A stretch of DNA of 47,006 nucleotides, taken from the IMG/VR virus record IMGVR_UViG_2925903241_000004. The stretch is one strand, 5' to 3'. Positions 1 through 47,006 of the stretch are shown here, in pieces. The translations under genes and the position numbers were made by a program. Position 1 is the stretch's first letter, and every line of letters starts with the position of its first letter. Source of the DNA: a virus. Lineage: Duplodnaviria > Heunggongvirae > Uroviricota > Caudoviricetes. The notes beneath the pieces were generated by a model. The model was not told where the DNA came from, did not search any database, and saw only the letters and a list, made by a program, of their open reading frames with translations.

Positions 1-1119
1 TCAAATAACCAACTTAACCCATTCCTGACCTCGAGTATCGTTATAGCGATCGGTGGTTGCCTGGACTTTATGTCCTAGTAATGTTTTTGTATCGATACCC
101 TGTGCACGGTACAGCCGTTCTGATAGAGAGCGTTGTTCATGAAATGTTGGCGGAGTTTTTCCTGCTGGTGGAATTATCCCAGCCAGATCCCGTGCTTTGG
201 CAAAGTAGTCGCTCAGGTTGTCTTTACTCATCGGCTTCGGTTGTTTCTGGTGCCGACTATGGATTAGATATGGACTTAATATTCTGTCTCGGCACCCATC
301 AATAACTTCTTTTAACGTTATCCCAATGGCATCACAGCGTAGTGTAAGCGGTAACGCCAGACGCATTCCGGTTTTTCCCTGGGTGATATGCAAGTGTTCG
401 TTCCACACATCTGAAAAACGCATGTGGCAAATGTCATCACGGCGCTGACCAGTAACAATCGCAAGAAGCATTGCGTTACGGATAAAGTGTTTTTCAGGCG
501 TTGCATTGTAAATTTTTTGCCAGTCTTCCATGGTGAGCCTGGCTCTGGTTACTTTAGGGATCGGTTTACGGGTAGCCTCCGGAGGATTCCATCCAGGAGG
601 AACTTCCCCTGCATGCTGTGCTTCTTTATAAATATCAACCCATAATCCACGATTTACTCTCGCTGTGCTGACCATGTCTTTATCCAGCCACTCATCCAGT
701 ATTAATGCAAAGTCTCTTACTTCCAGTTCTTTCAATGGGTGGTTTCCCAGACGGGAAACCAGGTATGCAGCCATTCGAGTTTTTTCTTTGTGAGTTGTAG
801 CTGCAATATCTCCATTTTTCAGTCGCGTGTCCTGTATTTTCAGATATCGATCAACCCATGCCTTTAATCTGATACCCCGACGTTTTGTTGCTGACAGACT
901 TTCATCAATTTTGCGCATGAAATATTCAGCTTCTGCTGCAGCTATTCGCTGATTGGCTGTGGAAGCGATTTTTTCTGCCTTACCTTTGTCTGTTCCGAGT
1001 CCGTGAAATTTTCCAGTCACAGGATTTTTATACTGGTAGTAAACTCTGCCAGTTCTGCGATCAAACTTTTCGTAAAGACCGGCTACGTCAGTGCTGTTTT
1101 TTCGTGGCCTCGGTGACAT
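1..1119 (-). CDS. int: Phage integrase, tyrosine recombinase (lambda Int family)
   Basis: 372-aa ORF from the track; ATG at 1119, stop at window position 1-3; C-terminal region typical of tyrosine recombinases; sits at the prophage left end followed by an excisionase-like gene. Confidence 0.9.
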   Translation of the reverse strand: MSPRPRKNSTDVAGLYEKFDRRTGRVYYQYKNPVTGKFHGLGTDKGKAEKIASTANQRIAAAEAEYFMRKIDESLSATKRRGIRLKAWVDRYLKIQDTRLKNGDIAATTHKEKTRMAAYLVSRLGNHPLKELEVRDFALILDEWLDKDMVSTARVNRGLWVDIYKEAQHAGEVPPGWNPPEATRKPIPKVTRARLTMEDWQKIYNATPEKHFIRNAMLLAIVTGQRRDDICHMRFSDVWNEHLHITQGKTGMRLALPLTLRCDAIGITLKEVIDGCRDRILSPYLIHSRHQKQPKPMSKDNLSDYFAKARDLAGIIPPAGKTPPTFHEQRSLSERLYRAQGIDTKTLLGHKVQATTDRYNDTRGQEWVKLVI

Positions 1120-1357
1120 GAGTTAAAATCTCCTTCAGTGCATCATCATCGCCAGTATGAATTTCCGGCGCAATTCCCGTTTCACCAGGCCCAACAAATA
1201 CTGCTCGGCGATCTATCAGCCAACGCCCACGAATTTTTTGTGGCCTTGGAACGATGTATCCTAGTTTTCCGTATTTCACCAGGGTAGTGTTTGTTATTGG
1301 GAGACTGAACCGTTTTGGTTTCCACTCGTCGAGCGTTATCAGGTACTGTTCGCTCAT
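1088..1357 (-). CDS. Excisionase-like protein
   Basis: Small ORF directly upstream of and overlapping the integrase start; ATG at 1357 preceded by GGAG; position and size fit an Xis-like protein. Confidence 0.6.
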   Translation of the reverse strand: MSEQYLITLDEWKPKRFSLPITNTTLVKYGKLGYIVPRPQKIRGRWLIDRRAVFVGPGETGIAPEIHTGDDDALKEILTHVTEATKKQH

Positions 1358-1418
1358 GGCTATCACTCCGGAACGCGCCAGTTGCAGAATATCAACGACA
1401 ACTGGCGACGGTTGAACA

Positions 1419-3860
1419 TTAAAAATCAGCCTGACTCGGGATCAGTTTTTGCCAGATAACTGAAACGTATTTTGCCTGGTAACGGGCGTCATCAAGTGCA
1501 TTATGGCGCTCACCTTCGAATGGAATAGCCGTTCTGGCATCGAAGTCTATGGCTTTCCCCAGCTCAACGATTGTGCGTACATCGCGATCGTTGTAGTAAC
1601 GCCACGGGCAGGGGATCCCCTGCCGTTCGTATGAACGGCGCAAAATCGTGTTGTCGAAGTTGGCTCCATTTCCCCAGACCTGAACAAAAAATTCACCGGA
1701 GTTTTCGTCGATAAATTCCCGCAATTGTAACAGTGCATCATCTAACGGGATTTCATCGGTCATAATGGCAGATTGCGCTTCGCGTGATTGCTTAAGCCAC
1801 CATTTAATGGTGTCCCGATCAATGACTCCGCCAGCAGTTTCCAGATCGATAGTCTTACTAAATTCCGGTCCCATATCTCCGGTTTGCGGATCGAAAAATA
1901 TTGCACCTATTGAGATGATCGGGGCATCAGGATTTTTTCCCATGGTTTCAAGGTCGATCATTAGATGGTCACACGTCCTGCTGGTGGATGTGATTTCTTG
2001 ATGACCGTTCACCTTAATTGAGTGATCTGCCGTCTCGCCAGTTTCATTATCGCTATCGTGATGCTGATTGCCGCCAGTGTTCTCCTTGTGTGGATGTTCA
2101 GCGCCTTCCATTTCCTCCGGATCATCTTCCTGAACTTCAACCTGATACTCTTCATCGAATGTTTCCTGGTATGTTGCGTCGCCCATCACCGCGCCACAAT
2201 CAGGGCAGTTGCCGCCGCCGGTCTGACCGCAGGCGGTGCAGACTTTTTCCACTTCCTGTTGCGCCACTGGTTCGGATTGTTTCGTTTCTGGCTCGTTTTG
2301 TAACGCATTTGGGCTGTTTTGTTCCGCTTTTTGGTCGTTCCGTTCCGATTCATGCTGGTTCTGGTTCACAGAATCGCGAGTCTGGATCCCTTTGACCCAT
2401 TTCGGATCATTAGGGTCGCTAATCCCCTCAACAAATTCACCACGCGATACAGCAAGTAACTTATCGGCGTCAGGCTGGCTGATATTGGCTGCCTGCATAA
2501 TTTTGTTTACTTCGTCAGCGGTGACTTTTACTTGGTTAGCGGAACTCACCTGCGACTGAGCATCCAGCGACTGCGCGTTCTGGCCATGTTCAGTTGTATC
2601 CGGTTCCATTGTTTCAGTTGTTGCCTGTTCACCTGCCATTGCGTCAGATGGTTGTGGTTTTTCTTCTTCTGTTTCACGCTCAGTAACCACCTCGCGGTTA
2701 ATTTCTTCCAGGATATCTTTTTCCGGCGTATGCCGGGCAGCTGTGAGAGTTTCCTTGCTGGGGTTCTCGTGATCAGTTTCCGTCAAATAGGCGTTGATAT
2801 ACCCCTGAAGGCGTCCCGGGTAGTGATAAAATTCAGGGTGTGCGCTTCGGATAAGTGCAAAAATAGCGGCGCGGGAATAGTCCAGAATACCCGGGGTTGC
2901 ACGAAGTGCTGCGGACCATTCTTTGAACGGACTTTCTTTGTTCAGGACTACTTCTTTTGCGCGACGATAAACGCTGCCCGGAATTTCATAAATATTAAAA
3001 TCCATCGGAAGTGTGGCTGCTGCAATCTCCACATCCAGTGTGTCGAGGGTGTGTACTAAATTCGGATTGCGATCGGTTTTGTTCCCACCGCCAGCATTAG
3101 CACCGGAAGCCGTGCGGGTGATGCGTGAAACACGATTTCCTTTCATCCACTCTTTTGTCAGCAGACCCCGATCAGTGTAGTCAGCGTCTAGGTATGCTTC
3201 GAAAAAAGCAGTTATTAGTCCCAGGTCTGAATTACCAGGATTAGGGAAAACTTTGTCAGTGTCACGAACCAGTTTGTGGAGGTCGCGAATCTCCAGCGAG
3301 TCGAGCAGACTGGTTTTATGCGAAATAGCCAGGGCAGTAACAGCCGGTAGTTCTTCAGCCCGTGCAATGTGTAATGCCTGGAGTTCGTCGCGTGAAACGT
3401 GCGTTACTGGTTTTTCGCTGCCGTGTTGAGCAAGCCAACGAATGGGCAGTTCCTGACCGGAGACAGGCAGAAGCATGCTCTCCTCAATCTCAGTCATGGC
3501 TTCGCCGTTGATGTTGGTATTGTCAGTGCTGGCTGGTTTGTCCTGAACAGAGGGGGAAGGGCCGATAAATGTCATTGTGATGCCATCTTTCCCGCCTTTT
3601 TCATAGCGGTTGCAGAATTCAGTATCAAACACGCCTTCTGGCGGAAGGTCGTCAACAACGGGCAAATTGACGCGGACGGGTTTTTTAAAGTCGTCTTCAT
3701 CATAATCGTTGTCATCCATTGCGGTAATGCAGCGGGAGATTGCAACAGATAATTTTTTTGCTGTAGTCCAGTAAAAACCACCTTTAATTCCTAGGCGTTT
3801 TCTTACTTTGTCATTTTTTGCTTCGCAATATAGTGCAAATTCTTCTTTATCAGTGCTCAT
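1419..3860 (-). CDS. Prophage exonuclease with C-terminal DnaQ-like 3'-5' exonuclease domain (YdfE-like position)
   Basis: 813-aa ORF; C-terminus shows DEDDh-type motifs ([25 protein letters not shown]); acidic low-complexity linker in the middle; N-terminal ~330 aa of unknown function. Confidence 0.8.
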
Positions 3861-3953
3861 TATTGGTAAACCTCATCACAGATTTAAGGGTGAACAAATC
3901 TCTGCCATTGCTGACATATAAGAATGAAACTGGATATTTATTACGGTGCTGTT

Positions 3954-4145
3954 TTAAAATCCTGCCGGGATTTCGTTATTATCCTGGTGAATAACTTTAT
4001 CGACCGGATAACAGTTGCCTGGAATTTTCTGTTCGGTTGCTGCTGCCATACATTCCTGCATTGTTCTGTGAACACTGACTGCAATATCAACTGGCTCTCC
4101 GGAAACAAGAAAAACCGTCAGAATAAGTGCAAATACTGGATTCAT
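3954..4145 (-). CDS. ydfD: YdfD-like small protein (Qin prophage lysis protein homolog)
   Basis: 63-aa ORF from internal ATG at 4145 with AGGATG-type RBS; ATGA start/stop overlap with the upstream DicB gene; hydrophobic N-terminus; length and position match ydfD of the dicB operon. Confidence 0.6.
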   Translation of the reverse strand: MNPVFALILTVFLVSGEPVDIAVSVHRTMQECMAAATEQKIPGNCYPVDKVIHQDNNEIPAGF

Positions 4146-4330
4146 TGTGCACATCCTTTTGGCATCAGACGTAAACGGGCCAGCATTGAAACAATGCATA
4201 CTTTATTTAATAACTCCCGTTCGTGTTTTCTTTTGTTAATGGCATCTTCAGTAAATACAGGATTACTGATAGTGACACCAATTTCAAAACAACCTTCAGA
4301 CGTATTAACGTTTGGTAATAACGTTTTCAT
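4142..4330 (-). CDS. dicB: Cell division inhibitor DicB
   Basis: 62-aa product MKTLLPNVNTSEGCFEIGVTISNPVFTEDAINKRK... closely matches my recollection of E. coli K-12 DicB; located just downstream of the DicF sequence as in the Qin dicB operon. Confidence 0.75.
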   Translation of the reverse strand: MKTLLPNVNTSEGCFEIGVTISNPVFTEDAINKRKHERELLNKVCIVSMLARLRLMPKGCAQ

Positions 4331-4499
4331 TATCGCGCCCTCAACAATGAGTTTTGTGATGCGGTGCCTGGTGCCTCCAGGTGACGTTAACCAGTTAACA
4401 ATTAACGCCGGATACAGAGAATCCACCCATAACACTGTTTTTGGTTTTAACTGTTCCGCGTGCGCTTAGCCGCATTCACCGCATCACAAAATTCACTTT

Positions 4500-4557
4500 A
4501 AAAAGGGCGGCAGAGCAGTCACGGAGTAAAACTGATACCGCCAAACGTCACCAGAAA
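4500..4557 (-). ncRNA. dicF: DicF small regulatory RNA (ftsZ-targeting sRNA)
   Basis: Reverse complement of 4500-4557 reads TTTCTGGTGACGTTTGGCGGTATCAGTTTTACTCCGTGACTGCTCTGCCGCCCTTTTT, matching the DicF sequence as I recall it, including its 3' hairpin and U-tract. Confidence 0.75.
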
Positions 4558-4898
4558 ATTGATAACAGAGGGCGTTGCAGTGGGGTTGTCACTTAAGCGT
4601 ATGGTCAACCTGACAACCCGGTGTCCTCAACGGGGGAAGGAATAACCCCGCCATACTTACCGCCGCGCCATTTCGCGGATTGCCACAACCGGAAGCGCAC
4701 GGTCGACGAAAATTTAACGACAGGCTATCTATGAACCAGCTACCTCGCCGTGCGCTTTCGCGTTATGGCCTGACTTTTCAGGGAAATATCCTTTCAGTAA
4801 ACTGTCAGTGCCGGATGCTCACCCGTGTCCGGCGCACGCACTCCACCTCACCCGTGGAGAACTCCTTAATTACCAACCTTAGCTTCGTTGGTTATCTA

Positions 4899-5117
4899 TT
4901 AACGCGGGTATGTAATCATTCTGGCAATGCTTAATGCCGCTGCTTTTTCCAGCCTGGTGATATCCTGCTCCAGAGCGGACAGATTTTCAGCCTGCTTAGC
5001 CCTGGCTTCATTGGCCCATTTCAAATCCTGCGCTGCATTAATTTTCTGGCGCATCCACTCATAAAGTTCATCATCGGTATAGTCTGGCGCGATGATGACG
5101 GGTTCTCGTTTCTGCAT
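4899..5117 (-). CDS. YdfC-like hypothetical protein
   Basis: 72-aa ORF with strong RBS (AAGGAG 6 nt upstream of ATG at 5117); position upstream of dicF/dicB matches ydfC of the dicB operon. Confidence 0.55.
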   Translation of the reverse strand: MQKREPVIIAPDYTDDELYEWMRQKINAAQDLKWANEARAKQAENLSALEQDITRLEKAAALSIARMITYPR

Positions 5118-5209
5118 GTCGGCTCCTTGTGGTTAGCGTTGCCTGCTTTTAACCACGTCAGGCGAGGTGGTATCCTCTGAGGGGTCTGTTACTCGAGAGG
5201 AAATTGGTT

Positions 5210-5410
5210 ATGAATACAATCAAGTTTTCTTGCCCAGAATGTGGTGGCGAAGTCTTTGACACATCCTTTAAACCGCAGGGCTCTGACAGTTTCGCGGGAG
5301 CCATCTGCAAAAATTGTGGTCACCTTGTAACTGAAGATGAGTCCTCGCAGTTTGATGACGAAATCGTTGACAATATCTTCGGTGCACTCACCAGAGACTT
5401 TCTGAAGTAA
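5210..5410 (+). CDS. Small zinc-ribbon protein (CPECGG...CKNCGH)
   Basis: 66-aa ORF from ATG 5210 with two CxxC pairs about 20 residues apart; antisense to the surrounding dicB-operon direction; overlaps an open minus-strand frame (5189-5545), so strand assignment is uncertain. Confidence 0.4.
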   Translation: MNTIKFSCPECGGEVFDTSFKPQGSDSFAGAICKNCGHLVTEDESSQFDDEIVDNIFGALTRDFLK

Positions 5411-5841
5411 AGGCGCATACCGCTTAGTTACCGCTCTGATAATTCTTACCTGTCCGGCAATGGCGCTGATATCAATATAAAGCGCCATCGCTGTTTCTTT
5501 GCTGATCCCTGGACGCCTTCCATTCTGATGTTTGACTTCGCCCACTGAGAAATCCTCTGTTTCCCCTTAACGCCGGGGTAGCGGAACAAAAACCTGCTGC
5601 ATAGTTATTAAAGTTGAACCCTGCCGTCATGTTCTTACGCCTCGGGCTGGCTACTTAACCCCTGACCACTGCCTGGTAACTCGAAGTATTGCCCTGCATT
5701 CTGTAGGATGGGGTGAGGGAATGAATGAAGTTTAGAAAAACGAACTTTTCAGGTCAATGTTTTTTTATCAAAACATTTTAAGCAGGCAGCTGTTAAGCCA
5801 TCACCACGATGGCATACAGTTAATCAAATAGATGAGGTTGG

Positions 5842-6480
5842 TTAAATATCTTGTTGAATTTTAAAGCATACGCCCAATATGCAAGATAGATCATCCAGCA
5901 TAATTGAAGGGTAGCGAGGATTCGTGGGGACTAAAAGAATATCCGGCCCTTCTATCTCCAGTTTACGAATGACAGGTGTTGTGGTCCCTTTGGGTAAGGC
6001 AAGGACAATATTTCCTGGTTGTACGGTTCGATCGGGATCAACAAAAACTGTTGAACCATTTGGGATGGAAACTCCCCCACCAGATGTTGACATACTGTCA
6101 CTCTCTAGAACAACTGCAAAGGTATTGACCGGGATTTCTCCGACAAGCTGCACACAAGAGGTTATTGAGGAATTTTTCATATAATCACTCCAGCTTGCTG
6201 CCTGCTGAAGTGATAGTAGCGGAACCGTTTTTATCGGCGGTAAAGATAGATCAAGCGAATCACCTGTATTTAACTCTCCTCCATTAAGAAGCCAATTTTC
6301 GTTTACTTTCAATATTTTTGCCAGTGAACTTATGTAACGCGAGGACGGCGCTCCTCCACCGTTCATCCATTGACTTACGGAGCCTTTTGATGCGCCAGTG
6401 CCATTGACAAGGTCTTTGCCTTTCAGGTTTAGCGCATGCATACGTTGGGTTATGCGTTCAGATATAGTTTGCTTGCTCAT
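5842..6480 (-). CDS. CI-like repressor with N-terminal HTH and C-terminal S24 (LexA-like) peptidase domain
   Basis: 212-aa ORF; N-terminal helix-turn-helix-like region and C-terminal region resembling LexA/CI autopeptidase domains; divergent from the Cro-like gene; no Shine-Dalgarno before ATG 6480 (possibly leaderless, as lambda cI from pRM). Confidence 0.85.
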   Translation of the reverse strand: MSKQTISERITQRMHALNLKGKDLVNGTGASKGSVSQWMNGGGAPSSRYISSLAKILKVNENWLLNGGELNTGDSLDLSLPPIKTVPLLSLQQAASWSDYMKNSSITSCVQLVGEIPVNTFAVVLESDSMSTSGGGVSIPNGSTVFVDPDRTVQPGNIVLALPKGTTTPVIRKLEIEGPDILLVPTNPRYPSIMLDDLSCILGVCFKIQQDI

Positions 6481-6571
6481 GTTTTGATTTTAAAACACAG
6501 ATGGTTTTGTTTCTTGACTTTCTTTGGTTTTGATTATTAAACTTTTGACGTTCAGTTTTATGGAGCGACTC
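6481..6571. promoter_or_regulatory. Repressor/Cro intergenic operator-promoter region
   Basis: 91-bp AT-rich divergent intergenic region with four TTTTGA-containing repeats (ttttgatttt, ggttttgtttc, ggttttgatt, cttttgacg) and a TTGACT -35-like hexamer at 6513-6518. Confidence 0.5.
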
Positions 6572-6814
6572 ATGAAAAAATCAGAAGTATTAGGCTATTT
6601 TGGCGGAGTTGTTAAAACAGCCGCAGCTCTAGGAACGTCAAAAACCACAGTCAGCATGTGGGGGGAAGAGGTTCCGTGGAAATGGGCGTTGCTAATTCAG
6701 GCAGTCACTGCCGGGGCGCTCAAATATGAGTTACACATACCGACGGTTGTCATTCCCGGTTCTGATCATAATCCGCCTTCTAACCAAGGGGGGATTCATG
6801 AAAATCAAGCATGA
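6572..6814 (+). CDS. Cro/DicC-like DNA-binding protein (YdaS-like)
   Basis: 80-aa ORF from ATG 6572 with GGAG RBS; MKKSEVLGYFGGVVKTAAALGTSKTTVSMW resembles small Cro/YdaS-family HTH proteins; divergent from the repressor. Confidence 0.7.
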   Translation: MKKSEVLGYFGGVVKTAAALGTSKTTVSMWGEEVPWKWALLIQAVTAGALKYELHIPTVVIPGSDHNPPSNQGGIHENQA

Positions 6815-7223
6815 ACACATCCGCATGGCGATGAATGCCTGGGCGCATCCGGACGGCGAAAAAGTACCGGCTGCGAAAATTACCAAAGCGTATTTCGAGC
6901 TGGGAATGACGTTCCCGGAACTGTATGACGACAGCCATCCGGAAGCCCTGGCTCGCAATACCCAGAAAATTTTCCGCTGGGTGGAGAAAGACACCCCTGA
7001 TGCAGTTGAAAAAATTCAGGCGTTGTTACCAGCGATCGAAAAGGCAATGCCACCTTTGCTGGTGGCCAGAATGCGCAGCCACAGTTCAGCTTATTTTCGG
7101 GAGTTGGTGGAGACGCGGGAGCGACTGGTGAGAGACGCTGATGATTTTGTCGCAGTGGCAATCGCCGGTTTCAATCAGATGAACCGTGGTGGCCCGGCAG
7201 GAAATGCTGTGGCAGTACATTGA
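6798..7223 (+). CDS. YdaT/CII-like regulatory protein
   Basis: 141-aa ORF from ATG 6798 (RBS AAGGGGGG); MKIKHEHI... N-terminus and position after Cro resemble YdaT-family prophage regulators. Confidence 0.5.
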   Translation: MKIKHEHIRMAMNAWAHPDGEKVPAAKITKAYFELGMTFPELYDDSHPEALARNTQKIFRWVEKDTPDAVEKIQALLPAIEKAMPPLLVARMRSHSSAYFRELVETRERLVRDADDFVAVAIAGFNQMNRGGPAGNAVAVH

Positions 7224-7294
7224 CTGACAATAGTCATATCGAATCGCTTCCGGCAACTCGTGAGTAAAAAGATTCGGTATCAGAAGAGGTGAGT

Positions 7295-8365
7295 ATGGCT
7301 AACGCCTGGCTCAGATTATGGCATGACATGCCAAATGACCCTAAGTGGCGAACAATTGCCAGGGTGTCAGGGCAGCCAATTGCAACAGTGATGGCAGTGT
7401 ATATCCACCTCCTGGTGAGCGCGTCACGAAATGTCACGCGAGGTCACATTGATGTCACGACAGAAGATTTGGCAAGTGCGCTCGACGTGACAGAAGAGGT
7501 AATTGATTCAATTTTGCAGACGATGCAGGGGCGGGTACTTGATGGTGATTTAATCACTGGATGGGAAAAACGCCAGGTGCTGAAAGAGGACAACGGCAAT
7601 ATTTCGCAAACCGCAAAATCTCCGGCAGAGCGCAAGAGGGCGCAGCGAGAGAGGGAAAGAAAGCGGGAACAAAATGGCGATTGTCACGGCGAGTCACGAA
7701 ATGTCACGCACATGTCACGACGAGTCACGACAGATAAAGATACAGATAAAGATACAGATCAAGAAGATCAAAACACTATGGTCCATGGCGTAAAAAACGC
7801 CACGAACCAGGCAGGGGATGTTCAGACCGTCACTCCTGGCCAGCCCGCAGGCACGACACCGGAAGCCGATTCAGCGTATGCGCTGAAAGCCGATTCGGGC
7901 GCTGTGCAGCAGGTGATGACCGCAAGGCAGGAGCAATCACACCAACTTCAGCAGCCTGAAGCCGATTCCGCCATTCAGCGGGAAGCCGATCGGGTAGTCC
8001 CGGAAAACACCGGGCAGCCTGTGGGACGAGTGGATTATCCTGATGTGTTCGAACAGGTCTGGCGGGAATACCCGTTGCGTGCCGGGGCAAACCCGAAGAA
8101 ATCCGCTTTCAGTGCCTGGAAAGCCAGATTACGCGAGGGGGTGCCACCAGAGGCCATGCTGGATGGCGTGAGGCGTTACGCAAGATACCTTGCGGCTACC
8201 GGGAAAACGGGAACGGAATTTGTTCAGCGAGCGACGACGTTTTTTGGACCGGACCGGAATTTTGAAAACCCCTGGCTGCTCCCGGTAAGCGGCACGAACA
8301 ACCAGCGTTGTGTGAATCATATTTCTGAACCGGATAACGAAATTCCGCCGGGCTTCAGGGGGTAA
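7295..8365 (+). CDS. Phage replication initiation protein (O-like), contains internal origin iterons
   Basis: 356-aa ORF from ATG 7295 (GAGG RBS); conserved N-terminal region common to lambdoid replication initiators; iterons and an AT-rich tract lie inside the coding sequence, as ori-lambda lies inside O. Confidence 0.6.
   Translation: MANAWLRLWHDMPNDPKWRTIARVSGQPIATVMAVYIHLLVSASRNVTRGHIDVTTEDLASALDVTEEVIDSILQTMQGRVLDGDLITGWEKRQVLKEDNGNISQTAKSPAERKRAQRERERKREQNGDCHGESRNVTHMSRRVTTDKDTDKDTDQEDQNTMVHGVKNATNQAGDVQTVTPGQPAGTTPEADSAYALKADSGAVQQVMTARQEQSHQLQQPEADSAIQREADRVVPENTGQPVGRVDYPDVFEQVWREYPLRAGANPKKSAFSAWKARLREGVPPEAMLDGVRRYARYLAATGKTGTEFVQRATTFFGPDRNFENPWLLPVSGTNNQRCVNHISEPDNEIPPGFRG
7423..7463 (+). 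repeat. Origin iteron set 1 (4 x GTCACR at ~10-bp phasing)
   Basis: GTCACG at 7423 and 7433, GTCACA at 7443, GTCACG at 7454; helically phased direct repeats inside the replication gene. Confidence 0.6.
7683..7780 (+). repeat. Origin iteron set 2 (5 x GTCACG at ~10-bp phasing) plus adjacent AT-rich tandem repeat
   Basis: GTCACG at 7683, 7693, 7703, 7714, 7724, followed by tandem acagataaagat x2 and an A/T-rich stretch (7731-7780) that could act as a DNA-unwinding element. Confidence 0.6.
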
Positions 8366-8405
8366 GTGTTAATTTCTGGTCATGAGGTAATTTTCAGGAG
8401 GGCTT

Positions 8406-8828
8406 GTGGCAAAAGTTTTTACACAAGAAGAGCGGGAAAAAATTAAAGGACAGGTTCTTGAACTCGTACGCCAGAGTGGGCGCGAGACGTTACGACAACT
8501 GGAAGCTAAAACTGGGGCAACAAGATATCTGATGAGCGTTCTGGCCAGAGAGCTGGTTGCCAGTGGCGATGTATACAATTCTGGCTACGGGTTATTCCCG
8601 TCTGAACAGGCTCGTAAAGACTGGCAAAATGCCCGCAAAAAATTATCGAGGGCAAAGCTGAAGAAACCGGTTGTGGTTGATCCGGACCTTATCTGGTCGT
8701 TACCTGACGGAGAAATACGTCGCTACGACAGTCGCCTAAACATAATCTGTCGCGAGTGCCGGAAGAGTGAAGCTATGCAGCGTGTACTGGCTTTCTATCA
8801 GGGTAATTTTCAGGAGGCGGTACTGTGA
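8406..8828 (+). CDS. Hypothetical early-region protein
   Basis: 140-aa ORF with GTG start preceded by AGGAGG; no recognisable family from sequence alone. Confidence 0.5.
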   Translation: MAKVFTQEEREKIKGQVLELVRQSGRETLRQLEAKTGATRYLMSVLARELVASGDVYNSGYGLFPSEQARKDWQNARKKLSRAKLKKPVVVDPDLIWSLPDGEIRRYDSRLNIICRECRKSEAMQRVLAFYQGNFQEAVL

Positions 8829-8885
8829 GTGAAATTAGCTATCAGGCTTCAATTACCGCTGGCATTCGCATCAAAGGAGAGGAGC

Positions 8886-9242
8886 ATGGAAATAAAACCA
8901 GAGGATGAGTTAAGCAATATCGTTTTATTTCCGGTAAAAGAGGATGACCCTCGTAATCAGGTTAATTTTCTTTATGAGCCATCGGAAAGACCATATTGTC
9001 ATCACGCCTCTGTCCGGGTTGACGAAAAAGAGCGTCAGGTCCGCTGTAAAATCTGCGGTGCAGTTGTGGAGCCATTTGACTGGATGCTCTCTGTGGCGAA
9101 AAGAGAAACCAGACTGGCAGATGATGTAAGGCTCTTGCGTCAGGAGGAGCGGGAAAGGCGAAAAAATATAGAAAAGCTAATTCAGATTGAGCGTAACGCG
9201 AAAGCGCGGATACGCAGGGCGACAAAATCCAGAACTGAATAA
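8886..9242 (+). CDS. Hypothetical protein with CxxC...CxxC motif and basic C-terminal helix
   Basis: 118-aa ORF from ATG 8886 with AGGAGAGGAG RBS; CHH...CKICG cysteine/histidine cluster; Arg/Glu-rich C-terminus. Confidence 0.5.
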   Translation: MEIKPEDELSNIVLFPVKEDDPRNQVNFLYEPSERPYCHHASVRVDEKERQVRCKICGAVVEPFDWMLSVAKRETRLADDVRLLRQEERERRKNIEKLIQIERNAKARIRRATKSRTE

Positions 9243-9335
9243 TTAAATTTAGCTCTGTTAAAAATTTAATCCTTAACCGGAGGGATTTCTGCACCCTCAG
9301 AACATCAGGAGGCCGCCCGAAAGGGCGGTAGTTAA

Positions 9336-9518
9336 ATGCGAAAGTTTAAAATAATTATTGAAACGGGAATAGCCGGTGGAGATTTCGAGGATGAATTCGA
9401 AGTGGATGATGATGCGACGCCTGATGAAATACATGACGAAGCAAAAGATATTTTCTTTAACTACTGCAATTACTCATATCACGAAATAAAAGACGAAGAG
9501 GAAGAACAAAATGGCTGA
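9336..9518 (+). CDS. Small highly acidic protein
   Basis: 60-aa ORF, very rich in Asp/Glu (EDEFEVDDDATPDEIHDE...DEEEEQNG); a stem-loop (ggccgcccgaaagggcgg) lies between an AGGAGG and the ATG. Confidence 0.45.
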   Translation: MRKFKIIIETGIAGGDFEDEFEVDDDATPDEIHDEAKDIFFNYCNYSYHEIKDEEEEQNG

Positions 9519-9687
9519 TTTTGGTTCAACTAAATACAACGTCAGTTTTGAAGAATGGCATGAACTGTTAATGGACTATGCAGAGTTACGTGGTGGCAGT
9601 GCTGCTGATGCTGAAGCATGGCGTGATGATTATGAAGCAGGAAAAACTCCGGTCGAAGCATATTGTGATGAGTGGGGCGATGAATGA
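9511..9687 (+). CDS. Small acidic protein
   Basis: 58-aa ORF found by eye (below the track's length cutoff): MADFGSTKYNVSFEEWHELLMDYAELRGGSAADAEAWRDDYEAGKTPVEAYCDEWGDE; AGAGGAAG RBS; start overlaps the previous stop. Confidence 0.4.
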   Translation: MADFGSTKYNVSFEEWHELLMDYAELRGGSAADAEAWRDDYEAGKTPVEAYCDEWGDE

Positions 9688-9885
9688 GCGAGGTTAATTA
9701 TCAGGAAGGGCATGAAACGGCGGGGCAAGCAAAAACAGTGGCATGGCGATATCGCTACGTGAAAAAAAAGGCGTTACGGACTTTCAGGAGAAGTAGTGGT
9801 TGCGTATTACCGTGAAGGAGATCGGTGAGTAACATCGATGGAGATCGGTTCGTGTCACTTTCACAGAACCGTTTTTAAATTACCT

Positions 9886-10635
9886 TCACTGATCTCCTTC
9901 GGTCAACGGAGATTGTATTTTCCGCATTGATTCTCCTTTAAGTTCGATCTTGATACTGCCATGAACCAGTCGATCTAGGATGGCATCCGCATGTGTGGAG
10001 TCTCCGATCATTTTGTACCAGTTTTCCACCGGCAACTGGCTCACTACGATGATTGAGCCTCGTTGGTACATCAGATCCACTATTTCCAGCAGGTCGCTAC
10101 GCTGTTCTGATGAGAGAGGTTCCAGCCCCCAGTCATCCAGAAGCAGCAGATCGCTATTATTCAGCCTGGTCAAAAGTTTGCTGTATCTTCCATCAGCATG
10201 CCCCTGATAGCACTGTTCCATCAGCGCTTTAAGGCGATAATAGTAGACCTTGTATCCCTGTCGGCAGGCATTATGACCAAGTGCACATGCCAGGAACGTT
10301 TTACCGCTGCCGGTGGCCCCGGTCAGTAAAATATTTTGTTTCAGGGTTAACCAGTTTCCCTGACTGAGTGAACGGATGAGGGCCCTGTCCAGCCCTCTAT
10401 TGTTACGATAATCCAGCTTTGATAACTCAGCATTAAGTCTGAACCGTGCATGTTTGATCAGACGCTCTGCCTTCCTGTTTTCACGGCAGGTTAGTTCTTC
10501 TGCTGTCAGTAATGACAGGCGTTCTTCGAAGCCCAGCTCCTGGTATGTGCCCGGTTGAGCAAGTTGCTTTTTAAGCGCATCACGGAAGCCGGTGAGTTTA
10601 AGTGCGGTCAGTTGTTCGTAAAGATGATTCATCAT
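9886..10635 (-). CDS. istB: IS21-family helper ATPase IstB
   Basis: 249-aa ORF with Walker A (GATGSGKT) and DnaC/IstB-like layout; immediately downstream of istA. Confidence 0.9.
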   Translation of the reverse strand: MMNHLYEQLTALKLTGFRDALKKQLAQPGTYQELGFEERLSLLTAEELTCRENRKAERLIKHARFRLNAELSKLDYRNNRGLDRALIRSLSQGNWLTLKQNILLTGATGSGKTFLACALGHNACRQGYKVYYYRLKALMEQCYQGHADGRYSKLLTRLNNSDLLLLDDWGLEPLSSEQRSDLLEIVDLMYQRGSIIVVSQLPVENWYKMIGDSTHADAILDRLVHGSIKIELKGESMRKIQSPLTEGDQ

Positions 10636-10646
10636 TGGATCCCGTA

Positions 10647-12188
10647 TCAGTGGTAATACTCACTGCCGCGTACGTTTTCGTGTTCCATCGTGGATAACAG
10701 ATCTGGTTTTGGATCCTGAACAGGTTGTTTATCCAGACCTTTTTCCAGGATCGATTTAATACCTGACAGACGCCATACCTTTGTTTCCAGAGCTCTTGCA
10801 CATGCTGCATTAAGTCTGGCTTTACTGTATTTTTTATGAAGGTTCAGGAGTCCAAGGCAGAAGCGATAGCTTTGTTCCGGATGTGGACGAGAGTTCAGTA
10901 TATGAAGCACATAACTATGAGTTTCACTGCCTATGTGCCCCGCCCATTCCAGAAGACGCTCTGGCGTCCAGGTGGCATGCTGTCGATGAGCTTCAGGCAT
11001 GTGCTCGTTGCGGGTACTGTAGCCATAAGTACGCTTGCGCGGGTGCACAGCAACCTCCTGCCCCTGATTGAAGAGTCTTACCAGTTCTCCGGAGATCCAT
11101 GCTTCCAGTTGCTGGCCTAACAGCGAACATGGAACCGAGTAGTAATGTTTGTCGATTTCCACGTGGTAATCGGCATGAACTCTGACTTTCTTCACCAGGG
11201 TGTAACTGTAACTGGCTTCAGGAAGAGGCTTCAGTGCGGGTTTATCAAGCTGGATGAAGAGTTCTGCACGTGAATAACCCAACTTCTGCATTATTTTGTT
11301 ATTCAGTCTTTCCAGCAACTCCCGAATGCGCTGATTAAGCGATGCAAGGCTGTAGAAGATCTCATGCCTGATTCGGGCCATGATCCAGCGTTCAACAACC
11401 TGAACGCCAACTTCAGCTTTGGCTTTATCTTTCGGTTTACGTGGCCGCGCAGGCAAAACTGCGACATTATAATGCTCAAGCATCTGCTGGTAGGTAGGGT
11501 TAACGTCAGGATCATACTTACATGCCCTGGATGTGGCGCTTTTCAGATTGTCCGGAACAACAAGTTCAGGAACGCCACCCAACCACTGGAAGCAGCGAAC
11601 ATGACTCATCACCCAGTCTTCAAGCTGCTGAGACCAGGTGGCCTCTGCCCATGTGTAACTTGATGCCCCGAGAACAGCTACGATGACCTGAGCAGTTCTT
11701 ATTTCTCCGGTCTCAGGGTCGGTAACGCCAACGGTAGGTCCACAGTAATCAACGAAAAGTTTTTCGCCAGCTTTATGTACCTGACGCATTGATGGTGAAG
11801 TGGTTTTGAGCCATTCACGGTACATCCGGCAGTAATGGTTATAGCTGTAAAAACCGCCTGGATTACGCTCACAGTATTCTTCCCAGAGTAGCTGCAGCGT
11901 CACGCATTTATTACGCAGTTCCCGGTGTACTGTAGCCCAGTCAGGCAGAGAGTGCTTCTTCATCTTAACCTGGGTCTGAAGGAACGCATGTTTTAGTTTT
12001 GTATCATCCCATCCTGTAGGTAAGGGCCACTGCTTTATGCCAAGTTGAGCCGCCCGATTAGCATATCTGGATACAACGGAAGGGGAGATTGCAAGACTAC
12101 GACCAATTTGTCGATGGCTGAGTCCAACACCGTATTTAAGCCTAAGAATTTCTTTAAGTTTTCTCATAGAAATTGGAACTGTTGGCAT
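10647..12188 (-). CDS. istA: IS21-family transposase IstA
   Basis: 513-aa ORF with N-terminal HTH and DDE integrase-core-like region; paired with istB as in IS21-family elements. Confidence 0.9.
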   Translation of the reverse strand: MPTVPISMRKLKEILRLKYGVGLSHRQIGRSLAISPSVVSRYANRAAQLGIKQWPLPTGWDDTKLKHAFLQTQVKMKKHSLPDWATVHRELRNKCVTLQLLWEEYCERNPGGFYSYNHYCRMYREWLKTTSPSMRQVHKAGEKLFVDYCGPTVGVTDPETGEIRTAQVIVAVLGASSYTWAEATWSQQLEDWVMSHVRCFQWLGGVPELVVPDNLKSATSRACKYDPDVNPTYQQMLEHYNVAVLPARPRKPKDKAKAEVGVQVVERWIMARIRHEIFYSLASLNQRIRELLERLNNKIMQKLGYSRAELFIQLDKPALKPLPEASYSYTLVKKVRVHADYHVEIDKHYYSVPCSLLGQQLEAWISGELVRLFNQGQEVAVHPRKRTYGYSTRNEHMPEAHRQHATWTPERLLEWAGHIGSETHSYVLHILNSRPHPEQSYRFCLGLLNLHKKYSKARLNAACARALETKVWRLSGIKSILEKGLDKQPVQDPKPDLLSTMEHENVRGSEYYH

Positions 12189-12759
12189 AGGTATCCTTTA
12201 CCGGAATGGCAAAAGATACAGATCAACACACCTGTGAAGTTCCAATAACATTGATGGAGATCACTGAATAACAAAATGAGTCAAAAGTGATCTCCATCGA
12301 TGTTATTCAGCGATCTGTTCAAATGTTATTACCCGATCTCGATGGAAGTTATTGAGTGATCTCCTTTCATGAAAATACGCAGTAGTGGTCTGGTGACTGG
12401 AAATATGTACCGAAAAAAGAGGATTGTAACGACAGGCCGAACTATGAAATTCAGGCCTTATTCACTGCCCCGCCAGTCCCGGTTACATCAGAAGAACTGG
12501 TTAAAGCTGTGCACTTTTATGAACAACTAAAACGCGAAAATCCACCAGCATCCGGAAACCTGATTACAGATTCCCAGATAAGGCAATGAGCTACCTGGCG
12601 CAGAACGGGCTGATAAGTATGGGGAATGTTTTACGATGAATATTTAGACTAAAGAGTTTGTAACGCTATGTAAGTGATTTTTTCTGGTTTAGATATTTAT
12701 ATGTTCGGCCAAATTGAGGTGTGTTTAAATGTAATTGCACATTGATTGTAGGAGGAATA

Positions 12760-12939
12760 ATGAAAAACGCATTGCAGTTTTTGTTTGTTGCGTTCTGGTT
12801 GTTCGTATCATGTATGCCCATCATCTTCACAGCAAGGTATATGGAAAAAGTTGATGTTTTGATATTAATATTTGGATATATAAATGCCCTTTTTTTAGGG
12901 GTGTTCATGGCGGTCATGTGCATTGAATACTGGCGGTAA
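12760..12939 (+). CDS. Small membrane protein (two predicted TM helices) in AT-rich moron
   Basis: 59-aa ORF from ATG 12760 with AGGAGG RBS; strongly hydrophobic; local GC clearly lower than the flanking prophage DNA. Confidence 0.45.
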   Translation: MKNALQFLFVAFWLFVSCMPIIFTARYMEKVDVLILIFGYINALFLGVFMAVMCIEYWR

Positions 12940-13198
12940 ATACAGCGAACGCCATTGGTTTAGTTGGATATTTACTGTGCCGGACAAAAACGGTTTGCGG
13001 GGAAATCTTAGTTAAGTAGAATGACTGCGGGTGCTTGAGGCTATCTGTCTCAGGCATGAACACCAAAAGGCAGATAGAGAAAAGCCCCAGTTAACATTAC
13101 GCGTCCTGCAAGACGCTTAACATTAATCTGAGGCTCAATCTATGAACGGCAAATCTAGGTTAGCCTCTTACGTGCCGAAAGGCAAGGAGAAGCAGGCT

Positions 13199-13354
13199 AT
13201 GAAGCAGCAAAAGGCGATGTTAATCGCCCTGATCGTCATCTGTTTAACCGTCATTGTGACGGCACTGGTAACGAGGAAAGACCTCTGCGAGGTACGAATC
13301 CGAACCGGCCAGACGGAGGTCGCTGTCTTCACAGCTTACGAACCTGAGGAGTAA
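13199..13354 (+). CDS. hok: Hok/Gef-family type I toxin (HokD/RelF-like)
   Basis: 51-aa product MKQQKAMLIALIVICLTVIVTALVTRKDLCEVRIRTGQTEVAVFTAYEPEE matches the Hok family; AGGAGA RBS; an in-frame upstream extension (from 13142) is open. Confidence 0.85.
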   Translation: MKQQKAMLIALIVICLTVIVTALVTRKDLCEVRIRTGQTEVAVFTAYEPEE

Positions 13355-13521
13355 GAGACCTGGCGGGGGAGAAATCCCTCGCCACCTCTGATGTGTCAGG
13401 CATCCTCAACGCACCCGCACGTAACCCGCTTCGGCGGGTTTTGTTTTTTCCTGGCATTCTGGTTTACAATTCGCACGCCAGCCTGAACAACTGGCACCTG
13501 CTGCGCCAGCAGAGACAACCG

Positions 13522-13800
13522 ATGGCGCACGATACCAAATTACACAATTCTAATGATTCTGCCGTCTTTGCCAGTAGGTGCGGACGGCGTTTTCACGCAT
13601 TCAAATCAGACTGGTTCCAGCATCCTCCATGCACTGAAGAGCAGGCGGAATGGATAATTCAGTGTTACCGCAGGCGCGGATACGAGGTTAAGAAAGCTCT
13701 TAGCCTCGACTACCGTCACTGGATAATCTCAGTCAGACTCCCTTACTCCGAACGCCCACCGCGTTCATCCCGCACATACCAGCAACGGATCTGGAGGTAA
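13522..13800 (+). CDS. Hypothetical protein (Rem-like position between hok and DUF968)
   Basis: ORF open from 13393; first ATG at 13522 gives 92 aa; start codon uncertain (no clear RBS); gene order hok - small gene - DUF968 - Q mirrors Qin hokD-rem-ydfU-quuQ. Confidence 0.4.
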   Translation: MAHDTKLHNSNDSAVFASRCGRRFHAFKSDWFQHPPCTEEQAEWIIQCYRRRGYEVKKALSLDYRHWIISVRLPYSERPPRSSRTYQQRIWR

Positions 13801-13801
13801 C

Positions 13802-14860
13802 GTGCGGATATTACTTCGACCTGTTCTGGTACCGGAACTCGGGCTGGTGGTCCTTAGGCCGGGCCGTGAATCCATGCAAGTATTTCATAACCCTCGAGTG
13901 CTGGTGGAGCCTGAACCGAAAAGCATGCGCGGTCTGCCGTCCGGAGTCGTCCCTGCCGTTCGCCAGCCGCTGGCGGAGGATAAATCATTACTGCCATTTT
14001 TCAGCGATGATCGGGTGATTCGTGCTGCTGGCGGCGCTGGGGCACTGTCTGACTGGCTGTTGCGTCATGTCAAATCCTGCCAGTGGCCTCATGGTGACTA
14101 TCATCACAGTGAAACCGTCATTCACCGTTACGGTACCGGCGCGATGGTGTTGTGCTGGCACTGTGACAACCAGTTGCGGGACCAGACATCAGAATCACTC
14201 GGGCAACTTGCTCATCAAAACTTGTCAGCATGGATGATTGACGTCATCCGTCACGCAATCAGCGGTACGCAGGAGAGGGAGTTATCGCTGGCCGAATTAT
14301 CCTGGTGGGCGGTCTGCAATCAGGTGGCTGATGCGCTTCCGGAGTCTGTATTGTGTCGTTCACTGGGATTACCGGTGGAAAAAATCCGCTCCGTATACCG
14401 TGAGAGTGACATCGTACCGGGAGAACAGACTGCCACCAGCATACTGAAGCAGCGCACAAAAAATATTGCGCTGCCACTTCACGTCCACCAGCAACAGCCC
14501 CCACTCCAGGAAAAGACGTTAGTAAGCATCGCCGTTGATCCGGAGTCTCCGGTTCAGTATCTCCAGCGCCAGAAACCACAACGGGAAGAGATGCCTGTAT
14601 ACACGCGCTGGGTAAAAACGCAGAAATGCATGACGTGCGGTAATCAGGCAGATGATCCGCATCACATCATTGGTCATGGCCTGGGAGGTATGGGAACAAA
14701 GGCTGATGATTTGTTTGTTATTCCGCTGTGCCGTAAATGTCATAACGAACTGCACGCCGGGGTAAAAGATTTTGAAGAAAAACACGGCAGCCAGCTGTTG
14801 TTGCTGATTCGTTTTTTAATGCACGCGAGAAATTCGGGTGTCCTGAAGTGGAAAGCATGA
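13802..14860 (+). CDS. DUF968-family prophage protein (YdfU-like) with C-terminal HNH-like Cys/His motif
   Basis: 352-aa ORF with GTG start overlapping the previous stop; C-terminal CMTCG...PHHIIGHG...CRKCHNELH resembles an HNH/zinc-binding motif. Confidence 0.7.
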   Translation: MRILLRPVLVPELGLVVLRPGRESMQVFHNPRVLVEPEPKSMRGLPSGVVPAVRQPLAEDKSLLPFFSDDRVIRAAGGAGALSDWLLRHVKSCQWPHGDYHHSETVIHRYGTGAMVLCWHCDNQLRDQTSESLGQLAHQNLSAWMIDVIRHAISGTQERELSLAELSWWAVCNQVADALPESVLCRSLGLPVEKIRSVYRESDIVPGEQTATSILKQRTKNIALPLHVHQQQPPLQEKTLVSIAVDPESPVQYLQRQKPQREEMPVYTRWVKTQKCMTCGNQADDPHHIIGHGLGGMGTKADDLFVIPLCRKCHNELHAGVKDFEEKHGSQLLLLIRFLMHARNSGVLKWKA

Positions 14861-15241
14861 ATGACTGAACGCATAGAATTTGTTTTGCCTTACCCGCCGA
14901 CGGTGAATACCTACTGGCGACGTCATGGCAATACGTATTTCATCTCGGAGGCCGGAAAGCGTTATCGCCGTGATGTGGCGCTAATTGTTCGCCAGCAGCG
15001 GCTGAAATTAAACCTGTCCGGAAGGCTGGCGATAAAGGTGATTGCAGAGCCACCGGATAAGCGTCGTCGCGACCTGGACAATATCCTGAAAGCACCGCTG
15101 GATGCGCTGACGCATGCGGGAGTGTTAATGGACGATGAGCAGTTTGATGAAATCAATATCGTTCGTGGTCAGCCAGTATCTGGTGGACGTCTGGGGGTGA
15201 AGATTTACCCCATAATGCATGAAGAGCAGGTCAAAAAATGA
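14861..15241 (+). CDS. rusA: Holliday junction resolvase RusA
   Basis: 126-aa ORF; LPYPPTVNTYWR ... RRRDLDN motifs match the RusA family; start immediately follows the previous stop. Confidence 0.8.
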   Translation: MTERIEFVLPYPPTVNTYWRRHGNTYFISEAGKRYRRDVALIVRQQRLKLNLSGRLAIKVIAEPPDKRRRDLDNILKAPLDALTHAGVLMDDEQFDEINIVRGQPVSGGRLGVKIYPIMHEEQVKK

Positions 15242-16059
15242 AACTGGAAGATTTACCGAAATACTACTCCCCAAAATCCCCTGGCCTGACCGATGCATCG
15301 GCCTCAACGTCAAAAGATGCGCTGAGTATCACTGATGTGATGGCCGCGCAGGGCATGACACAGAATCGGGCTGAGATGGGGTTTTCTGCGTTCCTGGGGA
15401 AAATGGGCATCAGTATGAATGACAGGGCGCGGGCAACAGAATTACTGGCAGATTATGCACTCAGTCGGTGCGATCGTGTTGCGGCGTTGAGAAAACTTCC
15501 GGCAGAAATAAAACCGTTAGTGATGCGCATTATGGCTTCGTACGCTTTTGAGGATTATGCCCGCAGCGCAGCGAGTAAAAAGCAGTGCCCTTGTTGCTAT
15601 GGGGAAAAATTTATTGAAAGCGTAGTTTTTACAAACAAGGTCCAGTATCCGGATGGTAAGCCGCCGGTATGGGCAAAGTGTACGAAAGGTGTGTATTCGT
15701 CTTACTGGGAAGAATGGAAAAAAGTCAGGGAGGTGGTAAAAGTTGCCTGTCCGGAGTGTGGCGGAAAGGGTGAGGTTTCCACCGCCTGTAAGGATTGCCG
15801 TGGGCGTGGTGTCGCCATTCATCGTGAAGAGTCGGTAAAACGTGGTATGCCTGTTATCAGAGACTGCCAGCGTTGTGGTGGTCGTGGCTATGAAAGACTA
15901 CCATCAACGGAGACATTTAATGCTATATGCGAGGTGACAAACCAGATAACACGCGCGTCATGGGAAAAAACAGTTAAGAAATTCTATGATGCGCTGGTGA
16001 CCCGGTTTGATATTGAAGAAGCATGGGCTGAGCGGCAGTTAAAAAAGGTAACTAGGTAA
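15238..16059 (+). CDS. Late-gene antiterminator Q-like protein (QuuQ-like) with CxxCxGxG zinc-finger repeats
   Basis: 273-aa ORF overlapping the rusA stop (ATGA); last regulatory gene before pR'/tR', the tRNA and the lysis genes; several CxxC pairs (CPECGGKG, CKDCRGRG, CQRCGGRG). Confidence 0.65.
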   Translation: MKLEDLPKYYSPKSPGLTDASASTSKDALSITDVMAAQGMTQNRAEMGFSAFLGKMGISMNDRARATELLADYALSRCDRVAALRKLPAEIKPLVMRIMASYAFEDYARSAASKKQCPCCYGEKFIESVVFTNKVQYPDGKPPVWAKCTKGVYSSYWEEWKKVREVVKVACPECGGKGEVSTACKDCRGRGVAIHREESVKRGMPVIRDCQRCGGRGYERLPSTETFNAICEVTNQITRASWEKTVKKFYDALVTRFDIEEAWAERQLKKVTR

Positions 16060-16065
16060 CAAGGT

Positions 16066-16094
16066 TGATTTTTCCGGAATCTGTGGTAAATTCG
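16066..16094 (+). promoter_or_regulatory. Putative late promoter pR' (TTGATT-16-TAAATT)
   Basis: -35 TTGATT at 16066-16071 and -10 TAAATT at 16088-16093 immediately downstream of Q; lambda pR' also uses a TAAATT -10 as I recall. Confidence 0.4.
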
Positions 16095-16141
16095 TCATAA
16101 TAATGGGCTTTTTATGCCTGACGTTAGAAGAGTTTCTACAA

Positions 16142-16170
16142 CCCGCCGCCGAGCGGGTTTTTTATTGCGG
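16142..16170 (+). terminator. Putative tR'-like intrinsic terminator
   Basis: CCCGC-loop-GCGGG hairpin followed by TTTTTTATT, about 50 nt downstream of the putative pR'. Confidence 0.5.
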
Positions 16171-16202
16171 AATTAATTACGGACCGTTATTATTCTACTC
16201 CC

Positions 16203-16278
16203 GGCCCTTTAGCTCAGTGGTGAGAGCGAGCGACTCATAATCGCCAGGTCGCTGGTTCAAATCCAGCAAGGGCCACCA
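16203..16278 (+). tRNA. ileZ: tRNA with anticodon CAT, tRNA-Ile2 (ileZ/ileX-like) by similarity
   Basis: 76-nt cloverleaf folded by hand: acceptor GGCCCTT/AAGGGCC, D-stem GCTC/GAGC, anticodon loop CTCATAA, T-arm GCTGG-TTCAAAT-CCAGC, discriminator A and encoded CCA. Confidence 0.9.
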
Positions 16279-16383
16279 TCACAAACCGCCATTAGCTTAT
16301 CAGGAAGAGCAGACGACACGATAACAGGGTTGTTGGTGCGGGGGCGGGTCCCCGATGGCGGTCCATTATCGGTATTCAGCGTT

Positions 16384-16450
16384 GTTAGCTCAGCCGGGCA
16401 GAGCAATTGCCTTCTAAGCAGCTGTGGTTGCACTCCTGTTGTTTCTGGTG
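16384..16450 (+). other. Degenerate tRNA-Arg(UCU)-like remnant
   Basis: TAGCTCAGCCGGGCAGAGCA D-arm and CCTTCTAAG anticodon loop resemble tRNA-Arg, but no acceptor 3' strand or canonical T-arm (GGTTCGAATCC) could be paired by hand. Confidence 0.3.
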
Positions 16451-16599
16451 GTGATGGTGGACTTCAGCAGCCGGATAATGTCGGTGCTGTCTGATGGTGT
16501 TTTGGTGGCGGGTGTGTGGTTGTTGCTTTCCCGTTGCTGAAAAAGAAAGCATCAGGCGATTAGCAGGGTATCAGTTACCCGTTGAAATTTTTAAATACC

Positions 16600-16820
16600 T
16601 CACAATTCCACAGCTTGATGATTGTCTGGCTGCCGGAGAATTTGTTAAAAATTACATCGCATGGTGAATCCCCCTCAGCGGCGGGGCATCTGGCAAAGTG
16701 TATGATCCAGAGAACATGCAAATTCAGTAGACAGGCTGAATTTACCGGGAGGCCCCTGGCACCATGCGACAGACAGAAATTAGGCTATACTTCAGCCCCT
16801 CTCCGGAGGGGCTTTTCTGT
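16600..16820 (+). repeat. Repeat unit A (promoter-like element ... strong terminator)
   Basis: Shares with unit B the blocks attgtctggc..cgg.ga.tttgttaaaaa..cgcatggtgaatccccct, gaattcaccgggaggc.cc.ggcaccatgc and terminal cagcccctctccggaggggct hairpin plus T-run. Confidence 0.5.
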
Positions 16821-17069
16821 GCAGGATGTGTCACAGTTTCCTGAATTCTGAGTACTGTCCTGTTACTCAGGGTGCTATATTTTCTGACGTGATGAAAGTC
16901 TGCCGGAAGGCGGAACGTATCGGAAATGACCCAGTAGAGAAAACGTTGACTCAGATACCGATGCTGAGTTACCGGGAAACCGGCATCACATGACCGCTAT
17001 CCTTCCAGGCTCGCTCCGGCGGGCCTTTTTACTGCAGAAAACAGTTTTCCCGTAAAATGCCACGTTGCT

Positions 17070-17285
17070 CATAATTCAGGCTGGCGATTATTGTCTGGCC
17101 GGCGGGAAGTTTGTTAAAAAATTTCGCATGGTGAATCCCCCTGTGCGGAGGGGTAATCAGCGAGTAGGTATATGGGATAATCGCGGATTCAGGTGCTGGT
17201 ACTGAATTCACCGGGAGGCACCCGGCACCATGCAATGGCACATAGCGCCACTCTCCAGCCCCTCTCCGGAGGGGCTGTTTATATT
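17070..17285 (+). repeat. Repeat unit B (second diverged copy of unit A)
   Basis: Same conserved blocks as unit A with different internal sequence; ends in an identical GCCCCTC-TCCG-GAGGGGC hairpin at 17258-17282. Confidence 0.5.
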
Positions 17286-17311
17286 GATTTTGTCAGATGT
17301 GAGTAAACTCC

Positions 17312-17647
17312 TTATGGACTTTGTTGTTTTAGTCCATAAGGACATATTTGCAGAATGCAACGGTTATTAAAGCATTCATTCAATACGTTATCTGTATTTG
17401 TAGGGCATTCCTGGCTGTTTTTGATTAAATTCCAGAATGTTTTATTGAATGGTACTACGTTGTAAATGGTTACAGGTAGCACTTTGTTATTGAGCATGAT
17501 ACCTGTGTGAGTCAGTGTAAATATACTTTCAGGAGGTAAGAAAGCATCCGATTGATACCAGATTATTAATTTTACTTTACTCCATATGACTGAAAAAGAT
17601 ATTCCGCATGATGGCTGGATAACTGTATCAATTACAATCCACTTCAT
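17312..17647 (-). CDS. Hypothetical Cys-rich protein encoded in AT-rich moron
   Basis: 111-aa ORF; ATG at 17647 preceded by AAGGAAG; low GC by eye (~35%) against ~50% flanks; six Cys concentrated in the C-terminal half; transcribed opposite to the late operon. Confidence 0.45.
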
Positions 17648-17907
17648 TTAGCTTCCTTGTTTATGCCTTGCTGGTGATGTTCTGAAAAGTATAAATGATA
17701 TTTTTGAATATAAACCATAGAGCAGAATTATTTTTCTGATGTTGTTTATTGTTTATTTAAATGCAGGGTGGTTTATATCTCGTCTTGTAGTTTATCCATG
17801 CATATCTGCTTGATGATCAGGTTTCTATTTAAGGTATGGTTTTGTGTTTTTTCTGTGTTACATGTCTGGTATTTTAAAGAATTATTTTTCAGATGGTGGA
17901 AAGAACC

Positions 17908-18096
17908 ATGGCATTTAAACACTATGATGTTGTCAGGGCGGCGCCGCCGTCAGATCTTGCGGAAAAGCTGACACATAAACTGAAAGAGGGCTGGCAGCCG
18001 TTTGGTAGTCCGGTGGCCATAACCCCTTATACCCTGATGCAGGCGATTGCAGCAGAAGGTGATGTGGTGGTCAGTGGTGCAACTGAGCCGGAGTGA
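17908..18096 (+). CDS. DUF1737-like small protein upstream of lysis genes
   Basis: 62-aa ORF (MAFKHYDVVRAAPPSDLAEKL...) in the position where such small proteins precede the holin in lambdoid prophages; an alternative ATG lies at 17893. Confidence 0.5.
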   Translation: MAFKHYDVVRAAPPSDLAEKLTHKLKEGWQPFGSPVAITPYTLMQAIAAEGDVVVSGATEPE

Positions 18097-18403
18097 TACT
18101 ACGTCATCGTACTGGCCCGGCATTCCAGACCATAAAAGACGGTCTGGCAGTGGGACTAAATGCACTGACGCTGACGGATATTACCAAAAATGCAACGTAT
18201 GGCGTTGAGATAGAAAGTCTGGTGCTGGAGATAAATACACCGGCATCATCATAAAAAGTGAGCCAGTCAAATGGAAGGTATCGTTAAACTCACCGGTAGT
18301 GTCAGTGGATCGTCTGAGACGCTTGCATGAGTTATCAGAGCCATCAGTAGTTAACTGGTGGCTTTTTTATTGTTGTCAGCTTCCGGATAACGGGAGACGG
18401 GGT

Positions 18404-18619
18404 ATGGACCAGATGGAAAAAATCACAACAGGTGTGTCATACACCACGTCAGCGGTGGGAACGGGCTACTGGTTCCTGCAGTTGCTGGACAGGGTTTCCC
18501 CGTCTCAGTGGGCGGCAATAGGCGTGCTGGGGAGTCTGCTGTTTGGGCTGCTGACATATCTGACTAACCTGTATTTCAAAATCAGAGAGGACCGTCGTAA
18601 GGCGGCACGGGGAGAGTAA
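18404..18619 (+). CDS. Class II holin / pinholin (S21-like) with dual-start motif
   Basis: 71-aa product [71 protein letters not shown] matches phage 21 S-type pinholins; two Met within the first four codons. Confidence 0.85.
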
Positions 18620-18623
18620 TTCA

Positions 18624-18974
18624 ATGACTCAAAACTATGAACTGATTGTGAAAGGGATCCGCAATTTTGAGAATAAAGTTACGGTAACTTTAGCGTTACG
18701 GGACAAAAAACGCTTTGACGGTGAAATTTTTGACCTGGACATCTCGCTGGACCGTGTTGAAGGTGCCGCGCTGGAGTTTTATGAGGCAGCAGCCAGAATG
18801 AGTATCAGACAGGTCTTCCTGGATGTTGCTGCCGGGTTATGTGAAGGGGATGAGCAGTCGCCGGAAAAGCGCCCCGTAATTTTAGAGGCGCAGAATGTAT
18901 GGATAACCTACAAAGGAAAGCTACCGGGAAGAATTACTGGTTCTCTGAAGACTCCTCCGGAATCACAACCTTAA
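18624..18974 (+). CDS. Hypothetical protein inserted between holin and endolysin
   Basis: 116-aa ORF with GGGAGAG RBS 7 nt before ATG 18624; no recognisable family; unusual position inside the lysis cassette. Confidence 0.5.
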   Translation: MTQNYELIVKGIRNFENKVTVTLALRDKKRFDGEIFDLDISLDRVEGAALEFYEAAARMSIRQVFLDVAAGLCEGDEQSPEKRPVILEAQNVWITYKGKLPGRITGSLKTPPESQP

Positions 18975-19037
18975 GTCACTGACCGGAACAGATAAACCTG
19001 TCCGTGGGCAGAAACCGATAAATCCTGATAAATATCC

Positions 19038-19571
19038 ATGAACGCAAAAATCAGATACGGCCTGTCGGCTGCCGTTCTGGCACTGATTGCCGTCGGTGCG
19101 CCCGCGCCTGATATTCTCGACCAGTTTCTGGATGAAAAAGAAGGTAACCACACAACGGCATACCGCGATGGGTCCGGCATCTGGACCATCTGTCGGGGTG
19201 CCACGATGGTGGATGGAAAACCCGTTTTTCCCGGTATGAAACTGTCGAAGGAAAAATGCGACCAGGTCAACGCCATTGAGCGTGATAAGGCGCTGGCATG
19301 GGTGGAGCGCAATATTAAAGTACTACTGACCGAACCACAAAAAGCGGGTATAGCGTCATTCTGTCCCTATAACATTGGCCCCGGTAAGTGTTTCCCGTCG
19401 ACGTTTTATAAGCGGCTGAATGCCGGTGATCGTAAGGGCGCATGCGAGGCGATTCGCTGGTGGATAAAAGATGGTGGGCGCGATTGCCGCATACGTTCAA
19501 ATAACTGCTATGGACAGGTTATTCGTCGTGACCAGGAAAGCGCATTAGCCTGTTGGGGGATAGAGCAGTGA
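19038..19571 (+). CDS. SAR endolysin (lysozyme, R21-like)
   Basis: 177-aa ORF; N-terminal hydrophobic, Gly/Ala-rich signal-anchor-release segment followed by a phage lysozyme-like domain; follows the pinholin. Confidence 0.85.
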
Positions 19572-20029
19572 GCAGAGTCGCCGCGATTATTTATGCTTTG
19601 GTTATCTGCATCATCGTCTGCCTGTCGTGGGCGGTCAATCATTACCGTGATAACGCCATCGCCTACAAAGAACAGCGTGATAAAAAAGTCAGTGAGCTGA
19701 AGCAGGCGATCGCCACTATCGCTGACATGCAGCAGCGTCAGCGTGATGTTGCTGCACTCGATGCAAAGTACTCGAGAGAATTAGCCAATGCGAAAGCTGA
19801 AAATGAAACTCTGCGCGCTGATGTTGCCGCTGGTCGTCGTCGGTTGCACATCAAAGCAGTCTGTCAGTCAGTGCGTGAAGCCACCACCGCCTCCGGCGTG
19901 GATAATGCAACCAGCCCCCGACTGGCAGACACCGCTGAACGGGATTATTTCACCCTCAGAGAGAGGCTGATCACAATGCAAAAACAACTGGAAGGAACCC
20001 AGAAGTATATTAATGAGCAGTGCAGATAG
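19568..20029 (+). CDS. rz: Spanin inner-membrane subunit Rz
   Basis: GTG start overlapping the endolysin stop; product [36 protein letters not shown]... is near-identical to lambda Rz as I recall it. Confidence 0.9.
19788..19970 (+). CDS. rz1: Spanin outer-membrane lipoprotein Rz1 (embedded in Rz, +1 frame)
   Basis: 60-aa ORF wholly inside Rz; lipobox VVVGC; proline-rich [12 protein letters not shown] as in lambda Rz1. Confidence 0.85.
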
Positions 20030-20060
20030 AGCTGCCCATATCGATGGGCAACTCATGCAA

Positions 20061-20354
20061 TTATTGTGAGCAATACACACGCGCTTCCAGTGGAGTATAA
20101 ATGCCTAAAGTAATAAAACCGAGAAATCCATTTACGAATGTTTGCTGGGTTTCTGTTTTAACAACATTTTCTGCGCCGCCACAAATTTTGGCTGCATCAA
20201 CAGTTTTCTCCTGTCCAATTCCCGAAACGAAGAAATGATGGGTGATGGTTTCCTTTGGTGTTACTGCTGTCGGTTTGTTTCCAACAGTAAACGTCTGTTG
20301 AGCACATCCTGTAATAAGCATTGCCAGAGCGGCAGAAAACAACATTTTTTTCAT
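20061..20354 (-). CDS. bor: Bor lipoprotein (serum-resistance-associated)
   Basis: 97-aa product MKKMLFSAALAMLITGCAQQTFTVGNKP... closely matches lambda Bor; lipobox LITGC. Confidence 0.9.
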   Translation of the reverse strand: MKKMLFSAALAMLITGCAQQTFTVGNKPTAVTPKETITHHFFVSGIGQEKTVDAAKICGGAENVVKTETQQTFVNGFLGFITLGIYTPLEARVYCSQ

Positions 20355-20879
20355 CTTATTATCCTGCATTGTTAAAAACGGCAGAATCCTATGTGACAAC
20401 AATTAAACGATAGTTAAATGGATTGATGAAAATTAAAACTATATAGGTGGATGCTCAGCCTATTGGAGGTAGTCAGGATTTGAATGTCAGTCTGTTGTCG
20501 GCATTCTGGCAATGCAATTTGGATAAAGCGGGGATTAAAAAGATAGAGGCGAGCCGGTCAGGTAGAAATGAATCAGGCTCAAAGTGAAGCGGAAAAGGTC
20601 TGTGGCACAAGCTGATGCAGCCATAATTACAGCCTGATGATTTGTGGAATGAAACATGTTGAACCTCCTTAATTGATGTTATTCGAGTGATGAAGGCATT
20701 CTGTCCTTCTATAGTGTCCAGTAAATCAAACAGGAAACTTGTCCAACGTGTTGGACAAGCCTCTCCATTAGTGAGTTGTATTGATCACAACTCTACAAAG
20801 AATTCATTACTGGGTAGATGAAAATAGTTTCACTATGAATGGAGGAGGCTATGTCGGTGGCTTCTTCATTGGAGTACAT

Positions 20880-21230
20880 ATGCCCCCACGAATCCCACGC
20901 GCCTGCCGTAAGCGTGGATGTGCAGGTACAACCACAGACAGTTCTGGTTACTGCGATAAACATCGTGGCGAAGGATGGGTACAGCATCAACGCGGACTGA
21001 GCCGCCACCAGCGTGGCTATGGCTCGAAATGGGATGCCATACGTGCGCGCATACTGAAGCGTGATAATCATCTGTGTCAGAACTGCCTGCGCAATGGGAG
21101 AGCCGTTGAAGCCAGAACTGTGGACCACATCATTCCGAAAGCTCATGGTGGCACGGATGCAGACAGTAACCTGCAGAGTCTGTGCTGGCCCTGTCATAAA
21201 GCAAAAACAGCGCGCGAACGCCTCAATTGA
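20880..21230 (+). CDS. HNH endonuclease (terminase-associated)
   Basis: 116-aa ORF from ATG 20880 (GGAG RBS); conserved H-N-H/Cys motifs (DHIIPKAHGG, CWPCH); sits directly upstream of the terminase small subunit as in HK97-like cos phages. Confidence 0.8.
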   Translation: MPPRIPRACRKRGCAGTTTDSSGYCDKHRGEGWVQHQRGLSRHQRGYGSKWDAIRARILKRDNHLCQNCLRNGRAVEARTVDHIIPKAHGGTDADSNLQSLCWPCHKAKTARERLN

Positions 21231-21377
21231 TAACAGTTCCCATCTGTAGGGGAGGGGCAGGTCAAATCTCTGCAACCCTGGCTGCTCAGTACCGCCGCCT
21301 GACCTTTCCTCGCATCGCCGCAGGTTCGAAAACTTTTTTTTGGAATGTGATTAAATGATTGATAGGTAAAATCGATT

Positions 21378-21860
21378 ATGTCTGGACCCCCGAAAACCCC
21401 GCCACGCCTGCATTTGATACGAGGTAACCCCTCAAAGCGGCCAGTTAAAGACTCCAAAAAAACCGCTAAAAAGGATGAAAAAGGTCTCCCTAAAATTCCG
21501 CAACATTTAGGGGCGCAGGGGAAGTACTGGTTCAGGCGAATGGCGGAAGAGCTGAATGCGGAAGGGATCATTTCTCAGCTCGATGCACGTGCGCTCGAGT
21601 TACTGGTGGAAGCCTACACCGAATACCGGCATCACTGCGAAATACTCGATGTTGAGGGTTATACCTACCGCACGGAAACGCAGAATGGCGATGTGCTGAT
21701 CAAGGCACACCCGGCTGCTGCGATGAAGGCTGATGCCTGGAAGCGGATTCGGGCGATGCTTGCAGAGTTTGGTATGTCACCGGCAAGCCGGGCGAAAGTA
21801 AATACCGCCGGACCGGATGATGTTGATCCGCTGGCAGAGCTTTTAAAAGCGAGAGACTGA
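21378..21860 (+). CDS. Terminase small subunit
   Basis: 160-aa ORF directly upstream of and overlapping the terminase large subunit; basic N-terminus; P27/HK97-like small terminase layout. Confidence 0.7.
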   Translation: MSGPPKTPPRLHLIRGNPSKRPVKDSKKTAKKDEKGLPKIPQHLGAQGKYWFRRMAEELNAEGIISQLDARALELLVEAYTEYRHHCEILDVEGYTYRTETQNGDVLIKAHPAAAMKADAWKRIRAMLAEFGMSPASRAKVNTAGPDDVDPLAELLKARD

Positions 21861-23617
21861 TGGCAAAAGTGGCTGACGGGATCCGCTACGCCGAACGTGT
21901 TGTTGCAGGAGAAATTGTTGCTGGCGAATTTGTCCGTCTGGCCTGCCAGCGTTTTCTTGATGATCTGAAGTACGGCGAAGAGCGGGGGATTTATTTCAGT
22001 GAACCCCGTGCACAGCACATCCTTAATTTCTACAAATTTGTACCCCATGTGAAAGGGGCGCTGGCAGGTCAGCCCATTGAGTTGATGGACTGGCATGTGT
22101 TTATCCTCATTAATATTTTTGGTTTTGTCATTCCGCTGGTGAATGAAGAAACCGGGGAAGTTGTCATGCGCAGCGATGGCAGTGGACGCCCGGTGATGGT
22201 GCGCCGGTTCCGGACAGCATACAACGAAGTTGCCCGTAAAAACGCAAAATCAACCCTGTCATCGGGTATCGGTCTGTATATGACGGGGGCAGATGGTGAA
22301 GGCGGGGCTGAGGTGTATTCAGCCGCAACCACGCGTGACCAGGCCAGAATTGTGTTTGAAGACGCCAAAAATATGGTCAGAAAAGCCCGGTCGACACTCG
22401 GGCGGTTGTTTGATTTCAACAAGCTGGCGATTTACCAGGAGCAGAGCGCATCAAAATTTGAACCGCTTTCCTCGGATGCAAACAACCTGGACGGTCTGAA
22501 CATCCACTGCGCCATTATTGATGAGCTGCATGCTCATAAAACCCGTGACGTGTGGGACGTTCTGGAAACGGCAACCGGTGCCCGTCTGCAGTCTCTGTTA
22601 TTTGGCATCACCACGGCTGGCTTTAACAAGGAAGGGATTTGCTACGAGCAGCGCGATTACGCCATTAAGGTATTGCGAGGCTATAACAGCGACGTGGAGG
22701 GCGCGGTAAAAGACGACTCCTACTTTGCGATCATTTACACGCTCGATGAGGGAGATGATCCGTTTGATGAAACGGTCTGGCAGAAAGCGAATCCTGGCCT
22801 GGGCATCTGTAAACGCTGGGATGATCTGCGTCGTCTGGCGAAAAAAGCGAAGGAGCAGGTCTCTGCGCGGGTGAATTTTTTTACCAAACACATGAATGTG
22901 TGGGTCACTGCCGAATCTGCCTGGATGGATATGATTAAGTGGGAGAAGTGCGAATACATTGCTCCACAACATGAGCTGAAAACATATCCCATGTGGGTCG
23001 GCGTCGACCTTGCTCATAAGATTGATATCTGTGCGGCGGCAAAACTCTGGCGAACCGATAACGGACATGTTCATGCTGATTTTAAATTCTGGCTTCCGGA
23101 AGGACGGCTGGAGCGATGCTCGCGGCAGCAGGCAGAACTTTACCGGAAGTGGGCGGAGATGGATAAGCTCATCCTGACGGATGGTGATGTTATCGATCAT
23201 GCTCAGATAAAAAGTGACTTACTGGAATGGATTGGCGGTGAAAACCTCAGGGAACTGGGATTTGACCCGTGGAGCGCAATGCAGTTCAGCCTGGCACTGG
23301 CTGAAGAAGGGATACCGCTGGTGGAGGTTCCGCAGACGGTCCGCAATCTGTCAGAGGCCATGAAGGAAACGGAATCACTGGTTTATGCCGGGCGTTTCCA
23401 TCACAGCAATCATCCGGTCATGAACTGGATGATGTCTAACGTTACGGTAAAACCGGACAAAAACGACAACATCTTCCCGAATAAATCCACGCCTGAAGCC
23501 AAAATCGACGGCCCTGTTGCGCTTTTTACGGCCATGAGCCGCTTTCTGGTAAATGGCGGGGGCGTGAATGACTTTCTGTCCACGCTTGATCCTGATGAGG
23601 ACCTGTTAATTCTGTGA
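21860..23617 (+). CDS. Terminase large subunit
   Basis: 585-aa ORF, start overlaps the terS stop; ATPase and nuclease-domain organisation typical of HK97-family TerL. Confidence 0.9.
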   Translation: MAKVADGIRYAERVVAGEIVAGEFVRLACQRFLDDLKYGEERGIYFSEPRAQHILNFYKFVPHVKGALAGQPIELMDWHVFILINIFGFVIPLVNEETGEVVMRSDGSGRPVMVRRFRTAYNEVARKNAKSTLSSGIGLYMTGADGEGGAEVYSAATTRDQARIVFEDAKNMVRKARSTLGRLFDFNKLAIYQEQSASKFEPLSSDANNLDGLNIHCAIIDELHAHKTRDVWDVLETATGARLQSLLFGITTAGFNKEGICYEQRDYAIKVLRGYNSDVEGAVKDDSYFAIIYTLDEGDDPFDETVWQKANPGLGICKRWDDLRRLAKKAKEQVSARVNFFTKHMNVWVTAESAWMDMIKWEKCEYIAPQHELKTYPMWVGVDLAHKIDICAAAKLWRTDNGHVHADFKFWLPEGRLERCSRQQAELYRKWAEMDKLILTDGDVIDHAQIKSDLLEWIGGENLRELGFDPWSAMQFSLALAEEGIPLVEVPQTVRNLSEAMKETESLVYAGRFHHSNHPVMNWMMSNVTVKPDKNDNIFPNKSTPEAKIDGPVALFTAMSRFLVNGGGVNDFLSTLDPDEDLLIL

Positions 23618-23764
23618 AACAGCTTATTACTGATATGACCGGGCTGATCGGTTTCGGTTTGCTCACTGCTGGCGTTTATCTGTATGCAGGTCTGCCAGCG
23701 TCTCTGATGCTGTCGGGCTGTTTGTTGCTGCTTTATGCACTGGTAGTGTCCATGAGGAGAAAAC

Positions 23765-24991
23765 ATGCTTCTTGATGCTCTGTTTCGCAGTGAGTCTCTG
23801 GAAAATCCCTCGGTTCCGGTAACCGGAGAGGCCGCTGAGACGGATAATATTTTTGCCCGGGATGTGTATGTCAGTCCGGAAACATCCATGAAGCTGGCTG
23901 CTGTCTATGCCTGTATTTATGTTATTTCATCCAGTGTGGCTCAGATGCCCCTGCATGTGATGCGAAAAACGAATGAGCATGTTCAGCCTGCACGCGATCA
24001 TCCGTTGTTCTGGCTCGTTCATGATGAACCTAATGCCTGGCAGACCAGCTATAAGTGGCGGGAACTGAAGCAGCGTCATGTGCTGGGGTGGGGCAATGGT
24101 TATACGTGGGTAAAACGTAATCGTCGTGGAGAGGTTACCAGCCTTGAATGCTGTATGCCATGGGAAACCACGTTACTTAACACCGGTGGGCGTCATACTT
24201 ACGGGGTGTATAACGAAGAGGGTGCATTTGCGGTAAGTCCGGACGACATGATCCATATCAGGGCGCTGGGAAACAATCAGAAAATGGGACTGAGCCCGAT
24301 CATGCAGCATGCTGAAACCATTGGTATGGGAATGAGTGGCCAGCAGTATACCAGCGCCTTTTTTAACGGTAATGCCCGTCCTGCCGGTATTATTTCTGTG
24401 AAAAATGAACTGAACGAACAGAGCTGGGGCAGGCTTAAAAATATGTGGCAGCGGGCGGTGACAGCGCTTCGCAGCCAGGAAAATAAAACCATGCTGTTGC
24501 CTGCGCAACTGGATTACCGCGCTCTGACAGTTTCTCCGGTGGATGCTCAGATCATTGATATGACCAAGCTGAACAGGTCGATGATTGCAGGGATTTTTAA
24601 TGTCCCGGCGCACATGATTAATGACCTGGAAAAAGCCACATTTTCGAATATTACGCAGCAGGCGATTCAGTTTGTTCGCTACACGATGATGCCCTGGGTT
24701 GCGAACTGGGAGCAGGAGCTTAACCGTCGCCTGTTTACCCGTACAGAACGGGCTGCCGGGTATTACGTTCGTTTTAACCTCACGGGGTTGCTCCGTGGGA
24801 CCCCACAGGAGCGTGCGCAGTTCTATCACTTTGCCATTACAGATGGCTGGATGAGTCGGAATGAAGCCAGGGCATTTGAGGATATGAACCCGGTTGACGG
24901 TCTGGATGAAATGCTGGTCAGCGTAAATGCAGCAAATCCGTTGAATAACTTTAAAGATACGAAAGGCAAAGAGGAAAAGAACGATGAATGA
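23765..24991 (+). CDS. Portal protein (HK97 family)
   Basis: 408-aa ORF following the terminase; size and conserved regions consistent with HK97-family portal proteins. Confidence 0.9.
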   Translation: MLLDALFRSESLENPSVPVTGEAAETDNIFARDVYVSPETSMKLAAVYACIYVISSSVAQMPLHVMRKTNEHVQPARDHPLFWLVHDEPNAWQTSYKWRELKQRHVLGWGNGYTWVKRNRRGEVTSLECCMPWETTLLNTGGRHTYGVYNEEGAFAVSPDDMIHIRALGNNQKMGLSPIMQHAETIGMGMSGQQYTSAFFNGNARPAGIISVKNELNEQSWGRLKNMWQRAVTALRSQENKTMLLPAQLDYRALTVSPVDAQIIDMTKLNRSMIAGIFNVPAHMINDLEKATFSNITQQAIQFVRYTMMPWVANWEQELNRRLFTRTERAAGYYVRFNLTGLLRGTPQERAQFYHFAITDGWMSRNEARAFEDMNPVDGLDEMLVSVNAANPLNNFKDTKGKEEKNDE

Positions 24992-25582
24992 CCGTGAAAC
25001 GCGCTGTTACAGCGGGGAGGTGCGGGCGGAACAATATGATAATGCCCGACCCACATTCTGGGGTATGGCTCGGTATTTAACAGTCGTTCAGAACCTCTGT
25101 GGGGATTTCGTGAAATCATCAAGCCGGGGGCTTTTGATGATGTACTGAATGATGATGTACGTGGCTTGTTTAATCATGATCCTAATTTCATTCTCGGACG
25201 AAGTTCTGCCGGCACATTGTCATTGTCGGTGGATGAACGCGGTTTACGTTATGACATTGTTGCACCGGATACTCCGACTATTTGTGACCTGGTGCTGTCT
25301 CCAATGTTGCGTGGTGACATTAACCAGTCCTCGTTCGCGTTTCGTGTCGCCCGTGACGGAGAGAGCTGGTATGAAGACGACGAGGGGATTGTTATCCGGG
25401 AAATCACGCGCATTTCTCGTCTGTATGACGTCAGCCCGGTGACATATCCGGCCTATCAGGACGCAGACTCCGGTGTCCGCTCAATGAAAGCCTGGCAGGA
25501 AGCGCGGGCGAGTGGTGCGCTGAAGAAAGCTGTTAATGAACGAATGGCGCGTGAGCGCCTTTTGACCCTTCTTAATGCATAA
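24984..25582 (+). pseudogene. Prohead protease (HK97 family), apparent single-base frameshift in a G-run
   Basis: N-terminus (MNDRETRCYSGEVRAEQYDNARPTF, frame 0 from ATG 24984) and the conserved remainder (GYGSVFNSRSEPLWGFREIIKPGAFDD...LGRSSAGTLSL..., frame -1, open 25043-25582) lie in different frames; the switch maps to GGGG at 25060-25063. Confidence 0.7.
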
Positions 25583-25596
25583 GGATACTACTGACG

Positions 25597-26814
25597 ATGA
25601 AACTTCATGAGATGAAGCAAAAACGAAACACCATTGCAAAGGATATGCGTGCACTGCATGAAAAAATTGGTGATAACGCATGGACTGATGAGCAACGGGC
25701 AGAGTGGAACAGGGCGAAAGCTGAGCTGGATGCGCTGGATGAGCAAATCGCCCGTGAAGAAGAGTTGCGCCGTCAGGATCAGGCATATGTGGATGAGTCC
25801 GGGCCGGAAGAGCGCCAGAATAATGAGGCGGAGAACGGGAAAAAGGCGGTGGAAGAGAAGCGTGCTGCGGCATTTAACCGTTTTCTGCGTGCCGGATTTG
25901 CAGAACTGAATGCTGAAGAGCGTAATCTGATGCGTGAACTGCGGGCTCAGAGTGTAACAACGGATTCTCAGGGCGGATATACGGTGCCCACGCAGATGCG
26001 TAACAAAATCATTGACACCATGAAGGCTTATGGCGGGATTGCCAGTGTGGCGCAACTTCTGACCACATCAACCGGGCAGGATATCACCTGGTCAACGTCT
26101 GATGGCACGACTGAAGAGGGCGAACTGCTGGCGGAAAATACAGCCGCAACGGAACAGGATGTGACGTTCGGGACCGCTATTCTGGGGGCTAAAAAGCTGT
26201 CATCAAAAATAATTCGTGTGTCCAATGAGCTGCTCCAGGACAGTGGGGTGGATATTGAATCTTATCTGGCAAACCGTATTGCCCAGCGTATTGGTCGTGG
26301 AGAGGCAAAATATCTGGTTCAGGGGACCGGAACGGGATCACCGTTACAGCCAAAAGGGCTGGCAGCGTCGGTGACGGGAACCATCCAGACTGCAGCCTCT
26401 GCCGCTTTCACCTGGAAAGAAATGAATGCCCTGAAACATGCCATTGATCCGGCATATCGTGGTGGGCCGAAATACCGCTGGGCATTCAATGATGCCACAT
26501 TGCAGACTATTGAAGAGATGGAGGATGGACAGAAACGCCCGTTATGGCTGCCGGATATTGCAGGCGGTACGCCGGCTACTGTGCTGGGGATCCCTTATGT
26601 TATTGATCAGGCTATTGACGGGATTGGTACTGGAAAAAAATTCATTTTCCTGGGGGATTTCAACCGCTTTATCATTCGCCGCGTTACTTATATGGAACTG
26701 AAACGTCTGGTTGAGCGTTATGCTGAGTTTGATCAGGTGGCATTTCTGGCTTTCCATCGTTTTGACTGTGTGCTGGAAGATGTGGCAGCCATCAAGGCGC
26801 TCACTGGCAAATAA
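25597..26814 (+). CDS. Major capsid protein (HK97 fold family)
   Basis: 405-aa ORF following the protease; N-terminal delta-domain-like coiled region then capsid domain; intrinsic terminator directly downstream. Confidence 0.9.
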   Translation: MKLHEMKQKRNTIAKDMRALHEKIGDNAWTDEQRAEWNRAKAELDALDEQIAREEELRRQDQAYVDESGPEERQNNEAENGKKAVEEKRAAAFNRFLRAGFAELNAEERNLMRELRAQSVTTDSQGGYTVPTQMRNKIIDTMKAYGGIASVAQLLTTSTGQDITWSTSDGTTEEGELLAENTAATEQDVTFGTAILGAKKLSSKIIRVSNELLQDSGVDIESYLANRIAQRIGRGEAKYLVQGTGTGSPLQPKGLAASVTGTIQTAASAAFTWKEMNALKHAIDPAYRGGPKYRWAFNDATLQTIEEMEDGQKRPLWLPDIAGGTPATVLGIPYVIDQAIDGIGTGKKFIFLGDFNRFIIRRVTYMELKRLVERYAEFDQVAFLAFHRFDCVLEDVAAIKALTGK

Positions 26815-26835
26815 CCACTCGTTGTTCAGTTACAG

Positions 26836-26857
26836 ACCGCGCCGACGCGGTTTTTTT
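26836..26857 (+). terminator. Intrinsic terminator after major capsid gene
   Basis: ACCGCG-CCGA-CGCGGT hairpin followed by TTTTTTT. Confidence 0.6.
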
Positions 26858-26890
26858 ATGCCCGCACAGTGTTGCGGGCAGGAGTTTCTG

Positions 26891-27208
26891 ATGGCAGCAA
26901 TAGTGGAAAAACTCAGGGCGCAGTGCCGTATTGATACAGATGATGCAACTGATGATGAGTTACTGATGCTGTATTTCCGGGCTGCCTGCCGCAAGGCAGA
27001 AAATTTTATCAACCGTAAGCTTTATGAGGAGACGGTGCCGGAAGGTGATCCTGAAGGGGTGCTTATAGCTGATGATGTTTTGCTGGCGCTCATGTTGCTG
27101 GTCGGGCACTGGTGCGAAAACCGGGAAAATTCCTCAGATGTCAGTAAGGCACCAGTCCCGTTTGGTTTTTCTTCTCTGCTGGAGCCTTATCGTTTTATTC
27201 CTTTGTAG
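26891..27208 (+). CDS. Head-tail connector protein (gp6-like)
   Basis: 105-aa ORF from ATG 26891 (GGCAGGAG RBS); position and size typical of HK97 gp6-like connector. Confidence 0.65.
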   Translation: MAAIVEKLRAQCRIDTDDATDDELLMLYFRAACRKAENFINRKLYEETVPEGDPEGVLIADDVLLALMLLVGHWCENRENSSDVSKAPVPFGFSSLLEPYRFIPL

Positions 27209-27216
27209 GAGGAGAC

Positions 27217-27555
27217 ATGCAGGCGGGCAGATTACGTGATCGCGTAATTATTCTGAATGTCACCACCGCCCGCTCTCCGTCAGGGCATCCGGTGGAGACG
27301 GTGACGGAGGGAGCTACCGTATGGGCAGAAGTTAAGGGTATCAGCGGGAGGGAGATAATCTCAGGCGGAGCAGAAACCGCTCAGGCTACGGTCAGAGTCT
27401 GGATGAGATTCCGGCGCGATGTGACAGCGACTTCACGTCTGAAAGTGCTGACCGGTGCATTTAAAGGGGCCATTCTGGGTATAGAAGGTCCACCAATACC
27501 GGATGCACGCGCTACCCGGCTTGAAATACTCTGCAGCCTGAAGGGGAATGTGTGA
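27217..27555 (+). CDS. Head closure / head-tail adaptor protein
   Basis: 112-aa ORF with strong GGAGGAG RBS; position typical of the head-tail joining protein. Confidence 0.65.
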   Translation: MQAGRLRDRVIILNVTTARSPSGHPVETVTEGATVWAEVKGISGREIISGGAETAQATVRVWMRFRRDVTATSRLKVLTGAFKGAILGIEGPPIPDARATRLEILCSLKGNV

Positions 27556-28001
27556 TGGATTTCAGTCTTGATTTTTCCGGCCTGGCGGATATTGCACGGG
27601 ATTTGGAGACGCTCAGCAGGGCAGAAAACAATAAGGTTCTGCGCGATGCCACCCGTGCCGGTGCTGAAGTTATGCGGGATGCAGTTGTTGAACGTGCGCC
27701 GGAGCGAACCGGGAAACTGAAGAAAAATGTGGTTGTTCTCACTCAGCGTTCAAAGCGTCGGGGGGAAATTATCTCGGGTGTCCACATTCGCGGACGGAAC
27801 CTGCGAACCGGAAACAGTGATAACAGCATGAAAGCCAGCGATCCCCGAAATGCATTTTACTGGCGCTTTGTGGAGCTGGGAACGATAAACATGCCCGCGC
27901 ATCCATTCATTCGCCCGGCTTTCGATACGACAGAGGAGCTGGCGGCGCAGGTTGCCATACAGCGAATGAATCAGGCTATTGATGAGGTCTTAAGTAAATG
28001 A
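27555..28001 (+). CDS. Tail component, HK97 gp10-like
   Basis: ATG at 27555 overlapping the previous stop; size and position consistent with the HK97 gp10 family. Confidence 0.6.
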   Translation: MDFSLDFSGLADIARDLETLSRAENNKVLRDATRAGAEVMRDAVVERAPERTGKLKKNVVVLTQRSKRRGEIISGVHIRGRNLRTGNSDNSMKASDPRNAFYWRFVELGTINMPAHPFIRPAFDTTEELAAQVAIQRMNQAIDEVLSK

Positions 28002-28342
28002 GGGAGGGCACACTGTATTCCCTGTTGTCTCAGCTGGCCGGAGGACAGGTTTATCCTTATGTGGTCCCGCTGACGGAGGGAAAGCCTGCAGTATCTCCGC
28101 CGTGGCTGGTGTTTTCTGTGGTGTCTGACACGGTATCTGATGTGCTTGATGGGCAGGCTGAATCCAGAATTACCGTGCAGATCGATGTCTGGGCGACAGT
28201 ACCTGATGACGCAGATAATATTCGTGAGCAGGCGCTTGATGCGGTAAGAAAACTGGCACCCTCCGTTATTTCTAAAACGCAGGGTTATGATCCTGACTCC
28301 CGTCTGAGCAGAGCCACGCTTGAATTCCAGGTAATAGCCTGA
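27998..28342 (+). CDS. Tail completion protein
   Basis: 114-aa ORF overlapping the previous gene; position before the major tail protein. Confidence 0.6.
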   Translation: MREGTLYSLLSQLAGGQVYPYVVPLTEGKPAVSPPWLVFSVVSDTVSDVLDGQAESRITVQIDVWATVPDDADNIREQALDAVRKLAPSVISKTQGYDPDSRLSRATLEFQVIA

Positions 28343-28363
28343 GGTCATTAATGATTTTACCCA

Positions 28364-28386
28364 CCCGCCGCTGGCGGGTTTTTTTA
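28364..28386 (+). terminator. Intrinsic terminator before major tail gene
   Basis: CCCGCC-GCT-GGCGGG hairpin followed by an 8-T run. Confidence 0.6.
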
Positions 28387-28402
28387 TTTTCAGGAGACGA
28401 GT

Positions 28403-29107
28403 ATGTCCTCTAATTTTGAGCGTTCGCAACTGACGAAAATTATGATTTCGTCTGCACCGGTAACAGCAGAAACCCTGGATTCTGCCAGCTATCTTGGCCT
28501 GAGCTGTACAATCAAAGAGGTGCAGTTTACCGCAGGACAAAAGCAGGATATTGATGTCACCACGCTGTATTCTGTTGAGCAGGAAAATATTAACGGTCTT
28601 GGGGCTGCTTCAGAGATTTCCATGTCAGGCAACTTTTATCTGAATGCTGCCCAGAACGCGTTGCGCAGTGCCTATGACAATGACACCACGTATGGCTTTA
28701 AAGTTATTTTTCCGTCAGGCAACGGATTTACCTTTATGGCAGAGGTGCGTCAGCATACCTGGTCTGCAGGAACCAATGGTGTTGTGGCTGCAACGTTTTC
28801 TCTGCGCCTGAAAGGTAAGCCTGTGCTGACGACAGAGCAGCTGAAAGTGAAGGTCGATTTAAAAAGCACGCTGCGGGTTGCTTCCGGAGCGAAACTTGAA
28901 ATGGCGGTTGAGGCTGTGGGTGGTGTGCCGCCTTATTCTTATGCCTGGAAAAAAGGTGGTTCTCCTGTTTCCGGACAGACGGCGGCAACGTTCAGTAAGG
29001 CATCAGCAGCATCCGGTGATGCCGGTGCGTATACCTGCGAGATTTCTGATTCAGCGAGCCCGGTTAACAAAGTGACCTCCACTTCCTGCACTGTAACCGT
29101 CAGTTAA
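28403..29107 (+). CDS. Major tail protein with C-terminal Ig-like domain
   Basis: 234-aa ORF with GGAG RBS; position before the G/GT chaperone pair; C-terminal ~90 aa resembles bacterial Ig-like domains. Confidence 0.8.
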   Translation: MSSNFERSQLTKIMISSAPVTAETLDSASYLGLSCTIKEVQFTAGQKQDIDVTTLYSVEQENINGLGAASEISMSGNFYLNAAQNALRSAYDNDTTYGFKVIFPSGNGFTFMAEVRQHTWSAGTNGVVAATFSLRLKGKPVLTTEQLKVKVDLKSTLRVASGAKLEMAVEAVGGVPPYSYAWKKGGSPVSGQTAATFSKASAASGDAGAYTCEISDSASPVNKVTSTSCTVTVS

Positions 29108-29493
29108 TGAGGATGGATGTGATGACTAAAAATATCCGTAATCTGGCACTGGCAACGATGTCGGGGTTTCGCCATAAAACCGTTGATGTGCCTGAATGGG
29201 AGGGAGCAACGGTTGTGTTACGGGAACCTTCTGCAGAAGCCTGGTTGCGCTGGCAGGAGATCGTTAAAGCAAAAGATGATGAGACACCGTTATCCGTTGC
29301 GGAGCGCGCCCGCCGAAATCTGGAGGCAGATGTTGAACTGTTCATTGATGTTCTGTGTGATACCGGACTGCAACCCGTATTTTCAGAGGATGATCGTGAA
29401 CAGGTGATTGCCGTGTATGGCCCGGTGCATGCGCGGCTTCTTCGGCAGTCTCTGGAACTGATCAGTGATGCCGGCGAGGTTAAAAAAAAGTAG
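29107..29493 (+). CDS. Tail assembly chaperone G
   Basis: 128-aa ORF ending at TAG 29491-29493 directly after the slippery heptamer A AAA AAG. Confidence 0.7.
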   Translation: MRMDVMTKNIRNLALATMSGFRHKTVDVPEWEGATVVLREPSAEAWLRWQEIVKAKDDETPLSVAERARRNLEADVELFIDVLCDTGLQPVFSEDDREQVIAVYGPVHARLLRQSLELISDAGEVKKK

Positions 29494-29795
29494 CGCTTCC
29501 GGGGATGCGTTTTCTGATGATGCTGGCGCTCAGGATGGGGCGCACATTGTCAGAGTTACGCCGGGAAATGTCCGCATCAGAAATCATGATGTGGGCAGAA
29601 TTTGACAGGTTCAGCCCGCTGGGGGACGAACGGGCTGATTTCCGGGCTGCCCAGATTGTTTCAGCTATTTACGGTGCGCAGGGGGTCAAAGTGTCACTGA
29701 ATGATGCGCTTCTTCAGTGGGAGAAGGAGCAGACAGAAGGCGCTTCAGATCCATTTGCCGGACTGGAAAACGCGCTTTTAATAGTGTCTCAGTGA
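29107..29795 (+). CDS. Tail assembly chaperone GT fusion (predicted -1 programmed frameshift product)
   Basis: A -1 shift at the heptamer (29484-29490) joins G to the downstream frame (...AGEVKKK/VALPGMRFLMMLALRMG...), open to 29795; the downstream ORF has no start or RBS of its own. Confidence 0.65.
29484..29490 (+). promoter_or_regulatory. Programmed -1 ribosomal frameshift slippery site A_AAA_AAG
   Basis: Heptamer in G-frame phasing (codons AAA AAG preceded by A) two codons before the G stop; same heptamer as the E. coli dnaX site. Confidence 0.65.
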
Positions 29796-29803
29796 GTCAA
29801 CAT

Positions 29804-29826
29804 AACCGCTTCGGCGGTTTTTTTTC
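29804..29826 (+). terminator. Intrinsic terminator-like hairpin before tape measure gene
   Basis: AACCGC-TTCG-GCGGTT hairpin followed by TTTTTTTT. Confidence 0.5.
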
Positions 29827-29835
29827 GTCCGGAGA

Positions 29836-32800
29836 ATGAGTGTGGCGACATTACGTGAACTGATTATTAAAATCTCGGCAAACTCCCGGTCATTCCAGTC
29901 AGAGATCTCCCGGGCTTCGCGTATGGGGCAGGATTACTACCGCACCATGCAGAACGGAGGCCAACAGTCTGCTGCTGCCTCCCGTGAAATGCGGCGTGCA
30001 CTGGCAGAAGTGACGGATCAGATAAATACAGCTAAATCTTCGGCACTGAATATGGCGGGGGCATTTGCCGGGGCTTTTGCTACCGGTCATCTTATTTCTC
30101 TCGCCGATGAGTGGAATTCAGTAAATGCCCGTCTGAAGCAGGCCTCACAGTCCAGTGATGATTTTCAGGCATCACAGCGTGAATTAATGGCGATCAGCCA
30201 GAGAACGGGGACGGCGTTTTCTGATAACGCCAGCCTTTTTGCCCGTTCTGCAGCTTCCATGCGGGAGTATGGTTACAGTTCTGAGGAGGTACTGAAAGTC
30301 ACCGAGGCGATCTCCACGGGCCTGAAATTATCCGGTGCCAGTACAGCAGAAGCCAGTTCGGTGATCATGCAGTTCAGTCAGGCACTGGCGCAGGGAGTGC
30401 TGCGCGGTGAAGAGTTTAACTCGGTGAATGAGAACGGCGATCGTGTTATTCGTGCGCTGGCTGCGGGAATGGGGGTTGCCCGTAAGGATCTGAAGGCCAT
30501 GGCGGATAACGGAAAACTGACCGCCGATAAGGTTGTTCCTGCACTGATTAGTCAGCTTGGGGCGTTGCGTGATGAATATGCAGCAATGCCTGATACTGTT
30601 TCATCCTCTGCAACCAAAGTTGAAAACGCCTTTATGGCCTGGGTTGGTGGTGCGAACGAGGCAAGCGGAGTGACAAAGACACTCTCCGGTGTGCTGAATG
30701 GTGTTGCAGACAATATTGATACCGTGGCTGCTGCAGCTGGCGCACTGGTTGCCGTCGGGGTAGCCCGATATTTTGGCAATATGGCGTCGTCTGCTGGATC
30801 TGCAACTGCCGGATTAATTACTGCAGCCAGAAACGAAGTGGCTCTTGCTGAAGCGCAACTTCGGGGGACACAGATAGCAACCGCCAGAGCGCGTGCGGCG
30901 GTTTATCGTGCGCAACAGGCGGTTGTTGCTGCTCGCGGTACCGAAAGGCAGGCCGCAGCAGAAGCGAAGCTGACAGCTGCTCAGGCGTCACTTACCCGTA
31001 ATATTGCGGCCAGAACAGCGGCGCAGACAACGCTGAATACTGTCACGTCAGTGGGGAGTCGTCTGTTAAGTGGTGCGCTGGGGCTGGTTGGTGGTGTGCC
31101 GGGACTCGTCATGCTGGGGGCGACGGCCTGGTACACGATGTATCAGAATCAGGAGCAGGCCAGAGAATCTGCACGCCAGTATGCCGCAACAATCGACGAA
31201 ATTCGCCAGAAAACGTCGGCAATGTCGCTTCCTGAAGCGTCAGATAATGAGGAAAAGACGCGGCAGGCACTTGATGAGCAAAACAGGTTAATTGACGAGC
31301 AGAAAAGTAAGATTAAATCCTTACAGGAAAAAATTGCTGGCTATCAGTATGTGCTGGCAAACCCGGGCTGGACAACCGATAACGGTTTTATGATTAACCA
31401 CATGACGTCGGTAAAAACAGTCACAGAAGGGCTTGCAGAAGCAACAAATCAACTGGCAGTTGAACAGTCCCGTCTCACACAAATGCAGGGCAAAGCGCAA
31501 TCCATTCAGGATGTGCTTGCCGGGCTGGAGGAGCGGCGGGTTGCGTTGATCCGTCAACAGGCGGCGGAACAAAACAAAGCGTATCAGTCCCTGTTGATCA
31601 TGAATGGGCAGCATACCGAGTTTAATCGCCTTCTTGGGCTTGGTAATGAATTACTTCAGCAGCGACAGGGGTTGGTGAATGTACCGTTACGGCTACCACA
31701 GGCAACCCTGGATGATAAACAGCAGACCGCACTGAATAACAGCAAGCGCGAACTGGCTCTGTCCCGCCTTAAGGGGGAAGCGCGTGAGCGTGCTCGACTG
31801 GGCTATGCTGCGGATGATCTTGGCTTTGTGGGAGAGGCGTATCAGACAGCCAGACAGAATTATATCAATAACTCACTGGATGCCTGGCGAAATAACCAGG
31901 CAAATAAACCCAAAGCGCATAAAAAGACCGAAGCGGAAAAAACAGAAGATATTTATAAACGGCTGATTAAACAGCAAAAAGAACAGATAGCACTGGCAGG
32001 GCAGAATACTGAACTGGCTAAGATGAAATATCAGGTCAGTCAGGGCGAATTATCAACCCTGTCAGAAGCGCAGAAAAAAACGCTTTTGCAGAATGCAGCA
32101 CTCATCGACCAGAAAAAGATTCGTGAGCAGCTTGCTGCGTATGAAAGCAGCCTGGCGGACAGTAATGCCAGTACCCGGGCGTCTAACGACGCGCAGTTAC
32201 TGGGATATGGTGAAGGCTCACGGATGCGTGAACGACTCCAGGAAATGTGGAGTATCCGGCATGAGTTTGAGCAGAAAAATAACGAGCTGCTGAGACAGTA
32301 TCAGGCCGGAGAAATTGAAGAAGCCCTGTGGAAACAGGAGAAAGAACTGAATAAAAAATATCTGGAAGAGCGTCTCAGCGATCAGCAGGATTATTATGCA
32401 AAGGCCGATGCTTTACGTAATAACTGGAATGCAGGACTCCAGGAGGGGCTGACCAACTGGGCAGACAGTGCCACCGATTATGCTTCGCAGGCGGCAGATG
32501 CTGTCGTTTCCACTATGGACGGGCTGGTATCAAATATTTCCGATGCACTGGCCGGAAATGTTGTGGACTGGAGGAACTGGGGGAGTTCAGTTCTCCGGGA
32601 AGTTTCAAAAATTCTGATGAATGCAGCCATTGTTAACGGACTGAAATCACTCTCCGGTGCCGGAGGGTGGCTTGGTACGGTCGGCGGATGGATTTCGGGG
32701 GCAGTGGCAAACGCAAAAGGTGGTGTTTACACATCGGCAAATCTGAGTGCTTACAGTAACACTATTGTGGATACACCGACGTATTTTGCTTTTGCGAAGG

Positions 32801-33069
32801 GGGCCGGGTTGATGGGCGAGGCCGGGCCTGAAGCAATCATGCCACTGACACGGGCAGCGGACGGCTCTCTTGGGGTCAGGGCCATTGGAGATGTGAATGG
32901 TGGCGGTGGATTTGTTTATTCTCCCGTGTATCACATCAGCATTCAGAATCAAGGGAGCAATGGCGAGATAGATGCGCGCTCAGCCAGGGGACTGGTGGAT
33001 CTGATCGACAGCAGGGTTGTGTCAATTATGCAGTCATCGCGTCGGGATGGAGGATTGTACAGTGCCTGA
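29836..33069 (+). CDS. Tail tape measure protein
   Basis: 1077-aa ORF after the G/GT pair; long Ala/Gln-rich predicted coiled coil; start may be ATG 29836 or GTG 29842. Confidence 0.9.
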   Translation: MSVATLRELIIKISANSRSFQSEISRASRMGQDYYRTMQNGGQQSAAASREMRRALAEVTDQINTAKSSALNMAGAFAGAFATGHLISLADEWNSVNARLKQASQSSDDFQASQRELMAISQRTGTAFSDNASLFARSAASMREYGYSSEEVLKVTEAISTGLKLSGASTAEASSVIMQFSQALAQGVLRGEEFNSVNENGDRVIRALAAGMGVARKDLKAMADNGKLTADKVVPALISQLGALRDEYAAMPDTVSSSATKVENAFMAWVGGANEASGVTKTLSGVLNGVADNIDTVAAAAGALVAVGVARYFGNMASSAGSATAGLITAARNEVALAEAQLRGTQIATARARAAVYRAQQAVVAARGTERQAAAEAKLTAAQASLTRNIAARTAAQTTLNTVTSVGSRLLSGALGLVGGVPGLVMLGATAWYTMYQNQEQARESARQYAATIDEIRQKTSAMSLPEASDNEEKTRQALDEQNRLIDEQKSKIKSLQEKIAGYQYVLANPGWTTDNGFMINHMTSVKTVTEGLAEATNQLAVEQSRLTQMQGKAQSIQDVLAGLEERRVALIRQQAAEQNKAYQSLLIMNGQHTEFNRLLGLGNELLQQRQGLVNVPLRLPQATLDDKQQTALNNSKRELALSRLKGEARERARLGYAADDLGFVGEAYQTARQNYINNSLDAWRNNQANKPKAHKKTEAEKTEDIYKRLIKQQKEQIALAGQNTELAKMKYQVSQGELSTLSEAQKKTLLQNAALIDQKKIREQLAAYESSLADSNASTRASNDAQLLGYGEGSRMRERLQEMWSIRHEFEQKNNELLRQYQAGEIEEALWKQEKELNKKYLEERLSDQQDYYAKADALRNNWNAGLQEGLTNWADSATDYASQAADAVVSTMDGLVSNISDALAGNVVDWRNWGSSVLREVSKILMNAAIVNGLKSLSGAGGWLGTVGGWISGAVANAKGGVYTSANLSAYSNTIVDTPTYFAFAKGAGLMGEAGPEAIMPLTRAADGSLGVRAIGDVNGGGGFVYSPVYHISIQNQGSNGEIDARSARGLVDLIDSRVVSIMQSSRRDGGLYSA

Positions 33070-33403
33070 GCCTGAAGTTTTTAACTGGATCCCCCGTGAG
33101 GGGATGGAGACGACACGAAAGCCATCAGTTATTACGGTAAAGTTTGGTGACGGATATGAACAGCGACGGGCTGGTGGTCTGAATGCGGATCTGAAAACGT
33201 TTAAACCGGTATTTCGTGTCACAGATGAATATTCCCGTGCCGCGCTGGACAGTTTTTTATCCCGTCATGCCGGGATTCGTGCTTTTTTGTGGCGTCCGCC
33301 AAAACACAACAGGACTGTCCGGGTTGTCTGCAGGGAGTGGAGCATTTCGGATAATGCCATGTATACCGATTTTAACTGTACCTTTGAAGAGGTCACTCAC
33401 TGA
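33062..33403 (+). CDS. Minor tail protein M
   Basis: KFGDGYEQRRAGGLNADLKT... matches lambda gpM; start ambiguous between ATG 33047 and GTG 33062 (GGAGGA 7 nt upstream of the GTG). Confidence 0.8.
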   Translation: MPEPEVFNWIPREGMETTRKPSVITVKFGDGYEQRRAGGLNADLKTFKPVFRVTDEYSRAALDSFLSRHAGIRAFLWRPPKHNRTVRVVCREWSISDNAMYTDFNCTFEEVTH

Positions 33404-34101
33404 TGCAGGATATACAGCAGGAAACACTCAATGAGTGCACTAAAACGGAGCAATCCGCGCTGGTCGTGCTCTGGGAAATTGATCTGACAGAGGTCGGCGG
33501 AGATCGTTATTTCTTCTGTAATGAGCAGAACGAAAAAGGTGAACCAGTCACCTGGCAGGGGCGGCAGTATCAGGCTTATCCCATTCAGGGAAGCGGATTT
33601 GAGATGAACGGCAAAGGAGCCAGTGCAAGGCCAACGCTTAAAGTCTCTAATCTGTACGGCATGGTCACCGGGATGGCGGAAGATATGCAGAGTCTGGTCG
33701 GCGGAACGGTGGTCCGGCGTAAGGTTTACGCCCGTTTTCTGGATGCGGTGAACTTCGTCAACGGAAACAGTTACGCCGATCCGGAGCAGGAGGTGATCAG
33801 CCGCTGGCGCATTGAGCAGTGCAGCGAACTGAGCGCGGTGAGTGCCTCCTTTGTACTGTCCACGCCGACGGAAACGGATGGCGCTGTTTTTCCGGGACGT
33901 ATCATGCTGGCCAACACCTGCACCTGGACCTATCGCGGTGACGAGTGCGGTTATAGCGGTCCGGCTGTCGCGGATGAATATGACCAGCCAACGTCCGATA
34001 TCACGAAGGATAAATGCAGCAAATGCCTGAGCGGTTGTAAGTTCCGCAATAACGTCGGCAACTTTGGCGGCTTCCTTTCCATTAACAAACTTTCGCAGTA
34101 A
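33403..34101 (+). CDS. Minor tail protein L
   Basis: 232-aa ORF with strong similarity to lambda gpL (conserved C-terminal Cys cluster); start overlaps the M stop. Confidence 0.9.
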   Translation: MQDIQQETLNECTKTEQSALVVLWEIDLTEVGGDRYFFCNEQNEKGEPVTWQGRQYQAYPIQGSGFEMNGKGASARPTLKVSNLYGMVTGMAEDMQSLVGGTVVRRKVYARFLDAVNFVNGNSYADPEQEVISRWRIEQCSELSAVSASFVLSTPTETDGAVFPGRIMLANTCTWTYRGDECGYSGPAVADEYDQPTSDITKDKCSKCLSGCKFRNNVGNFGGFLSINKLSQ

Positions 34102-34106
34102 ATCCC

Positions 34107-34850
34107 ATGACACAGACAGAATCAGCGATTCTGGCGCACGCCCGGCGATGTGCGCCAGCGGAGTCGTGCGGCTTCGTGGTAAGCACGCCGGAGGGGGAAA
34201 GATATTTTCCCTGCGTGAATATCTCCGGTGAGCCGGAGGCGTATTTCCGTATGTCGCCGGAAGACTGGCTGCAGGCAGAAATGCAGGGTGAGATTGTGGC
34301 GCTGGTCCACAGCCACCCCGGTGGTCTGCCCTGGCTGAGTGAGGCCGACCGGCGGCTGCAGGTGCAGAGTGATTTGCCGTGGTGGCTGGTCTGCCGGGGG
34401 GCGATTCACAAGTTCCGCTGTGTGCCGCATCTTACCGGGCGGCGCTTTGAGCACGGGGTGACGGACTGTTACACGCTGCTCCGGGATGCTTACCATCTGG
34501 CGGGAATTGAGATGCCTGATTTTCATCGTGAGGATGACTGGTGGCGTAACGGCCAGAATCTCTATCTGGATAATCTGGAGGCGACGGGGCTGTATCAGGT
34601 GCCGTTGTCAGCGGCACAGCCGGGCGATGTGCTGCTGTGCTGTTTTGGTTCATCGGTGCCGAATCACGCCGCAATTTACTGCGGCGACGGCGAGCTGCTG
34701 CACCATATTCCTGAACAACTGAGCAAACGAGAGAGGTACACCGACAAATGGCAGCGACGCACACACTCCCTCTGGCGTCACCGGGCATGGCACGTATCTG
34801 CCTTTACGGGGATTTGCAACGATTTGGCCGCCGCATCGACCTTCGTGTGA
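34107..34850 (+). CDS. Tail assembly protein K (JAB/MPN and NlpC/P60-like domains)
   Basis: 247-aa ORF closely resembling lambda gpK, including the HSHP metal-binding motif. Confidence 0.9.
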   Translation: MTQTESAILAHARRCAPAESCGFVVSTPEGERYFPCVNISGEPEAYFRMSPEDWLQAEMQGEIVALVHSHPGGLPWLSEADRRLQVQSDLPWWLVCRGAIHKFRCVPHLTGRRFEHGVTDCYTLLRDAYHLAGIEMPDFHREDDWWRNGQNLYLDNLEATGLYQVPLSAAQPGDVLLCCFGSSVPNHAAIYCGDGELLHHIPEQLSKRERYTDKWQRRTHSLWRHRAWHVSAFTGICNDLAAASTFV

Positions 34851-35395
34851 AAACGGGGGCCGAAGCCATCCGGGCGCTGGCCATGCAGATCCCGGCGTTT
34901 CGTCAGAAACTGAGCGATGGCTGGTATCAGGTGCGCATTGCCGGGCGTGATGCAGGCGAAAACGAATTATCAGCCCGTCTTAATGAGCCGCTGAAAAATG
35001 GTGCCGTGATCCACATCGTTCCGCGTCTTGCGGGAGCAAAAAGTGGCGGTGTGTTTCAGGCGGTGCTGGGTGCGGCGCTGATTGCAGTGGCGTGGTGGAA
35101 CCCTGTGGGCTGGCTGGGAGCTGCGGCTGTATCGGGCATGTATGCTGCGGGGGCCAGTATGATCCTTGGCGGTGTGGCGCAGATGCTGGCACCGAAAGCC
35201 AGAACTCCCCGTACACAGACAACGGATAACGGTAAGCAGAACACCTATTTCTCCTCACTGGATAACATGGTTGCCCAGGGCAATGTTCTGCCCGTTCTGT
35301 ACGGTGAAATGCGCGTGGGGTCGCGGGTGGCTTCTCAGGAGATCAGCACGGCAGACGAAGGGGACGGTGGTCAGGTTGTGGTGATTGGTCGCTGA
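34748..35395 (+). CDS. Tail assembly protein I
   Basis: 215-aa ORF; N-terminus MAATHTLPLASPGMARICLYGDLQRFGRRIDL matches lambda gpI; overlaps the 3' end of K. Confidence 0.85.
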   Translation: MAATHTLPLASPGMARICLYGDLQRFGRRIDLRVKTGAEAIRALAMQIPAFRQKLSDGWYQVRIAGRDAGENELSARLNEPLKNGAVIHIVPRLAGAKSGGVFQAVLGAALIAVAWWNPVGWLGAAAVSGMYAAGASMILGGVAQMLAPKARTPRTQTTDNGKQNTYFSSLDNMVAQGNVLPVLYGEMRVGSRVASQEISTADEGDGGQVVVIGR

Positions 35396-35455
35396 TGCAA
35401 AACGTTTTATGTGAAACCGCCTCAGGGCGGTTTTGTCGTTTCTGGAGCGTGAGGA

Positions 35456-38400
35456 ATGGGTAAAGGCAGCAGTAAGGGGCATACCCCGCGCGAAGCGAAG
35501 GACAACCTGAAATCATCCCAGATGCTGAGCGTGATAGACGCCATCAGTGAAGGGCCGGTTGAAGGTCCGGTGGATGGATTAAAAAGCGTGCTGCTGAACA
35601 GTACGCCGGTGCTGGACACTGAGGGGAATACCAACATCTCCGGTGTCACGGTGGTGTTCCGTGCCGGTGAGCAGGAGCAGACACCGCCGGAGGGGTTTGA
35701 ATCCTCCGGCTCCGAGACGGTGCTGGGTACGGAAGTGAAATATGACACGCCGATCACCCGCACCATCACGTCTGCAAACATCGACCGTCTGCGCTTTACC
35801 TTCGGTGTGCAGGCACTGGTGGAAACCACCTCAAAGGGGGACCGGAATCCGTCGGAAGTTCGCCTGCTGGTTCAGATACAGCGTAATGGTGGCTGGGTGA
35901 CGGAAAAAGACATCACCATTAAGGGCAAAACCACCTCGCAGTATCTGGCCTCGGTGGTGGTGGATAACCTGCCGCCGCGCCCGTTTAATATCCGGATGCG
36001 CAGGATGACGCCGGACAGCACCACAGACCAGCTGCAGAACAAAACGCTCTGGTCGTCATACACCGAAATCATCGATGTGAAACAGTGCTACCCGAACACG
36101 GCACTGGTCGGCGTACAGGTGGATTCGGAGCAGTTCGGCAGCCAGCAGGTGAGCCGTAATTATCATCTGCGCGGGCGCATTCTGCAGGTGCCGTCGAACT
36201 ATAACCCGCAGACGCGGCAATACAGCGGTATCTGGGACGGAACGTTTAAACCGGCATACAGCAACAACATGGCCTGGTGTCTGTGGGATATGCTGACCCA
36301 TCCGCGCTACGGCATGGGGAAACGTCTTGGTGCGGCGGATGTGGATAAATGGGCGCTGTATGTCATCGGCCAGTACTGCGACCAGTCGGTGCCGGACGGC
36401 TTTGGCGGCACGGAGCCGCGCATCACCTGTAATGCGTACCTGACCACACAGCGCAAGGCGTGGGATGTGCTCAGTGATTTCTGCTCGGCGATGCGCTGTA
36501 TGCCGGTATGGAACGGGCAGACGCTGACGTTCGTGCAGGACCGACCATCAGATAAGGTGTGGACCTATAACCGCAGTAATGTGGTGATGCCGGATGATGG
36601 CGCGCCGTTCCGCTACAGCTTCAGCGCCCTGAAAGACCGCCATAATGCCGTTGAGGTGAACTGGATTGACCCGGACAACGGCTGGGAGACGGCGACAGAG
36701 CTTGTTGAAGATACGCAGGCCATTGCCCGTTACGGTCGTAACGTCACGAAGATGGATGCCTTTGGCTGTACCAGCCGGGGGCAGGCGCACCGCGCCGGGC
36801 TGTGGCTGATTAAAACGGAACTGCTGGAAACGCAGACCGTGGACTTCAGCGTGGGTGCGGAAGGGCTTCGCCATGTACCGGGGGATGTCATTGAAATCTG
36901 CGATGATGACTATGCGGGTATCAGCACCGGCGGGCGCGTGCTGGCGGTGAACAGCCAGACCCGGACGCTGACGCTCGACCGTGAAATCACGCTGCCATCC
37001 TCCGGTACCACGCTGATAAGCCTGGTTGACGGTCAGGGTAATCCGGTCAGCGTGGAGGTCCAGTCCGTCACCGACGGCGTGAAGGTGAAAGTGAGCCGGG
37101 TTCCTGATGGTGTTGCAGAATACAGCGTGTGGGGGCTGAAGTTGCCGACGCTGCGCCAGCGCCTGTTCCGCTGTGTGAGTATCCGTGAGAACGATGACGG
37201 CACGTATGCCATCACCGCCGTGCAGCATGTACCGGAAAAAGAAGCCATCGTGGATAACGGGGCGCACTTTGACGGCGACCAGAGCGGCACGGTGAATGGT
37301 GTCACGCCGCCAGCGGTGCAGCACCTGACTGCCGAAGTCACCGCAGACAGCGGGGAATATCAGGTGCTGGCGCGCTGGGACACGCCGAAGGTGGTGAAGG
37401 GCGTGAGCTTCCTGCTCCGTCTGACCGTAACAGCGGATGACGGCAGTGAGTGGCTGGTCAGCACGGCCCGGACGACGGAAACCACTTACCGCTTCACACA
37501 ACTGGCGCTGGGGAACTACAGGCTGACAGTCCGGGCAGTAAATGCGTGGGGGCAGCAGGGCGATCCGGCGTCGGTATCGTTCCGGATTGCCGCACCGGCA
37601 GCGCCGTCGCGGATTGAGCTGACGCCGGGCTATTTTCAGATAACCGCCACGCCGCATCTTGCGGTTTATGATCCGACGGTACAGTTTGAGTTCTGGTTCT
37701 CGGAAAAGCGGATTACCGATATCAGGCAGGTTGAAACCACAGCACGCTATCTTGGCACGGCGCTGTACTGGATAGCCGCCAGTATCAATATCAAACCGGG
37801 CCATGATTATTACTTTTATATCCGCAGTGTGAACACCGTTGGCAAATCGGCATTCGTGGAGGCTGTTGGTCAGCCGAGTGATGATGCATCCGGTTATCTG
37901 GATTTTTTCAAAGGCGAGATAGGGAAAACCCATCTGGCTCAGGAGCTGTGGACGCAGATTGATAACGGTCAGCTTGCGCCTGACCTGGCTGAAATCAGGA
38001 CGTCCATTACGGATGTCAGCAATGAAATCACGCAGACCGTCAATAAGAAACTGGAAGACCAGAGTGCGGCAATTCAGCAGATACAGAAGGTTCAGGTTGA
38101 TACAAATAATAACCTGAACAGCATGTGGGCTGTGAAGCTGCAGCAGATGCAGGACGGACGCCTTTATATCGCGGGTATTGGTGCCGGTATTGAGAACACC
38201 CCTGACGGCATGCAGAGTCAGGTGCTGCTGGCGGCAGACAGGATTGCGATGATTAATCCTGCGAATGGCAACACAAAGCCGATGTTTGTTGGGCAGGGCG
38301 ATCAGATATTCATGAACGAAGTGTTCCTGAAACGCCTGACGGCTCCCACCATTACCAGCGGCGGTAATCCTCCGGTATTTTCCCTGACACCGGACGGGCG

Positions 38401-38935
38401 GCTGACGGCGAAAAATGCCGATATCAGCGGTAACGTGAATGCGAACGCCGGGACGCTCAACAACGTCACGATTAACGAGAACTGTCGGGTTCTGGGAAAA
38501 CTGTCCGCCAACCAGATTGAAGGCGATCTCGTTAAAACAGTGGGCAAAGCTTTCCCCCGGGACTCCCGTGCACCGGAACGGTGGCCATCAGGGACCATCA
38601 CCGTCAGGGTTTATGACGATCAGCCGTTTGACCGGCAGATTGTTATTCCGGCGGTGGCATTCAGCGGCGCTAAACATGAGCGGGAGAATAACGATATTTA
38701 TTCGTCATGCCGCCTGATAGTACGGAAAAACGGTGCTGAAATTTATAACCGTACCGCGCTGGATAATACGCTGATTTACAGTGGTGTTATTGATATGCCT
38801 GCCGGTCACGGTCACATGACACTGGAGTTTTCGGTGTCAGCATGGCTGGTAAATAACTGGTATCCCACAGCCAGTATCAGCGATTTGCTGGTTGTGGTGA
38901 TGAAGAAAGCCACTGCAGGCATCACGATTAGCTGA
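35456..38935 (+). CDS. Central tail fiber / host specificity protein J
   Basis: 1159-aa ORF following I; size and position of lambda gpJ; terminator immediately downstream. Confidence 0.95.
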
Positions 38936-38954
38936 ATTTTATAACCCAGATACG

Positions 38955-38978
38955 GGCGCCAGAAATGGCGCCTTTTTT
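38955..38978 (+). terminator. Intrinsic terminator after J
   Basis: GGCGCC-AGAAAT-GGCGCC hairpin followed by TTTTTT. Confidence 0.6.
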
Positions 38979-39002
38979 ATTGCAGAAAAGCGAGAGGTAA
39001 TT

Positions 39003-39602
39003 ATGCGTAAAGTTTATGCAGCTATTTTGTCCGCAGCCATCTGTCTGGCCGTATCAGGTACGCCTGCATGGGCGTCTGAACACCAGTCCACACTGAGCGC
39101 AGGGTATCTTCATGCCCGTACGAACGTCCCCGGCAGCGATAATCTGAACGGGATTAACGTGAAATACCGTTATGAATTTACGGACACGCTGGGGCTGGTG
39201 ACGTCATTCAGTTATGCCAATGCCAAAGATGAGCAAAAAACGCATTACAGCGATACCCGCTGGCATGAAGATTCCGTGCGTAACCGCTGGTTCAGCGTGA
39301 TGGCGGGGCCGTCTGTGCGCGTGAATGAATGGTTCAGCGCGTATGCGATGGCGGGTATGGCTTACAGCCGTGTGTCGACTTTCTCCGGGGATTATCTCCG
39401 CGTAACTGACAACAAGGGGAAAACGCACGACGTGCTGACCGGAAGTGATGACGGTCGCCACAGCAACACGTCTCTGGCGTGGGGGGCTGGCGTGCAGTTT
39501 AACCCGACCGAATCCGTGGCCGTTGATGTCGCTTATGAAGGTTCCGGCAGTGGCGACTGGCGCACTGACGGTTTCATCGTGGGTGTCGGTTATAAATTCT
39601 GA
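39003..39602 (+). CDS. lom: Lom outer-membrane protein (Ail/Lom family)
   Basis: 199-aa ORF with signal peptide and beta-barrel-like alternating pattern; close match to lambda Lom; C-terminal F. Confidence 0.9.
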   Translation: MRKVYAAILSAAICLAVSGTPAWASEHQSTLSAGYLHARTNVPGSDNLNGINVKYRYEFTDTLGLVTSFSYANAKDEQKTHYSDTRWHEDSVRNRWFSVMAGPSVRVNEWFSAYAMAGMAYSRVSTFSGDYLRVTDNKGKTHDVLTGSDDGRHSNTSLAWGAGVQFNPTESVAVDVAYEGSGSGDWRTDGFIVGVGYKF

Positions 39603-39628
39603 TTAGCCAGGTAACACAGTGTTATGAC

Positions 39629-39655
39629 AGCCCGCCGGTTCAGGCGGGCTTTTTT
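39629..39655 (+). terminator. Intrinsic terminator after lom
   Basis: AGCCCGCC-GGTTCA-GGCGGGCT hairpin followed by TTTTT. Confidence 0.6.
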
Positions 39656-39666
39656 GTGGGGTGAAT

Positions 39667-42600
39667 ATGGCAGTAAAGATTTCAGGTGTACTGAAAGACG
39701 GCACAGGAAAACCGGTACAGAACTGCACAATCCAGCTGAAAGCAAAACGTAACAGTACCACGGTGGTGGTGAACACGCTGGCCTCAGAAAATCCGGATGA
39801 AGCCGGGCGTTACAGCATGGACGTTGAGTACGGTCAGTACAGCGTTATTCTGTTGGTGGAAGGATTCCCGCCGTCACATGCCGGGACCATCACCGTGTAT
39901 GAAGATTCCCGACCCGGTACGCTGAATGATTTTCTCGGTGCCATGACGGAGGATGATGCCCGTCCTGAGGCACTGCGCCGTTTTGAACTGATGGTGGAAG
40001 AGGTGGCGCGTAACGCGTCCGCGGTGGCACAGAACACGGCAGCCGCGAAGAAGTCAGCCAGCGATGCCAGCACATCAGCCCGTGAGGCGGCAACCCGTGC
40101 GACTGATGCTGCAGGCTCAGCACGTGCAGCCAGCACGTCAGCCGGACAGGCCGCGTCGTCGGCTCAGTCAGCGTCTTCCAGCGCAGGAACGGCATCAACA
40201 AAGGCCACTGAAGCATCAAAAAGTGCTGCCGCCGCAGAGTCTTCAAAAAGCGCGGCAGCCACCAGTGCCGGTGCAGCGAAAACGTCGGAAATGAATGCCG
40301 CAGCATCACAAAAATCTGCGGCCACATCTGCATCCACCGCGACCACGAAAGCGTCAGAAGCTGCCACCTCAGCCCGGGATGCGTCGGCTTCAAAAGTGGC
40401 GGCAAAATCATCAGAAACGAGCGCTGCCTCGAGCGCCGGCAGTGCAGCTTCCTCGGCAACGGCAGCAGGAAATTCCGCGAAGGCCGCAAAAACGTCTGAG
40501 ACGAATGCGGATAACAGCGCACAGGCGGCAGCAGACTCACAAACTGCATCGGCAAACTCCGCGACAGCAGCCAAAAAATCAGAAACCAACGCGAAAAATA
40601 GTGAGGCAGCAGCAAAGGTCAGCGAAACCAACGCTAAAGCGTCAGAGAACAAGGCGAAAGAATATCTCGACAAGGTCGGGGGACTCGTCAGCCCGATGAC
40701 GCAATACGATTGGCCCGTTGTTACTGGTAATGAGTCTTTTTACATAAAGATCGCGAAACTTTCCGATCCCGGAAGCGGCAATTGCCATGTAACGCTAATG
40801 GTTACTAATGCCGGTAACTACGGCTCCCCTTACGGAAACATTGACTTTATCGAGATCTCGGCGCGCGGTCTGCCTTCTTTGCTTAGTGCGGATAATGTTT
40901 CTCGTCATCTGAGTATACGCCGCTTAGGGTCAATCGGGCTGACCGATAACAACCAGATGCGTTACGGCCTGGTTAAAGGTGACGGCTTTATTGAGGTTTG
41001 GGCCTTCCAGCGCGCATTTATCAACGGCGCAAAGGTTGCGGTGCTGGCGCAGACGGCACGCCCGGAATTATACATTCCAGACGGATTTGTTAAGCAAACC
41101 GCCGCGCCTTCTGGATATGTTGAAAGCCCCGTTGTAAGGATTTACGACCAGTTAAACAAGCCGACTAAAGCAGATTTGGGTCTTTCTAATGCTATGCTTA
41201 CAGGCGCTTTCGGTCTTGGCGGTAGCGGGATATCAACAAACGGCAAGATGAGCGATGTAGAGATCTTAAAAGCTCTGCGTGACAAAGGTGGTCATTTCTG
41301 GCGCGGTGATAAGCCGACCGGAAGCACGGCGACCATTTATAGCCACGGTTCTGGTATATTCTCGCGGTGCGGCGATACGTGGTCAGCGATCAATATCGAC
41401 TACTCAACCGCGAAGATTAAGATCTATGCCGGCAACGATGCCCGGCTTAACAACGGGACTTTTAGCATCAATGAGCTATACGGCTCGGCAAACAAGCCGT
41501 CGAAATCGGATGTTGGACTTGGCAACGTAACTAACGATGCGCAGGTGAAAAAATCCGGCGATGTTATGTCTGGTGATCTTGATATATTGAAAGAAACGCC
41601 ATCTATCAGGCTAAAATCAGCAAAAGGAACCGCTCATCTGTGGTTCATGAACAACGACGGAAGCGAGCGCGGCGTTGTTTGGTCGCCTGAAAACAACGAA
41701 TCACTTGGCGAAATCCACATCAGGGCGAAAAACACAAAAGGTGAATCAAGTGGTGATTTTATTGTTCGCCACGACGGGAGGGTTGAGGCCCGCAATCTAA
41801 AAATAACTTACAAAATCAGCGCAGCCACCGCAGAATTTGCAAACACAAGCACCAGTTCCGATAACACTACGGTAAGCATCAAAGGATCTCAGCATACGCC
41901 TTTGGTTTTAACGAGCAACAACACAATTAAAAACTTGTCCATTGGGTTTAAGGTTGATGATGTTGATCAAAAATACCTGGGTATAGCTGGTGACGGTGAT
42001 TTGTATTTTGGTAGTTATTCTGACCACACAAAAAACAGCAAAGTAATCACACAAGCAAAACTCGATAGCGGGGTGACGGTAGGCGGTAAAACAACCTTTT
42101 CTGACTTTGCCACATTTAACGCAGGTATGGCGGGATCTATCGAGCCGGAAACCATTGACAACAAGACTATTGATTTAAACGACTTGATCATTGCTAATAC
42201 AGTGGCTGGATCTGTTAAATACTATCAATGCAAAACTGTTGCAGGTGGTGCATATATTACCAATAAGCCTGACGGCGTAAGCGGTAACTTTTTGCTACGT
42301 GTAGAATCTACTCGTAAAACTACGGGTTCAGATTATGCGATCATGCAAACGCTGATTGGCAGCGACACAAAACGCATATACGTTCGCTTTGTTGTCAATG
42401 GAAACTGGACGGAGTGGAGTCAGGTAGTTGTTTCAGGATGGAATCAGGATGTAACCGTCAGGTCGTTAACCTCGACGACTCCATCAAAATTAGGCGGCGG
42501 GCGTGTTGATGTGCTGGGGAGTACGTCAGATTACAGTAGTATGAATTGTGCTGTGCGCGGTGTTGATAGCACTGGAACCAATTCGGCGTGGTCGGTAGGC

Positions 42601-42990
42601 ACATCAGAAAGCACAGGCAAAATGTTGTTCCTGAAAAACCACAGAAGCAGCGCTCAAGTGCTGTTAAATGGCGATGATGGAGCGGTTCAACTACTAAGTG
42701 GCACTGTTAACGGTGCTACAGCGCAGGCGCTAACCATCAACAAAGATGAGGTTAACTCAACTGCCGATTTAGTAATTAGAAAACAAACAGGGACTGGCAA
42801 TCGTTTTGCTTTACTTAATTCAGGTAATTCAGAACTACCAGTTAGTATCAGGGTGTGGGGTTCCAGTACTCGACAAAACGTTTTTGAGGTTGGAACGTCT
42901 GCTGCGTATCTGTTTTATGCGCAAAAAACAACAGACGGGCAAAACCTTACTGAACCGCCCCGGGTTTCCTGGAGAGTGTTTTATCTGTGA
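39667..42990 (+). pseudogene. stf: Side tail fiber protein, N-terminal portion, interrupted by an IS629-like insertion at 42950/42951
   Basis: N-terminus MAVKISGVLKDGTGKPVQNCTIQLKAKRNSTTVVVNT... matches lambda Stf; long Ala/Ser/Thr-rich low-complexity region; the frame runs 40 nt into the IS terminal repeat before a stop at 42988-42990. Confidence 0.85.
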
Positions 42991-42992
42991 AC

Positions 42993-45735
<2,743 letters not shown>

Positions 45736-46153
45736 CGTAAGTAAAATCAGCCACCCACAGCTGGTCAGGTCGTTCTGCCACGAACTGACGGTTTACGCGG
45801 TCGCCTGCGGCAACGGCTTTCCGGCTGATGGTCGTACGGACCTTTTTACCCCGGAGAACACCGGCAAGTCCCATAACCGCCATGAGACGTGCCACAGTGC
45901 ATCTGGCCACTCTGATACCTTCCCGTAACAACTGACGCCAGACTTTACGCACACCGTATACCTTGTGATTTTCATCGTATACGCGCTGTATCTCTTTCTT
46001 CAGCCAGTCATCGCGCTGCGCACGGGCACTGCGTTTATCCGGATGATGTCGCTGTTGCTGACAGTGGTAATACGTTGACGGGGCAATATGCAGTTCGCTG
46101 CATAGCGGTCCGACCCCGTACTGCTCACGCAGCTTATCCAGCAGTGGCATCAT
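45736..46153 (-). pseudogene. IS3-family transposase OrfB, N-terminal exon (upstream of intron)
   Basis: Encodes ...YGVRKVWRQLLREGIRVARCTVARLM...DQLWVADFTY then runs into intron sequence; overlaps the orfA 3' end as expected for an OrfAB frameshift arrangement. Confidence 0.8.
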
Positions 46154-46475
46154 TTTTTCCAGAGGCGGTCGAACTCCGCCTTCGCAAAATAAGCGGAAGC
46201 CTGGCGAAGGATATCGTTACTGCGGCGCAGTTCACGATTTTCACGTTCCAGCTCTTTCAGACGCTGACGTTCAGCGGTGGTGAGCCCTCCATCACCGCCC
46301 CCGGTATCCCGCTCATGCTGGCGAACCCAGACACGCAGAGTCTCCGGCGTACAGCCAATCTTTGGAGCAATGGAACAAATTGTCGCCCATTGTGAGTCAT
46401 ATTCGCTCTGACTTTCCAGAACCATACGGACTGCCCGTTGACGGACTTCGGGGAAAAACGAGTATTTTTAGTCAT
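46150..46475 (-). pseudogene. IS629-like OrfA, frameshifted near the N-terminus
   Basis: MTKNTRFSP (from ATG 46475) and the rest ([34 protein letters not shown]...) are in different frames; break maps to the G-run 46452-46455; recalled IS629 has one more C here (TTTTCCCCCGAAG). Confidence 0.75.
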
Positions 46476-46532
46476 CCTGTTTACCTCTTTCTCAGGAAGT
46501 TTAGTCTCCAGGATTCCCGGGGCGGTTCATAC

Positions 46533-47006
46533 TGTAAACGGAAGTGTTAACTGCACCACACTGAATCAGTCATCAGACCGCAGACTGAAAGAAAATATCG
46601 AGATTATCGATAACGCGACTGACGCAATCCGCAAAATTAATGGATACACGTACACGCTCAAGGAGAATGGGGCACATTGCGCCGGGTTATAGCCCAGGAA
46701 GTTGAAGAGGCCATCCCGGAGGCCGTTGGTTCATTCATCCATTACGGTGAAGAGTTGCAAGGCCCGACCGTTGACGGCAACGAGCTACGCGAAGAAACGC
46801 GCTATCTTAATGTTGACTACGCCGCCGTGACGGGTTTACTTGTTCAGGTCGCCCGTGAAACAGATGATCGCGTTACCGCGCTGGAAGAGGAAAACACAAC
46901 GCTACGTCAAAATCTGGCAACAGCAGGCACCCGGATCAGCACTCTGGAAAATCAGGTAAGCGAACTGGTTGCACTTGTCCGGCAGTTAACAGGAAGCGAA
47001 CATTAA
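46533..47006 (+). pseudogene. stf: Side tail fiber C-terminal portion with intramolecular chaperone (peptidase S74-like) domain; frameshifted
   Basis: Continues the stf frame across the IS site (...QNLT/VNGSVNCTTLNQSSDRRLKENIEIIDNATDAIRKINGYTYTLKENG...), then shifts frame at the G-run 46684-46686 into ...RRVIAQEVEEAIPEAV...; stop coincides with the window end. Confidence 0.75.

Follow-up and report, generated by a model that had tools for sequence, protein, structure and literature searches.

A ydfC-dicF-dicB-ydfD cassette in the early-left region of a potB/potC lambdoid prophage, with an STnc100-related RNA between dicF and dicB

[quoted passage not shown] From its polycistronic RNA, a cut by RNase III gives a 190-nt DicF precursor and a cut by RNase E the 53-nt DicF (PMC10448788), an sRNA that represses ftsZ via its 3′ part and xylR via its 5′ part (PMC5069750). 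In the cryptic Qin prophage, DicF builds up in stationary phase and the promoter dicBp fires spontaneously in ~1% of cells (PMC10448788). The first of the two small proteins encoded downstream, DicB, binds MinC and, via ZipA, dissolves Z rings; it blocks ManYZ-dependent phage entry as well (PMC6832061). The second, YdfD, binds IspG—the N-terminal domain is reported to make this contact—and lyses dividing cells, a lysis that DicB counteracts (PMC8835842). Cassettes of the dicBF type have been described from many E. coli strains, where the prophages that carry them differ, and O157:H7 has several copies (PMC5069750). PMC10448788 describes a functional phage with dicB, dicF, dicAC, and rem, and cites mEp460_evo81 as a carrier of dicBF.

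We analysed a viral record of 47,006 nucleotides (IMGVR_UViG_2925903241_000004), referred to below, as the whole stretch at its full length, as the window. It is 100% identical, end to end, to ST167-type and related E. coli chromosomes and represents a lambdoid prophage with potB on one side and potC on the other. Our main conclusion, which we hold with high confidence, is that this prophage carries a sequence-intact ydfC-dicF-dicB-ydfD cassette of the ‘dicBF operon’ type in its early-left (pL-equivalent) operon. The features concerned are, from the repressor gene downward:

5842–6480, minus strand: lambda-CI-like repressor with HTH and S24 peptidase domains (Pfam Peptidase_S24, HTH_3)
5729–5776, minus strand: candidate pL-type promoter (–35 box TTGACC at 5757–5752, –10 box TAAACT at 5734–5729)
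4899–5117, minus strand: ydfC, 72 aa, preceding dicF in the early-left operon (ORF; PGAP ‘protein YdfC’ on identical sequence)
4557–4898, minus strand: untranslated ydfC-dicF leader, 342 nt (97–98% identical to K-12)
4504–4556, minus strand: DicF sRNA, 53 nt, with Rho-independent terminator hairpin and U-run (Rfam RF00039, K-12 identity)
4331–4503, minus strand: dicF-dicB spacer, 174 nt, with a five-helix RNA (core 4351–4491; STnc100 match, fold, covariation)
4142–4330, minus strand: dicB, 62 aa plus stop, cell-division inhibitor (Pfam PF05358, NCBIfam NF049927, K-12 identity)
3954–4145, minus strand: ydfD, 63 aa plus stop, DUF1482 lysis protein (Pfam PF07358, K-12 identity)
1419–3860, minus strand: 813-aa exonuclease, encoded directly after ydfD, with xis and int beyond it (Pfam and NCBIfam)

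A preliminary description had placed DicF on the minus strand of 4500–4557, followed by a 62-aa DicB-like ORF and a translationally coupled 63-aa YdfD-like ORF; all three assignments held, and its coordinates (3954–4557) were accurate to 1–2 nt. In an Rfam scan of the whole window, RF00039 aligned to 4505–4556 on the minus strand over model positions 1–52 of 52, with 76.7 bits (gathering score, 48 bits) and an E-value of 2.7e-15. When aligned to MG1655, all 53 nt of dicF proved identical to K-12 b1574, UUUUU tail included, as were the immediate flanks, and the window DicF has the single-stranded 5′ seed and the terminator hairpin with U-run of the characterised K-12 RNA. A predicted duplex sets the loop of DicF (CUCCG) against the ftsZ Shine-Dalgarno sequence (CGGAG), at an energy only marginally better than that of shuffled DicF (30 of 500 shuffles were as good). 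We dropped this calculation as independent support, and the mechanistic argument therefore rests on sequence identity and published experiments. In sequences identical to the window, PGAP leaves dicF unannotated.

The DicB ORF scored 135.4 bits against PF05358 (cut-off 27; residues 1–62 of 62) and 134.3 bits against NF049927 (CellDivInhibDicB; cut-off 100). It is identical to K-12 DicB at 60 of 62 positions; the changes are Q36H and I44V, and H36 is also found in the commonest DicB form among sampled viral contigs. With this 97% identity, the window DicB would be predicted to bind MinC, to target it to ZipA, and to cause filamentation, as in K-12. The YdfD ORF matched Pfam DUF1482 with 87.9 bits (cut-off 25) and shares 56 of 63 residues with K-12 YdfD, including both cysteines (C32 and C45). 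Four of the seven substitutions fall in the N-terminal domain. Its start codon overlaps the dicB stop codon in an ATGA (4145–4142), the same 4-nt overlap as in K-12. One amino acid distinguishes the window YdfC from that of K-12, and PGAP labels the identical sequences ydfC, dicB, and ydfD. The exonuclease that follows combines an Exonuc_VIII N-terminal region with an Rv2179c-like 3′-5′ exonuclease domain. We considered this gene as an intact version of K-12 ydfE and rejected the idea, nucleotide similarity being absent even at a blastn word size of 11.

In both the window and Qin, ydfC, leader, dicF, spacer, dicB, and ydfD follow one another in this order and at equal spacing, with 98% DNA identity from ydfC to dicB, 97% over the 405-nt leader-plus-dicF stretch, and 98% from the ydfC stop codon into ydfD. 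The dicB-operon arrangement of Qin, to which the locus had been likened, is thus reproduced from ydfC to ydfD (collinear, 97–98% identical DNA) but not further upstream, where ydfA and ydfB are absent and the immunity genes bear no relation to dicA/dicC. In the place of ydfA and ydfB the window has a zinc-ribbon gene (ECs_2282 family); a search for similarity to the K-12 ydfA/ydfB region found nothing in the window except a 28-nt hairpin motif (5560–5587), the sole piece shared with K-12 upstream of ydfC, whose K-12 copy immediately precedes ydfA. For a choice between two overlapping candidate ORFs here (5189–5545, minus strand, and 5210–5410, plus strand), the loci fetched offered no diverged homologues. 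Downstream, Qin continues with ydfE, insD, and intQ pseudogenes, whereas the window has the intact 813-aa exonuclease gene, xis, and int.

The repressors differ in kind. That of Qin is the 135-aa DicA, a P22 C2-like protein without a peptidase domain, with DicC encoded divergently; that of the window is a CI-type protein with HTH and S24 domains, encoded—as had been noted—on the same strand as the module. No similarity to dicA or dicC was seen in the window immunity region, and the NCBIfam model for DicA reached 37.7 bits on the repressor (cut-off 101), over the HTH portion only. Aligned to the lambda repressor structure 3bdn over residues 13–204, the window protein has Ser130 and Lys174 on the catalytic dyad; at the position of the Ala-Gly cleavage site of lambda CI, however, it has Ala94-Ala95, which makes SOS induction uncertain. 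PGAP annotates just the C-terminal 112 aa of this repressor, while the phage record ON470612 has a 199-aa cI. The candidate pL promoter points toward ydfC; a palindrome (TGTTTT-N6-AAAACA) lies across it and occurs again at 6479–6497 and 6527–6545, in the cI-cro intergenic region. From this layout, 5729–5776 would represent a repressor-controlled pL with its operator. Between the candidate promoter and dicF, no N-like antiterminator was identified.

The leader between ydfC and dicF contains a 13-bp inverted repeat (4760–4748/4702–4690), and the RNase III 5′ end deduced from the published 190-nt precursor maps to ~4693, within the 3′ arm of this repeat. The repeat, a conserved processing stem, coincides with the place where RNase III is published to cut. 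The final ~115 nt of this leader (~4678–4566) form a conserved element for which a multi-hairpin structure is plausible: the leader fold has a z-score of –2.95, and the consensus fold of the element, built from ten sequences, comprises 40 pairs, just five of them with compensatory changes. The same element is present without DicF in Stx2c phages, Ayreon, 2H10, and P1, and P1 annotates it as its ‘dicF-like region’.

The spacer between dicF and dicB forms a conserved RNA with covarying pairs and kinship to the STnc100 core. It is closed by a long-range stem of 15–19 bp between the arms of a 19-nt inverted repeat (4495–4477/4366–4348), folds much better than shuffled sequences (z = –4.06), and has its structured element 32 nt upstream of a start codon. 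In a sensitive Rfam scan it matched STnc100 (RF02076) with 38.8 bits—below the cut-off of 47—and an E-value of ~1e-6, over model positions 21–154 only, and no terminator follows it; judged by score and by a terminator of its own, the spacer thus falls outside the STnc100 family proper. It shares with STnc100/PasD a five-helix core that runs from GGUGAAU through a C/G-rich hairpin and a variable arm to a CCNGG-AGGCA-CCNGG hairpin and into CACC. What sets it apart from the STnc100 sRNAs is that it lies inside an mRNA, lacks its own terminator, and is not known as a base-pairing sRNA.

The covariation was assessed in two alignments. For a hand-drawn five-helix structure over 13 sequences, which included the two true STnc100 copies of the window (alignment A2), 15 of 30 pairs showed compensatory changes and 91% of cells were paired. 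With 23 matches (alignment A3), the corresponding values were 21 of 30 and 95.7%, to be read with the reservations that the structure was derived from the same sequences, that these sequences are mutually related, and that A3 was fitted to the model. In the controls for A2 and A3, none of 500 shuffles reached the observed values, and slid partners were 30–44% paired (30–41% for A2). Compensatory changes link the spacer group to the STnc100 group. A model of the element (R1) scored 150 bits on the window spacer and matched two copies in phage D6, which lay outside its training set.

We also considered other identities for this RNA. An antiterminator RNA of the HK022 put type was attractive because an N gene was not visible, and was rejected because R1 had no match at E ≤ 1 in the whole HK022 genome. 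We likewise rejected the long stem as the known site of RNase III cleavage, since the cut in the literature lies ~137 nt upstream of DicF (PMC10448788) and maps to the other inverted repeat, that of the leader; the stem could conceivably act as a second site for this enzyme. A tRNA-like nature is unsupported: the Rfam tRNA model did not match the element, and ARAGORN called only one tRNA in the window.

Copies of the spacer element recur in other phages. The gene immediately after the element is kil in Rac-SA53, Shigella phage 75/02 Stx, phiSTEC1589, and vB_EcoS-666R9, and tciA/terB in P1, P7, and D6. Among the kil phages checked, Rac-SA53, phiSTEC1589, and vB_EcoS-666R9 have a weak DicF-like hairpin with a different 5′ region in front of the element. 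The kil modules share the layout of the window—DicF-like terminator hairpin, spacer, small division inhibitor, and, after further small genes, exonuclease VIII—but their toxin is the 73-aa Kil rather than DicB, and their DicF-like RNA scores 35–41 bits and differs in its 5′ single-stranded region. A two-box pattern search of IMG/VR returned at least 120 stretches, and 87 copies were analysed. Among the matches listed, about two thirds of these 87 resemble free-standing STnc100, while 19 have an ORF within ~90 nt (at 32–44 nt in all but one). Again among the matches listed, 16 of the 19 ORF-linked copies are also preceded by a CCGCC-Tn terminator, and the ORFs that follow the 19 are dicB (10), kil (5), a TerB/TciA-like gene (1), or none of these (3). 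The three genes dicB, kil, and tciA are small and mutually unrelated. In lambdoid and P1-like phages, the element follows an sRNA that ends in a terminator and precedes a small gene toxic to the host (dicB, kil, or tciA).

As to what the element might do, fold predictions for two dicB contexts gave an unpaired probability of the dicB Shine-Dalgarno sequence of 0.02–0.20 with the DicF tail and of 0.75 without it. By this modelling, the spacer could place the 3′ tail of DicF over the dicB Shine-Dalgarno sequence, and, with low confidence, such pairing may make dicB translation dependent on processing. Across the three kil contexts computed, masking was inconsistent, and we rejected it as a general property of the element, as it held for the two dicB contexts and not for kil. 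More broadly, we tentatively propose that the untranslated RNA flanking DicF is a chain of separable structured modules, and that the spacer is a cis-acting, mRNA-embedded relative of STnc100/PasD, possibly gating translation or processing; we would not be surprised to see this proposal fail. In the literature we found no description of a link between STnc100/PasD and DicF, and a 2026 preprint on STnc100/PasD makes no mention of DicF.

The gene order on the left of the prophage is int, xis, exonuclease, ydfD, dicB, dicF, and ydfC. Next come the zinc-ribbon gene (annotated on the opposite strand), cI, cro, and ydaT, and then replication genes, an ISEc12 insertion, hokD/sok, Q, a tRNA, two STnc100 copies, lysis genes, and iss. 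The late genes comprise terminase, portal, prohead protease, capsid, tail tube, tape measure, J, lom, and tail fibre. Head and tail genes are thus present, as had been claimed, but not undamaged: in addition to the ISEc12 insertion, the prohead protease is annotated as frameshifted in identical sequences, with the frame change visible in the sequence comparison, and the disrupted tail-fibre gene abuts fragments of IS3/IS629 and a group II intron, past which lie separate, partial pieces of tail-fibre sequence. The prophage is probably defective, and the module may today work for the host and no longer for a phage life cycle.

Close relatives of the locus occur in isolated phages. In vB_EcoS-640R1 (ON470612), the module is 100% identical and its neighbours, potC and potD among them, are shared, which identifies it as the same prophage as that of the window. 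Tritos (OV696610) is 96.6% identical and has dicF annotated, with ORFs at the ydfA/ydfB positions and a short CI. Both phages resemble the window in having exonuclease, xis, and int downstream and cI/cro upstream; vB_EcoS-689R5 also counts among the isolated or induced lambdoid phages with dicBF. The ISEc12 insertion is carried by the window copy and missing from that of strain M217. Of 5426 complete E. coli genomes, 2675 have a place that spans 80% or more of the 1.3-kb ydfC-ydfD stretch and 4755 have some match to it, with a median of two places per genome and a maximum of ten; in AR216.2b and M217, whose chromosomes are among those matching the window, the prophage holds the sole match in the chromosome record. 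The ydfC-dicF-dicB-ydfD cassette is ordinary, already described, and very common.

From these elements we infer how the promoter and operator are used, how the RNA is expressed and processed, and every phenotype, as follows. In the lysogen, the CI-type repressor would presumably hold the pL-like promoter (~5757–5729) shut. Upon loss of repression, a polycistronic transcript would extend across ydfC, the leader, dicF, the spacer, dicB, and ydfD, and on into exonuclease, xis, and int. By homology with K-12, RNase III (at the stem 4760–4690) and RNase E would cut out the 53-nt DicF, which, together with Hfq, would be expected to pair with the ftsZ ribosome-binding site and with the xylR, pykA, and manX mRNAs. 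Transcription that continues beyond the DicF terminator would give DicB, which would take MinC to ZipA at midcell, thereby blocking Z rings, and would also block ManYZ-dependent phage DNA entry. YdfD, translationally coupled to DicB, would inhibit IspG and lyse dividing cells unless division is blocked. In the read-through RNA, the DicF tail (CCCUUUU) may pair with the dicB Shine-Dalgarno sequence across the closed spacer. That derepression would block host division, as the preliminary description had held, is expected from published work on K-12 products that are identical or nearly so (PMC5069750, PMC6832061, PMC10448788, PMC8835842). The level at which dicB and ydfD would be expressed is hard to predict, given the DicF terminator upstream of dicB and an interval from promoter to dicF in which no N-like gene was seen.

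The reading that survives best beside this one concerns what the module is kept for. It may be retained mainly for a benefit to the host, by superinfection exclusion and metabolic rewiring—DicB-MinC blocking ManYZ-dependent DNA entry, and DicF repressing manX, xylR, and pykA—and less for division arrest or lysis. We consider this quite conceivable, if somewhat less probable than its opposite. It agrees with the phenotypes published for the nearly identical proteins and RNA of K-12 (PMC6832061, PMC5069750), with the persistence of the module in decayed prophages, and with its very wide distribution. However, the module is also found in isolated phages, within an early lytic operon, and the same molecular interactions underlie our main explanation, so that the two readings are not exclusive.

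A second reading, which we consider improbable, is that the cassette, while intact, is silent cargo of a dead prophage—permanently repressed or stopped at the DicF terminator—and has no physiological effect. The prophage does have three disabling lesions, its repressor has Ala-Ala at the self-cleavage site, and an intrinsic terminator lies ahead of dicB, with no N-like antiterminator found and an HK022-put-like RNA excluded. Yet the promoter, the operator-like sites, and the coding and RNA parts are all unimpaired, and even cryptic Qin still yields DicF, with dicBp active in its small fraction of cells (PMC10448788). Moreover, the module is 97–100% identical across thousands of genomes while its neighbours decay, which argues for selection. 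That the resemblance to DicF, DicB, and YdfD reflects chance or low-complexity matching can be set aside with near certainty in view of E-values of 1e-15 to 1e-40, matches to full-length models, and 97–100% nucleotide identity to the type locus.

Our main conclusion, an intact cassette of the dicBF type in an early-left operon, adds little as stated, since dicBF cassettes in many prophages have already been published (PMC5069750, PMC10448788). It is of use for annotation, where PGAP misses dicF and shortens the repressor to 112 aa. It also places the cassette under a CI-type S24 repressor instead of DicA/Rem, so that the trigger of the division block may differ from that in K-12. What is possibly new is that the spacer is akin to STnc100 and that it recurs ahead of small toxic genes. 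Should the spacer RNA control the expression of dicB, kil, and tciA, this would explain how phages keep such genes silent yet inducible, and the orphan STnc100/PasD family would gain a cis-acting relative.

Directly ahead of the first ORF of the early-left operon, we found a 28-nt motif, GTTCCGCTACCCCGGCGTTAAGGGGAAA, which can form a CCCC/GGGG hairpin. The motif recurs with 96–100% identity in the K-12 Qin prophage (directly ahead of ydfA), in phage Tritos and at several more loci, and Rac-SA53 carries a looser version (91%). It is common to these loci although their immunity regions are unrelated. Downstream of it, where the operon starts, two ORFs lie on opposite strands and overlap almost completely: the zinc-ribbon ORF was annotated by PGAP, the 118-aa ORF in the phage record ON470612. 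The nearby repressor was reduced by PGAP to its C-terminal 112 aa under the name 'LexA family protein'; it has Ala94-Ala95 at the position of the Ala-Gly autocleavage site of lambda CI.

5189-5545, minus strand (the operon strand): 118-aa ORF with an SD-like AGAGG
5210-5410, plus strand: zinc-ribbon ORF (CxxC...CxxC; NCBIfam ECs_2282 family, 57 bits)
5560-5587, minus strand: 28-nt hairpin motif
5842-6480, minus strand: CI-like repressor, Ser/Lys dyad present

The window also harbors two full-length copies of the STnc100 sRNA in tandem; the gene for antiterminator Q lies upstream of them, as does a tRNA. Both share a core fold with the dicF-dicB spacer. In the P1-like phage D6, three STnc100-like elements (878-990, 2493-2630 and 3673-3800 in that locus) belong to a single operon with tRNA genes between the copies; the true STnc100 copies of the window likewise come after a tRNA. 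A type I toxin-antitoxin locus and two morons complete this inventory.

13029-13204, plus strand, and about 13199-13354: hokD/sok toxin-antitoxin locus (sok, 112 bits)
16203-16278: tRNA with a CAT anticodon
16629-16822, plus strand: STnc100 copy (138 bits)
17098-17286, plus strand: STnc100 copy (132.5 bits)
about 17312-17647, minus strand: iraM, moron
about 20061-20354, minus strand: iss, moron

Several insertions and one frameshift mark the prophage. The ISEc12 element is missing from the otherwise identical prophage of E. coli strain M217. The split prohead protease (termed 'frameshifted' by PGAP) recurs with identical sequence in many independent complete genomes; it is therefore a real lesion of this lineage of prophages, and a sequencing error does not explain it.

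9886-12188: ISEc12 (IS21 family, istA/istB), early-right region
24984-25582, plus strand: HK97-family prohead protease, split over two reading frames
42993-46476: tail-fibre region, interrupted by a fragment of the IS3 family, by a group II intron and by IS629 fragments
43466-43552: group II intron domain (Rfam)
43556-45064: ltrA of the group II intron
46079-46195: ALIL frameshift pseudoknot, borne on the IS629 fragments

E. coli-type DicF (72–76 bits), together with the spacer, was further detected on contigs of metagenome-assembled genomes labelled Firmicutes or Actinobacteria; genomes with DicF contigs included ones labelled Veillonella parvula (L009), Collinsella sp. (L011) and Proteobacteria bacterium (L010). 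Most likely, these are mis-binned enterobacterial prophage contigs.

In Rac-type and Stx phages, an RNA occupies the DicF position upstream of kil.

L015, 2490-2544: kil-upstream RNA
L019, 2709-2759: kil-upstream RNA
L020, 2451-2506: kil-upstream RNA

With 35–41 bits, these RNAs score below the Rfam cut-off for DicF. They are terminator-ended and share its GGCGG/CCGCC stem, yet their 5′ single-stranded region, GCUGUGUGUAGUC, is unlike that of DicF. The 5′ end of a Salmonella DicF (L007) differs as well, and that locus is devoid of the structured spacer. The kil-upstream RNA may represent a DicF paralogue with other targets.

What the first reader, a model, noticed from the sequence alone, without database searches (positions are those of the whole stretch)
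7423..7780. Replication origin embedded in the O-like gene: two phased GTCACG iteron arrays plus an AT-rich tandem repeat
Nine GTCAC(G/A) hexamers in two clusters at about 10-bp spacing lie inside the replication initiator ORF, followed by an A/T-rich stretch (acagataaagat x2) that encodes an Asp/Lys/Thr linker. This mirrors ori-lambda inside gene O and suggests the encoded protein binds its own coding sequence. No P or DnaC-like helicase loader was recognised downstream.
Basis: partly seen in the sequence, partly recalled or inferred. Interest (0 to 1): 0.45.

Follow-up and report, generated by a model that had tools for sequence, protein, structure and literature searches.

The report
Prophage replication origin inside its initiator gene
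The repeats are real and are almost certainly the replication origin of a very common E. coli prophage, written into the coding sequence of the phage's own initiator gene; the layout is a familiar one (as in phage lambda), but this family has not been studied and it encodes no helicase loader.

Summary
Nine direct GTCAC(G/A) hexamers, in groups of 4 and 5 at 10-11 bp spacing, plus one inverted copy lie at 7423-7729. An A/T-rich, purine-biased tract follows at 7730-7778. All of this sits inside a 356-aa initiator gene (7295-8365).

The pattern is neither chance nor a codon or peptide repeat:
- Ten hits fall in 312 bp where 0.2 are expected.
- The hexamers occupy all three reading frames.
- Third-codon positions inside them are 98% conserved, against 55% elsewhere, across 22 orthologues.

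Of 51 loci from beta-, gamma- and alpha-proteobacteria that encode the same N-terminal domain, 42 keep both arrays and nearly all of those keep the AGATAAAGAT tract. The core changes in step in both arrays (GTCACG, GTAACG or CGAACG).

The N-domain is predicted to be a DnaD-like winged helix. Array 2 and the AT tract fall in a disordered linker, as ori-lambda does in gene O. No helicase loader is encoded. The protein ends in the C-terminal tail of host DnaT.

The origin reading is supported by comparison, not by experiment. Which part of the protein reads the hexamers is unresolved, because the same arrays occur in genes with a non-homologous N-domain (DUF6291). The cassette is present in 37% of complete E. 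coli genomes. I rate it a new variant of a known kind, of moderate interest.

The parts
7295..8365 (+). Initiator ('phage replisome organizer') gene, 356 aa. It has an N-terminal winged-helix domain, a long disordered linker, a C-terminal helical domain and a DnaT-like tail.
   Evidence: phrog_3729 'replication initiation protein', E 7e-257; no Pfam family. 100% identical to the 'DNA replication protein O' gene of phage vB_EcoS-640R1 and 98.5% to that of the infectious phage Tritos (PMC9928086). AlphaFold2 domain layout.
7295..7585 (+). Coding region of the N-terminal DnaD-like winged-helix domain (aa 1-97): helices 56-63 and 67-77, wing 78-88.
7423..7459 (+). Array 1: four direct hexamers (7423, 7433, 7443, 7454) spaced 10, 10 and 11 bp. 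It encodes the surface loop aa 43-55 of the winged-helix domain.
   Evidence: Kept at the same gene position in 42 of 51 related loci. Third-codon positions are 0.983 conserved against 0.548 elsewhere, P = 1.4e-5. The loop has lower pLDDT and varies in length in 21-bp (7-codon) steps.
7486..7491 (-). Single inverted copy (CGTGAC on the + strand), encoding D-V-T at the start of helix 67-77.
   Evidence: Present at the same position (+191) in most class-I orthologues; third-position conservation 0.82.
7613..7672 (+). Purine-rich DNA encoding a basic helix (aa 107-126, AKSPAERKRAQRERERKREQ) just upstream of array 2.
   Evidence: AF2 predicts a helix at 110-126. Apart from the iteron-encoded residues, this is the only region with class-specific residues. 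A basic segment precedes such arrays in 51-80% of IMG/VR cases, against 12% of control positions.
7683..7729 (+). Array 2: five direct GTCACG hexamers (7683, 7693, 7703, 7714, 7724). It encodes aa 130-145 of the disordered linker and is the proposed core initiator-binding array.
   Evidence: Always has the same core as array 1 in every locus. It is the array retained when array 1 is absent (L043, and the DUF6291 genes).
7730..7778 (+). A/T-rich, purine-biased tract that includes ACAGATAAAGAT x2.9 (7730-7764). Proposed DNA-unwinding element; encodes TDKDTDKDTDQEDQN.
   Evidence: In the 42 array-bearing loci, the 45 bp after array 2 average GC 0.33 against a locus GC of 0.55, with purine fraction 0.71. 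An AGATAA-type motif is found within those 45 bp (usually 2-12 bp after the array) in 39 of 42, including hosts of 60-69% GC.
7779..7809 (.). Imperfect palindrome (13-nt arms, 5-nt loop) directly after the AT tract. Its role is unknown and it may not belong to the origin.
   Evidence: I11. Terminator-like on the minus strand. As single-stranded DNA it folds at -8.7 kcal/mol, z = -2.9. Conservation could not be tested.
8027..8290 (+). Coding region of the C-terminal helical domain (aa 245-332). It is shared with 'O'/'primosomal protein I' genes of SfV, Stx and other lambdoid phages that have different N-domains. Presumed host-replisome recruitment domain.
   Evidence: tblastn shows modular sharing. 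AF2 pLDDT is about 90. phrog_1701 'DnaD-like helicase loader', E 1e-61. No significant PDB match once the true DnaT-domain members are removed from the profile.
8297..8362 (+). C-terminal tail (aa 335-356, NNQRCVNHISEPDNEIPPGFRG) matching the C-terminal tail of host DnaT.
   Evidence: NCBIfam DnaT NF002770, positions 156-179 of 179, E 7e-4. phmmer against 6aep, 2ru8 and 9zbt. hhalign probability 95.6% with the tail and 3% without it. The same IPxGFRG ending occurs in the unrelated initiator of the loader-less phage LLS.
6514..6543 (+). pR-like promoter candidate upstream of the cro - cII/YdaT-like - rep operon, which would drive transcription through the origin.
   Evidence: Consensus scan only, 9 of 12 matches and no enrichment over shuffles. 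Gene order CI(-)/Cro/YdaT-like/Rep.

Best explanation
The span 7423-7778 is the vegetative replication origin of this lambdoid prophage, written into the coding sequence of its own initiator gene.

Shown:
- Two helically phased arrays of a 6-bp core are under DNA-level selection.
- They co-occur with the initiator's N-terminal domain in 42 of 51 related loci.
- The core changes in step in both arrays.
- Array 2 is followed by a conserved AT-rich, purine-biased tract, and both lie in the disordered linker between two folded domains.

Inferred mechanism:
1. The initiator is made from the early rightward operon.
2. Its DnaD-like winged-helix domain, possibly with the adjacent basic helix, binds the hexamers. 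Because these are 10-11 bp apart, the bound proteins line up on one face of the DNA and build a multimeric complex on array 2.
3. Strain from that complex, helped by transcription through the gene, opens the adjoining AT tract.
4. Array 1 lies 260 bp upstream (about 25 helical turns). It acts as an auxiliary or regulatory binding array, through looping, cooperativity or titration. Some distant relatives lack it.
5. The flexible linker presents the C-terminal domain and its DnaT-like tail to the host machinery. Since the phage encodes no loader or helicase, host DnaB must be delivered by host DnaC, possibly through the PriA/PriB/DnaT restart pathway or by mimicry of DnaT.
For: - Clustering: P = 2.4e-14, and no simulation exceeded 5 hits in 312 bp.
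- All three reading frames are used.
- In 22 class-I orthologues with mean nucleotide identity 0.70, third-codon positions are 0.983 conserved inside the hexamers and 0.548 outside, P = 1.4e-5.
- 42 of 51 loci with the N-domain, from hosts of 33-69% GC, keep both arrays at the same gene positions.
- There are three core classes, and both arrays of a gene always share the class. Within one enterobacterial subclade, six homologous copies in both arrays differ by the same C/A change.
- Spacing is 10 bp (105 cases) or 11 bp (31 cases), and the flanks carry almost no information.
- The AT tract after array 2 averages GC 0.33 against 0.55, and 39 of 42 loci carry the AGATAA motif.
- Among the proteins tested (the initiator's N-domain and the window's five flanking genes), only the N-domain is present in all 52 loci.
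- Homologues that share only the C-domain lack GTCACG arrays.
- The fold is a winged helix closest to DnaD-NTD and staphylococcal RepA, and the arrays map to a loop and to the linker.
- In the reverse direction, 93 of 120 CGAACG triple arrays in IMG/VR lie in initiator-type genes. They typically sit 100-155 aa into ORFs of about 300 aa, after a basic segment and before an AT-rich window.
- Copy number changes in 21-bp steps that preserve the frame, as the 4-versus-6 iteron difference does in lambda and Stx O genes (PMC7466680).
- Tritos, with a 98.5% identical gene and no loader, forms plaques on K-12 (PMC9928086).
Against: - No experiment supports it: no binding, unwinding, plasmid-replication or marker-frequency data exist for this family in the searched literature.
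- The same hexamer arrays occur in genes whose N-terminal domain is DUF6291, with no detectable similarity to this N-domain (hhalign probability 0.5%). The link between N-domain and hexamer is therefore not exclusive, and the part that reads the hexamers is uncertain.
- Within the folded N-domain, the only residues that separate the core classes are those encoded by the iterons themselves. The predicted recognition helix and wing do not change with core class.
- Nine of 51 distant homologues lack one or both arrays.
- The DnaT similarity is limited to about 22 residues. The tail also occurs in initiators that are followed by a phage DnaC, so it does not by itself explain the absence of a loader.
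Confidence: 0.8

Rival explanations
1. The region is an origin, but the hexamers are not read by the winged-helix domain. They are read instead by the basic helix encoded just upstream of array 2, by the iteron-encoded peptide, or by a conserved host factor. The N-domain would then serve in oligomerisation or recruitment.
For: Identical CGAACG arrays at 10-bp spacing occur in 58 of 120 IMG/VR stretches inside DUF6291-type genes, which show no detectable homology to this N-domain. GTCACG arrays also occur behind several other N-domains. A basic segment precedes the arrays in 51-80% of cases, against 12% of controls. Class-specific residues lie only in the iteron-encoded loop and in the basic-helix region.
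Against: Array 1 sits inside the N-domain coding region and is inherited with it. The basic helices of class III genes and of DUF6291 genes, which share a core, do not look alike. A single host factor is unlikely across alpha-, beta- and gamma-proteobacterial hosts and the likely different hosts of the gut phages. Small alignments may simply miss a remote homology between the two N-domains.
Confidence: 0.2
2. The arrays are operators rather than an origin. The protein, or another regulator, binds inside the gene to autoregulate or block early rightward transcription, and the true origin lies elsewhere.
For: Initiator binding sites in iteron plasmids often double as autoregulatory sites (established knowledge). 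Array 1 lies early in the gene and is absent in some relatives. A weak promoter-like site overlaps array 2 on the minus strand.
Against: The constant pairing of array 2 with an AT-rich, purine-biased tract, even in hosts of 60-69% GC, is the signature of an unwinding element and not of an operator. No other hexamer cluster exists in the 47-kb window. The position in the interdomain linker matches mapped origins of lambda, Stx phages and SPP1 (PMC7466680, PMC6316719). The two roles do not exclude each other.
Confidence: 0.06
3. The arrays form a centromere-like or packaging-related site. Short repeats at 10-11 bp in two blocks resemble the parC-type centromeres of plasmids.
For: The geometry (two blocks of 10-11 bp direct repeats) recalls parC of plasmid R1; this is from memory and was not tested here.
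Against: No partition ATPase or adaptor gene is nearby, and the element is an integrating prophage with integrase and excisionase. The arrays travel with replication-initiator genes in every family examined. Six of 2406 copies in E. coli genomes are on plasmids.
Confidence: 0.02
4. The repeats are a by-product of a repetitive peptide or of codon choice and have no function at the DNA level.
For: The arrays do encode recurring peptides (SRNVT appears twice), and the AT tract encodes a D/K/T low-complexity linker.
Against: Successive copies are read in all three frames. Synonymous positions inside the hexamers are nearly invariant across genes only 70% identical. When the core changes, the peptide changes in every frame and in both arrays. 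GAT/AAA codons persist in hosts of 60-69% GC.
Confidence: 0.01

Closest known systems
ori-lambda within gene O of lambda and Stx phages
   Same: The origin lies in the middle of the initiator gene, in the segment linking the DNA-binding and recruitment domains. Phased initiator-binding repeats sit directly beside an AT-rich tract. The gene belongs to the pR operon. Repeat copy number varies between phages and adds residues to the protein (PMC7466680, PMC6022878).
   Different: There is no detectable homology to O; the Pfam Phage_rep_O family is not matched. The repeats are a 6-bp core every 10-11 bp, not 18-19 bp iterons (size from memory). A second array lies inside the DNA-binding domain's coding region. 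No P loader gene is present. The C-terminus carries a DnaT-like tail.
SPP1 replisome organizer gp38 and oriL
   Same: The initiator binds direct repeats located inside its own gene, next to an AT-rich unwinding element (PMC6316719). NCBI names the window protein 'phage replisome organizer'. The N-domain fold is closest to DnaD-type winged helices.
   Different: SPP1 encodes its own loader (gp39) and helicase (gp40) and has a second, distant origin, oriR. The sequence match to Pfam Phage_rep_org_N is below threshold (E 0.08 in 2 of 32 members).
RepA_N-type plasmid initiators of staphylococci (structure 4pta)
   Different: They are Gram-positive plasmids with no sequence similarity to the window protein. 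The structural score is no better than for generic winged helices. The location of their origin was not checked here.
E. coli DnaT (primosomal protein I)
   Same: The last 22 or so residues are nearly the same: ISEPDNEIPPGFRG here, VSEPDSQIPPGFRG in DnaT. Sibling proteins with the same N-domain carry a true Pfam DnaT domain (PF17948).
   Different: The globular C-domain of the window protein is not significantly DnaT-like once those siblings are removed. There is no DnaT N-terminal domain. The function of the DnaT tail itself is not established in the papers read (PMC13377028, PMC4132743).
Initiator of phage LLS and other loader-less lambdoid phages
   Same: The replication module is a single gene with no helicase or loader, a type described as 'not yet understood' (PMC12315714). 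LLS has repeats in the linker of the gene, and its protein ends in DTKIPEGFRG.
   Different: LLS has a different N-terminal HTH domain and different repeats of about 15 bp. BLASTP finds no similarity outside the tail.
DUF6291 (PF19808) phage proteins
   Same: They carry the same CGAACG core at 10-bp spacing in the linker, preceded by a basic helix and followed by an acidic, AT-rich low-complexity tract. Their C-termini are replication-type domains (DnaB_2, Phg_2220_C).
   Different: Their N-domain shows no detectable homology (hhalign probability 0.5%). They have one array, not two. Most come from human-gut-type viral contigs.

Membership tests
Iteron-type origin embedded in its initiator gene (functional class) | Several direct repeats in helical phase, in numbers beyond chance | tested here: met
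   9 direct copies and 1 inverted copy at 10-11 bp; P = 2.4e-14. Across orthologues the spacing is 10 bp in 105 cases and 11 bp in 31.
Iteron-type origin embedded in its initiator gene (functional class) | AT-rich unwinding element directly next to the repeats | tested here: met
   7730-7778 has GC about 0.3. The tract is conserved in 39 of 42 loci, at GC 0.33 against a locus GC of 0.55. Actual unwinding was not tested.
Iteron-type origin embedded in its initiator gene (functional class) | Repeats are selected at the DNA level and co-vary with the initiator | tested here: met
   Synonymous-site conservation is 0.983 against 0.548. The core switches in step in both arrays. Homologues that share only the C-domain lack the arrays.
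Iteron-type origin embedded in its initiator gene (functional class) | The initiator binds the repeats and the fragment supports initiator-dependent replication | not testable with these tools
   This needs footprinting and a plasmid replication assay. No such data were found in the literature searches.
Lambda O / ori-lambda family | Initiator with the Phage_rep_O N-terminal domain (Pfam PF04492) | tested here: not met
   No Pfam hit at E <= 0.01 for the protein. The family is absent from the hits of all 32 aligned members at E <= 0.1.
Lambda O / ori-lambda family | Partner P-type helicase loader encoded immediately downstream | tested here: not met
   The downstream ORFs are DUF977 and a zinc-ribbon protein. 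The identical phages 640R1 and Tritos also lack a loader. tblastn with phage DnaC and helicase probes finds only IS21 IstB.
Phage replisome organizer (SPP1 gp38 type, Pfam PF09681) | Sequence membership in Phage_rep_org_N | tested here: inconclusive
   PF09681 appears only at E 0.079 in 2 of 32 members, below the cut-off. PHROG 'replisome organizer' families match at E 7e-6 and 1e-4. NCBI names the cluster 'phage replisome organizer'.
Phage replisome organizer (SPP1 gp38 type, Pfam PF09681) | DnaD-like winged-helix N-terminal fold | tested here: met
DnaT (primosomal protein I) | C-terminal tail ...SEPDxxIPPGFRG | tested here: met
DnaT (primosomal protein I) | DnaT three-helix-bundle ssDNA-binding domain (Pfam PF17948) | tested here: inconclusive
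   The window protein has no PF17948 hit. The profile hit to DnaT (E 1.3e-7) disappears when the four true DnaT-domain members are removed (E 0.8). hhalign without the tail gives probability 3%.

The most novel reading that the evidence does not exclude
The origin and the protein's specificity may be written in the same bases. Within the folded N-domain, the only residues that differ between the GTCACG, GTAACG and CGAACG classes are those encoded by array 1 itself: the loop aa 46-51 and the cap of the putative recognition helix. The same hexamer cassette (basic helix, array, AT tract) also appears behind non-homologous N-domains. If the iteron-encoded peptide or the adjacent basic helix is what reads the hexamers, then a change in the iteron changes its own reader in cis. 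The cassette would then be a self-contained, transferable origin-plus-specificity module. Coupled to a DnaT-mimicking tail, it would let a one-gene module take over the host restart primosome.
Probability: 0.1. Interest if true: 0.75.

Novelty: new variant of a known kind. Interest (0 to 1): 0.45.

Why it matters
- **Prevalence.** The cassette is in 2035 of 5426 complete E. coli genomes. The gene there is often labelled 'hypothetical protein'; none of the phage records examined in detail annotates an origin. A defined signature (phased 6-bp cores followed by an AGATAAAGAT tract in the linker of an initiator gene) would allow origins to be annotated in many prophages of proteobacteria. A related form would serve for gut phages that carry DUF6291 genes.
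- **An open question becomes testable.** One-gene, loader-less replication modules of lambdoid phages were recently flagged as not understood (PMC12315714). The shared DnaT-like IPxGFRG tail, found here and in phage LLS, gives a concrete hypothesis for how host DnaB is recruited.
- **A natural test set.** The three core classes that switch in step offer ready-made material for studying how initiator specificity and origin sequence co-evolve when both are encoded in the same DNA.

Tried and rejected
- **Foldseek of the full model against PDB:** nothing significant, all E > 1.
- **Profile search of PDB with all 32 homologues:** it gave a DnaT hit across the whole C-domain. I rejected this as evidence for the window protein because it vanished when the four members with a true DnaT domain were removed and when the tail was left out.
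- **DnaA boxes:** none within 7200-8000 at up to 1 mismatch, and no enrichment in the window.
- **Promoter and terminator scans:** no enrichment over shuffles.
- **Literature:** searches on GTCACG, iteron, replisome organizer and DnaT-like found no description of this origin. The library lacks most subscription journals.
- **Homology between this N-domain and DUF6291:** none detected by hhalign.
- **Repeats in the C-domain-only homologue of Shigella phage 75/02 Stx:** no comparable array.
- **Specificity-determining residues:** only iteron-encoded and basic-helix positions separate the classes, and this is confounded by phylogeny.
- **Conservation of the 7779-7809 palindrome:** not testable with the loci in hand.
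- **Helicase-loader fold in ORFs 8406-9242:** only sequence searches were possible, with no hits.
- **IS21 IstB as a loader:** it belongs to an insertion that is absent from the otherwise identical phage 640R1.
Full report
**1. The observation**

- GTCAC(G/A) starts on the + strand at 7423, 7433, 7443 and 7454, and again at 7683, 7693, 7703, 7714 and 7724. One inverted copy lies at 7486-7491.
- The whole 47-kb window has no excess of the hexamer (40 found, 45.6 expected), but 10 of the 40 fall within 312 bp. The Poisson expectation there is 0.20 (P = 2.4e-14). In 300 Markov-1 simulations no 312-bp span held more than 5.
- Tandem Repeats Finder reports ACAGATAAAGAT x2.9 at 7730-7764.
- GC falls to 0.33 at 7720-7779, the minimum within the ORF, and the top strand is strongly purine- and A-rich.

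**2. The gene and its setting**

The repeats lie in a 356-aa ORF. Homologues start MAN..., so the likely start is the ATG at 7295; the ORF ends at 8365.
- Gene order is a CI-like repressor (5842-6480, minus strand), a P22-Cro-like gene, a YdaT/CII-like gene, this gene, a DUF977 gene (8406-8828) and a zinc-ribbon gene (8829-9242).
- The protein matches PHROG 3729 'replication initiation protein' over its full length (E 7e-257) but no Pfam family. NCBI calls the cluster 'phage replisome organizer'.
- The gene is 100% identical to that of phage vB_EcoS-640R1 and 98.5% identical to those of phages Evi and Tritos. Tritos forms plaques on E. coli K-12 (PMC9928086), so the module works.
- Window 4001-16500 is identical to 640R1 except for an IS21-family insertion at about 9801-12380.
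- Neither the window nor the intact phages encode a P, DnaC or DnaB gene next to the initiator. The only DnaC-like ORF in the window is IS21 IstB.

**3. Not a codon or peptide artefact**

- The nine direct hexamers begin at codon positions 3, 1, 2, 1 and 2, 3, 1, 3, 1. One DNA word is therefore read as S-R, V-T or x-H-x.
- In 22 orthologues with the GTCACG core (mean pairwise nucleotide identity 0.70), third-codon positions inside the four hexamers of array 1 are 0.983 conserved, against 0.548 at the other 83 third positions (Mann-Whitney P = 1.4e-5).
- The flanks of the core carry almost no information. The spacing is 10 bp (105 cases) or 11 bp (31 cases).

**4. Comparative evidence**

The protein is modular.
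- Residues 1-138 are about 70% identical to proteins of Pseudomonas phage phi1 and Aeromonas phage pAEv1818, whose C-termini differ.
- Residues 160-356 are shared with 'O'/'primosomal protein I' genes of SfV, Stx and other phages that have different N-termini.
- The two phages that share the N-domain keep both arrays and the AT tract. The Shigella Stx phage that shares only the C-domain has neither.

A scan of one genome per species found 52 loci with the N-domain, from gamma-, beta- and alpha-proteobacteria with GC 33-69%. Among 51 loci analysed (the window, phages phi1 and pAEv1818, and 48 of those genome loci):
- 42 keep two arrays at the same gene positions, about nt 128-160 and 350-480.
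- The cores fall into three classes: GTCACG (26 loci), GTAACG (5) and CGAACG (11). Both arrays of a gene always share the class.
- Within one enterobacterial subclade, six homologous copies across both arrays differ by the same C/A substitution between Erwinia and Pantoea/Enterobacter.
- The 45 bp after array 2 average GC 0.33 against a locus GC of 0.55. In 39 of 42 loci they contain an (C/T)AGATAAAGATA-type motif, usually beginning 2-12 bp after the array, even in hosts of 60-69% GC.
- Among the window's own flanking genes and the N-domain, only the N-domain is present in all 52 loci tested. The YdaT-like, Cro, CI, DUF977 and zinc-ribbon genes appear in 0-4 of the 52.
- Nine distant homologues lack array 1 or both arrays. 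Array 2 plus the AT tract is therefore the more general part.
- Within E. coli and its relatives, array size changes by 21 bp, which is two repeats or seven codons. This parallels the 4-versus-6 iteron difference of lambda and Stx O genes (PMC7466680).

**5. Structure**

AlphaFold2 predicts:
- a confident N-domain (aa 1-97) with helices 2-14, 16-25, 29-45, 56-63 and 67-77 and a beta wing at 78-88;
- a disordered linker (98-244) containing one basic helix (110-126);
- a confident helical C-domain (245-332);
- a C-terminal tail.

Array 1 encodes the loop 43-55. Array 2 encodes aa 130-145 and the AT tract aa 146-160, both in the linker.

**6. The missing loader and the DnaT-like tail**

- The last 22 or so residues (…ISEPDNEIPPGFRG) match the C-terminus of DnaT: NCBIfam E 7e-4, PDB entries 6aep, 2ru8 and 9zbt, and hhalign probability 95.6%.
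- A broader profile hit to the DnaT C-terminal domain was driven by four aligned members that carry a true Pfam DnaT domain. It disappears without them and without the tail. Only the tail can be claimed.
- The tail also ends the otherwise unrelated initiator of phage LLS. LLS is a one-gene, loader-less lambdoid module whose replication is described as 'not yet understood' (PMC12315714).
- The tail also occurs in initiators that are followed by a phage DnaC. It is therefore a plausible host-recruitment motif, not a proven substitute for a loader.
- In the host, the DnaT C-terminal domain docks on PriA and forms filaments on ssDNA. How DnaB/DnaC is then recruited is still unknown (PMC13377028).

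**7. Reverse test and an unresolved point**

I scanned IMG/VR for three CGAACG copies at 10-bp spacing, which returned 120 stretches.
- 35 lie in genes with this N-domain.
- 58 lie in genes whose N-terminus is Pfam DUF6291. These have a single array in the linker, after a basic helix and before an acidic AT-rich tract, and their C-termini are replication-type domains.
- 27 lie in neither.

Four GTCACG copies at 10-bp spacing gave 104 stretches. Of these, 55 lie in this family, and many of the rest sit behind other initiator-like N-domains. Such arrays typically lie 100-155 aa into ORFs of about 300 aa. A basic segment precedes them in 51-80% of cases against 12% of controls, and an AT-rich window follows.

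This strengthens the view that the arrays mark initiator-gene origins. DUF6291, however, shows no detectable similarity to this N-domain. In addition, the only class-specific residues in the N-domain are those the iterons themselves encode, plus the basic-helix region. Which part of the protein reads the hexamers is therefore open.

**8. Mechanism**

Shown:
- two phased arrays under DNA-level selection that evolve in step;
- an adjacent conserved AT tract;
- their placement in a loop and in the linker of a two-domain initiator;
- the absence of a phage-encoded loader.

Inferred:
1. The initiator multimerises on array 2.
2. This opens the AT tract, aided by transcription from the early promoter.
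3. Array 1, 260 bp upstream, assists or regulates.
4. The tethered C-domain and tail recruit host DnaB/DnaC, possibly by way of the restart primosome.

No DnaA box lies in the region.

**9. Comparison and novelty**

It works like ori-lambda in gene O and like SPP1 oriL in gene 38 (PMC7466680, PMC6316719). From memory, it also resembles the origins of RepA_N plasmids. It is not a member of the lambda O family: the Pfam domain and the P partner were both tested and not met. Membership of the SPP1-type Pfam family is inconclusive.

The features that differ from known cases are:
- 6-bp cores at helical spacing instead of 18-22 bp iterons;
- a second array inside the DNA-binding domain's coding sequence;
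- class switching in step in both arrays;
- a conserved AGATAAAGAT tract;
- a DnaT-like tail in a loader-less module.

I found no description of this origin in the searchable literature. The cassette is in 37% of complete E. coli genomes.

**10. Verdict**

- I rate it a new variant of a known kind, interest 0.45.
- Confidence that this is the origin is 0.8.
- Confidence that the DnaT-like tail recruits the host helicase machinery is about 0.35.

Noticed in passing
window 9801-12380: An IS21-family insertion (istA 10647-12188 and istB 9886-10635, both minus strand). Apart from it, window 4001-16500 is 100% identical to phage vB_EcoS-640R1, with up to 9 bp duplicated at the junctions. It interrupts a small hypothetical ORF about 1.4 kb downstream of the initiator gene. 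IstB is the only DnaC-like ORF in the window.
   Followed up: partly
window 7779-7809: An imperfect palindrome (13-nt arms) lies directly after the AT tract. As single-stranded DNA it folds at -8.7 kcal/mol (z = -2.9), and it looks like a terminator on the minus strand. It belongs to the C-terminal module, and its conservation could not be tested.
   Followed up: partly
L363 (phage LLS, PQ299149) 34213-35067: The loader-less lambdoid phage LLS has an unrelated HTH-type initiator. It carries its own repeats of about 15 bp (GAYGCNTCAAAAWC) in the linker and ends in DTKIPEGFRG, the same DnaT-like tail as the window protein.
   Followed up: partly
IMG/VR loci L139-L258, e.g. L144 7956-8627, L140 10116-11183: Genes with an N-terminal DUF6291 domain carry CGAACG arrays at 10-bp spacing in their linker, followed by DNDN/KDKD-coding AT-rich tracts and replication-type C-termini. 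DUF6291 may therefore be an unrecognised family of phage initiators with origins embedded in their genes.
   Followed up: partly
L001 (Pseudomonas phage phi1, KT887557) 2501-3400; L003 (PACT201): The orthologous initiator gene, with both arrays, is not annotated in the phi1 record. The PACT201 record shows several frameshifts in the same gene, probably sequencing errors.
   Followed up: no
L048 and L056, about nt 3300-3400 of each locus: Two Serratia/Pantoea homologues join the N-domain to a different middle part. That part has ACTACGTA-type repeats and a segment (…VGISRNPWAR…) that was not identified, and it lacks the GATAAAGAT tract.
   Followed up: no
window 7400-7800, against complete E. 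coli genomes: The cassette occurs in 2035 of 5426 complete E. coli genomes, with up to 4 copies per genome; 6 of the 2406 copies are on plasmids. The gene is annotated variously as hypothetical protein, phage replisome organizer or DnaT-like ssDNA-binding domain protein.
   Followed up: partly
window 7423-7729: With a helical repeat of 10.4 bp, all nine direct copies in both arrays (260 bp apart) are in phase (resultant length 0.985). A 10.0-bp repeat fits nearly as well (0.957), so this does not decide whether the arrays loop together.
   Followed up: partly

Follow-up and report, generated by a model that had tools for sequence, protein, structure and literature searches.

ORF1 and ORF2, two adjacent and very acidic small open reading frames in the early region of the 47,006-nt stretch of viral DNA analysed here (the window), are real genes under purifying selection and, as their distribution indicates, independent modules that belong to two separate phage families. 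The original prediction of two such frames, of 60 and 58 aa, stands in coordinates (Table 1), lengths, and charge. As for their role, it is possible, although short of probable, that each protein is a stand-alone acidic decoy acting on a basic, nucleic-acid-binding surface of a host protein; both the decoy mechanism and the class of the target are what we infer. ORF1 and ORF2 would be accessory genes, independent of each other, in a lambdoid prophage of the Rac/Qin type, transcribed jointly with the replication genes from the rightward early (pR-type) operon. ORF1 would probably be translated through a split ribosome-binding site, in which a hairpin brings AGGAGG to 7 nt of the ATG, and ORF2 would be translated by coupling to ORF1. 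Each gene would yield a compact, strongly acidic domain, beta-beta-alpha with an acidic tail for ORF1 and a three-helix bundle for ORF2, and each domain would act during early lytic development as an electrostatic decoy, occupying and so blocking a positively charged site where a host protein binds nucleic acid. Defence nucleases are one class to which the target may belong. The genes are ordinary in that they are very common members of catalogued families, one of which is already a Pfam DUF.

Locus and operon structure

The region belongs to a Rac/Qin-type lambdoid prophage of E. coli that is inserted beside potC, and several ST167-like chromosomes match it at 100% identity. Its rightward early operon comprises, 5' to 3', the genes for a cro-like protein, a YdaT-family protein, the replication initiator, DUF977, the Zn-ribbon protein, ORF1, ORF2, and ORF3, with hokD, DUF968, RusA, and the antiterminator Q farther downstream; this order bears out the predicted placement of both ORFs downstream of the replication genes in the early region. 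Neither a sigma-70-like promoter or terminator on the coding strand nor an Rfam family was found within positions 8300–9900; therefore, ORF1 and ORF2 are considered internal members of the operon. All that the consensus scan of the same interval gave was one weak promoter-like and one weak terminator-like site on the minus strand, not above the level of shuffled sequences.

Table 1. Coordinates of the features of the ORF1–ORF2 locus in the window
Feature	Coordinates	Strand	Details
Replication initiator	7289–8365		PHROG 3729
DUF977 / 'Ren-like' protein	8406–8828		
Zn-ribbon/coiled-coil basic protein	8886–9242	+	118 aa; PHROG 1621
AGGAGG Shine-Dalgarno (SD) of ORF1	9307–9312	+	23 nt upstream of the ORF1 ATG
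Hairpin CCGCCC-GAAA-GGGCGG	9313–9328	+	−15.5 kcal/mol; wholly in the SD–ATG spacer; stem CCGCCC 9313–9318, loop GAAA 9319–9322, stem GGGCGG 9323–9328, then 7 nt to ATG 9336
ORF1, DUF7167 family protein	9336–9518	+	60 aa; net charge −15
GAGGA Shine-Dalgarno of ORF2	9498–9502	+	made by Glu codons of the ORF1 acidic tail; 8 nt before ATG 9511
ORF2	9511–9687	+	58 aa; net charge −12
ORF3 remnant	9684–9800	+	truncated by ISEc12
ISEc12 (IS21 family; istA, istB)	9801–12381	−	8-bp target duplication GTAGTGGT

The upstream neighbours of ORF1 and ORF2 encode basic proteins (pI 9.4–9.7). The Zn-ribbon gene accompanies the ORF1–ORF2 cassette in some contexts, e.g., in the Stx2a phage ArgO145, and a megablast search matched the three genes as one block in Stx phages at ~96% identity. 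On the downstream side, the ATG of ORF3 overlaps the stop codon of ORF2 (ATGA), and the N-terminus of ORF3 resembles those of Ead/Ea22-like and DUF551 proteins. ISEc12 lies outside the cassette and marks its downstream limit in this window.

Selection on the two genes and conservation of their charge

The window has 162 ORFs that start with ATG and encode 50 aa or more; ORF1 and ORF2 are the two most acidic of them, with a charge density of −0.20 to −0.25 per residue. Comparison of about 30 distinct E. coli prophage alleles with the window copy shows that the differences are overwhelmingly synonymous in both ORFs, pN/pS being 0.03–0.09 for ORF1 and 0–0.09, with one outlier at 0.24, for ORF2. 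Both also have homologs in unrelated phages at 37–60% identity. The low pN/pS values and these homologs place both ORFs above chance.

The net charge is −10 to −15 in seven homologs of ORF1, at identities down to 37%, and each of them ends in an acidic tail that differs in sequence. For the ORF2 family, 96 stand-alone sequences were considered, mostly representatives of clusters at 50% identity; 90 of them are net negative (median −8.5), and ten columns of the alignment are acidic in 58–79% of members, beside a single conserved Arg. Negative charge is a conserved trait of both families, not an effect of local composition; as acidity is kept beyond what identity requires, this supports negative surface charge as a likely part of the function. 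Generally, small phage proteins are often highly acidic, and acidity alone is not diagnostic.

ORF1 and the DUF7167 family

ORF1 is a member of Pfam family PF23768 (DUF7167), with E = 7.9e-15 and 55.1 bits against a cut-off of 24.4; the match is full-length, residues 2–53 of ORF1 being aligned with positions 1–60 of the 60-position model. It also matches PHROG 1997 (E = 9e-31), and its RefSeq name is 'DUF7167 family protein' already. Within this family, which has no known function, ORF1 is an ordinary member with no distinguishing difference. It contains 20 Asp and Glu residues (33%) and five Lys and Arg residues (pI 4.05). Homologs at 37–70% identity come from a Klebsiella prophage-like phage, Klebsiella Guernseyvirinae, Enterococcus Kochikohdavirus, and Phapecoctavirus-like phages.

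In the AF2 model of ORF1 (mean pLDDT 78.9), a beta-hairpin (residues 2–23) packs on a helix (residues 29–43) and is followed by the acidic tail; the tail and the conserved segment CNY[GS][YF]HE (CNYSYHEI in ORF1) are modelled at lower confidence. A Foldseek search of PDB with this model gave no match at E ≤ 0.001. T7 Gp2, the inhibitor of the host RNA polymerase (PF16857), has a beta-beta-alpha(-beta) topology, and ORF1 resembles it in this topology, in length (about 60 aa), and in acidity, with no profile homology. The assignment of ORF1 as Gp2-like was rejected: hhalign of alignment A6 against T7 Gp2 gave a probability of 0.1% (E = 0.55), and T7 Gp2 itself matches PF16857, whereas ORF1 and two DUF7167 relatives do not. 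The dependence of a lambdoid phage on the host RNA polymerase was also counted against such a role.

ORF2 and its family

ORF2 belongs to PHROG 519 (unknown function; E = 4.5e-23, 83.2 bits), of which it covers only positions 76–137 of the 143 in the profile, and shares this group with CBA120 orf183. No Pfam or NCBIfam model matches ORF2, and the domain is in effect unnamed. With 16 Asp and Glu residues (28%), it has the same pI of 4.05 as ORF1. The AF2 model (pLDDT 87.7) is a Trp-rich three-helix bundle with helices at residues 13–27, 34–42, and 47–55; the near-invariant core is formed by F13, W16, L20, A24, W37, Y41, A50, W/Y51, and W55, and the exposed faces of the helices are lined with Asp and Glu. 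The family motif is F..W[HY]..L...A...GGSAADA.AWR.DY..G.TP..AW.DEWG.

Relatives of ORF2 are found in about 200 phage records, the majority of them from Ackermannviridae. When 1.84 billion representative proteins were searched exhaustively with a profile, only 128 clusters at 50% identity were obtained. Nearly all of them are stand-alone proteins of 50–70 aa, and N- or C-terminal fusions to unrelated domains, e.g., to Mu GemA, are rare; this architecture gives the domain the look of a portable binding module. One of the searches used a fused alignment of both families, which served ORF2 and brought few distant relatives of ORF1. The long 'fusions' P0167–P0171, P0152, and P0168 were rejected as gene-calling frameshift or read-through artefacts, and P0126 was rejected as a chimera with a SIS-domain protein sharing the GGSAADA string.

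Genomic contexts

The E. coli cassette comprises the SD, the hairpin, ORF1, and ORF2. Of 5426 complete E. coli genomes, 1748 (32%) carry it, almost always on the chromosome and in at most four copies per genome. ORF1 and ORF2 are always adjacent in E. coli prophages; at least 80% of the 391-nt segment with both genes is carried by 1751 of the 1915 matching records, and ORF2 is intact behind ORF1 in 77 of 79 loci. This adjacency, together with translational coupling, would fit two subunits of one obligate complex. However, each gene occurs alone in lineages outside E. coli, which largely refutes this reading and is the ground for its rejection, and the acidity of both partners does not favour a tight heterodimer; hence, an obligate complex is highly improbable. 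Nor are the two proteins a functional pair, given the occurrence of each gene without the other outside E. coli.

ORF1 without ORF2 is found in Klebsiella, Enterococcus, and Phapecoctavirus-type phages. In Klebsiella Guernseyvirinae, the DUF7167 gene is directly upstream of the genes for a DUF2800/PD-(D/E)XK exonuclease and a Gp2.5-like annealing protein; in Phapecoctavirus-like phages, the ORF1 family gene lies within a Ter cluster. ORF2 without ORF1 is placed after the major capsid gene in Ackermannviridae; in Enterobacter prophages, either behind an Ead/Ea22-like gene adjoining xis and int or within the nin region; at the end of gpA, overlapping it, beside the variable hotspot ahead of the portal gene in Salmonella P2-like prophages; next to HU-like genes (two loci), or fused to GemA, with Gam and Mor nearby, in Mu-like early regions; next to SocA_Panacea antitoxin-domain genes in environmental contigs; and downstream of DUF1187 in some enterobacterial elements.

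The cassette with both genes is not confined to one place either. In ArgO145, the Zn-ribbon–ORF1–ORF2 block belongs to the early-left region, where it is found amid Ead/Ea22-like genes by xis and int and has an orphan DNA methyltransferase and an anti-repressor in its vicinity. What all these contexts share is a placement among early or accessory genes, without any specific partner; across the surveyed loci of both families, the contexts are heterogeneous and no recurrent neighbour hints at a target.

Possible functions

Searches of Pfam, NCBIfam, PADLOC, and PDB sequences gave no match of known function for ORF1 or ORF2. DUF7167 is the sole family at E ≤ 1 in the Pfam scan of both ORFs; PADLOC, which contains models of defence-system proteins only, returned 0 families for the two ORFs and likewise for two relatives of ORF2; when profiles were run against all PDB sequences, only chance-level matches came up, to pRN1 ORF56 and the AnkX insertion domain. 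Neither family is mentioned by any paper in the literature library that was searched, and publications on anti-defence screens there yielded nothing relevant.

The original prediction suggested DNA mimicry, i.e., that one or both proteins inhibit restriction-modification or another DNA-targeting defence, like Ocr, ArdA, and Arn. This is one sub-case of the acidic-decoy view and, taken alone, is unlikely. The charge density and the pI of 4.05, kept across the families, are in line with it, as are the early position, the ORF2 relatives beside the P2 defence hotspot and Panacea-domain genes, and the methyltransferase and anti-repressor near the ArgO145 cassette. Known DNA mimics (T7 Ocr gp0.3, ArdA, T4 Arn, T7 gp5.9, lambda Gam, phi29 p56) are likewise small, early, and of pI about 4; with these and Ugi, ORF1 and ORF2 share the charge and the low pI but no sequence homology, and no fold similarity to a solved DNA mimic was detected. 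Moreover, monomers of 58–60 aa are at the lower limit for imitating a duplex stretch, and there is no consistent co-occurrence with anti-restriction genes. On the other hand, 52–56 aa suffices when the protein is dimeric, as in p56 and gp5.9, and structure prediction did not find an unrelated fold with a known function, the outcome set beforehand as speaking against mimicry.

A wider version of mimicry is less probable still: the ORF2 domain (F..W[HY]..L...A...G.S.AD.DAWR.DY..G.TP..AW; lambdoid, P2-like, Mu-like, and Ackermannviridae phages) would found a new and widespread family of phage nucleic-acid-mimic inhibitors, its target a conserved host DNA-binding protein of defence or repair, and DUF7167 a second, unrelated inhibitor in the same cassette.

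The proximity to xis and int brings in another alternative, in which the proteins would be modulators of development or host physiology of the lambda exo-xis type (Orf60a, Orf61, Orf63, Ea8.5, Ea22, Orf73), which through specific protein-protein contacts would influence transcription, cell division, or the choice between lysis and lysogeny; their acidity would be incidental. The lambda proteins, too, are small early accessory proteins of a hypervariable region, and in ArgO145 and Enterobacter prophages the genes studied here stand among Ead/Ea22-like genes by xis and int; in addition, the ORF2 domain is fused to Mu GemA, a modulator of host gene expression, and adjoins Mor. The exo-xis region is known to influence lysogenisation and induction (PMC3824215, PMC7093339). 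However, neither ORF is homologous to exo-xis proteins; both families occur in strictly virulent phages (Ackermannviridae, Guernseyvirinae, and Kochikohdavirus), for which a lysogeny decision does not arise; and the family-wide conservation of charge argues that charge matters. We regard this role, too, as unlikely, but as a serious rival of the decoy.

Finally, the proteins might be accessory factors of replication or recombination, either acidic partners or chaperones of basic phage DNA-binding proteins (candidates being the replication initiator, DUF977, the Zn-ribbon protein, and HU-like proteins), or RecBCD inhibitors like Gam and gp5.9. The position directly behind the replication genes here, behind O and P in L100, and over the end of gpA in P2-like prophages agrees with this, as do the basic upstream neighbours and the HU-like genes adjoining ORF2 relatives at two Mu-like loci. 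The DUF7167–exonuclease–annealing protein order of Klebsiella Guernseyvirinae recalls T7 5.9-6 and lambda gam-bet-exo. However, the gene behind the major capsid gene in Ackermannviridae and that in the Ter cluster of Phapecoctavirus-like phages do not fit, and the exonuclease association is seen in one lineage only, since the Enterococcus neighbour annotated as 'exonuclease' is in fact a DUF3850/ASCH protein. The link of DUF7167 to an exonuclease, as a Gam/gp5.9 analogue, was thus set aside and kept as a weak lead. An accessory role in replication or recombination is rather improbable, though likewise a serious rival.

We prefer the acidic decoy to these alternatives. Both domains recur in virulent phages of the therapeutic type (Kuttervirus/CBA120-like phages, Klebsiella Taipeivirus, Jersey-like phages, and Enterococcus Kochikohdavirus). 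If one of the proteins is a true inhibitor of a host nuclease, a restriction system, or a nucleoid protein, hundreds of phage genomes would be annotated and a small portable inhibitor gained; if they are not inhibitors, ORF1 and ORF2 are typical 'dark matter' among small early phage genes.

Translation signals

The stem-loop that had been noted between AGGAGG and the first ATG is present; its suggested gating of translation is less convincing, as AGGAG and the ATG are both outside the hairpin. The 6-bp GC hairpin loops out 16 of the 23 nt of the spacer and so reduces the SD–ATG distance from 23 to 7 nt while leaving AGGAG and the ATG free; hence, it more likely enables the initiation of ORF1 than gates it. 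This is the geometry of a split ribosome-binding site, in which the SD is >15 nt from the start codon and a spacer hairpin restores a distance of 5–11 nt. In T4 genes 38 and 25, a spacer hairpin cuts the SD–start distance from 22 to 5 nt and from 27 to 11 nt, respectively, and enhances initiation (PMC3014915). The strong SD that is too distant and the stable spacer hairpin are common to T4 and ORF1, and the resulting spacing of 7 nt compares with 5 and 11 nt in T4; the difference is that T4 is a T-even phage, whereas the putative site of ORF1 belongs to a temperate lambdoid cassette and has weak covariation. From this geometry and the T4 precedent, we infer an enhancing role of the hairpin. 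If true, the ORF1 site, at present a candidate, would be a clean case of the T4 gene 38/25 mechanism outside T-even phages.

Perfect GC-rich hairpins of the same type number nine per strand in the window, vs. 1.6 expected from shuffles. The hairpin of ORF1 is identical to the window copy at 143 of the 195 loci, and its variants all still fold, with energies of −5.4 to −14.2 kcal/mol. Most frequent among them are C-to-U substitutions, which preserve pairing as G-U; a compensatory G-C to A-U exchange is seen in one lineage, and mismatched variants are also present. Covariation is not significant, as it does not exceed shuffled controls. In both upstream contexts that have an SD, ORF1 keeps the SD together with the hairpin; in a third upstream context (three loci), the junction is inside the 5' arm of the hairpin, and AGGAGG is absent. 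Distant homologs have ordinary ribosome-binding sites and no hairpin.

Instead of bridging the spacer, the hairpin might gate translation or act otherwise at the RNA level, for example by being cleaved by RNase III, by stabilising the transcript, or by attenuation; we consider this somewhat unlikely. In the minimum-free-energy fold of positions 9285–9360, CCCUC (9294–9298) does pair with a part of AGGAGG, and the last G of the SD can close the stem through a G-U pair. Against this reading, however, the hairpin itself spans neither AGGAG nor the ATG, and the ArgO145-type upstream context has no CCCUC yet keeps both the SD and the hairpin; a U-tract is lacking, and neither a terminator call nor a match in Rfam was obtained.

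The start codon of ORF2 overlaps the stop codon of ORF1 (ATGGCTGA; 8-nt overlap); because of this overlap and its own GAGGA, ORF2 is expected to be translationally coupled to ORF1.

Upstream Region and Translation Start of ORF1

The acidic genes ORF1 (DUF7167) and ORF2 (PHROG 519) are preceded by a gene for a basic Zn-ribbon/coiled-coil protein, for which two candidate starts are seen, ATG 8886 (RefSeq, 118 aa) versus GTG 8829 (longest ORF). In Stx2a phages this gene is shifted jointly with ORF1 and ORF2 to the early-left region.

In the minimum-free-energy fold, the CCCUC segment is paired with the Shine-Dalgarno sequence of ORF1; GGAGGG, CCCUC, and AGGAGG could form alternative pairings among the three. 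The upstream context of the type found in the Stx2a phage ArgO145 lacks CCCUC.

Features in and around the ORF1–ORF2 cassette and further downstream
Feature	Window position	Strand
Zn-ribbon/coiled-coil basic protein gene (PHROG 1621), upstream of ORF1	8829/8886–9242	
GGAGGG	9280–9285	
CCCUC	9294–9298	
AGGAGG, Shine-Dalgarno sequence of ORF1	9307–9312	
ISEc12 (IS21 family)	9801–12381	minus (both genes)
istB of ISEc12	9886–10635	minus
istA of ISEc12	10647–12188	minus
Tandem duplication, ~467 bp	16617–17280	

Insertion and Duplication Downstream of the Cassette

ISEc12, an insertion that is absent from related genomes, breaks the cassette's third small ORF. The element has terminal inverted repeats TGCGTATT and AATACGCA and is flanked by an 8-bp target duplication, GTAGTGGT, at 9793–9800 and 12382–12389.

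Within the ~467-bp tandem duplication, which lies further downstream, after the antiterminator Q gene and tRNA-Met (16203–16278), terminator-like hairpins occur three times: GCCCCTCTCCGGAGGGGC is present at both 16790 and 17253, and the hairpin at 17003 is a diverged copy.

Atypical and Doubtful Records

The Escherichia coli cassette is also found, at 94–98% identity, in a metagenome-assembled genome labeled "Collinsella sp." (L016) and in PP818812.1, "Actinobacillus phage vB_Apl-pPE4"; these two records probably reflect errors of binning or host labeling rather than the true host range. The copy from Shigella flexneri (L017, CP182557.1, 4001–4360) has premature stop codons in both ORF1 and ORF2, and its Shine-Dalgarno sequence and hairpin are unbroken.

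The "long forms" of ORF1 and ORF2 present in databases (P0169–P0171, P0167, P0152, P0168, and P0126) were rejected as artefacts. A TAA-to-GAA variant immediately before the ORF1 ATG allows gene prediction to run ORF1 further upstream, across the hairpin, and the extended product reads ...QEAVRKGGSE-M; other long forms are frameshift read-throughs, and P0126 is a chimera with a SIS-domain protein having the same GGSAADA string.

Both Families in Other Elements

In Phapecoctavirus-like phages (L010, L011, and L238–L240), a DUF7167 homolog lies inside a tellurite-resistance-type cluster, surrounded by genes for TerC, SprT-like, TelA, vWA-TerF-like, and TerD proteins.

In Salmonella P2-like prophages (L104–L108, 3001–3189), the replication gene gpA overlaps at its 3' end with a gene of the ORF2 family, which borders the variable hotspot preceding the portal gene; in L105, this hotspot is occupied by an nSTAND1/AAA ATPase. 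Among other loci (L230–L232, L234, and L236), one or two genes with the SocA_Panacea antitoxin domain are located directly downstream of ORF2-family genes in environmental phage contigs. In Mu-like early regions, the ORF2-family genes either adjoin genes for HU-like proteins or form a fusion with GemA, with Gam and Mor nearby.

Follow-up and report, generated by a model that had tools for sequence, protein, structure and literature searches.

Described hok/sok systems and the locus under study

[quoted passage not shown] The locus reported here belongs to the same family as R1 hok/sok (PMC9841398) and hokW-sokW of the Sakai prophage Sp5, the latter being also carried by a lambdoid prophage (PMC8621323). 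All three have in common a Hok protein of 51-52 amino acids, a mok reading frame, tac/fbi folding and a Sok RNA that is antisense and has a promoter of its own, the last two being predictions for the present copy; hokW and R1 hok have been tested experimentally. It has also been reported that HokD is toxic when overexpressed and that hok is enriched in prophages (bioRxiv 10.1101/2025.08.07.668861). According to the introduction of the same preprint, chromosomal hok loci have been reported to be unable to mediate post-segregational killing, so the activity of the present copy is not guaranteed.

The window, i.e. the whole stretch of 47,006 nucleotides that was analysed, carries a Qin-like lambdoid prophage of E. 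coli. Two units were found in its nin region, in the slot between the replication genes and the DUF968-RusA-Q genes (Table 1). We consider it likely that they are a canonical hok/mok/sok cassette and a separate, genuine gene for a small membrane protein, referred to as ORF59, and that the two are independent of each other.

Table 1. Features of the ORF59-hok region and of the adjoining insertion element in the window
Feature	Position	Strand	Remarks
ISEc12 genes	istA 10647-12188; istB 9886-10632		PGAP names via identical RefSeq stretch
ISEc12 terminal region (IS21 family)	12189-12381	-	Element end at about 12381; context, outside the feature
AT-rich intergenic region, 30% GC	12640-12759	+	Between ORF59 and the upstream nin-region gene, which in intact relatives stops with TGA 12637-12639
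ORF59 Shine-Dalgarno (SD), AGGAGG	12750-12755	+	4 nt before the ATG
ORF59, 59-aa two-helix (hairpin) membrane protein	12760-12939	+	MKNALQFLFVAFWLFVSCMPIIFTARYMEKVDVLILIFGYINALFLGVFMAVMCIEYWR
Putative hok promoter	12995-13022	+	-35 TTGCGG 12995-13000, 16-nt spacer, -10 TAGAAT 13017-13022
Full-length hok (mok-hok) mRNA, predicted	13029-13449	+	5' end conserved (GGGUGCUUGAGG); 3' end at the intrinsic terminator
tac-like 5' element	13029-13040	+	12 base pairs with 13404-13416 in the predicted full-length fold
Sok antisense RNA, about 77 nt, predicted	13074-13150	-	Runs 13150 to 13074; ends mapped by alignment from annotated K-12 sokC
Anti-SD (ucb-like), AGCCCC	13083-13088	+	Partner of the mok SD when the mRNA is folded shut
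mok SD, GAGG	13130-13133	+
mok reading frame, 70 codons	13142-13354	+	In frame with hok and including it; like K-12 mokC
Putative Sok promoter	13157-13185	-	-35 TTGCCT 13185-13180, 17-nt spacer, -10 TAACCT 13162-13157
hok CDS, 51-aa HokD toxin	13199-13354	+	SD AAGGAG at 13184-13189; PGAP name HokD, WP_000813254.1
fbi-like 3' element	13404-13416	+	CCUCAACGCACCC; pairs with the mRNA 5' end
Intrinsic terminator of hok mRNA	13423-13449	+	13423-13440 and T run

Two loci of strain K-12 allow a closer comparison. The leader of K-12 hokC/mokC/sokC (gef) is collinear with that of the window from an identical 5' end (GCGGGTGCTTGAGGCT); mokC is likewise in frame with its hok, its annotated ATG aligns with the mok ATG at 13142, and sokC maps to 13150-13074 of the window, where the Sok hairpin is 18 nt longer than in K-12. 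At hokC, IS186 interrupts the locus 20 nt past the stop codon, and the fbi and terminator region, which the window keeps, is missing there. The second locus, hokD (relF) of the Qin prophage, lies in the same prophage family and at the same place upstream of the DUF968, RusA and Q genes. In K-12, as well as in ATCC 8739, 3.3 kb comprising an ISNCY transposase fragment, ydfW, flxA, ydfV and relBE are inserted exactly at the hok start codon, parting the hok CDS from its promoter, the mok start and Sok, while the window is without this insert. In MG1655 both the leader and ORF59 are gone. The comparison indicates that the window holds the uninterrupted form of the hokD locus, which K-12 carries rearranged behind relBE.

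The hok/mok/sok cassette

An earlier note on this DNA had described a 51-aa Hok/Gef toxin at 13199-13354 with an open in-frame extension upstream, and both observations held. The toxin matches Pfam HOK_GEF (PF01848) with an E-value of 3e-23 and 81.6 bits (cut-off 22) and is 100% identical to K-12 HokD over all 51 residues, and the extension, a 70-aa ORF opening at the ATG at 13142, was identified as mok. This frame matches PHROG 251 ('MokW-like host killing') at 7.7e-33. The mok of R1 is in a different frame from hok, while that of the window is in frame. The GAGG preceding the window mok is the same motif as the SD of R1 mok (PMC9841398). The absence of relBE at the locus was also confirmed, by both the ORF list and the RefSeq annotation of an identical stretch.

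The same note had seen no Sok-like antisense RNA, which would leave hok as an orphan toxin, and in this respect it was mistaken. The Rfam scan that it had proposed for about 13000-13200 matched RF01794 ('sok') at 13029-13204 with 112.4 bits and an E-value of 4e-26 (gathering score 59), all of model positions 1-157 being covered. The match is on the hok-sense strand and scores the leader targeted by Sok, not Sok itself. A homologue of Sok, preceded by a putative promoter, was located on the minus strand; its predicted start at 13150 lies 7 nt beyond the -10 and coincides with the mapped 5' end of sokC. The predicted RNA has a single-stranded 5' tail across the mok start region, a long hairpin and a U-rich tail, and its fold reaches -31.9 kcal/mol (z -4.4). 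By alignment and fold, the locus of the window is predicted to encode a Sok RNA that is complementary to the region around the start of mok and has a promoter of its own.

Regarding the sense transcript, the full-length hok mRNA is predicted to fold with an MFE of -173 kcal/mol (z -7.4), and the mok SD, the mok AUG and the hok SD are all paired in this predicted structure. In the alignment to K-12 hokC, the -10 of the putative hok promoter, TAGAAT, falls on a TATAAT. Both the hok and the Sok promoter score under the threshold of the consensus scan and were assigned by inference; on the plus strand the scan for the sigma-70 consensus gave no match over 12300-13700, weak or non-sigma-70 promoters being beyond its reach.

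If the cassette works like its relatives, the hok mRNA would start at about 13029 and would be closed by tac/fbi pairing of its 5' end with 13404-13416, the GAGG of mok being held by the upstream anti-SD. On the model of R1 hok/sok, the molecule would be opened by slow trimming at its 3' end, and translation of mok (13142-13354) would then be required for the synthesis of Hok. As long as the unstable Sok RNA is available, it would pair with the mok start region and deliver the duplex to RNase III; once Sok is lost, the 51-aa Hok would enter the inner membrane and the membrane potential would collapse. Membership in the family and the RNA folds have direct support, while the expression and the toxicity of this copy are deduced. 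Judged by its sequence, the region 12995-13449 has all the parts of a canonical type I toxin-antitoxin cassette of the hok/mok/sok kind, and such a cassette is known, textbook biology. A link to the PasA sRNA, near which a preprint places Sok matches, was considered and rejected; PasA is found between the sialate esterase and holin genes.

ORF59 and its paralogue

As the earlier note had stated, a 59-aa hydrophobic ORF lies behind a strong AGGAGG within an AT-rich segment at about 12600-12960, and the reading of its product as a small two-helix membrane protein was corroborated. The protein has two hydrophobic stretches with the loop ARYMEKVD between them, and the AlphaFold2 (AF2) model is a helical hairpin with helices at residues 2-24 and 31-58 (pLDDT 72.8); a paralogue with a coding signature adds to this evidence. 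The SD reads AGGGGG in some haplotypes. No family match to ORF59 was found in Pfam, PHROG, NCBIfam or PADLOC, and when the AF2 model was compared with viral structures by Foldseek, the best match had an E-value of 3.3, a value that has no meaning for a two-helix hairpin. No paper came up in a full-text literature search with the peptide sequences.

The paralogue came to light when 1.84 billion representative proteins were scanned in full with HMMER. It is of the same 59-residue length and aligns to ORF59 without gaps at 41% identity; the 17 residues that do not vary between the two include W13, S17, C18, P20, G39, N42-A43-L44, E56, W58 and R59. An example is UniRef A0A2S5RMW9_ECOLX, encoded in a remnant at the Rac attachment site (ttcA ... 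uspF). Like ORF59, the paralogue follows the 3' end of the same gene and precedes hok sequence. Its locus, however, is a decayed remnant in which the integrase is truncated and hok is reduced to its 3' third, and the third codon positions of the paralogue are more AT-rich than those of ORF59. The paralogue itself gave only sub-threshold matches, to DUF4212 and Na_symport_sm (E-values 0.03-0.07, far under the cut-offs), and kinship to these families was rejected, the resemblance being taken as compositional.

Among 5426 complete genomes, the window type of ORF59 was present in 1584 and the paralogue in 1045; among 50,697 phage genomes, only 3 carried ORF59. Homologues beyond E. coli and Shigella were not found in 5.8 billion proteins, the 50,697 phage genomes or a metagenome scan. 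Single-protein and profile word-indexed searches, the HMMER scan and tblastn of phage genomes, together with searches of GTDB species genomes and of metagenome contigs (the last with a degenerate DNA pattern of the invariant residues), returned these two subfamilies, both of them in prophage DNA of E. coli or Shigella, and no third one.

Several observations suggest that ORF59 is very probably a real gene. Identity to the paralogue by codon position is 58/73/47% (position 2 versus 3, p = 0.008), and the substitution rates are dN 0.44 and dS about 2.3, giving a dN/dS of about 0.19 that is to be read as rough because dS is near saturation. GC content at the third codon positions of ORF59 is 51% compared to 31% at positions 1 and 2 (p = 0.013), i.e. 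its AT-richness sits in the first two positions. The frame is intact in 112 of the 116 IMG/VR copies retrieved by a flanking anchor. The flanks of ORF59 can be aligned to the paralogous locus only with indels, several of which fall in the intergenic region 12640-12759. Recent constraint on the subfamilies looks weak, because nonsynonymous changes make up nearly all polymorphisms within each (10-11 against 1 for the Qin type, 3 against 0 for the Rac type); when pooled, 14 of 15 are nonsynonymous (p = 0.13 against neutrality), a number of sites too small to be informative other than as 'no strong recent constraint'. As for existing annotation, PGAP made no call for ORF59 in any of five inspected RefSeq records, and the paralogue is likewise unannotated in the records inspected. 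In some phage records a gene is placed over ORF59 on the wrong (minus) strand. This minus-strand ORF of 85 aa at 12666-12923 was not accepted as a gene, since the paralogous locus does not keep it open.

ORF59 resembles small phage inner-membrane proteins in size, in its two predicted membrane helices and in being carried by temperate phages. Kinship of sequence or fold to such proteins, i.e. superinfection-exclusion and moron products, was not detectable with PHROG or with Foldseek against viral structures. Small membrane proteins of prophages are often exclusion factors, modulators of host transporters, or toxins. While the coding signature is directly supported, the function of ORF59 and its expression are deduced: we infer that it is a non-essential accessory membrane protein of the phage, more likely a modulator or an exclusion-type factor than a potent toxin. 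ORF59 would be translated from its strong SD on transcripts running rightward through the nin region, and in the window the upstream ISEc12 may sever it from rightward early transcription.

Composition of the segment and the insertion element

The GC content is 36% at 12600-12960 and 30% at 12640-12759, compared to 50.6% for the whole window, which bears out the AT-rich segment of the earlier note. Its proposal of a moron is supported weakly: the atypical composition is in favour, while no promoter-like or terminator-like site was found to flank ORF59 and the third codon positions have a normal GC content. Specifically, searches for promoters, terminators and repeats around ORF59 gave nothing above chance, no terminator-like site was found at 12939-13029, and the fold of 12925-13030 has a z of -1.2.

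In genomes free of the insertion sequence (IS), homology to the window starts at 12381, which sets the boundary of ISEc12. The ORF59-hok segment occurs without ISEc12 in ATCC 8739, in strain EE72d and in phage PhiR42_1, and in strain 123636 the IS is inserted at another site, about 325 bp further upstream; in these four comparisons the segment does not travel with the IS. It follows that the segment is prophage backbone and that ISEc12 was inserted later, because the same segment is found without the IS or with the IS elsewhere, and the suggestion that it is cargo acquired after the IS21 insertion site is not supported. In hok cassettes with another upstream neighbour, the match to the window starts at about 12982-13027. 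The hok cassette is a recombining one with its left edge at about 12982-13010, and ORF59 is outside it.

Alternative explanations

A more far-reaching reading, which we consider unlikely, is that ORF59 and the Rac-site paralogue constitute a previously unrecognised hairpin family of E. coli/Shigella lambdoid prophages, acting as a conserved partner of prophage hok loci, e.g. as a membrane factor tuning the action of Hok or phage exclusion. If true, the paralogue would have persisted in its decayed remnant because the host benefits from it.

A functional tie to hok could also take the form of a modulator of Hok in the membrane, an immunity factor, or read-through that alters the folding of hok mRNA. 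In both subfamilies the gene directly precedes hok, or what is left of hok, and runs in the same direction; there is no terminator between ORF59 and the start of hok, and the hok leader is kept downstream in nearly all Qin-type copies. However, flanking homology is common to both arrangements, so the synteny is explicable by common descent; moreover, most hok cassettes of E. coli have other upstream neighbours and the paralogue stays intact where hok is destroyed. The few phage genomes with ORF59 also stand against hok in thousands of phages and prophages (bioRxiv 10.1101/2025.08.07.668861). We thus regard such a tie as improbable.

It is comparably improbable that ORF59 is a membrane toxin, i.e. 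either another type I-like toxin that has escaped recognition or a factor of the lysis/holin kind, as might be thought of a small, very hydrophobic, phage-borne protein whose gene has a strong SD and adjoins that of a type I toxin. At the loci of both subfamilies, the opposite strand is without a signature of an antisense or adjacent small RNA, a promoter or a terminator above shuffle expectation, and 12600-12960 has no Rfam match of note. In addition, the paralogue remains intact without a visible antitoxin in a decayed remnant, in 1045 of the 5426 complete genomes, next to a hok deleted to a stump, which is unexpected for a potent toxin. Location is a further argument, since ORF59 resides in the nin region and not in the lysis cassette. 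Most type I toxins consist of a single helix, while ORF59 has two hydrophobic helices, and its C-terminal tail of only four residues (EYWR) is unlike that of holins.

That ORF59 is no gene but a frame left open by chance in intergenic DNA rich in T and in AT, where any T-rich sequence would translate as a 'hydrophobic protein', is in our view very improbable. The missing PGAP call, the lack of a match in the family databases and the predominance of nonsynonymous polymorphisms in each subfamily would agree with it, as would the open 85-codon frame on the opposite strand that is annotated in some phage records. On the other hand, that frame is closed in the paralogue, nearly all copies of ORF59 are intact, and the paralogue shares start, stop and length without an indel even though the flanks have indels. 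The three-base periodicity of conservation, the low dN/dS, the GC3 unlike that of positions 1 and 2, and the perfect AGGAGG at the right spacing all speak against chance.

Finally, the view that hok lacks an antitoxin and that it arrived, like an AT-rich moron beside it, as IS21-associated cargo can hardly be maintained despite the AT-richness and the IS21-family element 380 bp upstream, since Sok, mok, tac and fbi are all present and the comparisons with segments that are IS-free or have the IS elsewhere refute it.

Meaning of the locus

Neither the hok cassette nor ORF59 indicates a new principle. ORF59 represents a modest gain in annotation: a large share of E. coli genomes carry this family of small membrane proteins with a coding signature, yet no family model covers it and the inspected RefSeq annotations omit it. 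The sole added value of the hok cassette of the window is that it shows the uninterrupted, ancestral layout of the locus that K-12 has in rearranged form as relBE-hokD.

Prophage Context and the IS21-Family Insertion

E. coli chromosomes match the DNA around hok and ORF59, a 59-codon frame upstream of it, at 100% identity, and RefSeq annotation of the identical stretch indicates a Qin-like lambdoid prophage. The rightward gene order comprises exonuclease, ydfD, dicB, ydfC, a repressor/Cro pair, a YdaT-like gene, replication and DUF977 genes and small nin-region genes, then ISEc12, a truncated gene, an unannotated gap, hokD, a PHROG-1212 gene and DUF968, and last RusA, antiterminator Q and the lysis and terminase genes. 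The locus therefore lies within the nin region, in a prophage that is largely intact. In the EE72d and K-12 prophages, a rem gene lies between hokD and the position of the PHROG-1212 gene.

Features of the hok-ORF59 locus and related loci (window coordinates unless another record is named)
Feature	Coordinates	Strand	Remarks
ISEc12 (IS21 family)	9886-12381	-	istB 9886-10632, istA 10647-12188; end at ~12381
3' fragment of IS-split gene	12386-12589		
ORF59	12760-12939	+	59 codons; AGGAGG 4 nt before ATG; two hydrophobic stretches
Sok RNA	5' 13150 to 3' 13074	-	annotated sokC ends carried over by alignment
Putative Sok promoter	13185-13157	-	TTGCCT-17 nt-TAACCT; 7 nt before 13150
Junction repeat	13185-13200; ATCC 8739 record (L003) 4595-4610 and 7909-7924		flanks the 3.3-kb block in ATCC 8739
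hok CDS	13199-13354	+	51 aa; Pfam HOK_GEF 3e-23
Intrinsic terminator of hok mRNA	13423-13440	+	
92-aa gene	13522-13800	+	PHROG 1212, unknown function; directly after hok cassette
Rac-site remnant, E. coli CP042246.1 (L090)	3984-5300		intact paralogue 5001-5180; hok 3' third 5235-5300

The earlier note suggested that hok and its neighbor could be cargo acquired after the IS21 insertion site, a proposal that the relatives contradict. The gene split by ISEc12 belongs to the nin region (PHROG 14306/660, unknown function; intact form of 204 aa in EE72d), homology with IS-free relatives begins at the IS end (~12381), and in strain 123636 the same IS lies ~325 bp further upstream of an identical ORF59-hok stretch. 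By sequence comparison, ISEc12 is a later insertion into the prophage backbone. It may stop rightward early transcription short of ORF59 in the window prophage.

The hok Cassette

The encoded toxin is the canonical Hok that had been recognized and is identical to K-12 HokD. The window region 12990-13460 was aligned with the annotated K-12 hokC/mokC/sokC locus. The 5' ends of the two leaders are identical (GCGGGTGCTTGAGGCT), and the -10 box TAGAAT (13017-13022) is aligned opposite TATAAT. The mokC ATG aligns to 13142, where the open frame upstream of hok begins; this in-frame extension is therefore mok, and K-12 mokC likewise extends hokC in frame. The alignment also places the Sok RNA, which the earlier note did not find evident, on the minus strand, with a putative promoter seen independently of the sokC mapping. 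The Rfam scan returned RF01794 at 13029-13204 over the entire model length (112 bits, gathering score 59). Because this model is in the hok sense and stops at the hok start codon, what it scores is the hok mRNA leader targeted by Sok.

RNA from the predicted Sok start is predicted to form a free 5' tail and a long hairpin followed by CUUUUCUCU (-31.9 kcal/mol, z -4.4). In the predicted fold of the full-length hok mRNA (13029-13449; -173 kcal/mol, z -7.4), twelve base pairs join 13029-13040 with 13404-13416, the mok Shine-Dalgarno (SD) GAGG (13130-13133) pairs with AGCCCC (13083-13088), and the mok AUG and hok SD are likewise paired. The end-pairing tac/fbi elements, the anti-SD (ucb), mok and Sok are the defining family features, described together with their mechanism for plasmid R1 (PMC9841398). 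As all of them are present, the hok unit is a complete, canonical and already known system, and we infer that the window copy is expressed and active. A sub-threshold Rfam isrK match at 13363-13444 (+) (27 bits, gathering score 50, E 0.004) spans the hok 3' UTR including fbi and the terminator, and probably reflects just a similar hairpin-plus-terminator layout. In addition, the HokD Tyr47 codon TAC (13337-13339, +; context GCTTACGAA) resembles a TadA A-to-I editing context (Tyr to Cys), and such editing is said to apply to hokC, hokD and hokE mRNAs (bioRxiv 10.1101/2025.08.07.668861).

The hokW-sokW locus of Sp5, of the same kind and likewise in a lambdoid prophage, is a functional toxin-antitoxin pair (PMC8621323), and a recent survey reported that prophages are enriched in hok and that HokD is toxic (bioRxiv 10.1101/2025.08.07.668861). 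As noted earlier, relBE is absent at the window locus. ATCC 8739 and phage PhiR42_1 have the K-12-type Qin form: window 12553-13200 (ORF59 and the whole hok leader) is contiguous and is followed by a 3.3-kb block (ISNCY transposase fragment, ydfW, flxA, ydfV, relB, relE), past which the hok CDS resumes (window 13185-13448); the window thus has the uninterrupted layout. The insertion point is exactly the hok start codon, and both junctions repeat 15-16 nt (AGGAGAAGCAGGCTAT; (A)GGAGAAGCAGGCTAT). In ATCC 8739 the hok leader and Sok promoter are consequently left orphaned beside ORF59, whereas MG1655 retains only the relBE-hokD part and has lost orphan leader, Sok promoter and ORF59. ORF59 and the hok CDS are contiguous in 1069 of 5426 complete E. 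coli genomes, and the AT-rich segment occurs in 1584. Matches to the cassette in O157 and many other genomes start at ~12982-13027 and have different upstream neighbors; the cassette recombines independently.

ORF59 as a Probable Gene

The AT-rich segment was confirmed (36% GC over 12600-12960 vs. 50.6% in the window), as was the hydrophobic frame behind AGGAGG. Several results speak against a gene: PGAP annotates none over 12590-13198 in any RefSeq record inspected, and Pfam, PHROG, NCBIfam and PADLOC have no model for ORF59. A word-indexed search returned only E. coli/Shigella relatives at least 91% identical. Among 28 haplotypes, 7 polymorphisms are nonsynonymous and 1 is synonymous. In favor of a gene, full HMMER scanning of 1.84 billion representative proteins revealed a second 59-aa family member with 41% identity, and this paralogue is found on more than 1000 contigs. 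The two subfamilies (Qin type, as in the window, and Rac type) align without gaps over their full length, Met1 to Arg59, and share 17 invariant residues (M1, L5, L8, W13, S17, C18, P20, I22, T24, L36, G39, N42, A43, L44, E56, W58, R59). The nucleotide alignment has no indels in the 180-nt ORF, while both flanks need gaps; identity at codon positions 1/2/3 is 58%, 73% and 47% (position 2 vs. 3, p = 0.008), and dN is 0.44 against a near-saturated dS of ~2.3 (dN/dS ~0.19). GC by codon position in the window ORF59 is 34%, 28% and 51% (position 3 vs. 1+2, p = 0.013), so its AT-richness is largely amino-acid composition. The frame is intact in 112 of 116 copies picked via a flanking anchor and not via ORF59 itself. 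AlphaFold2 predicts helices 2-24 and 31-58 with a short, charged loop between them (mean pLDDT 72.8). We are thus highly confident that ORF59 is a real gene, encoding a predicted hairpin membrane protein.

Constraint seems to have been weak recently: the Qin type has 10-11 nonsynonymous polymorphisms against a single synonymous one, and the Rac type has 3, all nonsynonymous, with no significant departure from neutrality (p = 0.13). The common ones (12806, 12850, 12870, 12877: V16A, V31I, I37M, Y40H) are all nonsynonymous and occur in several combinations, and no common synonymous one was seen in ORF59. M37 and H40, shared with the Rac-type paralogue, may be ancestral. The species-representative E. 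coli ECMA0423 (CP178302.1) matches 12577-13028 at just 88% identity with many single-base indels, three of them within ORF59, which looks like assembly error, not decay.

An opposite-strand 85-codon ORF (12666-12923, -) was rejected as a gene. It is annotated in phage records, as 'hypothetical protein' in PhiR42_1 (PV340562.1 10959-11210) and 'hornerin' in vB_EcoS-640R1 and 813R8 (ON470612.1/ON470619.1); these are probably mis-annotations, since the paralogous locus does not keep this frame open.

Relation to hok and Possible Function

The paralogue is located in the Rac attachment region (between ttcA and uspF), beside a truncated integrase. After 58 nt comes what is left of a hok gene, its 3' third (window 13267-13332, 80% identity); the hok promoter, leader, mok, Sok and membrane-spanning half are deleted. 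Of 5426 complete genomes, 1045 carry the remnant, with no feature annotated under the match in the RefSeq records listed. Both subfamilies thus have ORF59 between the 3' end of the upstream gene and hok. The flanks are homologous, so common descent explains the order, and the hok cassette recombines independently; ORF59 is therefore treated as a neighbor of hok and not a component, and a functional tie has low probability.

Foldseek against viral structures gave no structural neighbor (best E-value 3.3), no relatives beyond Escherichia/Shigella appeared in proteins, phage genomes, species-representative genomes or metagenomes, and a full-text literature search found no paper containing the peptide. 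The surroundings of ORF59 yielded no sigma-70-like promoter, no terminator and no stable structure, so the 'moron' label is unsupported; transcripts through ORF59 would enter the hok promoter region. We infer, quite tentatively, that ORF59 might be a non-essential accessory inner-membrane protein made from nin-region transcripts, with a modulator or exclusion-type role likelier than a strong toxin because the paralogue has persisted in a decayed remnant where no antitoxin is visible.

The earlier observation was thus partly confirmed and its interpretation partly supported: hok and the membrane ORF were right, the missing antitoxin and IS cargo were wrong. The ORF59 family adds a new, uncharacterised member to a familiar class, the small membrane proteins of prophages, and deserves annotation and tagging.

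Follow-up and report, generated by a model that had tools for sequence, protein, structure and literature searches.

The late promoter and the tRNA cluster

The window analysed here, a stretch of 47,006 nucleotides, is a lambdoid Escherichia coli prophage; many RefSeq chromosomes contain it with 100% identity. The interval studied follows its Q antiterminator gene (15238–16059, plus strand, as are all features below unless indicated), which encodes a 273-aa protein of the Pfam family PF03589 (E = 1.2e-54) labelled “antitermination protein” in RefSeq. This protein shares 30% identity with lambda Q (BLASTP, E = 1e-38), itself a PF03589 member, and has a 66-aa insertion relative to it, with extra CxxC motifs and a weak Pfam match to the DnaJ CXXCXGXG motif. 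Immediately downstream lies a predicted late promoter pR' of qut-like layout (16065–16107), with a -35 element TTGATT (16065–70), a 16-nt spacer, a -10 element TAAATT (16087–92), a start that would be near 16099, a -10-like pause element AATAAT (16099–16104) and GGG (16105–07), that is, TTGATT-16-TAAATT-N6-AATAATGGG. With the lambda pR'-qut-tR' region (6S RNA) it shares, besides the Q family, the TAAATT -10, the N6 spacing and the -10-like pause element followed by GGG (TAAATT-CGTCAT-AATAAT-GGG in the window, TAAATT-TGACTC-AACGAT-GGG in lambda), whereas the upstream part reads TTGACT-17 in lambda. The spacer is the expected site of the Q-binding element, and its sequence differs from that of lambda; its motif TTT[GC]CCGAA..TGT is kept behind Q homologues. 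Promoter and terminator recur 3' of Q homologues of 30 to 100% identity.

The intrinsic terminator tR' (16140–16166) is formed by a 7-bp G+C-rich stem (16140–16159) followed by TTTTTTATT; its position is kept behind Q homologues and its stem sequence varies. A Trp_leader match returned by Rfam for 16060–16166 (25.7 bits, E = 0.039) is sub-threshold and driven by the terminator, and was discarded. A first-pass annotation of this DNA had proposed a pR' and a tR' after Q, and both are found at that place, behind a gene of the lambda Q family and with a promoter layout that copies lambda pR'; their sequences support the prediction that they are of the lambda type. The transcript from pR' to tR' would measure about 68 nt, tR' lying about 45–65 nt from the start, in contrast to 194 nt in lambda. 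It would be short like the terminated transcript StxS of Stx phages, which Sy and colleagues reportedly described in 2020 as being 74 nt long. The name StxS is found in PMC7873438.

An intact tRNA gene with anticodon CAT comes next (16203–16278), detected by ARAGORN and Rfam (72.5 bits). The tRNA noticed in the first pass has the same sequence as the gene annotated as ileZ in phage Lahn2, is labelled tRNA-Ile in RefSeq, and is an ileZ-type tRNA-Ile2, not a tRNA-Met. The single tRNA-Arg(UCU)-like remnant that had been described after it does exist (16379–16421) and matches argO of Stx phages, but it is one of two wrecks. The other, aligned with Lahn2 argN (16286–16365), has a scrambled anticodon arm, retains both acceptor strands and is called neither by ARAGORN nor by Rfam at E <= 1. 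The argO wreck retains its 5' half up to the anticodon loop (UCU), near-identical to Lahn2 argO as far as CCTTCTAAGCA; its 3' half is replaced and shows no homology beyond that point. Where this homology stops begins a small ORF (16424–16540) coding for a hydrophobic 38-aa protein of the DUF3927 family (Pfam PF13064, E = 5.8e-11; RefSeq “DUF3927 family protein”). Order and flanks are those of the ileZ-argN-argO cluster of the Stx phages 933W, Lahn2 and Nil3, with an identical ileZ, but argN and argO are pseudogenes in the window and the DUF3927 ORF occupies the stx position. In agreement with the first reading, no stx-like ORF is present in the interval, in which RefSeq annotates only the tRNA-Ile, the DUF3927 protein and one pseudo-ORF; a convergent iraM-like gene (RefSeq) follows the last of the units described below.

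Three tandem small RNA genes

Two diverged promoter-to-terminator units had been noticed downstream, with small RNA genes of about 150–180 nt as one of the suggested identities. Both are present with the promoter block (TTGTCT-17-TTAAAAA) and the terminator (GCCCCTCTCCGGAGGGGC) that had been described, and comparison with Rfam assigns both to STnc100 (RF02076), a family with published transcripts; there are, however, three units, since another copy lies between these two. The promoter of copy A (16622–16651) has its -35 TTGTCT at 16622–27 and an extended -10 TGtTAAAAA at 16643–51. Its RNA of about 160 nt (16659–16818; Rfam 138 bits, E = 1.7e-31, and MFE fold) contains the helices P1 (16659–66/16760–67), P4 (16720–28/16735–43) and P5 (16745–59), a linker (16768–93) and a terminator (16794–16813). 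Copy C is preceded by the same elements (17091–17120; TTGTCT 17091–96, TGtTAAAAA 17112–20) and would give an RNA of about 158 nt (17126–17283; 132.5 bits, E = 4.3e-30, and MFE fold) with P1 (17126–33/17226–33), P4 (17185–17209), P5 (17211–25), a linker (17234–55) and a terminator (17256–77). The gathering score of the RF02076 covariance model being 47 bits, copies A and C exceed it nearly threefold, and their matches to STnc100 are not due to chance.

Copy B, between them, falls short of the gathering score with 30 bits (E = 7e-4). The whole unit, its own terminator included, spans 16858–17033, with an extended -10 TGcTATATT (16873–16881) and an RNA of about 143 nt (16889–17031; Rfam and MFE fold) comprising P1 (16889–94/16984–89), P2 (16899–16914), P4 (16948–70), P5 (16972–83), a pseudoknot (16917–23/16958–64) and a terminator (17007–26). 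Copies A and C are 83–93% identical in blocks and 71% across whole units, and copy B shares no more than about 56% identity with either, while it retains the promoter, every helix and the terminator through compensatory changes. The PasD1 and PasD2 RNAs of enteropathogenic E. coli also match the STnc100 model below threshold (38–41 bits), and the same weak middle copy between two full ones is found at 8 viral loci. Judged from sequence, copy B is a diverged paralogue of STnc100/PasD-like type.

The distance from the -10 to the first base of P1 is 7 nt in A and B and 5–7 nt in C, the register seen in PasD, and copy A has the same spacing from promoter to +1 as PasD1, for which RNA-seq puts the estimated 5' end at the G of GCAUGGUG (PMC8550237 table S6). 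By homology with PasD1, the transcripts of A, B and C would have the ends given above. Across the family, 42 unique upstream sequences show conservation of the promoter block of A and C. The -35 elements of the units are weak, and the U-tails of their terminators are short or interrupted (4, 5 and 3+ U), the interrupted tract being that of copy C. The interval contains 11 terminator-like sites, compared with 2.6 +/- 1.5 in shuffles, and four strong terminators lie inside 1.2 kb upstream of the lysis genes. A minus-strand promoter (TTAACA-16-GACAAT) inside both outer units was rejected because most family members have GACAAC at its -10. A CRP-like site (TGTTA-N6-TCACA, centre near -62), whose right half fits well and whose left half fits poorly, can be seen in the upstream block and is weak in the window copies.

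Genomic distribution and published relatives

Sequences matching the interval occur in 3346 of 5426 complete E. coli genomes, at up to 16 places per genome, and the STnc100 family is accordingly very common in this species; the arrangement found in the window is shared by 394 complete E. coli genomes. At 113 viral loci with a match, the RNA lies on the same strand, between RusA/Q and DUF1737/holin/lysozyme genes, wherever the flanks are identifiable; the same holds in the window, where Q and its late promoter precede the RNAs and the lysis genes follow them on that strand. Tandem arrays of 3 to 6 copies are also found elsewhere. At many loci outside the window, the sequence right after the terminator (AAAAAAGCCCGC...) resembles the terminator of a convergent gene. 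One relative (L261) is terminator-less and stands directly before a Shine-Dalgarno sequence and a small ORF that adjoins a cI-like repressor gene. When a genome collection was scanned with the 14-mer ATGGTGAATCCCCC, chance matches to unrelated phyla dominated the result; an Atlantibacter locus (L177) was the only usable match, and a Phytobacter locus (L174) gave no nhmmer match. IpeX, an sRNA of DLP12 in the same slot, was rejected as a relative (no nhmmer match, and no core motif in K-12 572500–579500).

The family in the interval is an already catalogued prophage sRNA. One of the closest settings is that of EcOnc27/sRNA103 in EHEC, an STnc100 (RF02076) member with the same late-leader position before lysis genes, orientation and terminator as in the window (PMC4104026, PMC12370729), where, by contrast, there are three tandem copies, no stx, and an iraM-like gene instead of a convergent AsxR/AgvB-type partner. 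EcOnc27/sRNA103 is Hfq-bound and follows stx2B, and sRNAs of this kind have been described as convergent dyads between late promoter and lysis genes (PMC4104026, PMC7873438). PasD1 and PasD2 of EPEC E2348/69 (EcOnc13) share with the window copies the 5' start GCAUGGUGAAUCC, P1, P2, P4 and the pseudoknot (AAUGAUC/GAUCAUU), and they too follow a DUF3927 ORF behind a lambda-family Q. They differ by their linker and terminator and by the lack of the P5 hairpin. A preprint has already suggested that PasD and STnc100 are related; it describes the Pas copies as dispersed, not tandem (bioRxiv 10.64898/2026.05.13.724894).

Transcription of relatives is documented by several studies. The PasD transcript has been seen by Northern blot and RNA-seq, and RIL-seq places its seed in the linker and provides trans partners (PMC8550237); transcripts of family members exist in EDL933, with a positive Northern blot for one (PMC5331693); Salmonella LT2 copies show an RpoD ChIP-exo signal (PMC10794520). 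Hfq binding of relatives has been published by both CRAC and RIL-seq (PMC4104026, PMC7873438, PMC8550237). In a delta-hfq strain PasD is not lowered (log2FC -0.18 and +0.55), in contrast to PasA, PasB and PasC, which drop 4- to 100-fold (PMC8550237 table S2), so that “Hfq-dependent” is true of PasD as regards binding, not stability. A direct target has been validated for no STnc100 member (PMC7873438).

A conserved 5' domain with a pseudoknot

Folded independently, A, B and C give MFE structures of one architecture, with P1, P2, P4, P5 and the terminator. Each predicted RNA begins directly with P1, the first element of a compact 5' domain that also comprises P2, P4 and P5 and in which the strand 3' of P2 forms a pseudoknot with the loop of P4; a copy-specific linker of 17–26 nt and the intrinsic terminator follow. 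In these structures the linker is single-stranded in A and B, and in C part of it is paired. On 29 diverse cores, 92.6% of the cells are paired, against 80.8% in shuffles and 40–48% with slid partners, and double-sided changes affect 16/26 pairs overall, including 7/8 in P1 and 8/8 in P4. The pseudoknot was assessed with a register-free permutation because the subfamilies place it in different registers of the MAFFT alignment: mean cognate complementarity is 6.32 versus 4.23 +/- 0.19 when permuted, a value that 0/5000 permutations reach, and the helix occurs in at least 12 distinct sequences. Covariation thus supports the presence of a pseudoknot in the predicted family core. Compensatory changes maintain P1, P4 and the pseudoknot in lineages with wholly different promoters, linkers and terminators. 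The core also includes a GAAU junction, a P2 loop of the form U-N-N-GCGG and the near-invariant CACCGGGAGGCACCCGGCAC. The sequences of P2 and P5 hardly vary, which would be unusual for a mere scaffold.

In the window, the pseudoknot of copy C pairs 17156–62 with 17194–17200 (AUCAGCG/UGCUGGU). That of copy A is broken (CUGGC at 16690–94 facing the loop AGACAG at 16729–34, with GCCAG changed to GACAG), and copy A is alone among 72 unique cores in having the P5 loop AGGCC instead of AGGCA; for these two reasons, it may be decaying. An anti-terminator made by the 3' strand of P2 (GGAGGGGC) with the 5' arm of the terminator could form in A and C; since PasD and distant members lack it, we do not retain it as a feature of the family.

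This structure, with its covarying pseudoknot and near-invariant hairpins, is what our analysis adds, and by sequence it extends to sub-threshold relatives in other phage contexts. It appears neither in the structure line of RF02076, which lacks the pseudoknot, nor in the RNAalifold models of bioRxiv 10.64898/2026.05.13.724894. If the PasD1 5' end applies, the first ~30 positions of the RF02076 model would correspond to promoter DNA.

Discussion

All parts of the interval are of known kinds: a late promoter and terminator of the lambda type, what is left of a tRNA cluster like that of Stx phages, and sRNA genes of the STnc100 family. The identity of these parts is almost beyond doubt. We propose that it represents a “moron slot” in the late-operon leader of a lambda-Q-type prophage. 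RNA polymerase would start at pR' near 16099 and pause at AATAAT-GGG, where Q would load as in lambda. In the absence of Q, it would stop at tR', leaving an RNA of about 68 nt, and in its presence, if the lambda scheme holds, it would read through every terminator of the interval into the lysis genes. The tRNA part is a decayed ileZ-argN-argO cluster like that of Stx phages, with only ileZ intact. A, B and C would be three tandem sRNA genes, each with its own promoter and terminator, whose linkers would pair with mRNAs in trans on Hfq, by analogy with EcOnc27/sRNA103 and PasD, while the structured 5' domain would presumably give stability; the three unit terminators might in addition keep read-through from reaching the lysis genes in the lysogen. 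We regard this whole account, from the late leader and the decayed tRNA cluster to the three STnc100/PasD sRNA genes and their action in trans, as quite likely. Its trans-acting Hfq component, taken from the published relatives, seems moderately likely for the window sRNAs. Complementarity to the linkers inside the window is limited to 10–11-mers, as expected by chance.

The first-pass annotation had alternatively considered the units as duplicated late-promoter/terminator modules, which would be extra pR'-tR' copies for the loading of Q. They do sit in the late leader, and their organization (a promoter, about 160 nt and a strong terminator) is near the size of the lambda pR'-tR' 6S RNA (about 194 nt). 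However, the true pR' appears to be the one directly after Q, with its lambda-type pause element and conserved spacer, whereas the unit promoters have neither this element nor the spacer motif, the GCAUGGUGAAUCC after their +1 being part of P1. Moreover, the family is found behind the PF03589 Q and, according to annotation and literature, behind the unrelated PF06530-type Q of Stx phages (PMC12370729), which argues against a Q-specific loading site, since such a site would not transfer between Q families. We have abandoned this explanation as extremely improbable. The units could also lack any RNA function and be repeated terminator cassettes or recombination scars that insulate the lysis genes, an idea to which the strong terminators upstream of lethal lysis genes, the mutations of copy A at otherwise invariant positions and the decay of the adjoining tRNAs lend some appeal. 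It hardly accounts for the compensation of P1, P4 and the pseudoknot across lineages that differ in promoters, linkers and terminators, for the maintenance of every helix and a good extended -10 in a copy as divergent as B, or for published relatives that are abundant and Hfq-bound, and we consider it decidedly improbable.

Small proteins encoded by the units, either leaderless (MVNPP..., from an AUG at +3) or from an AUG in the P1 3' strand after GGGAGG, deserve very little credence. Peptides starting at AUGGUG would have 14 aa in A and 25 aa in C, ORFs starting at CACCAUG 26 and 46 aa, and some EDL933 copies have ribosome coverage values >1 (PMC5331693). These small ORFs are nevertheless not conserved: the peptides of A, B and C differ in length and in sequence outside the part fixed by RNA helices, the P1 3'-strand ORF extends beyond the terminator and therefore has no stop codon on the terminated RNA, and distant members lack the P1 3'-strand AUG while keeping P1 via compensatory changes. 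Another reading takes the pseudoknotted 5' domain as a cis-acting sensor, a riboswitch-like or protein-binding leader whose terminator gates downstream genes, with the “sRNA” as a terminated by-product. The succession of a promoter, a complex conserved fold with near-invariant loops, a short linker and a terminator is what such a leader would look like, and the tandem arrays elsewhere, the terminator-less relative before a small ORF and the independence of the PasD level from Hfq point in the same direction. By contrast, the gene following copy C in the window is convergent, terminators like those of convergent genes come after many other copies, and convergent sRNA dyads are described in the literature (PMC4104026). 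Furthermore, no anti-terminator is conserved, the resemblance of the 3' strand of P2 to the 3' arm of the terminator does not extend to PasD and distant members, no Rfam riboswitch or ribozyme matches at E <= 1, and PasD has trans partners by RIL-seq (PMC8550237). A cis-acting sensor is thus improbable.

Less improbable, though still rather unlikely, is that the 5' domain is itself the functional module, for instance a fold that binds a protein, RNA polymerase, the ribosome or a ligand. The domain as such is found in STnc100 and PasD as well as in the sub-threshold middle copy and in unannotated relatives. The core occurs in two settings, with its own promoter and terminator in late-leader arrays of 2 to 6, or terminator-less before a small ORF. 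If such a module existed, the “sRNAs” would be bifunctional or partly cis-acting, and not plain seed-pairing RNAs.

Annotation pipelines that include Rfam, for example Bakta, would already mark the outer copies A and C. Threshold-based annotation misses sub-threshold paralogues of the copy B type and tandem arrays, and copy numbers are therefore undercounted. In the case of the family copy downstream of stx2, sequence variants overlap features that predict HUS (PMC12711010).

Q-to-lysis leader and late promoter

Our analyses show that the interval 16060-17300 carries three predicted independent genes, each composed of a promoter, a structured RNA and a terminator, in the late leader downstream of a putative lambda-type pR'/tR'. 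The first-pass annotation took the interval for the Q-to-lysis leader of a lambdoid prophage, and this identification follows from the gene order given by Pfam and by the RefSeq annotation of an identical copy: DUF968, RusA, antitermination protein, tRNA-Ile and DUF3927 protein, a stretch with no gene, and then an IraM-like gene (minus strand), DUF1737, S21-type holin, YdfR, lysozyme, Rz and Iss/Bor. Several hundred complete Escherichia coli chromosomes and four induced-phage records match the interval at 100% identity; parts of it are matched in 3346 of 5426 complete E. coli genomes, and at least 80% of its 1241 nt is present in 394.

The window Q (273 aa, 15238-16059) belongs, like lambda Q, to PF03589 and aligns with it end to end (30% identity, E = 1e-38). 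It differs by a 66-aa cysteine-rich insertion with two further CxxC...CxxC motifs; these give a weak DnaJ zinc-finger domain match, the probable source of the "Fels-1 prophage chaperone" annotation in the Pas preprint. Six bases past the Q stop codon begins TTGATT-16-TAAATT-CGTCAT-AATAAT-GGG, to be compared with TTGACT-17-TAAATT-TGACTC-AACGAT-GGG at lambda pR'. In lambda, AACGAT at +1 to +6 is the -10-like element that pauses polymerase for Q loading, as established in work from the Roberts laboratory on sigma70-dependent promoter-proximal pausing. For each Q homologue of the comparison loci, we extracted the DNA 3' of the stop codon. Homologues with as little as 30% protein identity are followed by the same layout, composed of TTGAYT, a conserved spacer, a -10, a TAAYNATGGG-like block and a short hairpin ending in a T-run. 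The stems of these terminators vary in sequence while keeping complementarity. Because layout and terminator recur behind Q homologues, the earlier pR'/tR' reading of this DNA is well supported at the sequence level, and we infer Q-dependent read-through.

tRNA remnants and the DUF3927 cassette

The intact tRNA with anticodon CAT reported earlier (16203-16278) is the only one found by ARAGORN and Rfam; it is identical to ileZ of the Stx-type phage Lahn2 and named tRNA-Ile in RefSeq. Alignment with the Lahn2 ileZ-argN-argO cluster revealed two tRNA wrecks instead of the single one proposed. The argO-like remnant already recognized (16379-16421) is preserved as far as the UCU anticodon loop, where it stops; the additional, argN-like one (16286-16365) keeps both acceptor strands around a scrambled anticodon arm. 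Three bases past the end of the argO homology lies the GTG start of a hydrophobic 38-aa DUF3927 ORF (16424-16540). Such an ORF is found directly 5' of the sRNA in the window, at both PasD1 and PasD2 of enteropathogenic E. coli (EPEC) E2348/69 (1762-1920 in comparison locus L243 and 1659-1817 in L244) and in many viral loci. This recurrent adjacency, together with a start placed right where the argO homology stops, suggests that DUF3927 travels together with the sRNA as a single cassette. In Stx phages, stx is flanked by these tRNAs on one side and by an STnc100 copy on the other (PMC12370729); the interval contains no stx-like ORF, as previously noted.

Three STnc100 units

Rfam identifies both units recognized in the first-pass annotation, here copies A (16659-16818) and C (17126-17283), as full-model matches to STnc100 (RF02076), with 138 and 132.5 bits for a threshold of 47. 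Since STnc100 is a described prophage sRNA family, the suggestion of small RNA genes was right and the elements of the interval are of an already known kind. Their number was underestimated: a third match, with its own terminator, lies between them at 16858-17033 (30 bits, E = 7e-4). The earlier observation is confirmed and extended, and its interpretation partly supported. We add this third paralogue, a further wrecked tRNA, comparative evidence for pR' and a pseudoknotted conserved core with sub-threshold relatives. Of the 11 STnc100 copies in strain EDL933, most are transcribed, and a Northern blot has confirmed one (PMC5331693). The copy 3' of stx2B overlaps the Hfq-crosslinked EcOnc27/sRNA103 (PMC12711010, PMC7873438). 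Such sRNAs occur between a Q-dependent promoter and lysis genes in at least eight Sakai prophages (Tree et al., PMC4104026), and a 2026 preprint relates STnc100 to PasD of EPEC (bioRxiv 10.64898/2026.05.13.724894).

The middle unit, copy B (16889-17031), is a paralogue, not a wreck. It shares only about 56% identity with A and C, and its minimum free energy fold has the same architecture as theirs. In helix P1, GUGAUG/CAUCAC replaces the AUGGUG/CACCAU of A and C, amounting to two compensated pairs, and P2, P4, P5 and the terminator retain pairing with changed sequences; in a second B allele (L009), P2 and the terminator differ again with pairing retained. The "full, weak, full" pattern recurs in 8 of the 113 viral loci with a match.

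The 5' end of PasD1, estimated from RNA-seq at NC_011601 position 1060260 (PMC8550237, table S6), is the G of GCAUGGUG. By homology, +1 would fall at 16659 in A, 16889 in B and about 17126 in C, giving predicted RNAs of about 160, 143 and 158 nt; with these starts, the RNA would not include the first ~30 positions of the Rfam model, which would fall in promoter DNA. A and C have an extended -10, TGtTAAAAA, 18 nt after TTGTCT, ending 7 nt (A) or 5 nt (C) before the start G, and B has a better one, TGcTATATT, in the same register as A. This promoter block is kept in 42 unique upstream sequences. Upstream of the -35, at 16598-16627 and 17067-17096, lies a block CTCACAATTCAG-N4-5-TTGAC-N-GTTGTCTG (about -60 to -32) whose conservation across those 42 sequences equals that of the RNA core. 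Some copies also carry TGTTA-N6-TCACA centred near -62, resembling a class I CRP site, or an inverted repeat CAGGCA...TGCCTG across the -35.

A pseudoknotted core

We collected 72 unique cores and aligned 29 diverse ones. In P1, P2, P4 and P5, 92.6% of cells pair, compared with 80.8 ± 0.8% after column shuffling and 40-48% when partners are slid. Double-sided changes affect 7 of 8 P1 pairs and all 8 P4 pairs; P2 and P5 are nearly unvarying. In almost every member, the P4 loop is complementary to the strand right after P2 through many different sequences: AUCAGCA/UGCUGAU, CUGGUG/CACCGG, ACUGGAUA/UAUCCAGU, CCAGUC/GACUGG, UAUCGG/CCGAUG in copy B and AAUGAUC/GAUCAUU in PasD. In a register-free permutation of 31 distinct loops, treated without regard to kinship, the mean cognate helix score was 6.32 versus 4.23 ± 0.19 for re-paired loops, and none of 5000 permutations reached 6.32; beside this kinship-blind test stand the many, distinct helix sequences. 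The pseudoknot is absent from the Rfam STnc100 structure line and is not mentioned in the 2026 Pas/STnc100 preprint. The exception is copy A, whose P4 loop reads AGACAG versus AGCCAG in its closest relative and whose P5 loop, AGGCC, is unique among the 72 cores; for both reasons copy A may be decaying.

Possible function and alternatives

The compensatory changes in core helices and pseudoknot contradict the idea that the units are pure junk, and coding for small proteins is at odds with the lack of conservation of the small ORFs that they contain. The proposal of duplicated late-promoter/terminator modules, which would make them extra Q-loading sites, can be rejected, as they have neither pause element nor pR' spacer and the family occurs behind both Q families. 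A cis-acting sensor or attenuator is a less likely reading, since a convergent gene follows copy C and no anti-terminator is conserved.

For trans-acting sRNAs, the literature on STnc100/PasD offers a precedent: the RNAs of relatives are Hfq-bound, build up in lysogens and are recovered as chimeras with many mRNAs. In PasD the seed is UGUGAG, within the single-stranded linker before the terminator (PMC8550237), and the copy-specific linkers of A, B and C may likewise be seeds. A likely role of the pseudoknotted 5' domain, which begins with nucleotide 1, is to stabilise the RNA. This would fit the constancy of PasD1 and PasD2 in a delta-hfq mutant (log2FC -0.18 and +0.55), in which PasA, PasB and PasC fall strongly (PMC8550237, table S2); the main text of that study groups all Pas RNAs as Hfq-dependent in stability despite these PasD values. 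The terminators might additionally insulate the lysis genes until Q is made.

Wider family and neighbouring features

The 3' motif CCGGGAGGCACCCGGCA alone has 198 instances in viral contigs, 150 of them with GUGAAUCCCCC at the expected distance and the remainder with variants of P2 that are compensated, for example CCUUUC...GAAAGG. Tandem arrays of 3 to 6 STnc100-like units occur on other viral contigs (L259 342-1038; L268; L292 4349-5513 and 8357-8555; L006 2269-3375), the period being 253 nt in L259 and close to that in L268. An isrI-family sRNA adjoins such units in L292, L266 and L252. Some relatives below the Rfam threshold lack a terminator and lie directly 5' of a Shine-Dalgarno sequence and small ORF near a cI-like repressor. 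The one in L261 (9732-9939) scores 35 bits and combines a 19-bp P1 with an intact pseudoknot. Its context is 5'-UTR-like: the gene of a cI/LexA-like repressor lies upstream, and a Shine-Dalgarno sequence with a small hydrophobic ORF comes directly after. Similar elements occur in L264, L289 and L317. Neither the window units nor these relatives matched any other Rfam family.

In RefSeq, a pseudogene or ORF labelled "hypothetical protein" is annotated antisense to copy C (17116-17241, minus strand) and likewise to PasD1 in E2348/69 (L243 2001-2399, minus strand); these are probably spurious calls on sRNA genes. The other above-threshold Rfam matches in the window are DicF, sok (beside hokD), a group II intron domain and an ALIL pseudoknot (IS3-type frameshift element), with joint coordinates 4505-4556 (-), 13029-13204 (+), 43466-43552 (-) and 46079-46195 (-). 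The iss/bor serum-resistance lipoprotein gene follows the lysis cassette at 20061-20354 (-), coordinates transferred from the identical RefSeq locus. Facing the sRNA array from within an AT-rich stretch (~17300-17890), a convergent 111-aa ORF (17312-17647, minus strand) is named "anti-adapter protein IraM" in RefSeq and has no Pfam match; a perfect 12-bp inverted repeat (17309-17320/17331-17342) marks its 3' end. This IraM-like ORF sits where other phages appear to have a convergent AsxR/AgvB-type sRNA.

Follow-up and report, generated by a model that had tools for sequence, protein, structure and literature searches.

iraL in the stx-type cargo slot of a potB prophage, a gene very probably encoding a sigma-S-stabilizing RssB anti-adaptor

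The 47,006-nt stretch of DNA analyzed here (the window) carries a lambdoid prophage that is integrated at potB and adjoins potC/potD, as in Escherichia coli CFT073. The window and CFT073 show synteny, with the common gene order int(potB)...Q, tRNA(s), DUF3927, iraL on the minus strand, a DUF1737 remnant, holin, YdfR, and lysozyme. The two prophages also differ: the window has one tRNA where CFT073 has Ile-Arg-Arg tRNAs and an IS200, its head genes are of the HK97 type rather than the lambda type, and it holds an extra IS21-family element. A prophage in E. coli M217 is about 100% identical to the window except for this element. The insertion spans 9801–12380, encodes IstA (10647–12188) and IstB (9886–10635), both on the minus strand, and is absent from M217. 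The single tRNA (16203–16278, plus strand) has the anticodon CAT and is called Met by ARAGORN and Ile (lysidine type) by RefSeq. A second minus-strand moron at 20061–20402, after the Rz/lysis genes, encodes a Bor/Iss serum-survival lipoprotein within a GC patch of about 0.40. Features of the iraL region are collected in Table 1.

Table 1. Features at and around iraL, in window coordinates.
Feature	Position	Strand	Basis or remark
Q antiterminator (Pfam Antiterm)	15238–16059	+	late gene; iraL antisense
iraL cassette, extent	17236–17907		PPyecE_EH1910/H-19B align up to 17235/17153 and resume at 17908
GC-rich hairpin, 35 nt past the iraL stop	17256–17277		terminator scan; canonical for the plus strand only (3' end of an STnc100 copy)
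iraL CDS, 111 aa	17312–17647	-	ORF listing; ATG start, TAA stop
iraL 5' UTR and AT-rich upstream region, GC about 0.30	17648–17907	-	composition; ends at the start of the nanS-p remnant
Shine-Dalgarno AAGGA	17654–17658	-	6 nt 5' of the iraL ATG; read off the sequence
Transcription start (+1), by homology	17680	-	exact match to the mapped CFT073 5' end from 17680; 33-nt 5' UTR
-10 hexamer TATACT (-13 to -8)	17688–17693	-	identical in window, CFT073, O104:H4, and ST131; position relative to the start site inferred
Likely -35 hexamer TTTATA	17709–17714	-	polymorphic base 17710; 15-nt spacer; TTTACA in CFT073
Candidate PhoP-box-like direct repeat TGTTTA-N5-TATTTA	17743–17759	+	reverse orientation, -63 to -79 of iraL
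Holin, P21-type	18404–18619	+	late gene; iraL antisense
YdfR-like	18624–18974	+	late gene; iraL antisense
Lysozyme	19038–19571	+	late gene; iraL antisense

The stretch that an earlier note on this DNA had called a repeat region is a duplication of the prophage sRNA STnc100 (RF02076). Rfam matches on the plus strand lie at 16629–16822 and 17098–17286 (138 and 132.5 bits), with a weak copy at 16858–17033. The copies have a spacing of about 467 bp, each ends in a GC hairpin followed by a T-run, and the terminator of the last copy abuts the iraL stop codon. The terminator scan returned no canonical terminator in the direction of iraL, in which the hairpin past its stop lacks a T-run. This hairpin may also stop iraL transcription.

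The 111-aa minus-strand ORF with a good ribosome-binding site that the earlier note described is present in the ORF listing, and its AAGGA motif lies at a spacing of 6 nt from the ATG. GC content is 0.339 in the ORF (GC3 0.32) and 0.296 in 17648–17890, whereas the window averages 0.506 and the 200-bp segments on either side about 0.53, in agreement with the low GC and AT-rich upstream region noted before. The AT-rich island around iraL is about 670 bp long and has a GC content of 0.32, against 0.51 for the window. Transcription of the ORF against the late operon is likewise borne out, as Q, the holin, the YdfR-like gene, and the lysozyme all lie on the plus strand. Purifying selection is evident in the dN/dS of the window gene, which is 0.14–0.17 against its paralogues and 0.25 against CFT073 iraL. 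Because of the dN/dS of 0.14–0.17, and because the same DNA is annotated as a CDS in E. coli genomes, the sequence evidence is that the ORF is a real gene, and a chance reading frame is excluded.

iraL is a lambdoid-phage moron: it has its own promoter and an atypical GC content, is inserted between phage genes, and is absent from sibling phages. The cassette is placed at about 17236–17907 because, in phages without iraL, the alignment with the window breaks off at 17235 or 17153 and resumes at 17908. The island of 17312–17890 drawn in the earlier note is thus real, with boundaries that are slightly wider than it gave. That note had also suggested comparing this position across related prophages. 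In this comparison, siblings join without the gene at 17235/17908, and in some Stx2a phages a paralogue fills the slot, adjacent to stx2AB.

The description of the locus as a classic cargo position between Q and the holin is right, because the iraL slot is the stx slot. In the Stx2a phage Stx2_EH1910, an iraM-like gene in minus orientation is flanked by stx2B and nanS-p, and in H-19B the stx1 genes end just ahead of the sequence held in common with the window. AT-rich composition, an own promoter, and antisense orientation complete the picture of a moron in this position. From 17908 on, the window corresponds to the beginning of the nanS-p/yjhS sialate O-acetylesterase gene and then skips about 1.49 kb relative to PPyecE_EH1910. 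The 'DUF1737' ORF (17908–18254) is therefore a 5' remnant of nanS-p/yjhS, and its true start is probably the ATG at 17908 rather than 17893. Upstream of iraL, a 21-nt direct repeat occurs at 17724–17744 and 17878–17898 (AGAATTATTTTTCTGATGTTG and AGAATTATTTTTCAGATGGTG), 154 nt apart, the second one reaching into the first bases of the DUF1737 ORF. The repeat may be a recombination scar from insertion of the cassette.

Judged by homology, the 111-aa gene is iraL, an already known, prophage-borne paralogue of iraM whose product is an RssB anti-adaptor. The protein matches the NCBIfam model NF007393 (IraM) over its full length, scoring 162 bits (E = 4.7e-48) where the cut-off is 121, which places it in this family. 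It is identical to CFT073 IraL (c1429, WP_000871291.1) at 109 of 111 residues (98%), with I25V and T99I as the differences. At the nucleotide level, the CDSs of the window and CFT073 differ at 4 of 336 nt (98.8% identity), the regions from -100 to +33 differ at 4 of 133 nt (97.0% identity), and 761 nt centered on iraL contain 14 differences, 4 of them inside the CDS. Hryckowian et al. 2014 (PMC4045071) described IraL as an IraM paralogue that the uropathogenic E. coli strain CFT073 encodes on its potB genomic island, and as an operational definition they required iraL to be at least 95% identical in the CDS and at least 96% identical in the promoter. With a CDS identity of 98.8%, a promoter identity of 97.0%, and the mapped start-site sequence present, the window gene is iraL under this definition. 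The two loci hold the same gene in the same potB prophage, with the same neighbors, orientation, and mapped 5' end sequence. In addition to the two residues, they differ in the likely -35 hexamer (TTTACA in CFT073, TTTATA in the window), at -1 (G and A, respectively), and at 2 nt beside the Shine-Dalgarno motif, where the region reads AAGGAAACCAAATG in CFT073 and AAGGAAGCTAAATG in the window.

The earlier note could not place the protein in any family, but the NF007393 score and the near identity to CFT073 IraL do so, and RefSeq already names the gene. Pfam-A scans of the window protein and three homologues gave no match even at E ≤ 10; the family emerged from NCBIfam, the PDB, and RefSeq annotation. 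The RefSeq label on matches of the window gene is 'anti-adapter protein IraM'. Assignment as iraM proper, the K-12 orthologue, which calls for at least 95% identity to K-12 iraM and its PhoP-dependent promoter context, was nevertheless rejected: identity to K-12 iraM is 71% for nucleotides and 63% for amino acids, there is no similarity upstream, and the gene is a paralogue despite its label. A megablast search with 17250–17950 against 5426 complete E. coli genomes matched 2008, of which 1427 matched over at least 80% of the query, and iraL is present in 1427–1429 of these genomes (~26%).

K-12 IraM (YcgW) is a PhoP-dependent anti-adaptor of Mg2+ starvation for which a structure is available (8TWD). 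It belongs to the same family as IraL and has the same fold, the same five cysteines, and the cluster of contacts to the RssB N-terminal domain (NTD), while IraL has 4 extra C-terminal residues. Similarity between the two genes is restricted to the CDS, the promoter regions being unrelated, and the K-12 gene adjoins the e14 remnant, whereas iraL lies in a late-operon slot. A closer relative in position is the iraM-like gene of Stx2_EH1910 (BCI50065.1), which occupies the same slot as iraL in the same minus orientation and encodes a 107-aa protein with 73% amino acid identity. Upstream, the two genes share homologous sequence (72% nucleotide identity) that takes in the -10 hexamer and the PhoP-like repeat. 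The Stx2_EH1910 phage also carries stx2AB and an intact gene for the nanS-p esterase.

Structure prediction of the protein, which the earlier note had also proposed, leads to the IraM fold. By sequence, the protein matches crystallized IraM(1-78) (PDB 8twd_A; E = 9e-32, 64% identity). AlphaFold2 (AF2) modeling on a shallow, Escherichia-only alignment gave an unusable pLDDT of 37; a diverse 37-sequence alignment was used instead and gave a model with a pLDDT of 87.6. The top Foldseek match of this model is again 8twd_A, with an rmsd of 1.2 Å over 78 columns and a TM score of 0.90, followed by PmrD. The model has the antiparallel beta-barrel, beta-hairpin, and C-terminal helix of 8TWD.

Three contact clusters have been defined in the IraM–RssB structure, of which cluster I (I4, I6, W22, K26, I42) contacts the RssB receiver domain (PMC10844676). 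The window protein retains all five cluster I residues. In clusters II and III, which contact the RssB C-terminal domain and linker, it has the conservative changes T13S, L75I, H63N, and I64V. While IraM contacts both RssB domains, IraL interacts with RssB through the N-terminal receiver domain only (PMC4045071). The retention of cluster I and the changes in clusters II and III are consistent with such NTD-only binding, a connection that is inferred from the aligned residues.

Experimental work on CFT073 IraL informs what the window gene may do. IraL–RssB binding was detected by two-hybrid assay and pull-down, deletion of iraL leaves log-phase cells with less sigma-S, whose half-life drops by half (about 5 min to about 2.5 min), and single-copy iraL complementation restores sigma-S stability (PMC4045071). 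The CFT073 iraL mRNA is higher at 37 °C than at 23 °C by 1.6 log2 units (PMC12890032), and IraL is raised in a fur mutant (PMC7157518). By analogy, the window allele, with V25, I99, and the -35 variant, would be expressed and act as that of CFT073 does. In the lysogen, where the late operon is silent, iraL would be read antisense to it from a sigma-70 promoter of its own. Judging from the homologous CFT073 protein, the product, a PmrD-like beta-barrel and helix with a Cys4 tail, would bind the receiver domain of the ClpXP adaptor RssB and so keep RssB from handing sigma-S (RpoS) over to ClpXP. In exponential phase, sigma-S would then be stable, leaving the host pre-armed for stress. During lytic growth, Q-antiterminated late transcription may interfere with iraL. 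Overall, the gene in the stx-type slot of this potB prophage is very probably an RssB-blocking, sigma-S-stabilizing anti-adaptor gene that acts in the lysogen.

We give very little credence to a different target, in which the protein would act as a PmrD-like connector on another response regulator, such as PmrA, and RssB would not be bound. Small size and a response regulator as binding partner are common to PmrD, IraM, and IraL, and PmrD shares the beta-barrel and helix fold of the model (Foldseek probability 1.0, TM 0.70–0.74 target-normalized); its structures (4hn7, 2jso, 2rqx) are the only structural neighbors after IraM. The homologue clusters of the protein also carry a precomputed tag for PF11183, which we take to be the PmrD family. 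This tag is present on all clusters (P0001–P0020), while local Pfam-A gives them no match at E ≤ 10, a discrepancy of version or threshold. The window protein itself lies outside PF11183 by sequence, with no local Pfam-A match at E ≤ 10 and only 12–21% identity to PmrD structures, against 65% to IraM. PmrD proteins (81–88 aa) lack the Cys4 tail, are not phage-borne, and protect phospho-PmrA, and both RssB binding and sigma-S stabilization are established for the 98%-identical protein of CFT073 (PMC4045071). The earlier suggestion of a toxin, secreted effector, or phage-exclusion factor of an uncharacterized kind is hardly credible. It draws on the cargo-slot position and low GC only, and has to contend with a specific family assignment, a characterized near-identical protein, and an IraM homologue that was crystallized as a soluble cytoplasmic complex with RssB (PMC10844676). 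The PADLOC defense scan returned no match for the window protein, and the PHROGs group to which it belongs, phrog_4407, has no assigned function. The anti-adaptor identity thus replaces this suggestion.

The 5' end of the CFT073 iraL mRNA was mapped by 5'-RACE to ACATCACCAGCAAGGCATAAACAAGGAA (PMC4045071), a sequence found unchanged in the window. An alignment of four alleles shows the likely -35 hexamer as TTTACA in CFT073 and O104:H4, TTTATA in the window, and TTTA-A in ST131 JJ2434. The O104:H4 allele has an additional T-to-A change directly downstream of this hexamer. The window hexamer agrees with the consensus at 4 of 6 positions, compared with 5 of 6 in CFT073, and the spacer is already short. 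The mapped promoter was missed by a consensus promoter scan because its 15-nt spacer falls outside the scan range. That scan instead reported TAAACA-17-AATAAT at 17755–17727, which is not regarded as the iraL promoter. Exact matches to the 59-nt promoter among 1429 iraL-carrying genomes number 283 for the window allele and 255 for the CFT073 allele.

These promoter data bear on whether the window gene, while being iraL, is weakly expressed or silent through the C-to-T change in the likely -35 hexamer and is cargo with little current effect on sigma-S. The change of TTTACA to TTTATA comes on top of the short spacer, the -35 site is a polymorphism hot spot with a 1-nt deletion in the ST131 allele, and the expression of -35-mutant iraL copies was explicitly left open (PMC4045071). 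We nonetheless consider a silent or weak allele unlikely, since the coding sequence is intact, the dN/dS against CFT073 is 0.25, the exact promoter allele is retained in 283 complete genomes, and the -10 hexamer, start site, and upstream A/T-rich region are unchanged.

A related question is whether iraL, on top of its anti-adaptor mechanism, is controlled by PhoP/PhoQ (low Mg2+ or acid) like K-12 iraM, which we think doubtful. Measured against the PhoP-box consensus quoted in PMC8355897, the TGTTTA-N5-TATTTA repeat is the only PhoP-box-like site with at most one mismatch in the 47-kb window, and when the 260-bp upstream region is dinucleotide-shuffled, 4% of the shuffles do as well. The site is identical in the four iraL alleles. 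In the Stx2a-phage paralogue, the aligned position of the 72%-identical upstream region has CGTTTA-N5-TGTTTA, again with one mismatch but not the same one. PhoP boxes in reverse orientation, at distances that vary, have been described (PMC8355897), and Mg2+ and PhoP were outside the experiments of PMC4045071. On the other side, a one-mismatch site in AT-rich DNA is weak support and the box is a candidate only, the upstream region has no detectable similarity to that of PhoP-dependent K-12 iraM, and IraL is active in unstressed log phase in LB (PMC4045071). Regulation of the K-12 iraM type by promoter homology was rejected, as the upstream regions are unrelated. No discussion of a possible PhoP box at iraL was found in the literature searched.

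The 'Cys-rich' label given to the protein by the earlier note is a moderate description only, as IraL has 5 cysteines in 111 residues (positions 14, 81, 92, 97, and 102). Their distribution can be followed across a broad family. A word-indexed homologue search returned Escherichia clusters only, whereas a profile search of 50%-identity representatives returned 93 proteins, about 45 of them full length. Sampled clusters named IraM come from Salmonella salamae, Citrobacter, Enterobacter, Intestinirhabdus, Dryocola, Cronobacter, and Klebsiella. A search for related loci with a closer alignment returned Escherichia, Shigella, and Citrobacter loci only. Distant IraM-family genes in E. coli ECGI0523 (CP178306.1, 1196360–1202677) and Citrobacter sp. 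ANG330 encode proteins with 33% and 53% identity to the window protein, respectively.

The family alignment comprises 37 representatives from at least 8 genera at 21–64% identity. Its only invariant columns are W72, C81, C97, and C102, with C92 conserved at 97%, while C14 is not conserved across the family. All 37 sequences have four or more cysteines in the tail, spaced as C-x9-12-C-x3-6-C-x4-C, one member having a longer first spacer, and the fuller motif is C-P-x9-12-C-x3-6-C-x4-C-P-Y-G. The same Cys4 tail is present in Salmonella RssC and other enterobacterial 'IraM' proteins (21–41% identity, about 110–125 aa), although RssC was not singled out among the representatives. RssC has been named as the Salmonella relative of IraL (PMC4045071). 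Mean conservation over the alignment is similar in the tail (0.44) and the core (0.46), and the AF2 pLDDT of the IraL tail is about 70–74.

In the IraM structure work, residues 79–107 were removed and the tail was called less conserved and flexible (PMC10844676). Those papers do not mention the cysteines or metal binding by IraM, and no discussion of a family-wide Cys4 tail was found in the literature searched. Truncated IraM still binds RssB (PMC10844676), so the Cys4 tail would need another purpose, such as sensing or turnover. On the strength of its conservation, we tentatively suggest, at somewhat less than even odds, that the C-terminal tail is a conserved four-cysteine module, which could bind a metal (Zn or an Fe-S cluster) or work as a redox switch governing how stable or active the anti-adaptor is.

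The identification of iraL is in itself an ordinary finding that opens no new question, as annotation pipelines already name the gene. The cysteine content is the one part of the earlier description that points to unexplored ground. iraL and its paralogues share a cargo slot with the Shiga toxin genes, and the polymorphism of the likely -35 hexamer among clinical lineages (TTTACA/TTTATA/TTTA-A) could explain differences between strains in log-phase RpoS. For the prophage itself, the question of an 'unknown cargo' is closed: the gene is that of a published regulator by which the prophage would raise the general stress response of its host.

Follow-up and report, generated by a model that had tools for sequence, protein, structure and literature searches.

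Does the gene that lies between the holin and the endolysin of this phage take part in host lysis, or does it travel with the lysis genes as a passenger on late transcription? The question arose from an earlier note on the window (the whole stretch of 47,006 nucleotides analyzed here), which had read this locus as a pinholin/SAR endolysin lysis cassette with an extra 116-amino-acid open reading frame (ORF), and had suggested for the latter either a lysis-timing regulator or a moron. All three genes were found as claimed within positions 18404 to 19571, on the plus strand (Table 1). The 116-aa ORF is almost certainly both a member of the YdfR (DUF1327) family and an optional accessory gene of the cassette, and the holin-ydfR-endolysin arrangement is an ordinary one, already catalogued in Pfam, in RefSeq, and in the genome of Escherichia coli K-12. 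In the best-supported reading, ydfR is a moron-type accessory late gene rather than a part of the lysis machinery.

Table 1. Features of the lysis cassette and its borders in the window
Feature	Position	Strand	Basis and remarks
Terminator-like hairpin followed by TTTTATTG	18337..18365	+	Consensus scan; 12-pair stem with 5 G-C pairs; just 5' of the holin
Class II (P21 S-type) holin, 71 aa	18404..18619	+	Pfam PF04971; PHROG holin families
YdfR-family (DUF1327) gene, 116 aa	18624..18974	+	Pfam PF07041; PHROGs 2091 and 406
AT-rich spacer, 63 nt, without Shine-Dalgarno sequence	18975..19037	+	DNA alignment; upstream sequences
Lysozyme (glycoside hydrolase 24 type), 177 aa, with SAR-like N-terminal segment	19038..19571	+	Pfam PF00959
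Rz i-spanin	19568..20029	+	Pfam PF03245 (E = 9e-50); annotation of identical phage record
Rz1 o-spanin (lipoprotein), nested within Rz, +1 frame	19788..19970	+	Pfam PF06085 (E = 3e-20)
bor lipoprotein gene, a classical moron adjoining the lysis cassette	20061..20354	-	Pfam PF06291 (E = 4e-30)

The cassette appears to be the pinholin, SAR endolysin, and spanin set of a lambdoid E. coli prophage. The GTG start of Rz overlaps the endolysin stop, and the hairpin in front of the holin is presumably read through by Q-modified polymerase. The holin matched Pfam PF04971 ("Bacteriophage P21 holin S") with 112.5 bits (cut-off of 26, E = 9e-33) and is 97% identical to S of phage 933W. Its N terminus, MDQMEK, offers Met1 and Met4 as a dual start, and together with the Pfam match this bears out the S21-like dual-start holin described before. 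A weakly hydrophobic segment (residues 9 to 28) is followed by a strongly hydrophobic one (residues 35 to 55; 15-residue hydropathy of up to 2.09), and two transmembrane segments with the weaker one first, combined with a dual start, are the features that define P21 holin S. The N-terminal extension is acidic, M-D-Q, where the holin of K-12 Qin and most YdfR-linked holins have M-K-S. From its family membership and the literature on Stx-phage holins, we infer that this holin would form small depolarizing holes and not large ones.

The endolysin matched Pfam PF00959 (E = 1.5e-23), carries the lysozyme catalytic triad (E35-x8-D44-x5-T50), and is 94% identical by BLASTP to the 177-aa lysozyme RrrQ of K-12; its identity to the R21-like RrrD is 34%. 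Its SAR features were read directly off the amino acid sequence: 9 of the 18 residues of the N-terminal segment 7 to 24 are G, A, or S, the Kyte-Doolittle maximum over 19 residues is 1.87, K4 and R6 stand before the segment, and a cleavable signal peptidase site is absent, the only A-x-A-like site being followed by a proline. The protein appears SAR-like, and its export, tethering, and release upon depolarization are predicted. Surveys of Stx phages class holins and endolysins of the same type as pinholins and predicted SAR endolysins. The pinholin and SAR endolysin reading thus agrees with the family matches, with the sequence features, and with the literature on Stx and lambdoid phages.

The middle ORF had been described as devoid of recognizable motifs, a statement overturned by its match to Pfam PF07041 (DUF1327) over residues 1 to 112 (142.4 bits, cut-off of 25, E = 5.3e-42) and to PHROGs 2091 (E = 1e-68) and 406 (E = 2e-67), both labelled "unknown function." Copies that are 100% identical occur in phage vB_EcoS-640R1 and in E. 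coli chromosomes, annotated "YdfR family protein" in RefSeq and GenBank. The positions that are invariant in alignments of DUF1327 (E6, L7, G47, Y53, E54, and A57) are present in the window protein, and the family motif R-x-E-G-A-x-L-E-F-Y-E takes the form DRVEGAALEFYEAAA. Identity to K-12 YdfR is 80% by BLASTP and about 80% in the core (residues 1 to 72), while the DNA is 88% identical to K-12 over nucleotides 1 to 206. Over codons 1 to 69, dN/dS was 0.23 against the K-12 allele and 0.20 against the H-19B allele, the latter with saturated dS. The ORF is indeed well initiated: its ATG stands 4 nt past the holin stop and is preceded by a good Shine-Dalgarno sequence, GGGGAGAG. With purifying selection, a match to a curated family, this Shine-Dalgarno sequence, and a compact predicted core, it is a real gene.

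That the ORF might be a split or fused piece of some known lysis protein, or have arisen by chance, can be practically dismissed. Database entries that fuse a holin with DUF1327 do exist (e.g., P0025, P0034, and P0041), but the ORF belongs to an independent curated family and resembles no holin, endolysin, or spanin family, stand-alone genes of 71 to 73 aa code for the DUF1327 core alone, and both purifying selection and the confident compact predicted core argue against a fragment. The fusion entries themselves look like frameshifted or mis-called genes. We also considered the ORF as a truncated form of the 176- and 183-aa variants and rejected this, as these variants share residues 1 to 111 and then diverge, in the manner of a mosaic. 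The 116-aa form is abundant, its cluster counting more than 1000 sequences, and hence is not a one-off truncation.

The AlphaFold2 model of the protein comprises three strands (residues 5 to 14, 18 to 27, and 34 to 43) and a helix (residues 50 to 71) with a pLDDT of around 90, followed by a poorly predicted stretch from residue 72/73 to 116 (pLDDT of 50 to 62). The window YdfR has no hydrophobic segment (Kyte-Doolittle maximum of 1.03) and a pI of 5.2, and should therefore be cytoplasmic. Fold comparison gave no informative match, and a PDB sequence search with the family profile returned nothing. The PADLOC defense models and NCBIfam yielded no match for the ORF, and Pfam and PHROGs revealed neither similarity to antiholins or lysis regulators (lambda S107-type, P1 LydB, T4 RI/RIII, and Mu releasin were considered) nor a match in the PHROG lysis category.

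How the gene sits in the cassette is best seen against phage 933W, which shares with the window the endolysin type, Rz/Rz1, and the bor neighbors but lacks ydfR, the stop of its holin lying 4 nt before the endolysin start. DNA alignment delimited a discrete block that opens immediately after the holin stop and closes near codon 5 of R. In 933W, GGGGAGAGTAA-N4-ATG starts R, whereas in the window the same sequence starts ydfR, and the window R is preceded by CCTGATAAATATCC in an AT-rich leader without Shine-Dalgarno sequence. Because the block is inserted between the holin stop and R, the ribosome-binding site of 933W R serves ydfR here. In its 3' part, the 63-nt spacer shows homology to the 3' terminus of ydfR in K-12. 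One could suppose that such an insert acts in cis, by taking the holin-proximal ribosome-binding site and thereby lowering or uncoupling endolysin translation, with the protein mattering little. The change of start behind GGGGAGAGTAA speaks for this, as does the high variability of the insert toward its 3' end next to a fixed holin junction. Nevertheless, a dN/dS of about 0.2 indicates selection on the protein sequence, the DUF1327 core is conserved down to 31% identity at other genomic positions, and in K-12 Qin ydfR and rrrQ are translationally coupled (ATGA), so that uncoupling is not constant. We regard an effect in cis as very improbable.

The holin type was found in 436 phage records against 101 with DUF1327 (including H-19B, BP-4795, YYZ-2008, mEp460, and Stx2 phage 86), and E. 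coli genomes hold 13415 holin places versus 8616 ydfR places. The latter are spread over 4348 of the 5426 complete E. coli genomes (~80%), with up to 10 copies per genome. The earlier note had held that holin and endolysin of this kind normally adjoin and that a gene between them is unusual, which does not stand against the occurrence of ydfR at the same position in K-12 Qin, in many phages, and in these E. coli genomes. Common as it is in E. coli, the family is narrow: among 1.84 billion cluster representatives, scanned exhaustively with HMMER, only 64 matched DUF1327, and when one genome per prokaryotic species was scanned, DUF1327 was found only in Escherichia, in Shigella, and in two metagenome bins. 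These two bins look contaminated. The match to P0161, a 3128-aa repeat protein (E = 3e-9), was rejected as chance, being a 29-bit local match counted six times via near-identical repeats.

An upstream holin was identified in 88 loci, and there the ydfR ATG follows the holin stop at a distance of 4 nt (86 loci) or 3 nt (2 loci); related loci that extend far enough always have a P21-type holin 5' and a 177-aa lysozyme 3' of ydfR. The same order is common to K-12 Qin, H-19B, BP-4795, and mEp460. This strict post-holin position in Escherichia could reflect functional coupling. Only the first ~70 codons of the insert are constant, and what follows up to R is a mosaic; DUF1327 proteins of 72, 103, 104, 114, 116, 176, 183, 206, 263, and 268 aa occur, and in some insert variants additional ORFs on the reverse strand precede the endolysin.

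Divergent DUF1327 genes, all above the Pfam cut-off, were found at other places: one between tail genes M and L, another between tail genes I and J, and a third directly 3' of Rz. The M/L and I/J genes are part of lambda-like siphophage modules; the tail proteins encoded there are 58 to 75% identical to those of known enterobacterial phages. Tail-gene and post-Rz sites are classical places of accessory-gene insertion in lambdoid late operons. The presence of DUF1327 at these other late-operon sites argues that the job of the core is independent of contact with the holin or the endolysin.

Base composition points in the same direction as placement, with a G+C content of 46.7% for ydfR, 54.2% for the holin, 52.8% for the endolysin, and 40.8% for bor. 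As in morons, the gene is inserted between genes that adjoin in 933W, and its composition is unlike that of its flanks. A simple consensus scan of the plus strand from 18404 to 19571, which is a weak negative, detected no sigma-70-like promoter and no terminator-like site. Without such signals inside the cassette, ydfR most likely belongs to the Q-dependent late transcript, and it is not a textbook autonomous moron, since a promoter and a terminator of its own were not found. Thus, of the two roles proposed before, a moron riding on late transcription fits better, in its dispensability (933W), its low G+C content, and its distant insertion sites, while the promoter and terminator that a moron would bring along are the part that failed to appear.

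A moron may also serve the lysogen, and YdfR could act from the resident prophage in lysogenic conversion or defense (stress tolerance, superinfection exclusion, or anti-phage activity), like bor. In line with this, cryptic prophages such as Qin have retained ydfR, 80% of E. coli genomes have it, at up to 10 copies, the gene is under purifying selection, it shares the low G+C content of bor, and it occupies moron-type sites in distant phages; moreover, cold-stress induction of the Qin cluster and an envelope phenotype have been reported. However, no promoter-like site lies upstream of ydfR and a terminator-like hairpin precedes the holin. Since read-through from the holin in a prophage would be lethal, conversion would require a promoter of its own, and none was found. 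No PADLOC defense model matched, and growing K-12 yields almost no RNA-seq reads of ydfR (PMC13232886). We consider such a role of the gene in the lysogen quite improbable.

The other role proposed before was that of a lysis-timing regulator. As a cytoplasmic protein, YdfR would act on the basic C-terminal tail of the pinholin or on the membrane-tethered SAR endolysin, in analogy to T4 RIII, which binds the cytoplasmic part of holin T. Accessory lysis regulators are located at comparable positions elsewhere, and P1 LydB, T4 RI/RIII, and Mu releasin provide precedents in other phages. In Escherichia, ydfR always stands between holin and endolysin, 3 to 4 nt after the holin stop (88 loci), and, given its strong Shine-Dalgarno sequence, YdfR synthesis should keep pace with that of the holin. 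A K-12 ydfR mutant was, moreover, scored for envelope leakiness, appearing in the hit lists of a CPRG screen, in the supplement only (Paradis-Bleau et al. 2014, PMC3879167). This phenotype may, however, reflect polarity of the kanamycin cassette, which is plausible because the Keio insertion lies immediately 5' of rrrQ, the gene of the SAR endolysin.

Several observations weigh against such a regulator. In 933W, the 97%-identical holin is paired with an endolysin of the same type and functions in the absence of ydfR, as in most phage records with this holin. Covariation of ydfR and holin alleles, sought as a sign of interaction, gave no signal: one and the same ydfR allele stands beside holin alleles that are 77 to 100% identical and beside all four holin N-terminal variants. 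An antiholin should always occur with its holin, but the holin is found without ydfR, and distant DUF1327 genes are found without a neighboring holin, the most divergent of them among tail genes, away from the lysis genes. Finally, YdfR has no membrane segment and no similarity to known antiholin or lysis-regulator families in Pfam and PHROGs. We therefore hold a regulator of lysis timing, the main rival reading and one that only its position favors, to be unlikely, the proposal having met with no direct support and being weakened by the 933W, G+C, and distant-site data.

What might the protein do instead? In the literature searched, DUF1327 has one incidental mention, and only Gopel et al. 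deal with the YdfR protein. In their study, a bacterial two-hybrid screen that used RNase G as bait yielded residues 1 to 72 of K-12 YdfR on three occasions, the full-length protein was positive in the two-hybrid assay against Rne 1-597, and FLAG-tagged Rne 1-598 co-eluted with Strep-YdfR; both Rne constructs represent the N-terminal half of RNase E, with the catalytic domain inside it (Gopel et al. 2026, PMC13232886). A short-linker fusion of full-length YdfR gave no signal with full-length Rne (PMC13232886). DNase-resistant nucleic acid co-purified with YdfR, and the authors allow that a contaminant may have retained the RNA (PMC13232886). As the co-purification was carried out without nuclease treatment, the contact between YdfR and Rne could be RNA bridged. 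Overproduction of YdfR changed few transcripts and left growth unaffected, and the location of ydfR in a lysis cassette was not discussed by these authors (PMC13232886).

Altogether, we propose that ydfR is an optional, moron-like late gene whose product has a soluble cytoplasmic core with an activity on RNase E or RNA, an account that, taken as a whole, we see as evenly poised between right and wrong. The gene would share the Q-dependent late transcript with the lysis genes, as suggested by gene order and by the absence of internal signals, and would be translated from the strong Shine-Dalgarno sequence that serves the endolysin in cassettes without ydfR (933W). The product would be a small, soluble, and mildly acidic cytoplasmic protein, with a core of residues 1 to 72 and a variable, poorly predicted tail. 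It would stand outside the holin-endolysin-spanin machinery, which would work without it. Instead, the likeliest activity of YdfR would be to bind the N-terminal half of RNase E and/or RNA, its only partners with experimental support, and thereby to modulate how RNA is processed or degraded late in lytic growth. This RNase E/RNA step, transferred from the 80%-identical K-12 core and from one recent study, is possible but tentative.

[quoted passage not shown] Such tuning would come about through altered processing or turnover of the late mRNA, or of RNAs of the host. If so, the position of ydfR beside the holin would be functional rather than historical, in lambdoid as well as Shiga-toxin phages. 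With ydfR in about four-fifths of E. coli genomes and in many Shiga-toxin phages, and probably expressed with the toxin and phage-release genes, any true effect on lysis timing would bear on Stx release.

Among known cassettes, those of the DLP12 type and of phage 21 have the same holin family and, like 933W, the same Rz/Rz1 and bor neighbors, with no gene in between holin and endolysin, essD and rrrD adjoining. The closest likeness is with K-12 Qin, home of the founding member of the family (YdfR, UniProt P76160), where the order is holin, ydfR, rrrQ, and rzpQ. The K-12 protein is of the same family, at the same position, with the same 4-nt gap after the holin stop, and differs in its tail: in K-12 the tail is helical, of 31 residues, and the ydfR stop overlaps the rrrQ start (ATGA), whereas the window YdfR ends in a "CEGDEQSPEKRP...KTPPESQP" module, its stop lying 63 nt before the endolysin. 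H-19B, BP-4795, YYZ-2008, and mEp460 also have a DUF1327 gene at this position, left unannotated or as a "hypothetical" ORF in the S-R intergenic region. H-19B shares the C-terminal "EKRP...TPP" module of the window, but the H-19B-type core (MKKKYELVVKGINNYPDK...) is of a divergent lineage and has about 63% identity to the window YdfR. Beyond these relatives the comparison is one of functional analogy only: phiKZ Dip (gp37) and T7 gp0.7 are small phage proteins that modulate a host RNA-decay enzyme, RNase E, and T4 RIII is a small cytoplasmic lysis cofactor that acts on the cytoplasmic face of the holin.

The insertion of ydfR, the 116-aa DUF1327 gene between holin and endolysin, coincides with a rearrangement of translation signals in the lysis cassette. 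The holin gene ends with the Shine-Dalgarno sequence GGGGAGAG (18609-18626 in the window). In phage 933W, in which the endolysin directly follows a 97%-identical holin, this sequence stands before the endolysin start; in the window it serves the ydfR start instead. The endolysin ATG of the window is preceded by an AT-rich leader, CCTGATAAATATCC (19014-19040), without a Shine-Dalgarno sequence, unlike the K-12 Qin prophage, where the ydfR stop and the endolysin start overlap as ATGA. Since ydfR thus holds the Shine-Dalgarno sequence and the endolysin leader has none, the insert may alter the amount of endolysin produced.

The dual-start extension of the window holin (18404-18421) is M-D-Q and acidic, whereas that of the K-12 Qin holin is M-K-S and basic. 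M-K-S is also the most frequent extension where a holin precedes a DUF1327 gene: the N-termini of 88 such holins read MKSMDK (n = 53), MYQMEK (n = 17), MDQMEK (n = 16), and IHQMEK (n = 2, with a single Met only). Dual starts are usually explained by an extra positive charge that turns the longer holin form into an antiholin, an account that is not readily extended to the MDQ form.

Residues 73 to 116 of the window YdfR (18840-18974) form a C-terminal module, EKRP(I/V)ILEAQNVWITYKGKLPGRITGSLKTPP, for which structure prediction was poor. This module is an independent, shuffled unit. In the database protein P0146, it is joined to a coiled-coil-like N-terminus that replaces the DUF1327 core, and variants of 176 and 183 aa carry an additional extension of ~60 to 70 aa after it. 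The divergent DUF1327 proteins of three loci (L093:449-667, L094:3001-3285, and L095:503-718; 71 to 94 aa, 31 to 51% identical) are essentially the core alone. Their genes lie outside the holin-endolysin gap: one separates tail genes M and L, another separates tail genes I and J, and the third immediately follows Rz; the small reverse-strand ORF following each of the two tail-module genes has no family match.

Qin-like holin-ydfR-endolysin contigs (L007 and L009, and the source of protein P0068) whose records name a Veillonella parvula MAG, a Bacillota MAG, or Enterococcus faecalis are almost certainly E. coli prophage DNA mislabeled through binning or contamination. The 152-aa protein P0033, from a 710-nt contig, fuses YdfR to a reverse-complement reading around the endolysin start (minus-strand ORF 18971-19312); it looks like a fold-back assembly artifact and not a genuine variant.

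The stretch from the Q antiterminator gene to the holin holds further accessory genes (see the table), including an IraM-like anti-adapter that would stabilize RpoS.

Features flanking the lysis cassette in the window
Feature	Position	Strand	Remark
Strong terminator-like hairpins	16140-16159, 16794-16813, 17007-17026, 17256-17277	+	
tRNA-Met gene	16203-16278		
IraM-like anti-adapter gene	17312-17647	-	NCBIfam PRK09919, E = 5e-48
DUF1737 ORF	17893-18096	+	
Small ORF	18093-18254	+	Directly after, and overlapping, the DUF1737 ORF
HNH-type endonuclease ORF	20781-21230		"Homing endonuclease" in the annotation of an identical phage record
Terminase small-subunit gene	21378-21860		

From the tRNA-Met gene to the lysis genes, the plus strand bears several strong terminator-like hairpins, listed in the table. 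Two of them have the identical stem-loop AGCCCCTCTCCGGAGGGGCT, and the region 16000-21000 is enriched in terminator-like sites (16 observed versus 4.5 expected). Downstream of the cassette, the placement of the HNH-type endonuclease ORF directly 5' of the terminase small-subunit gene is the same layout as in HK97-like packaging modules.
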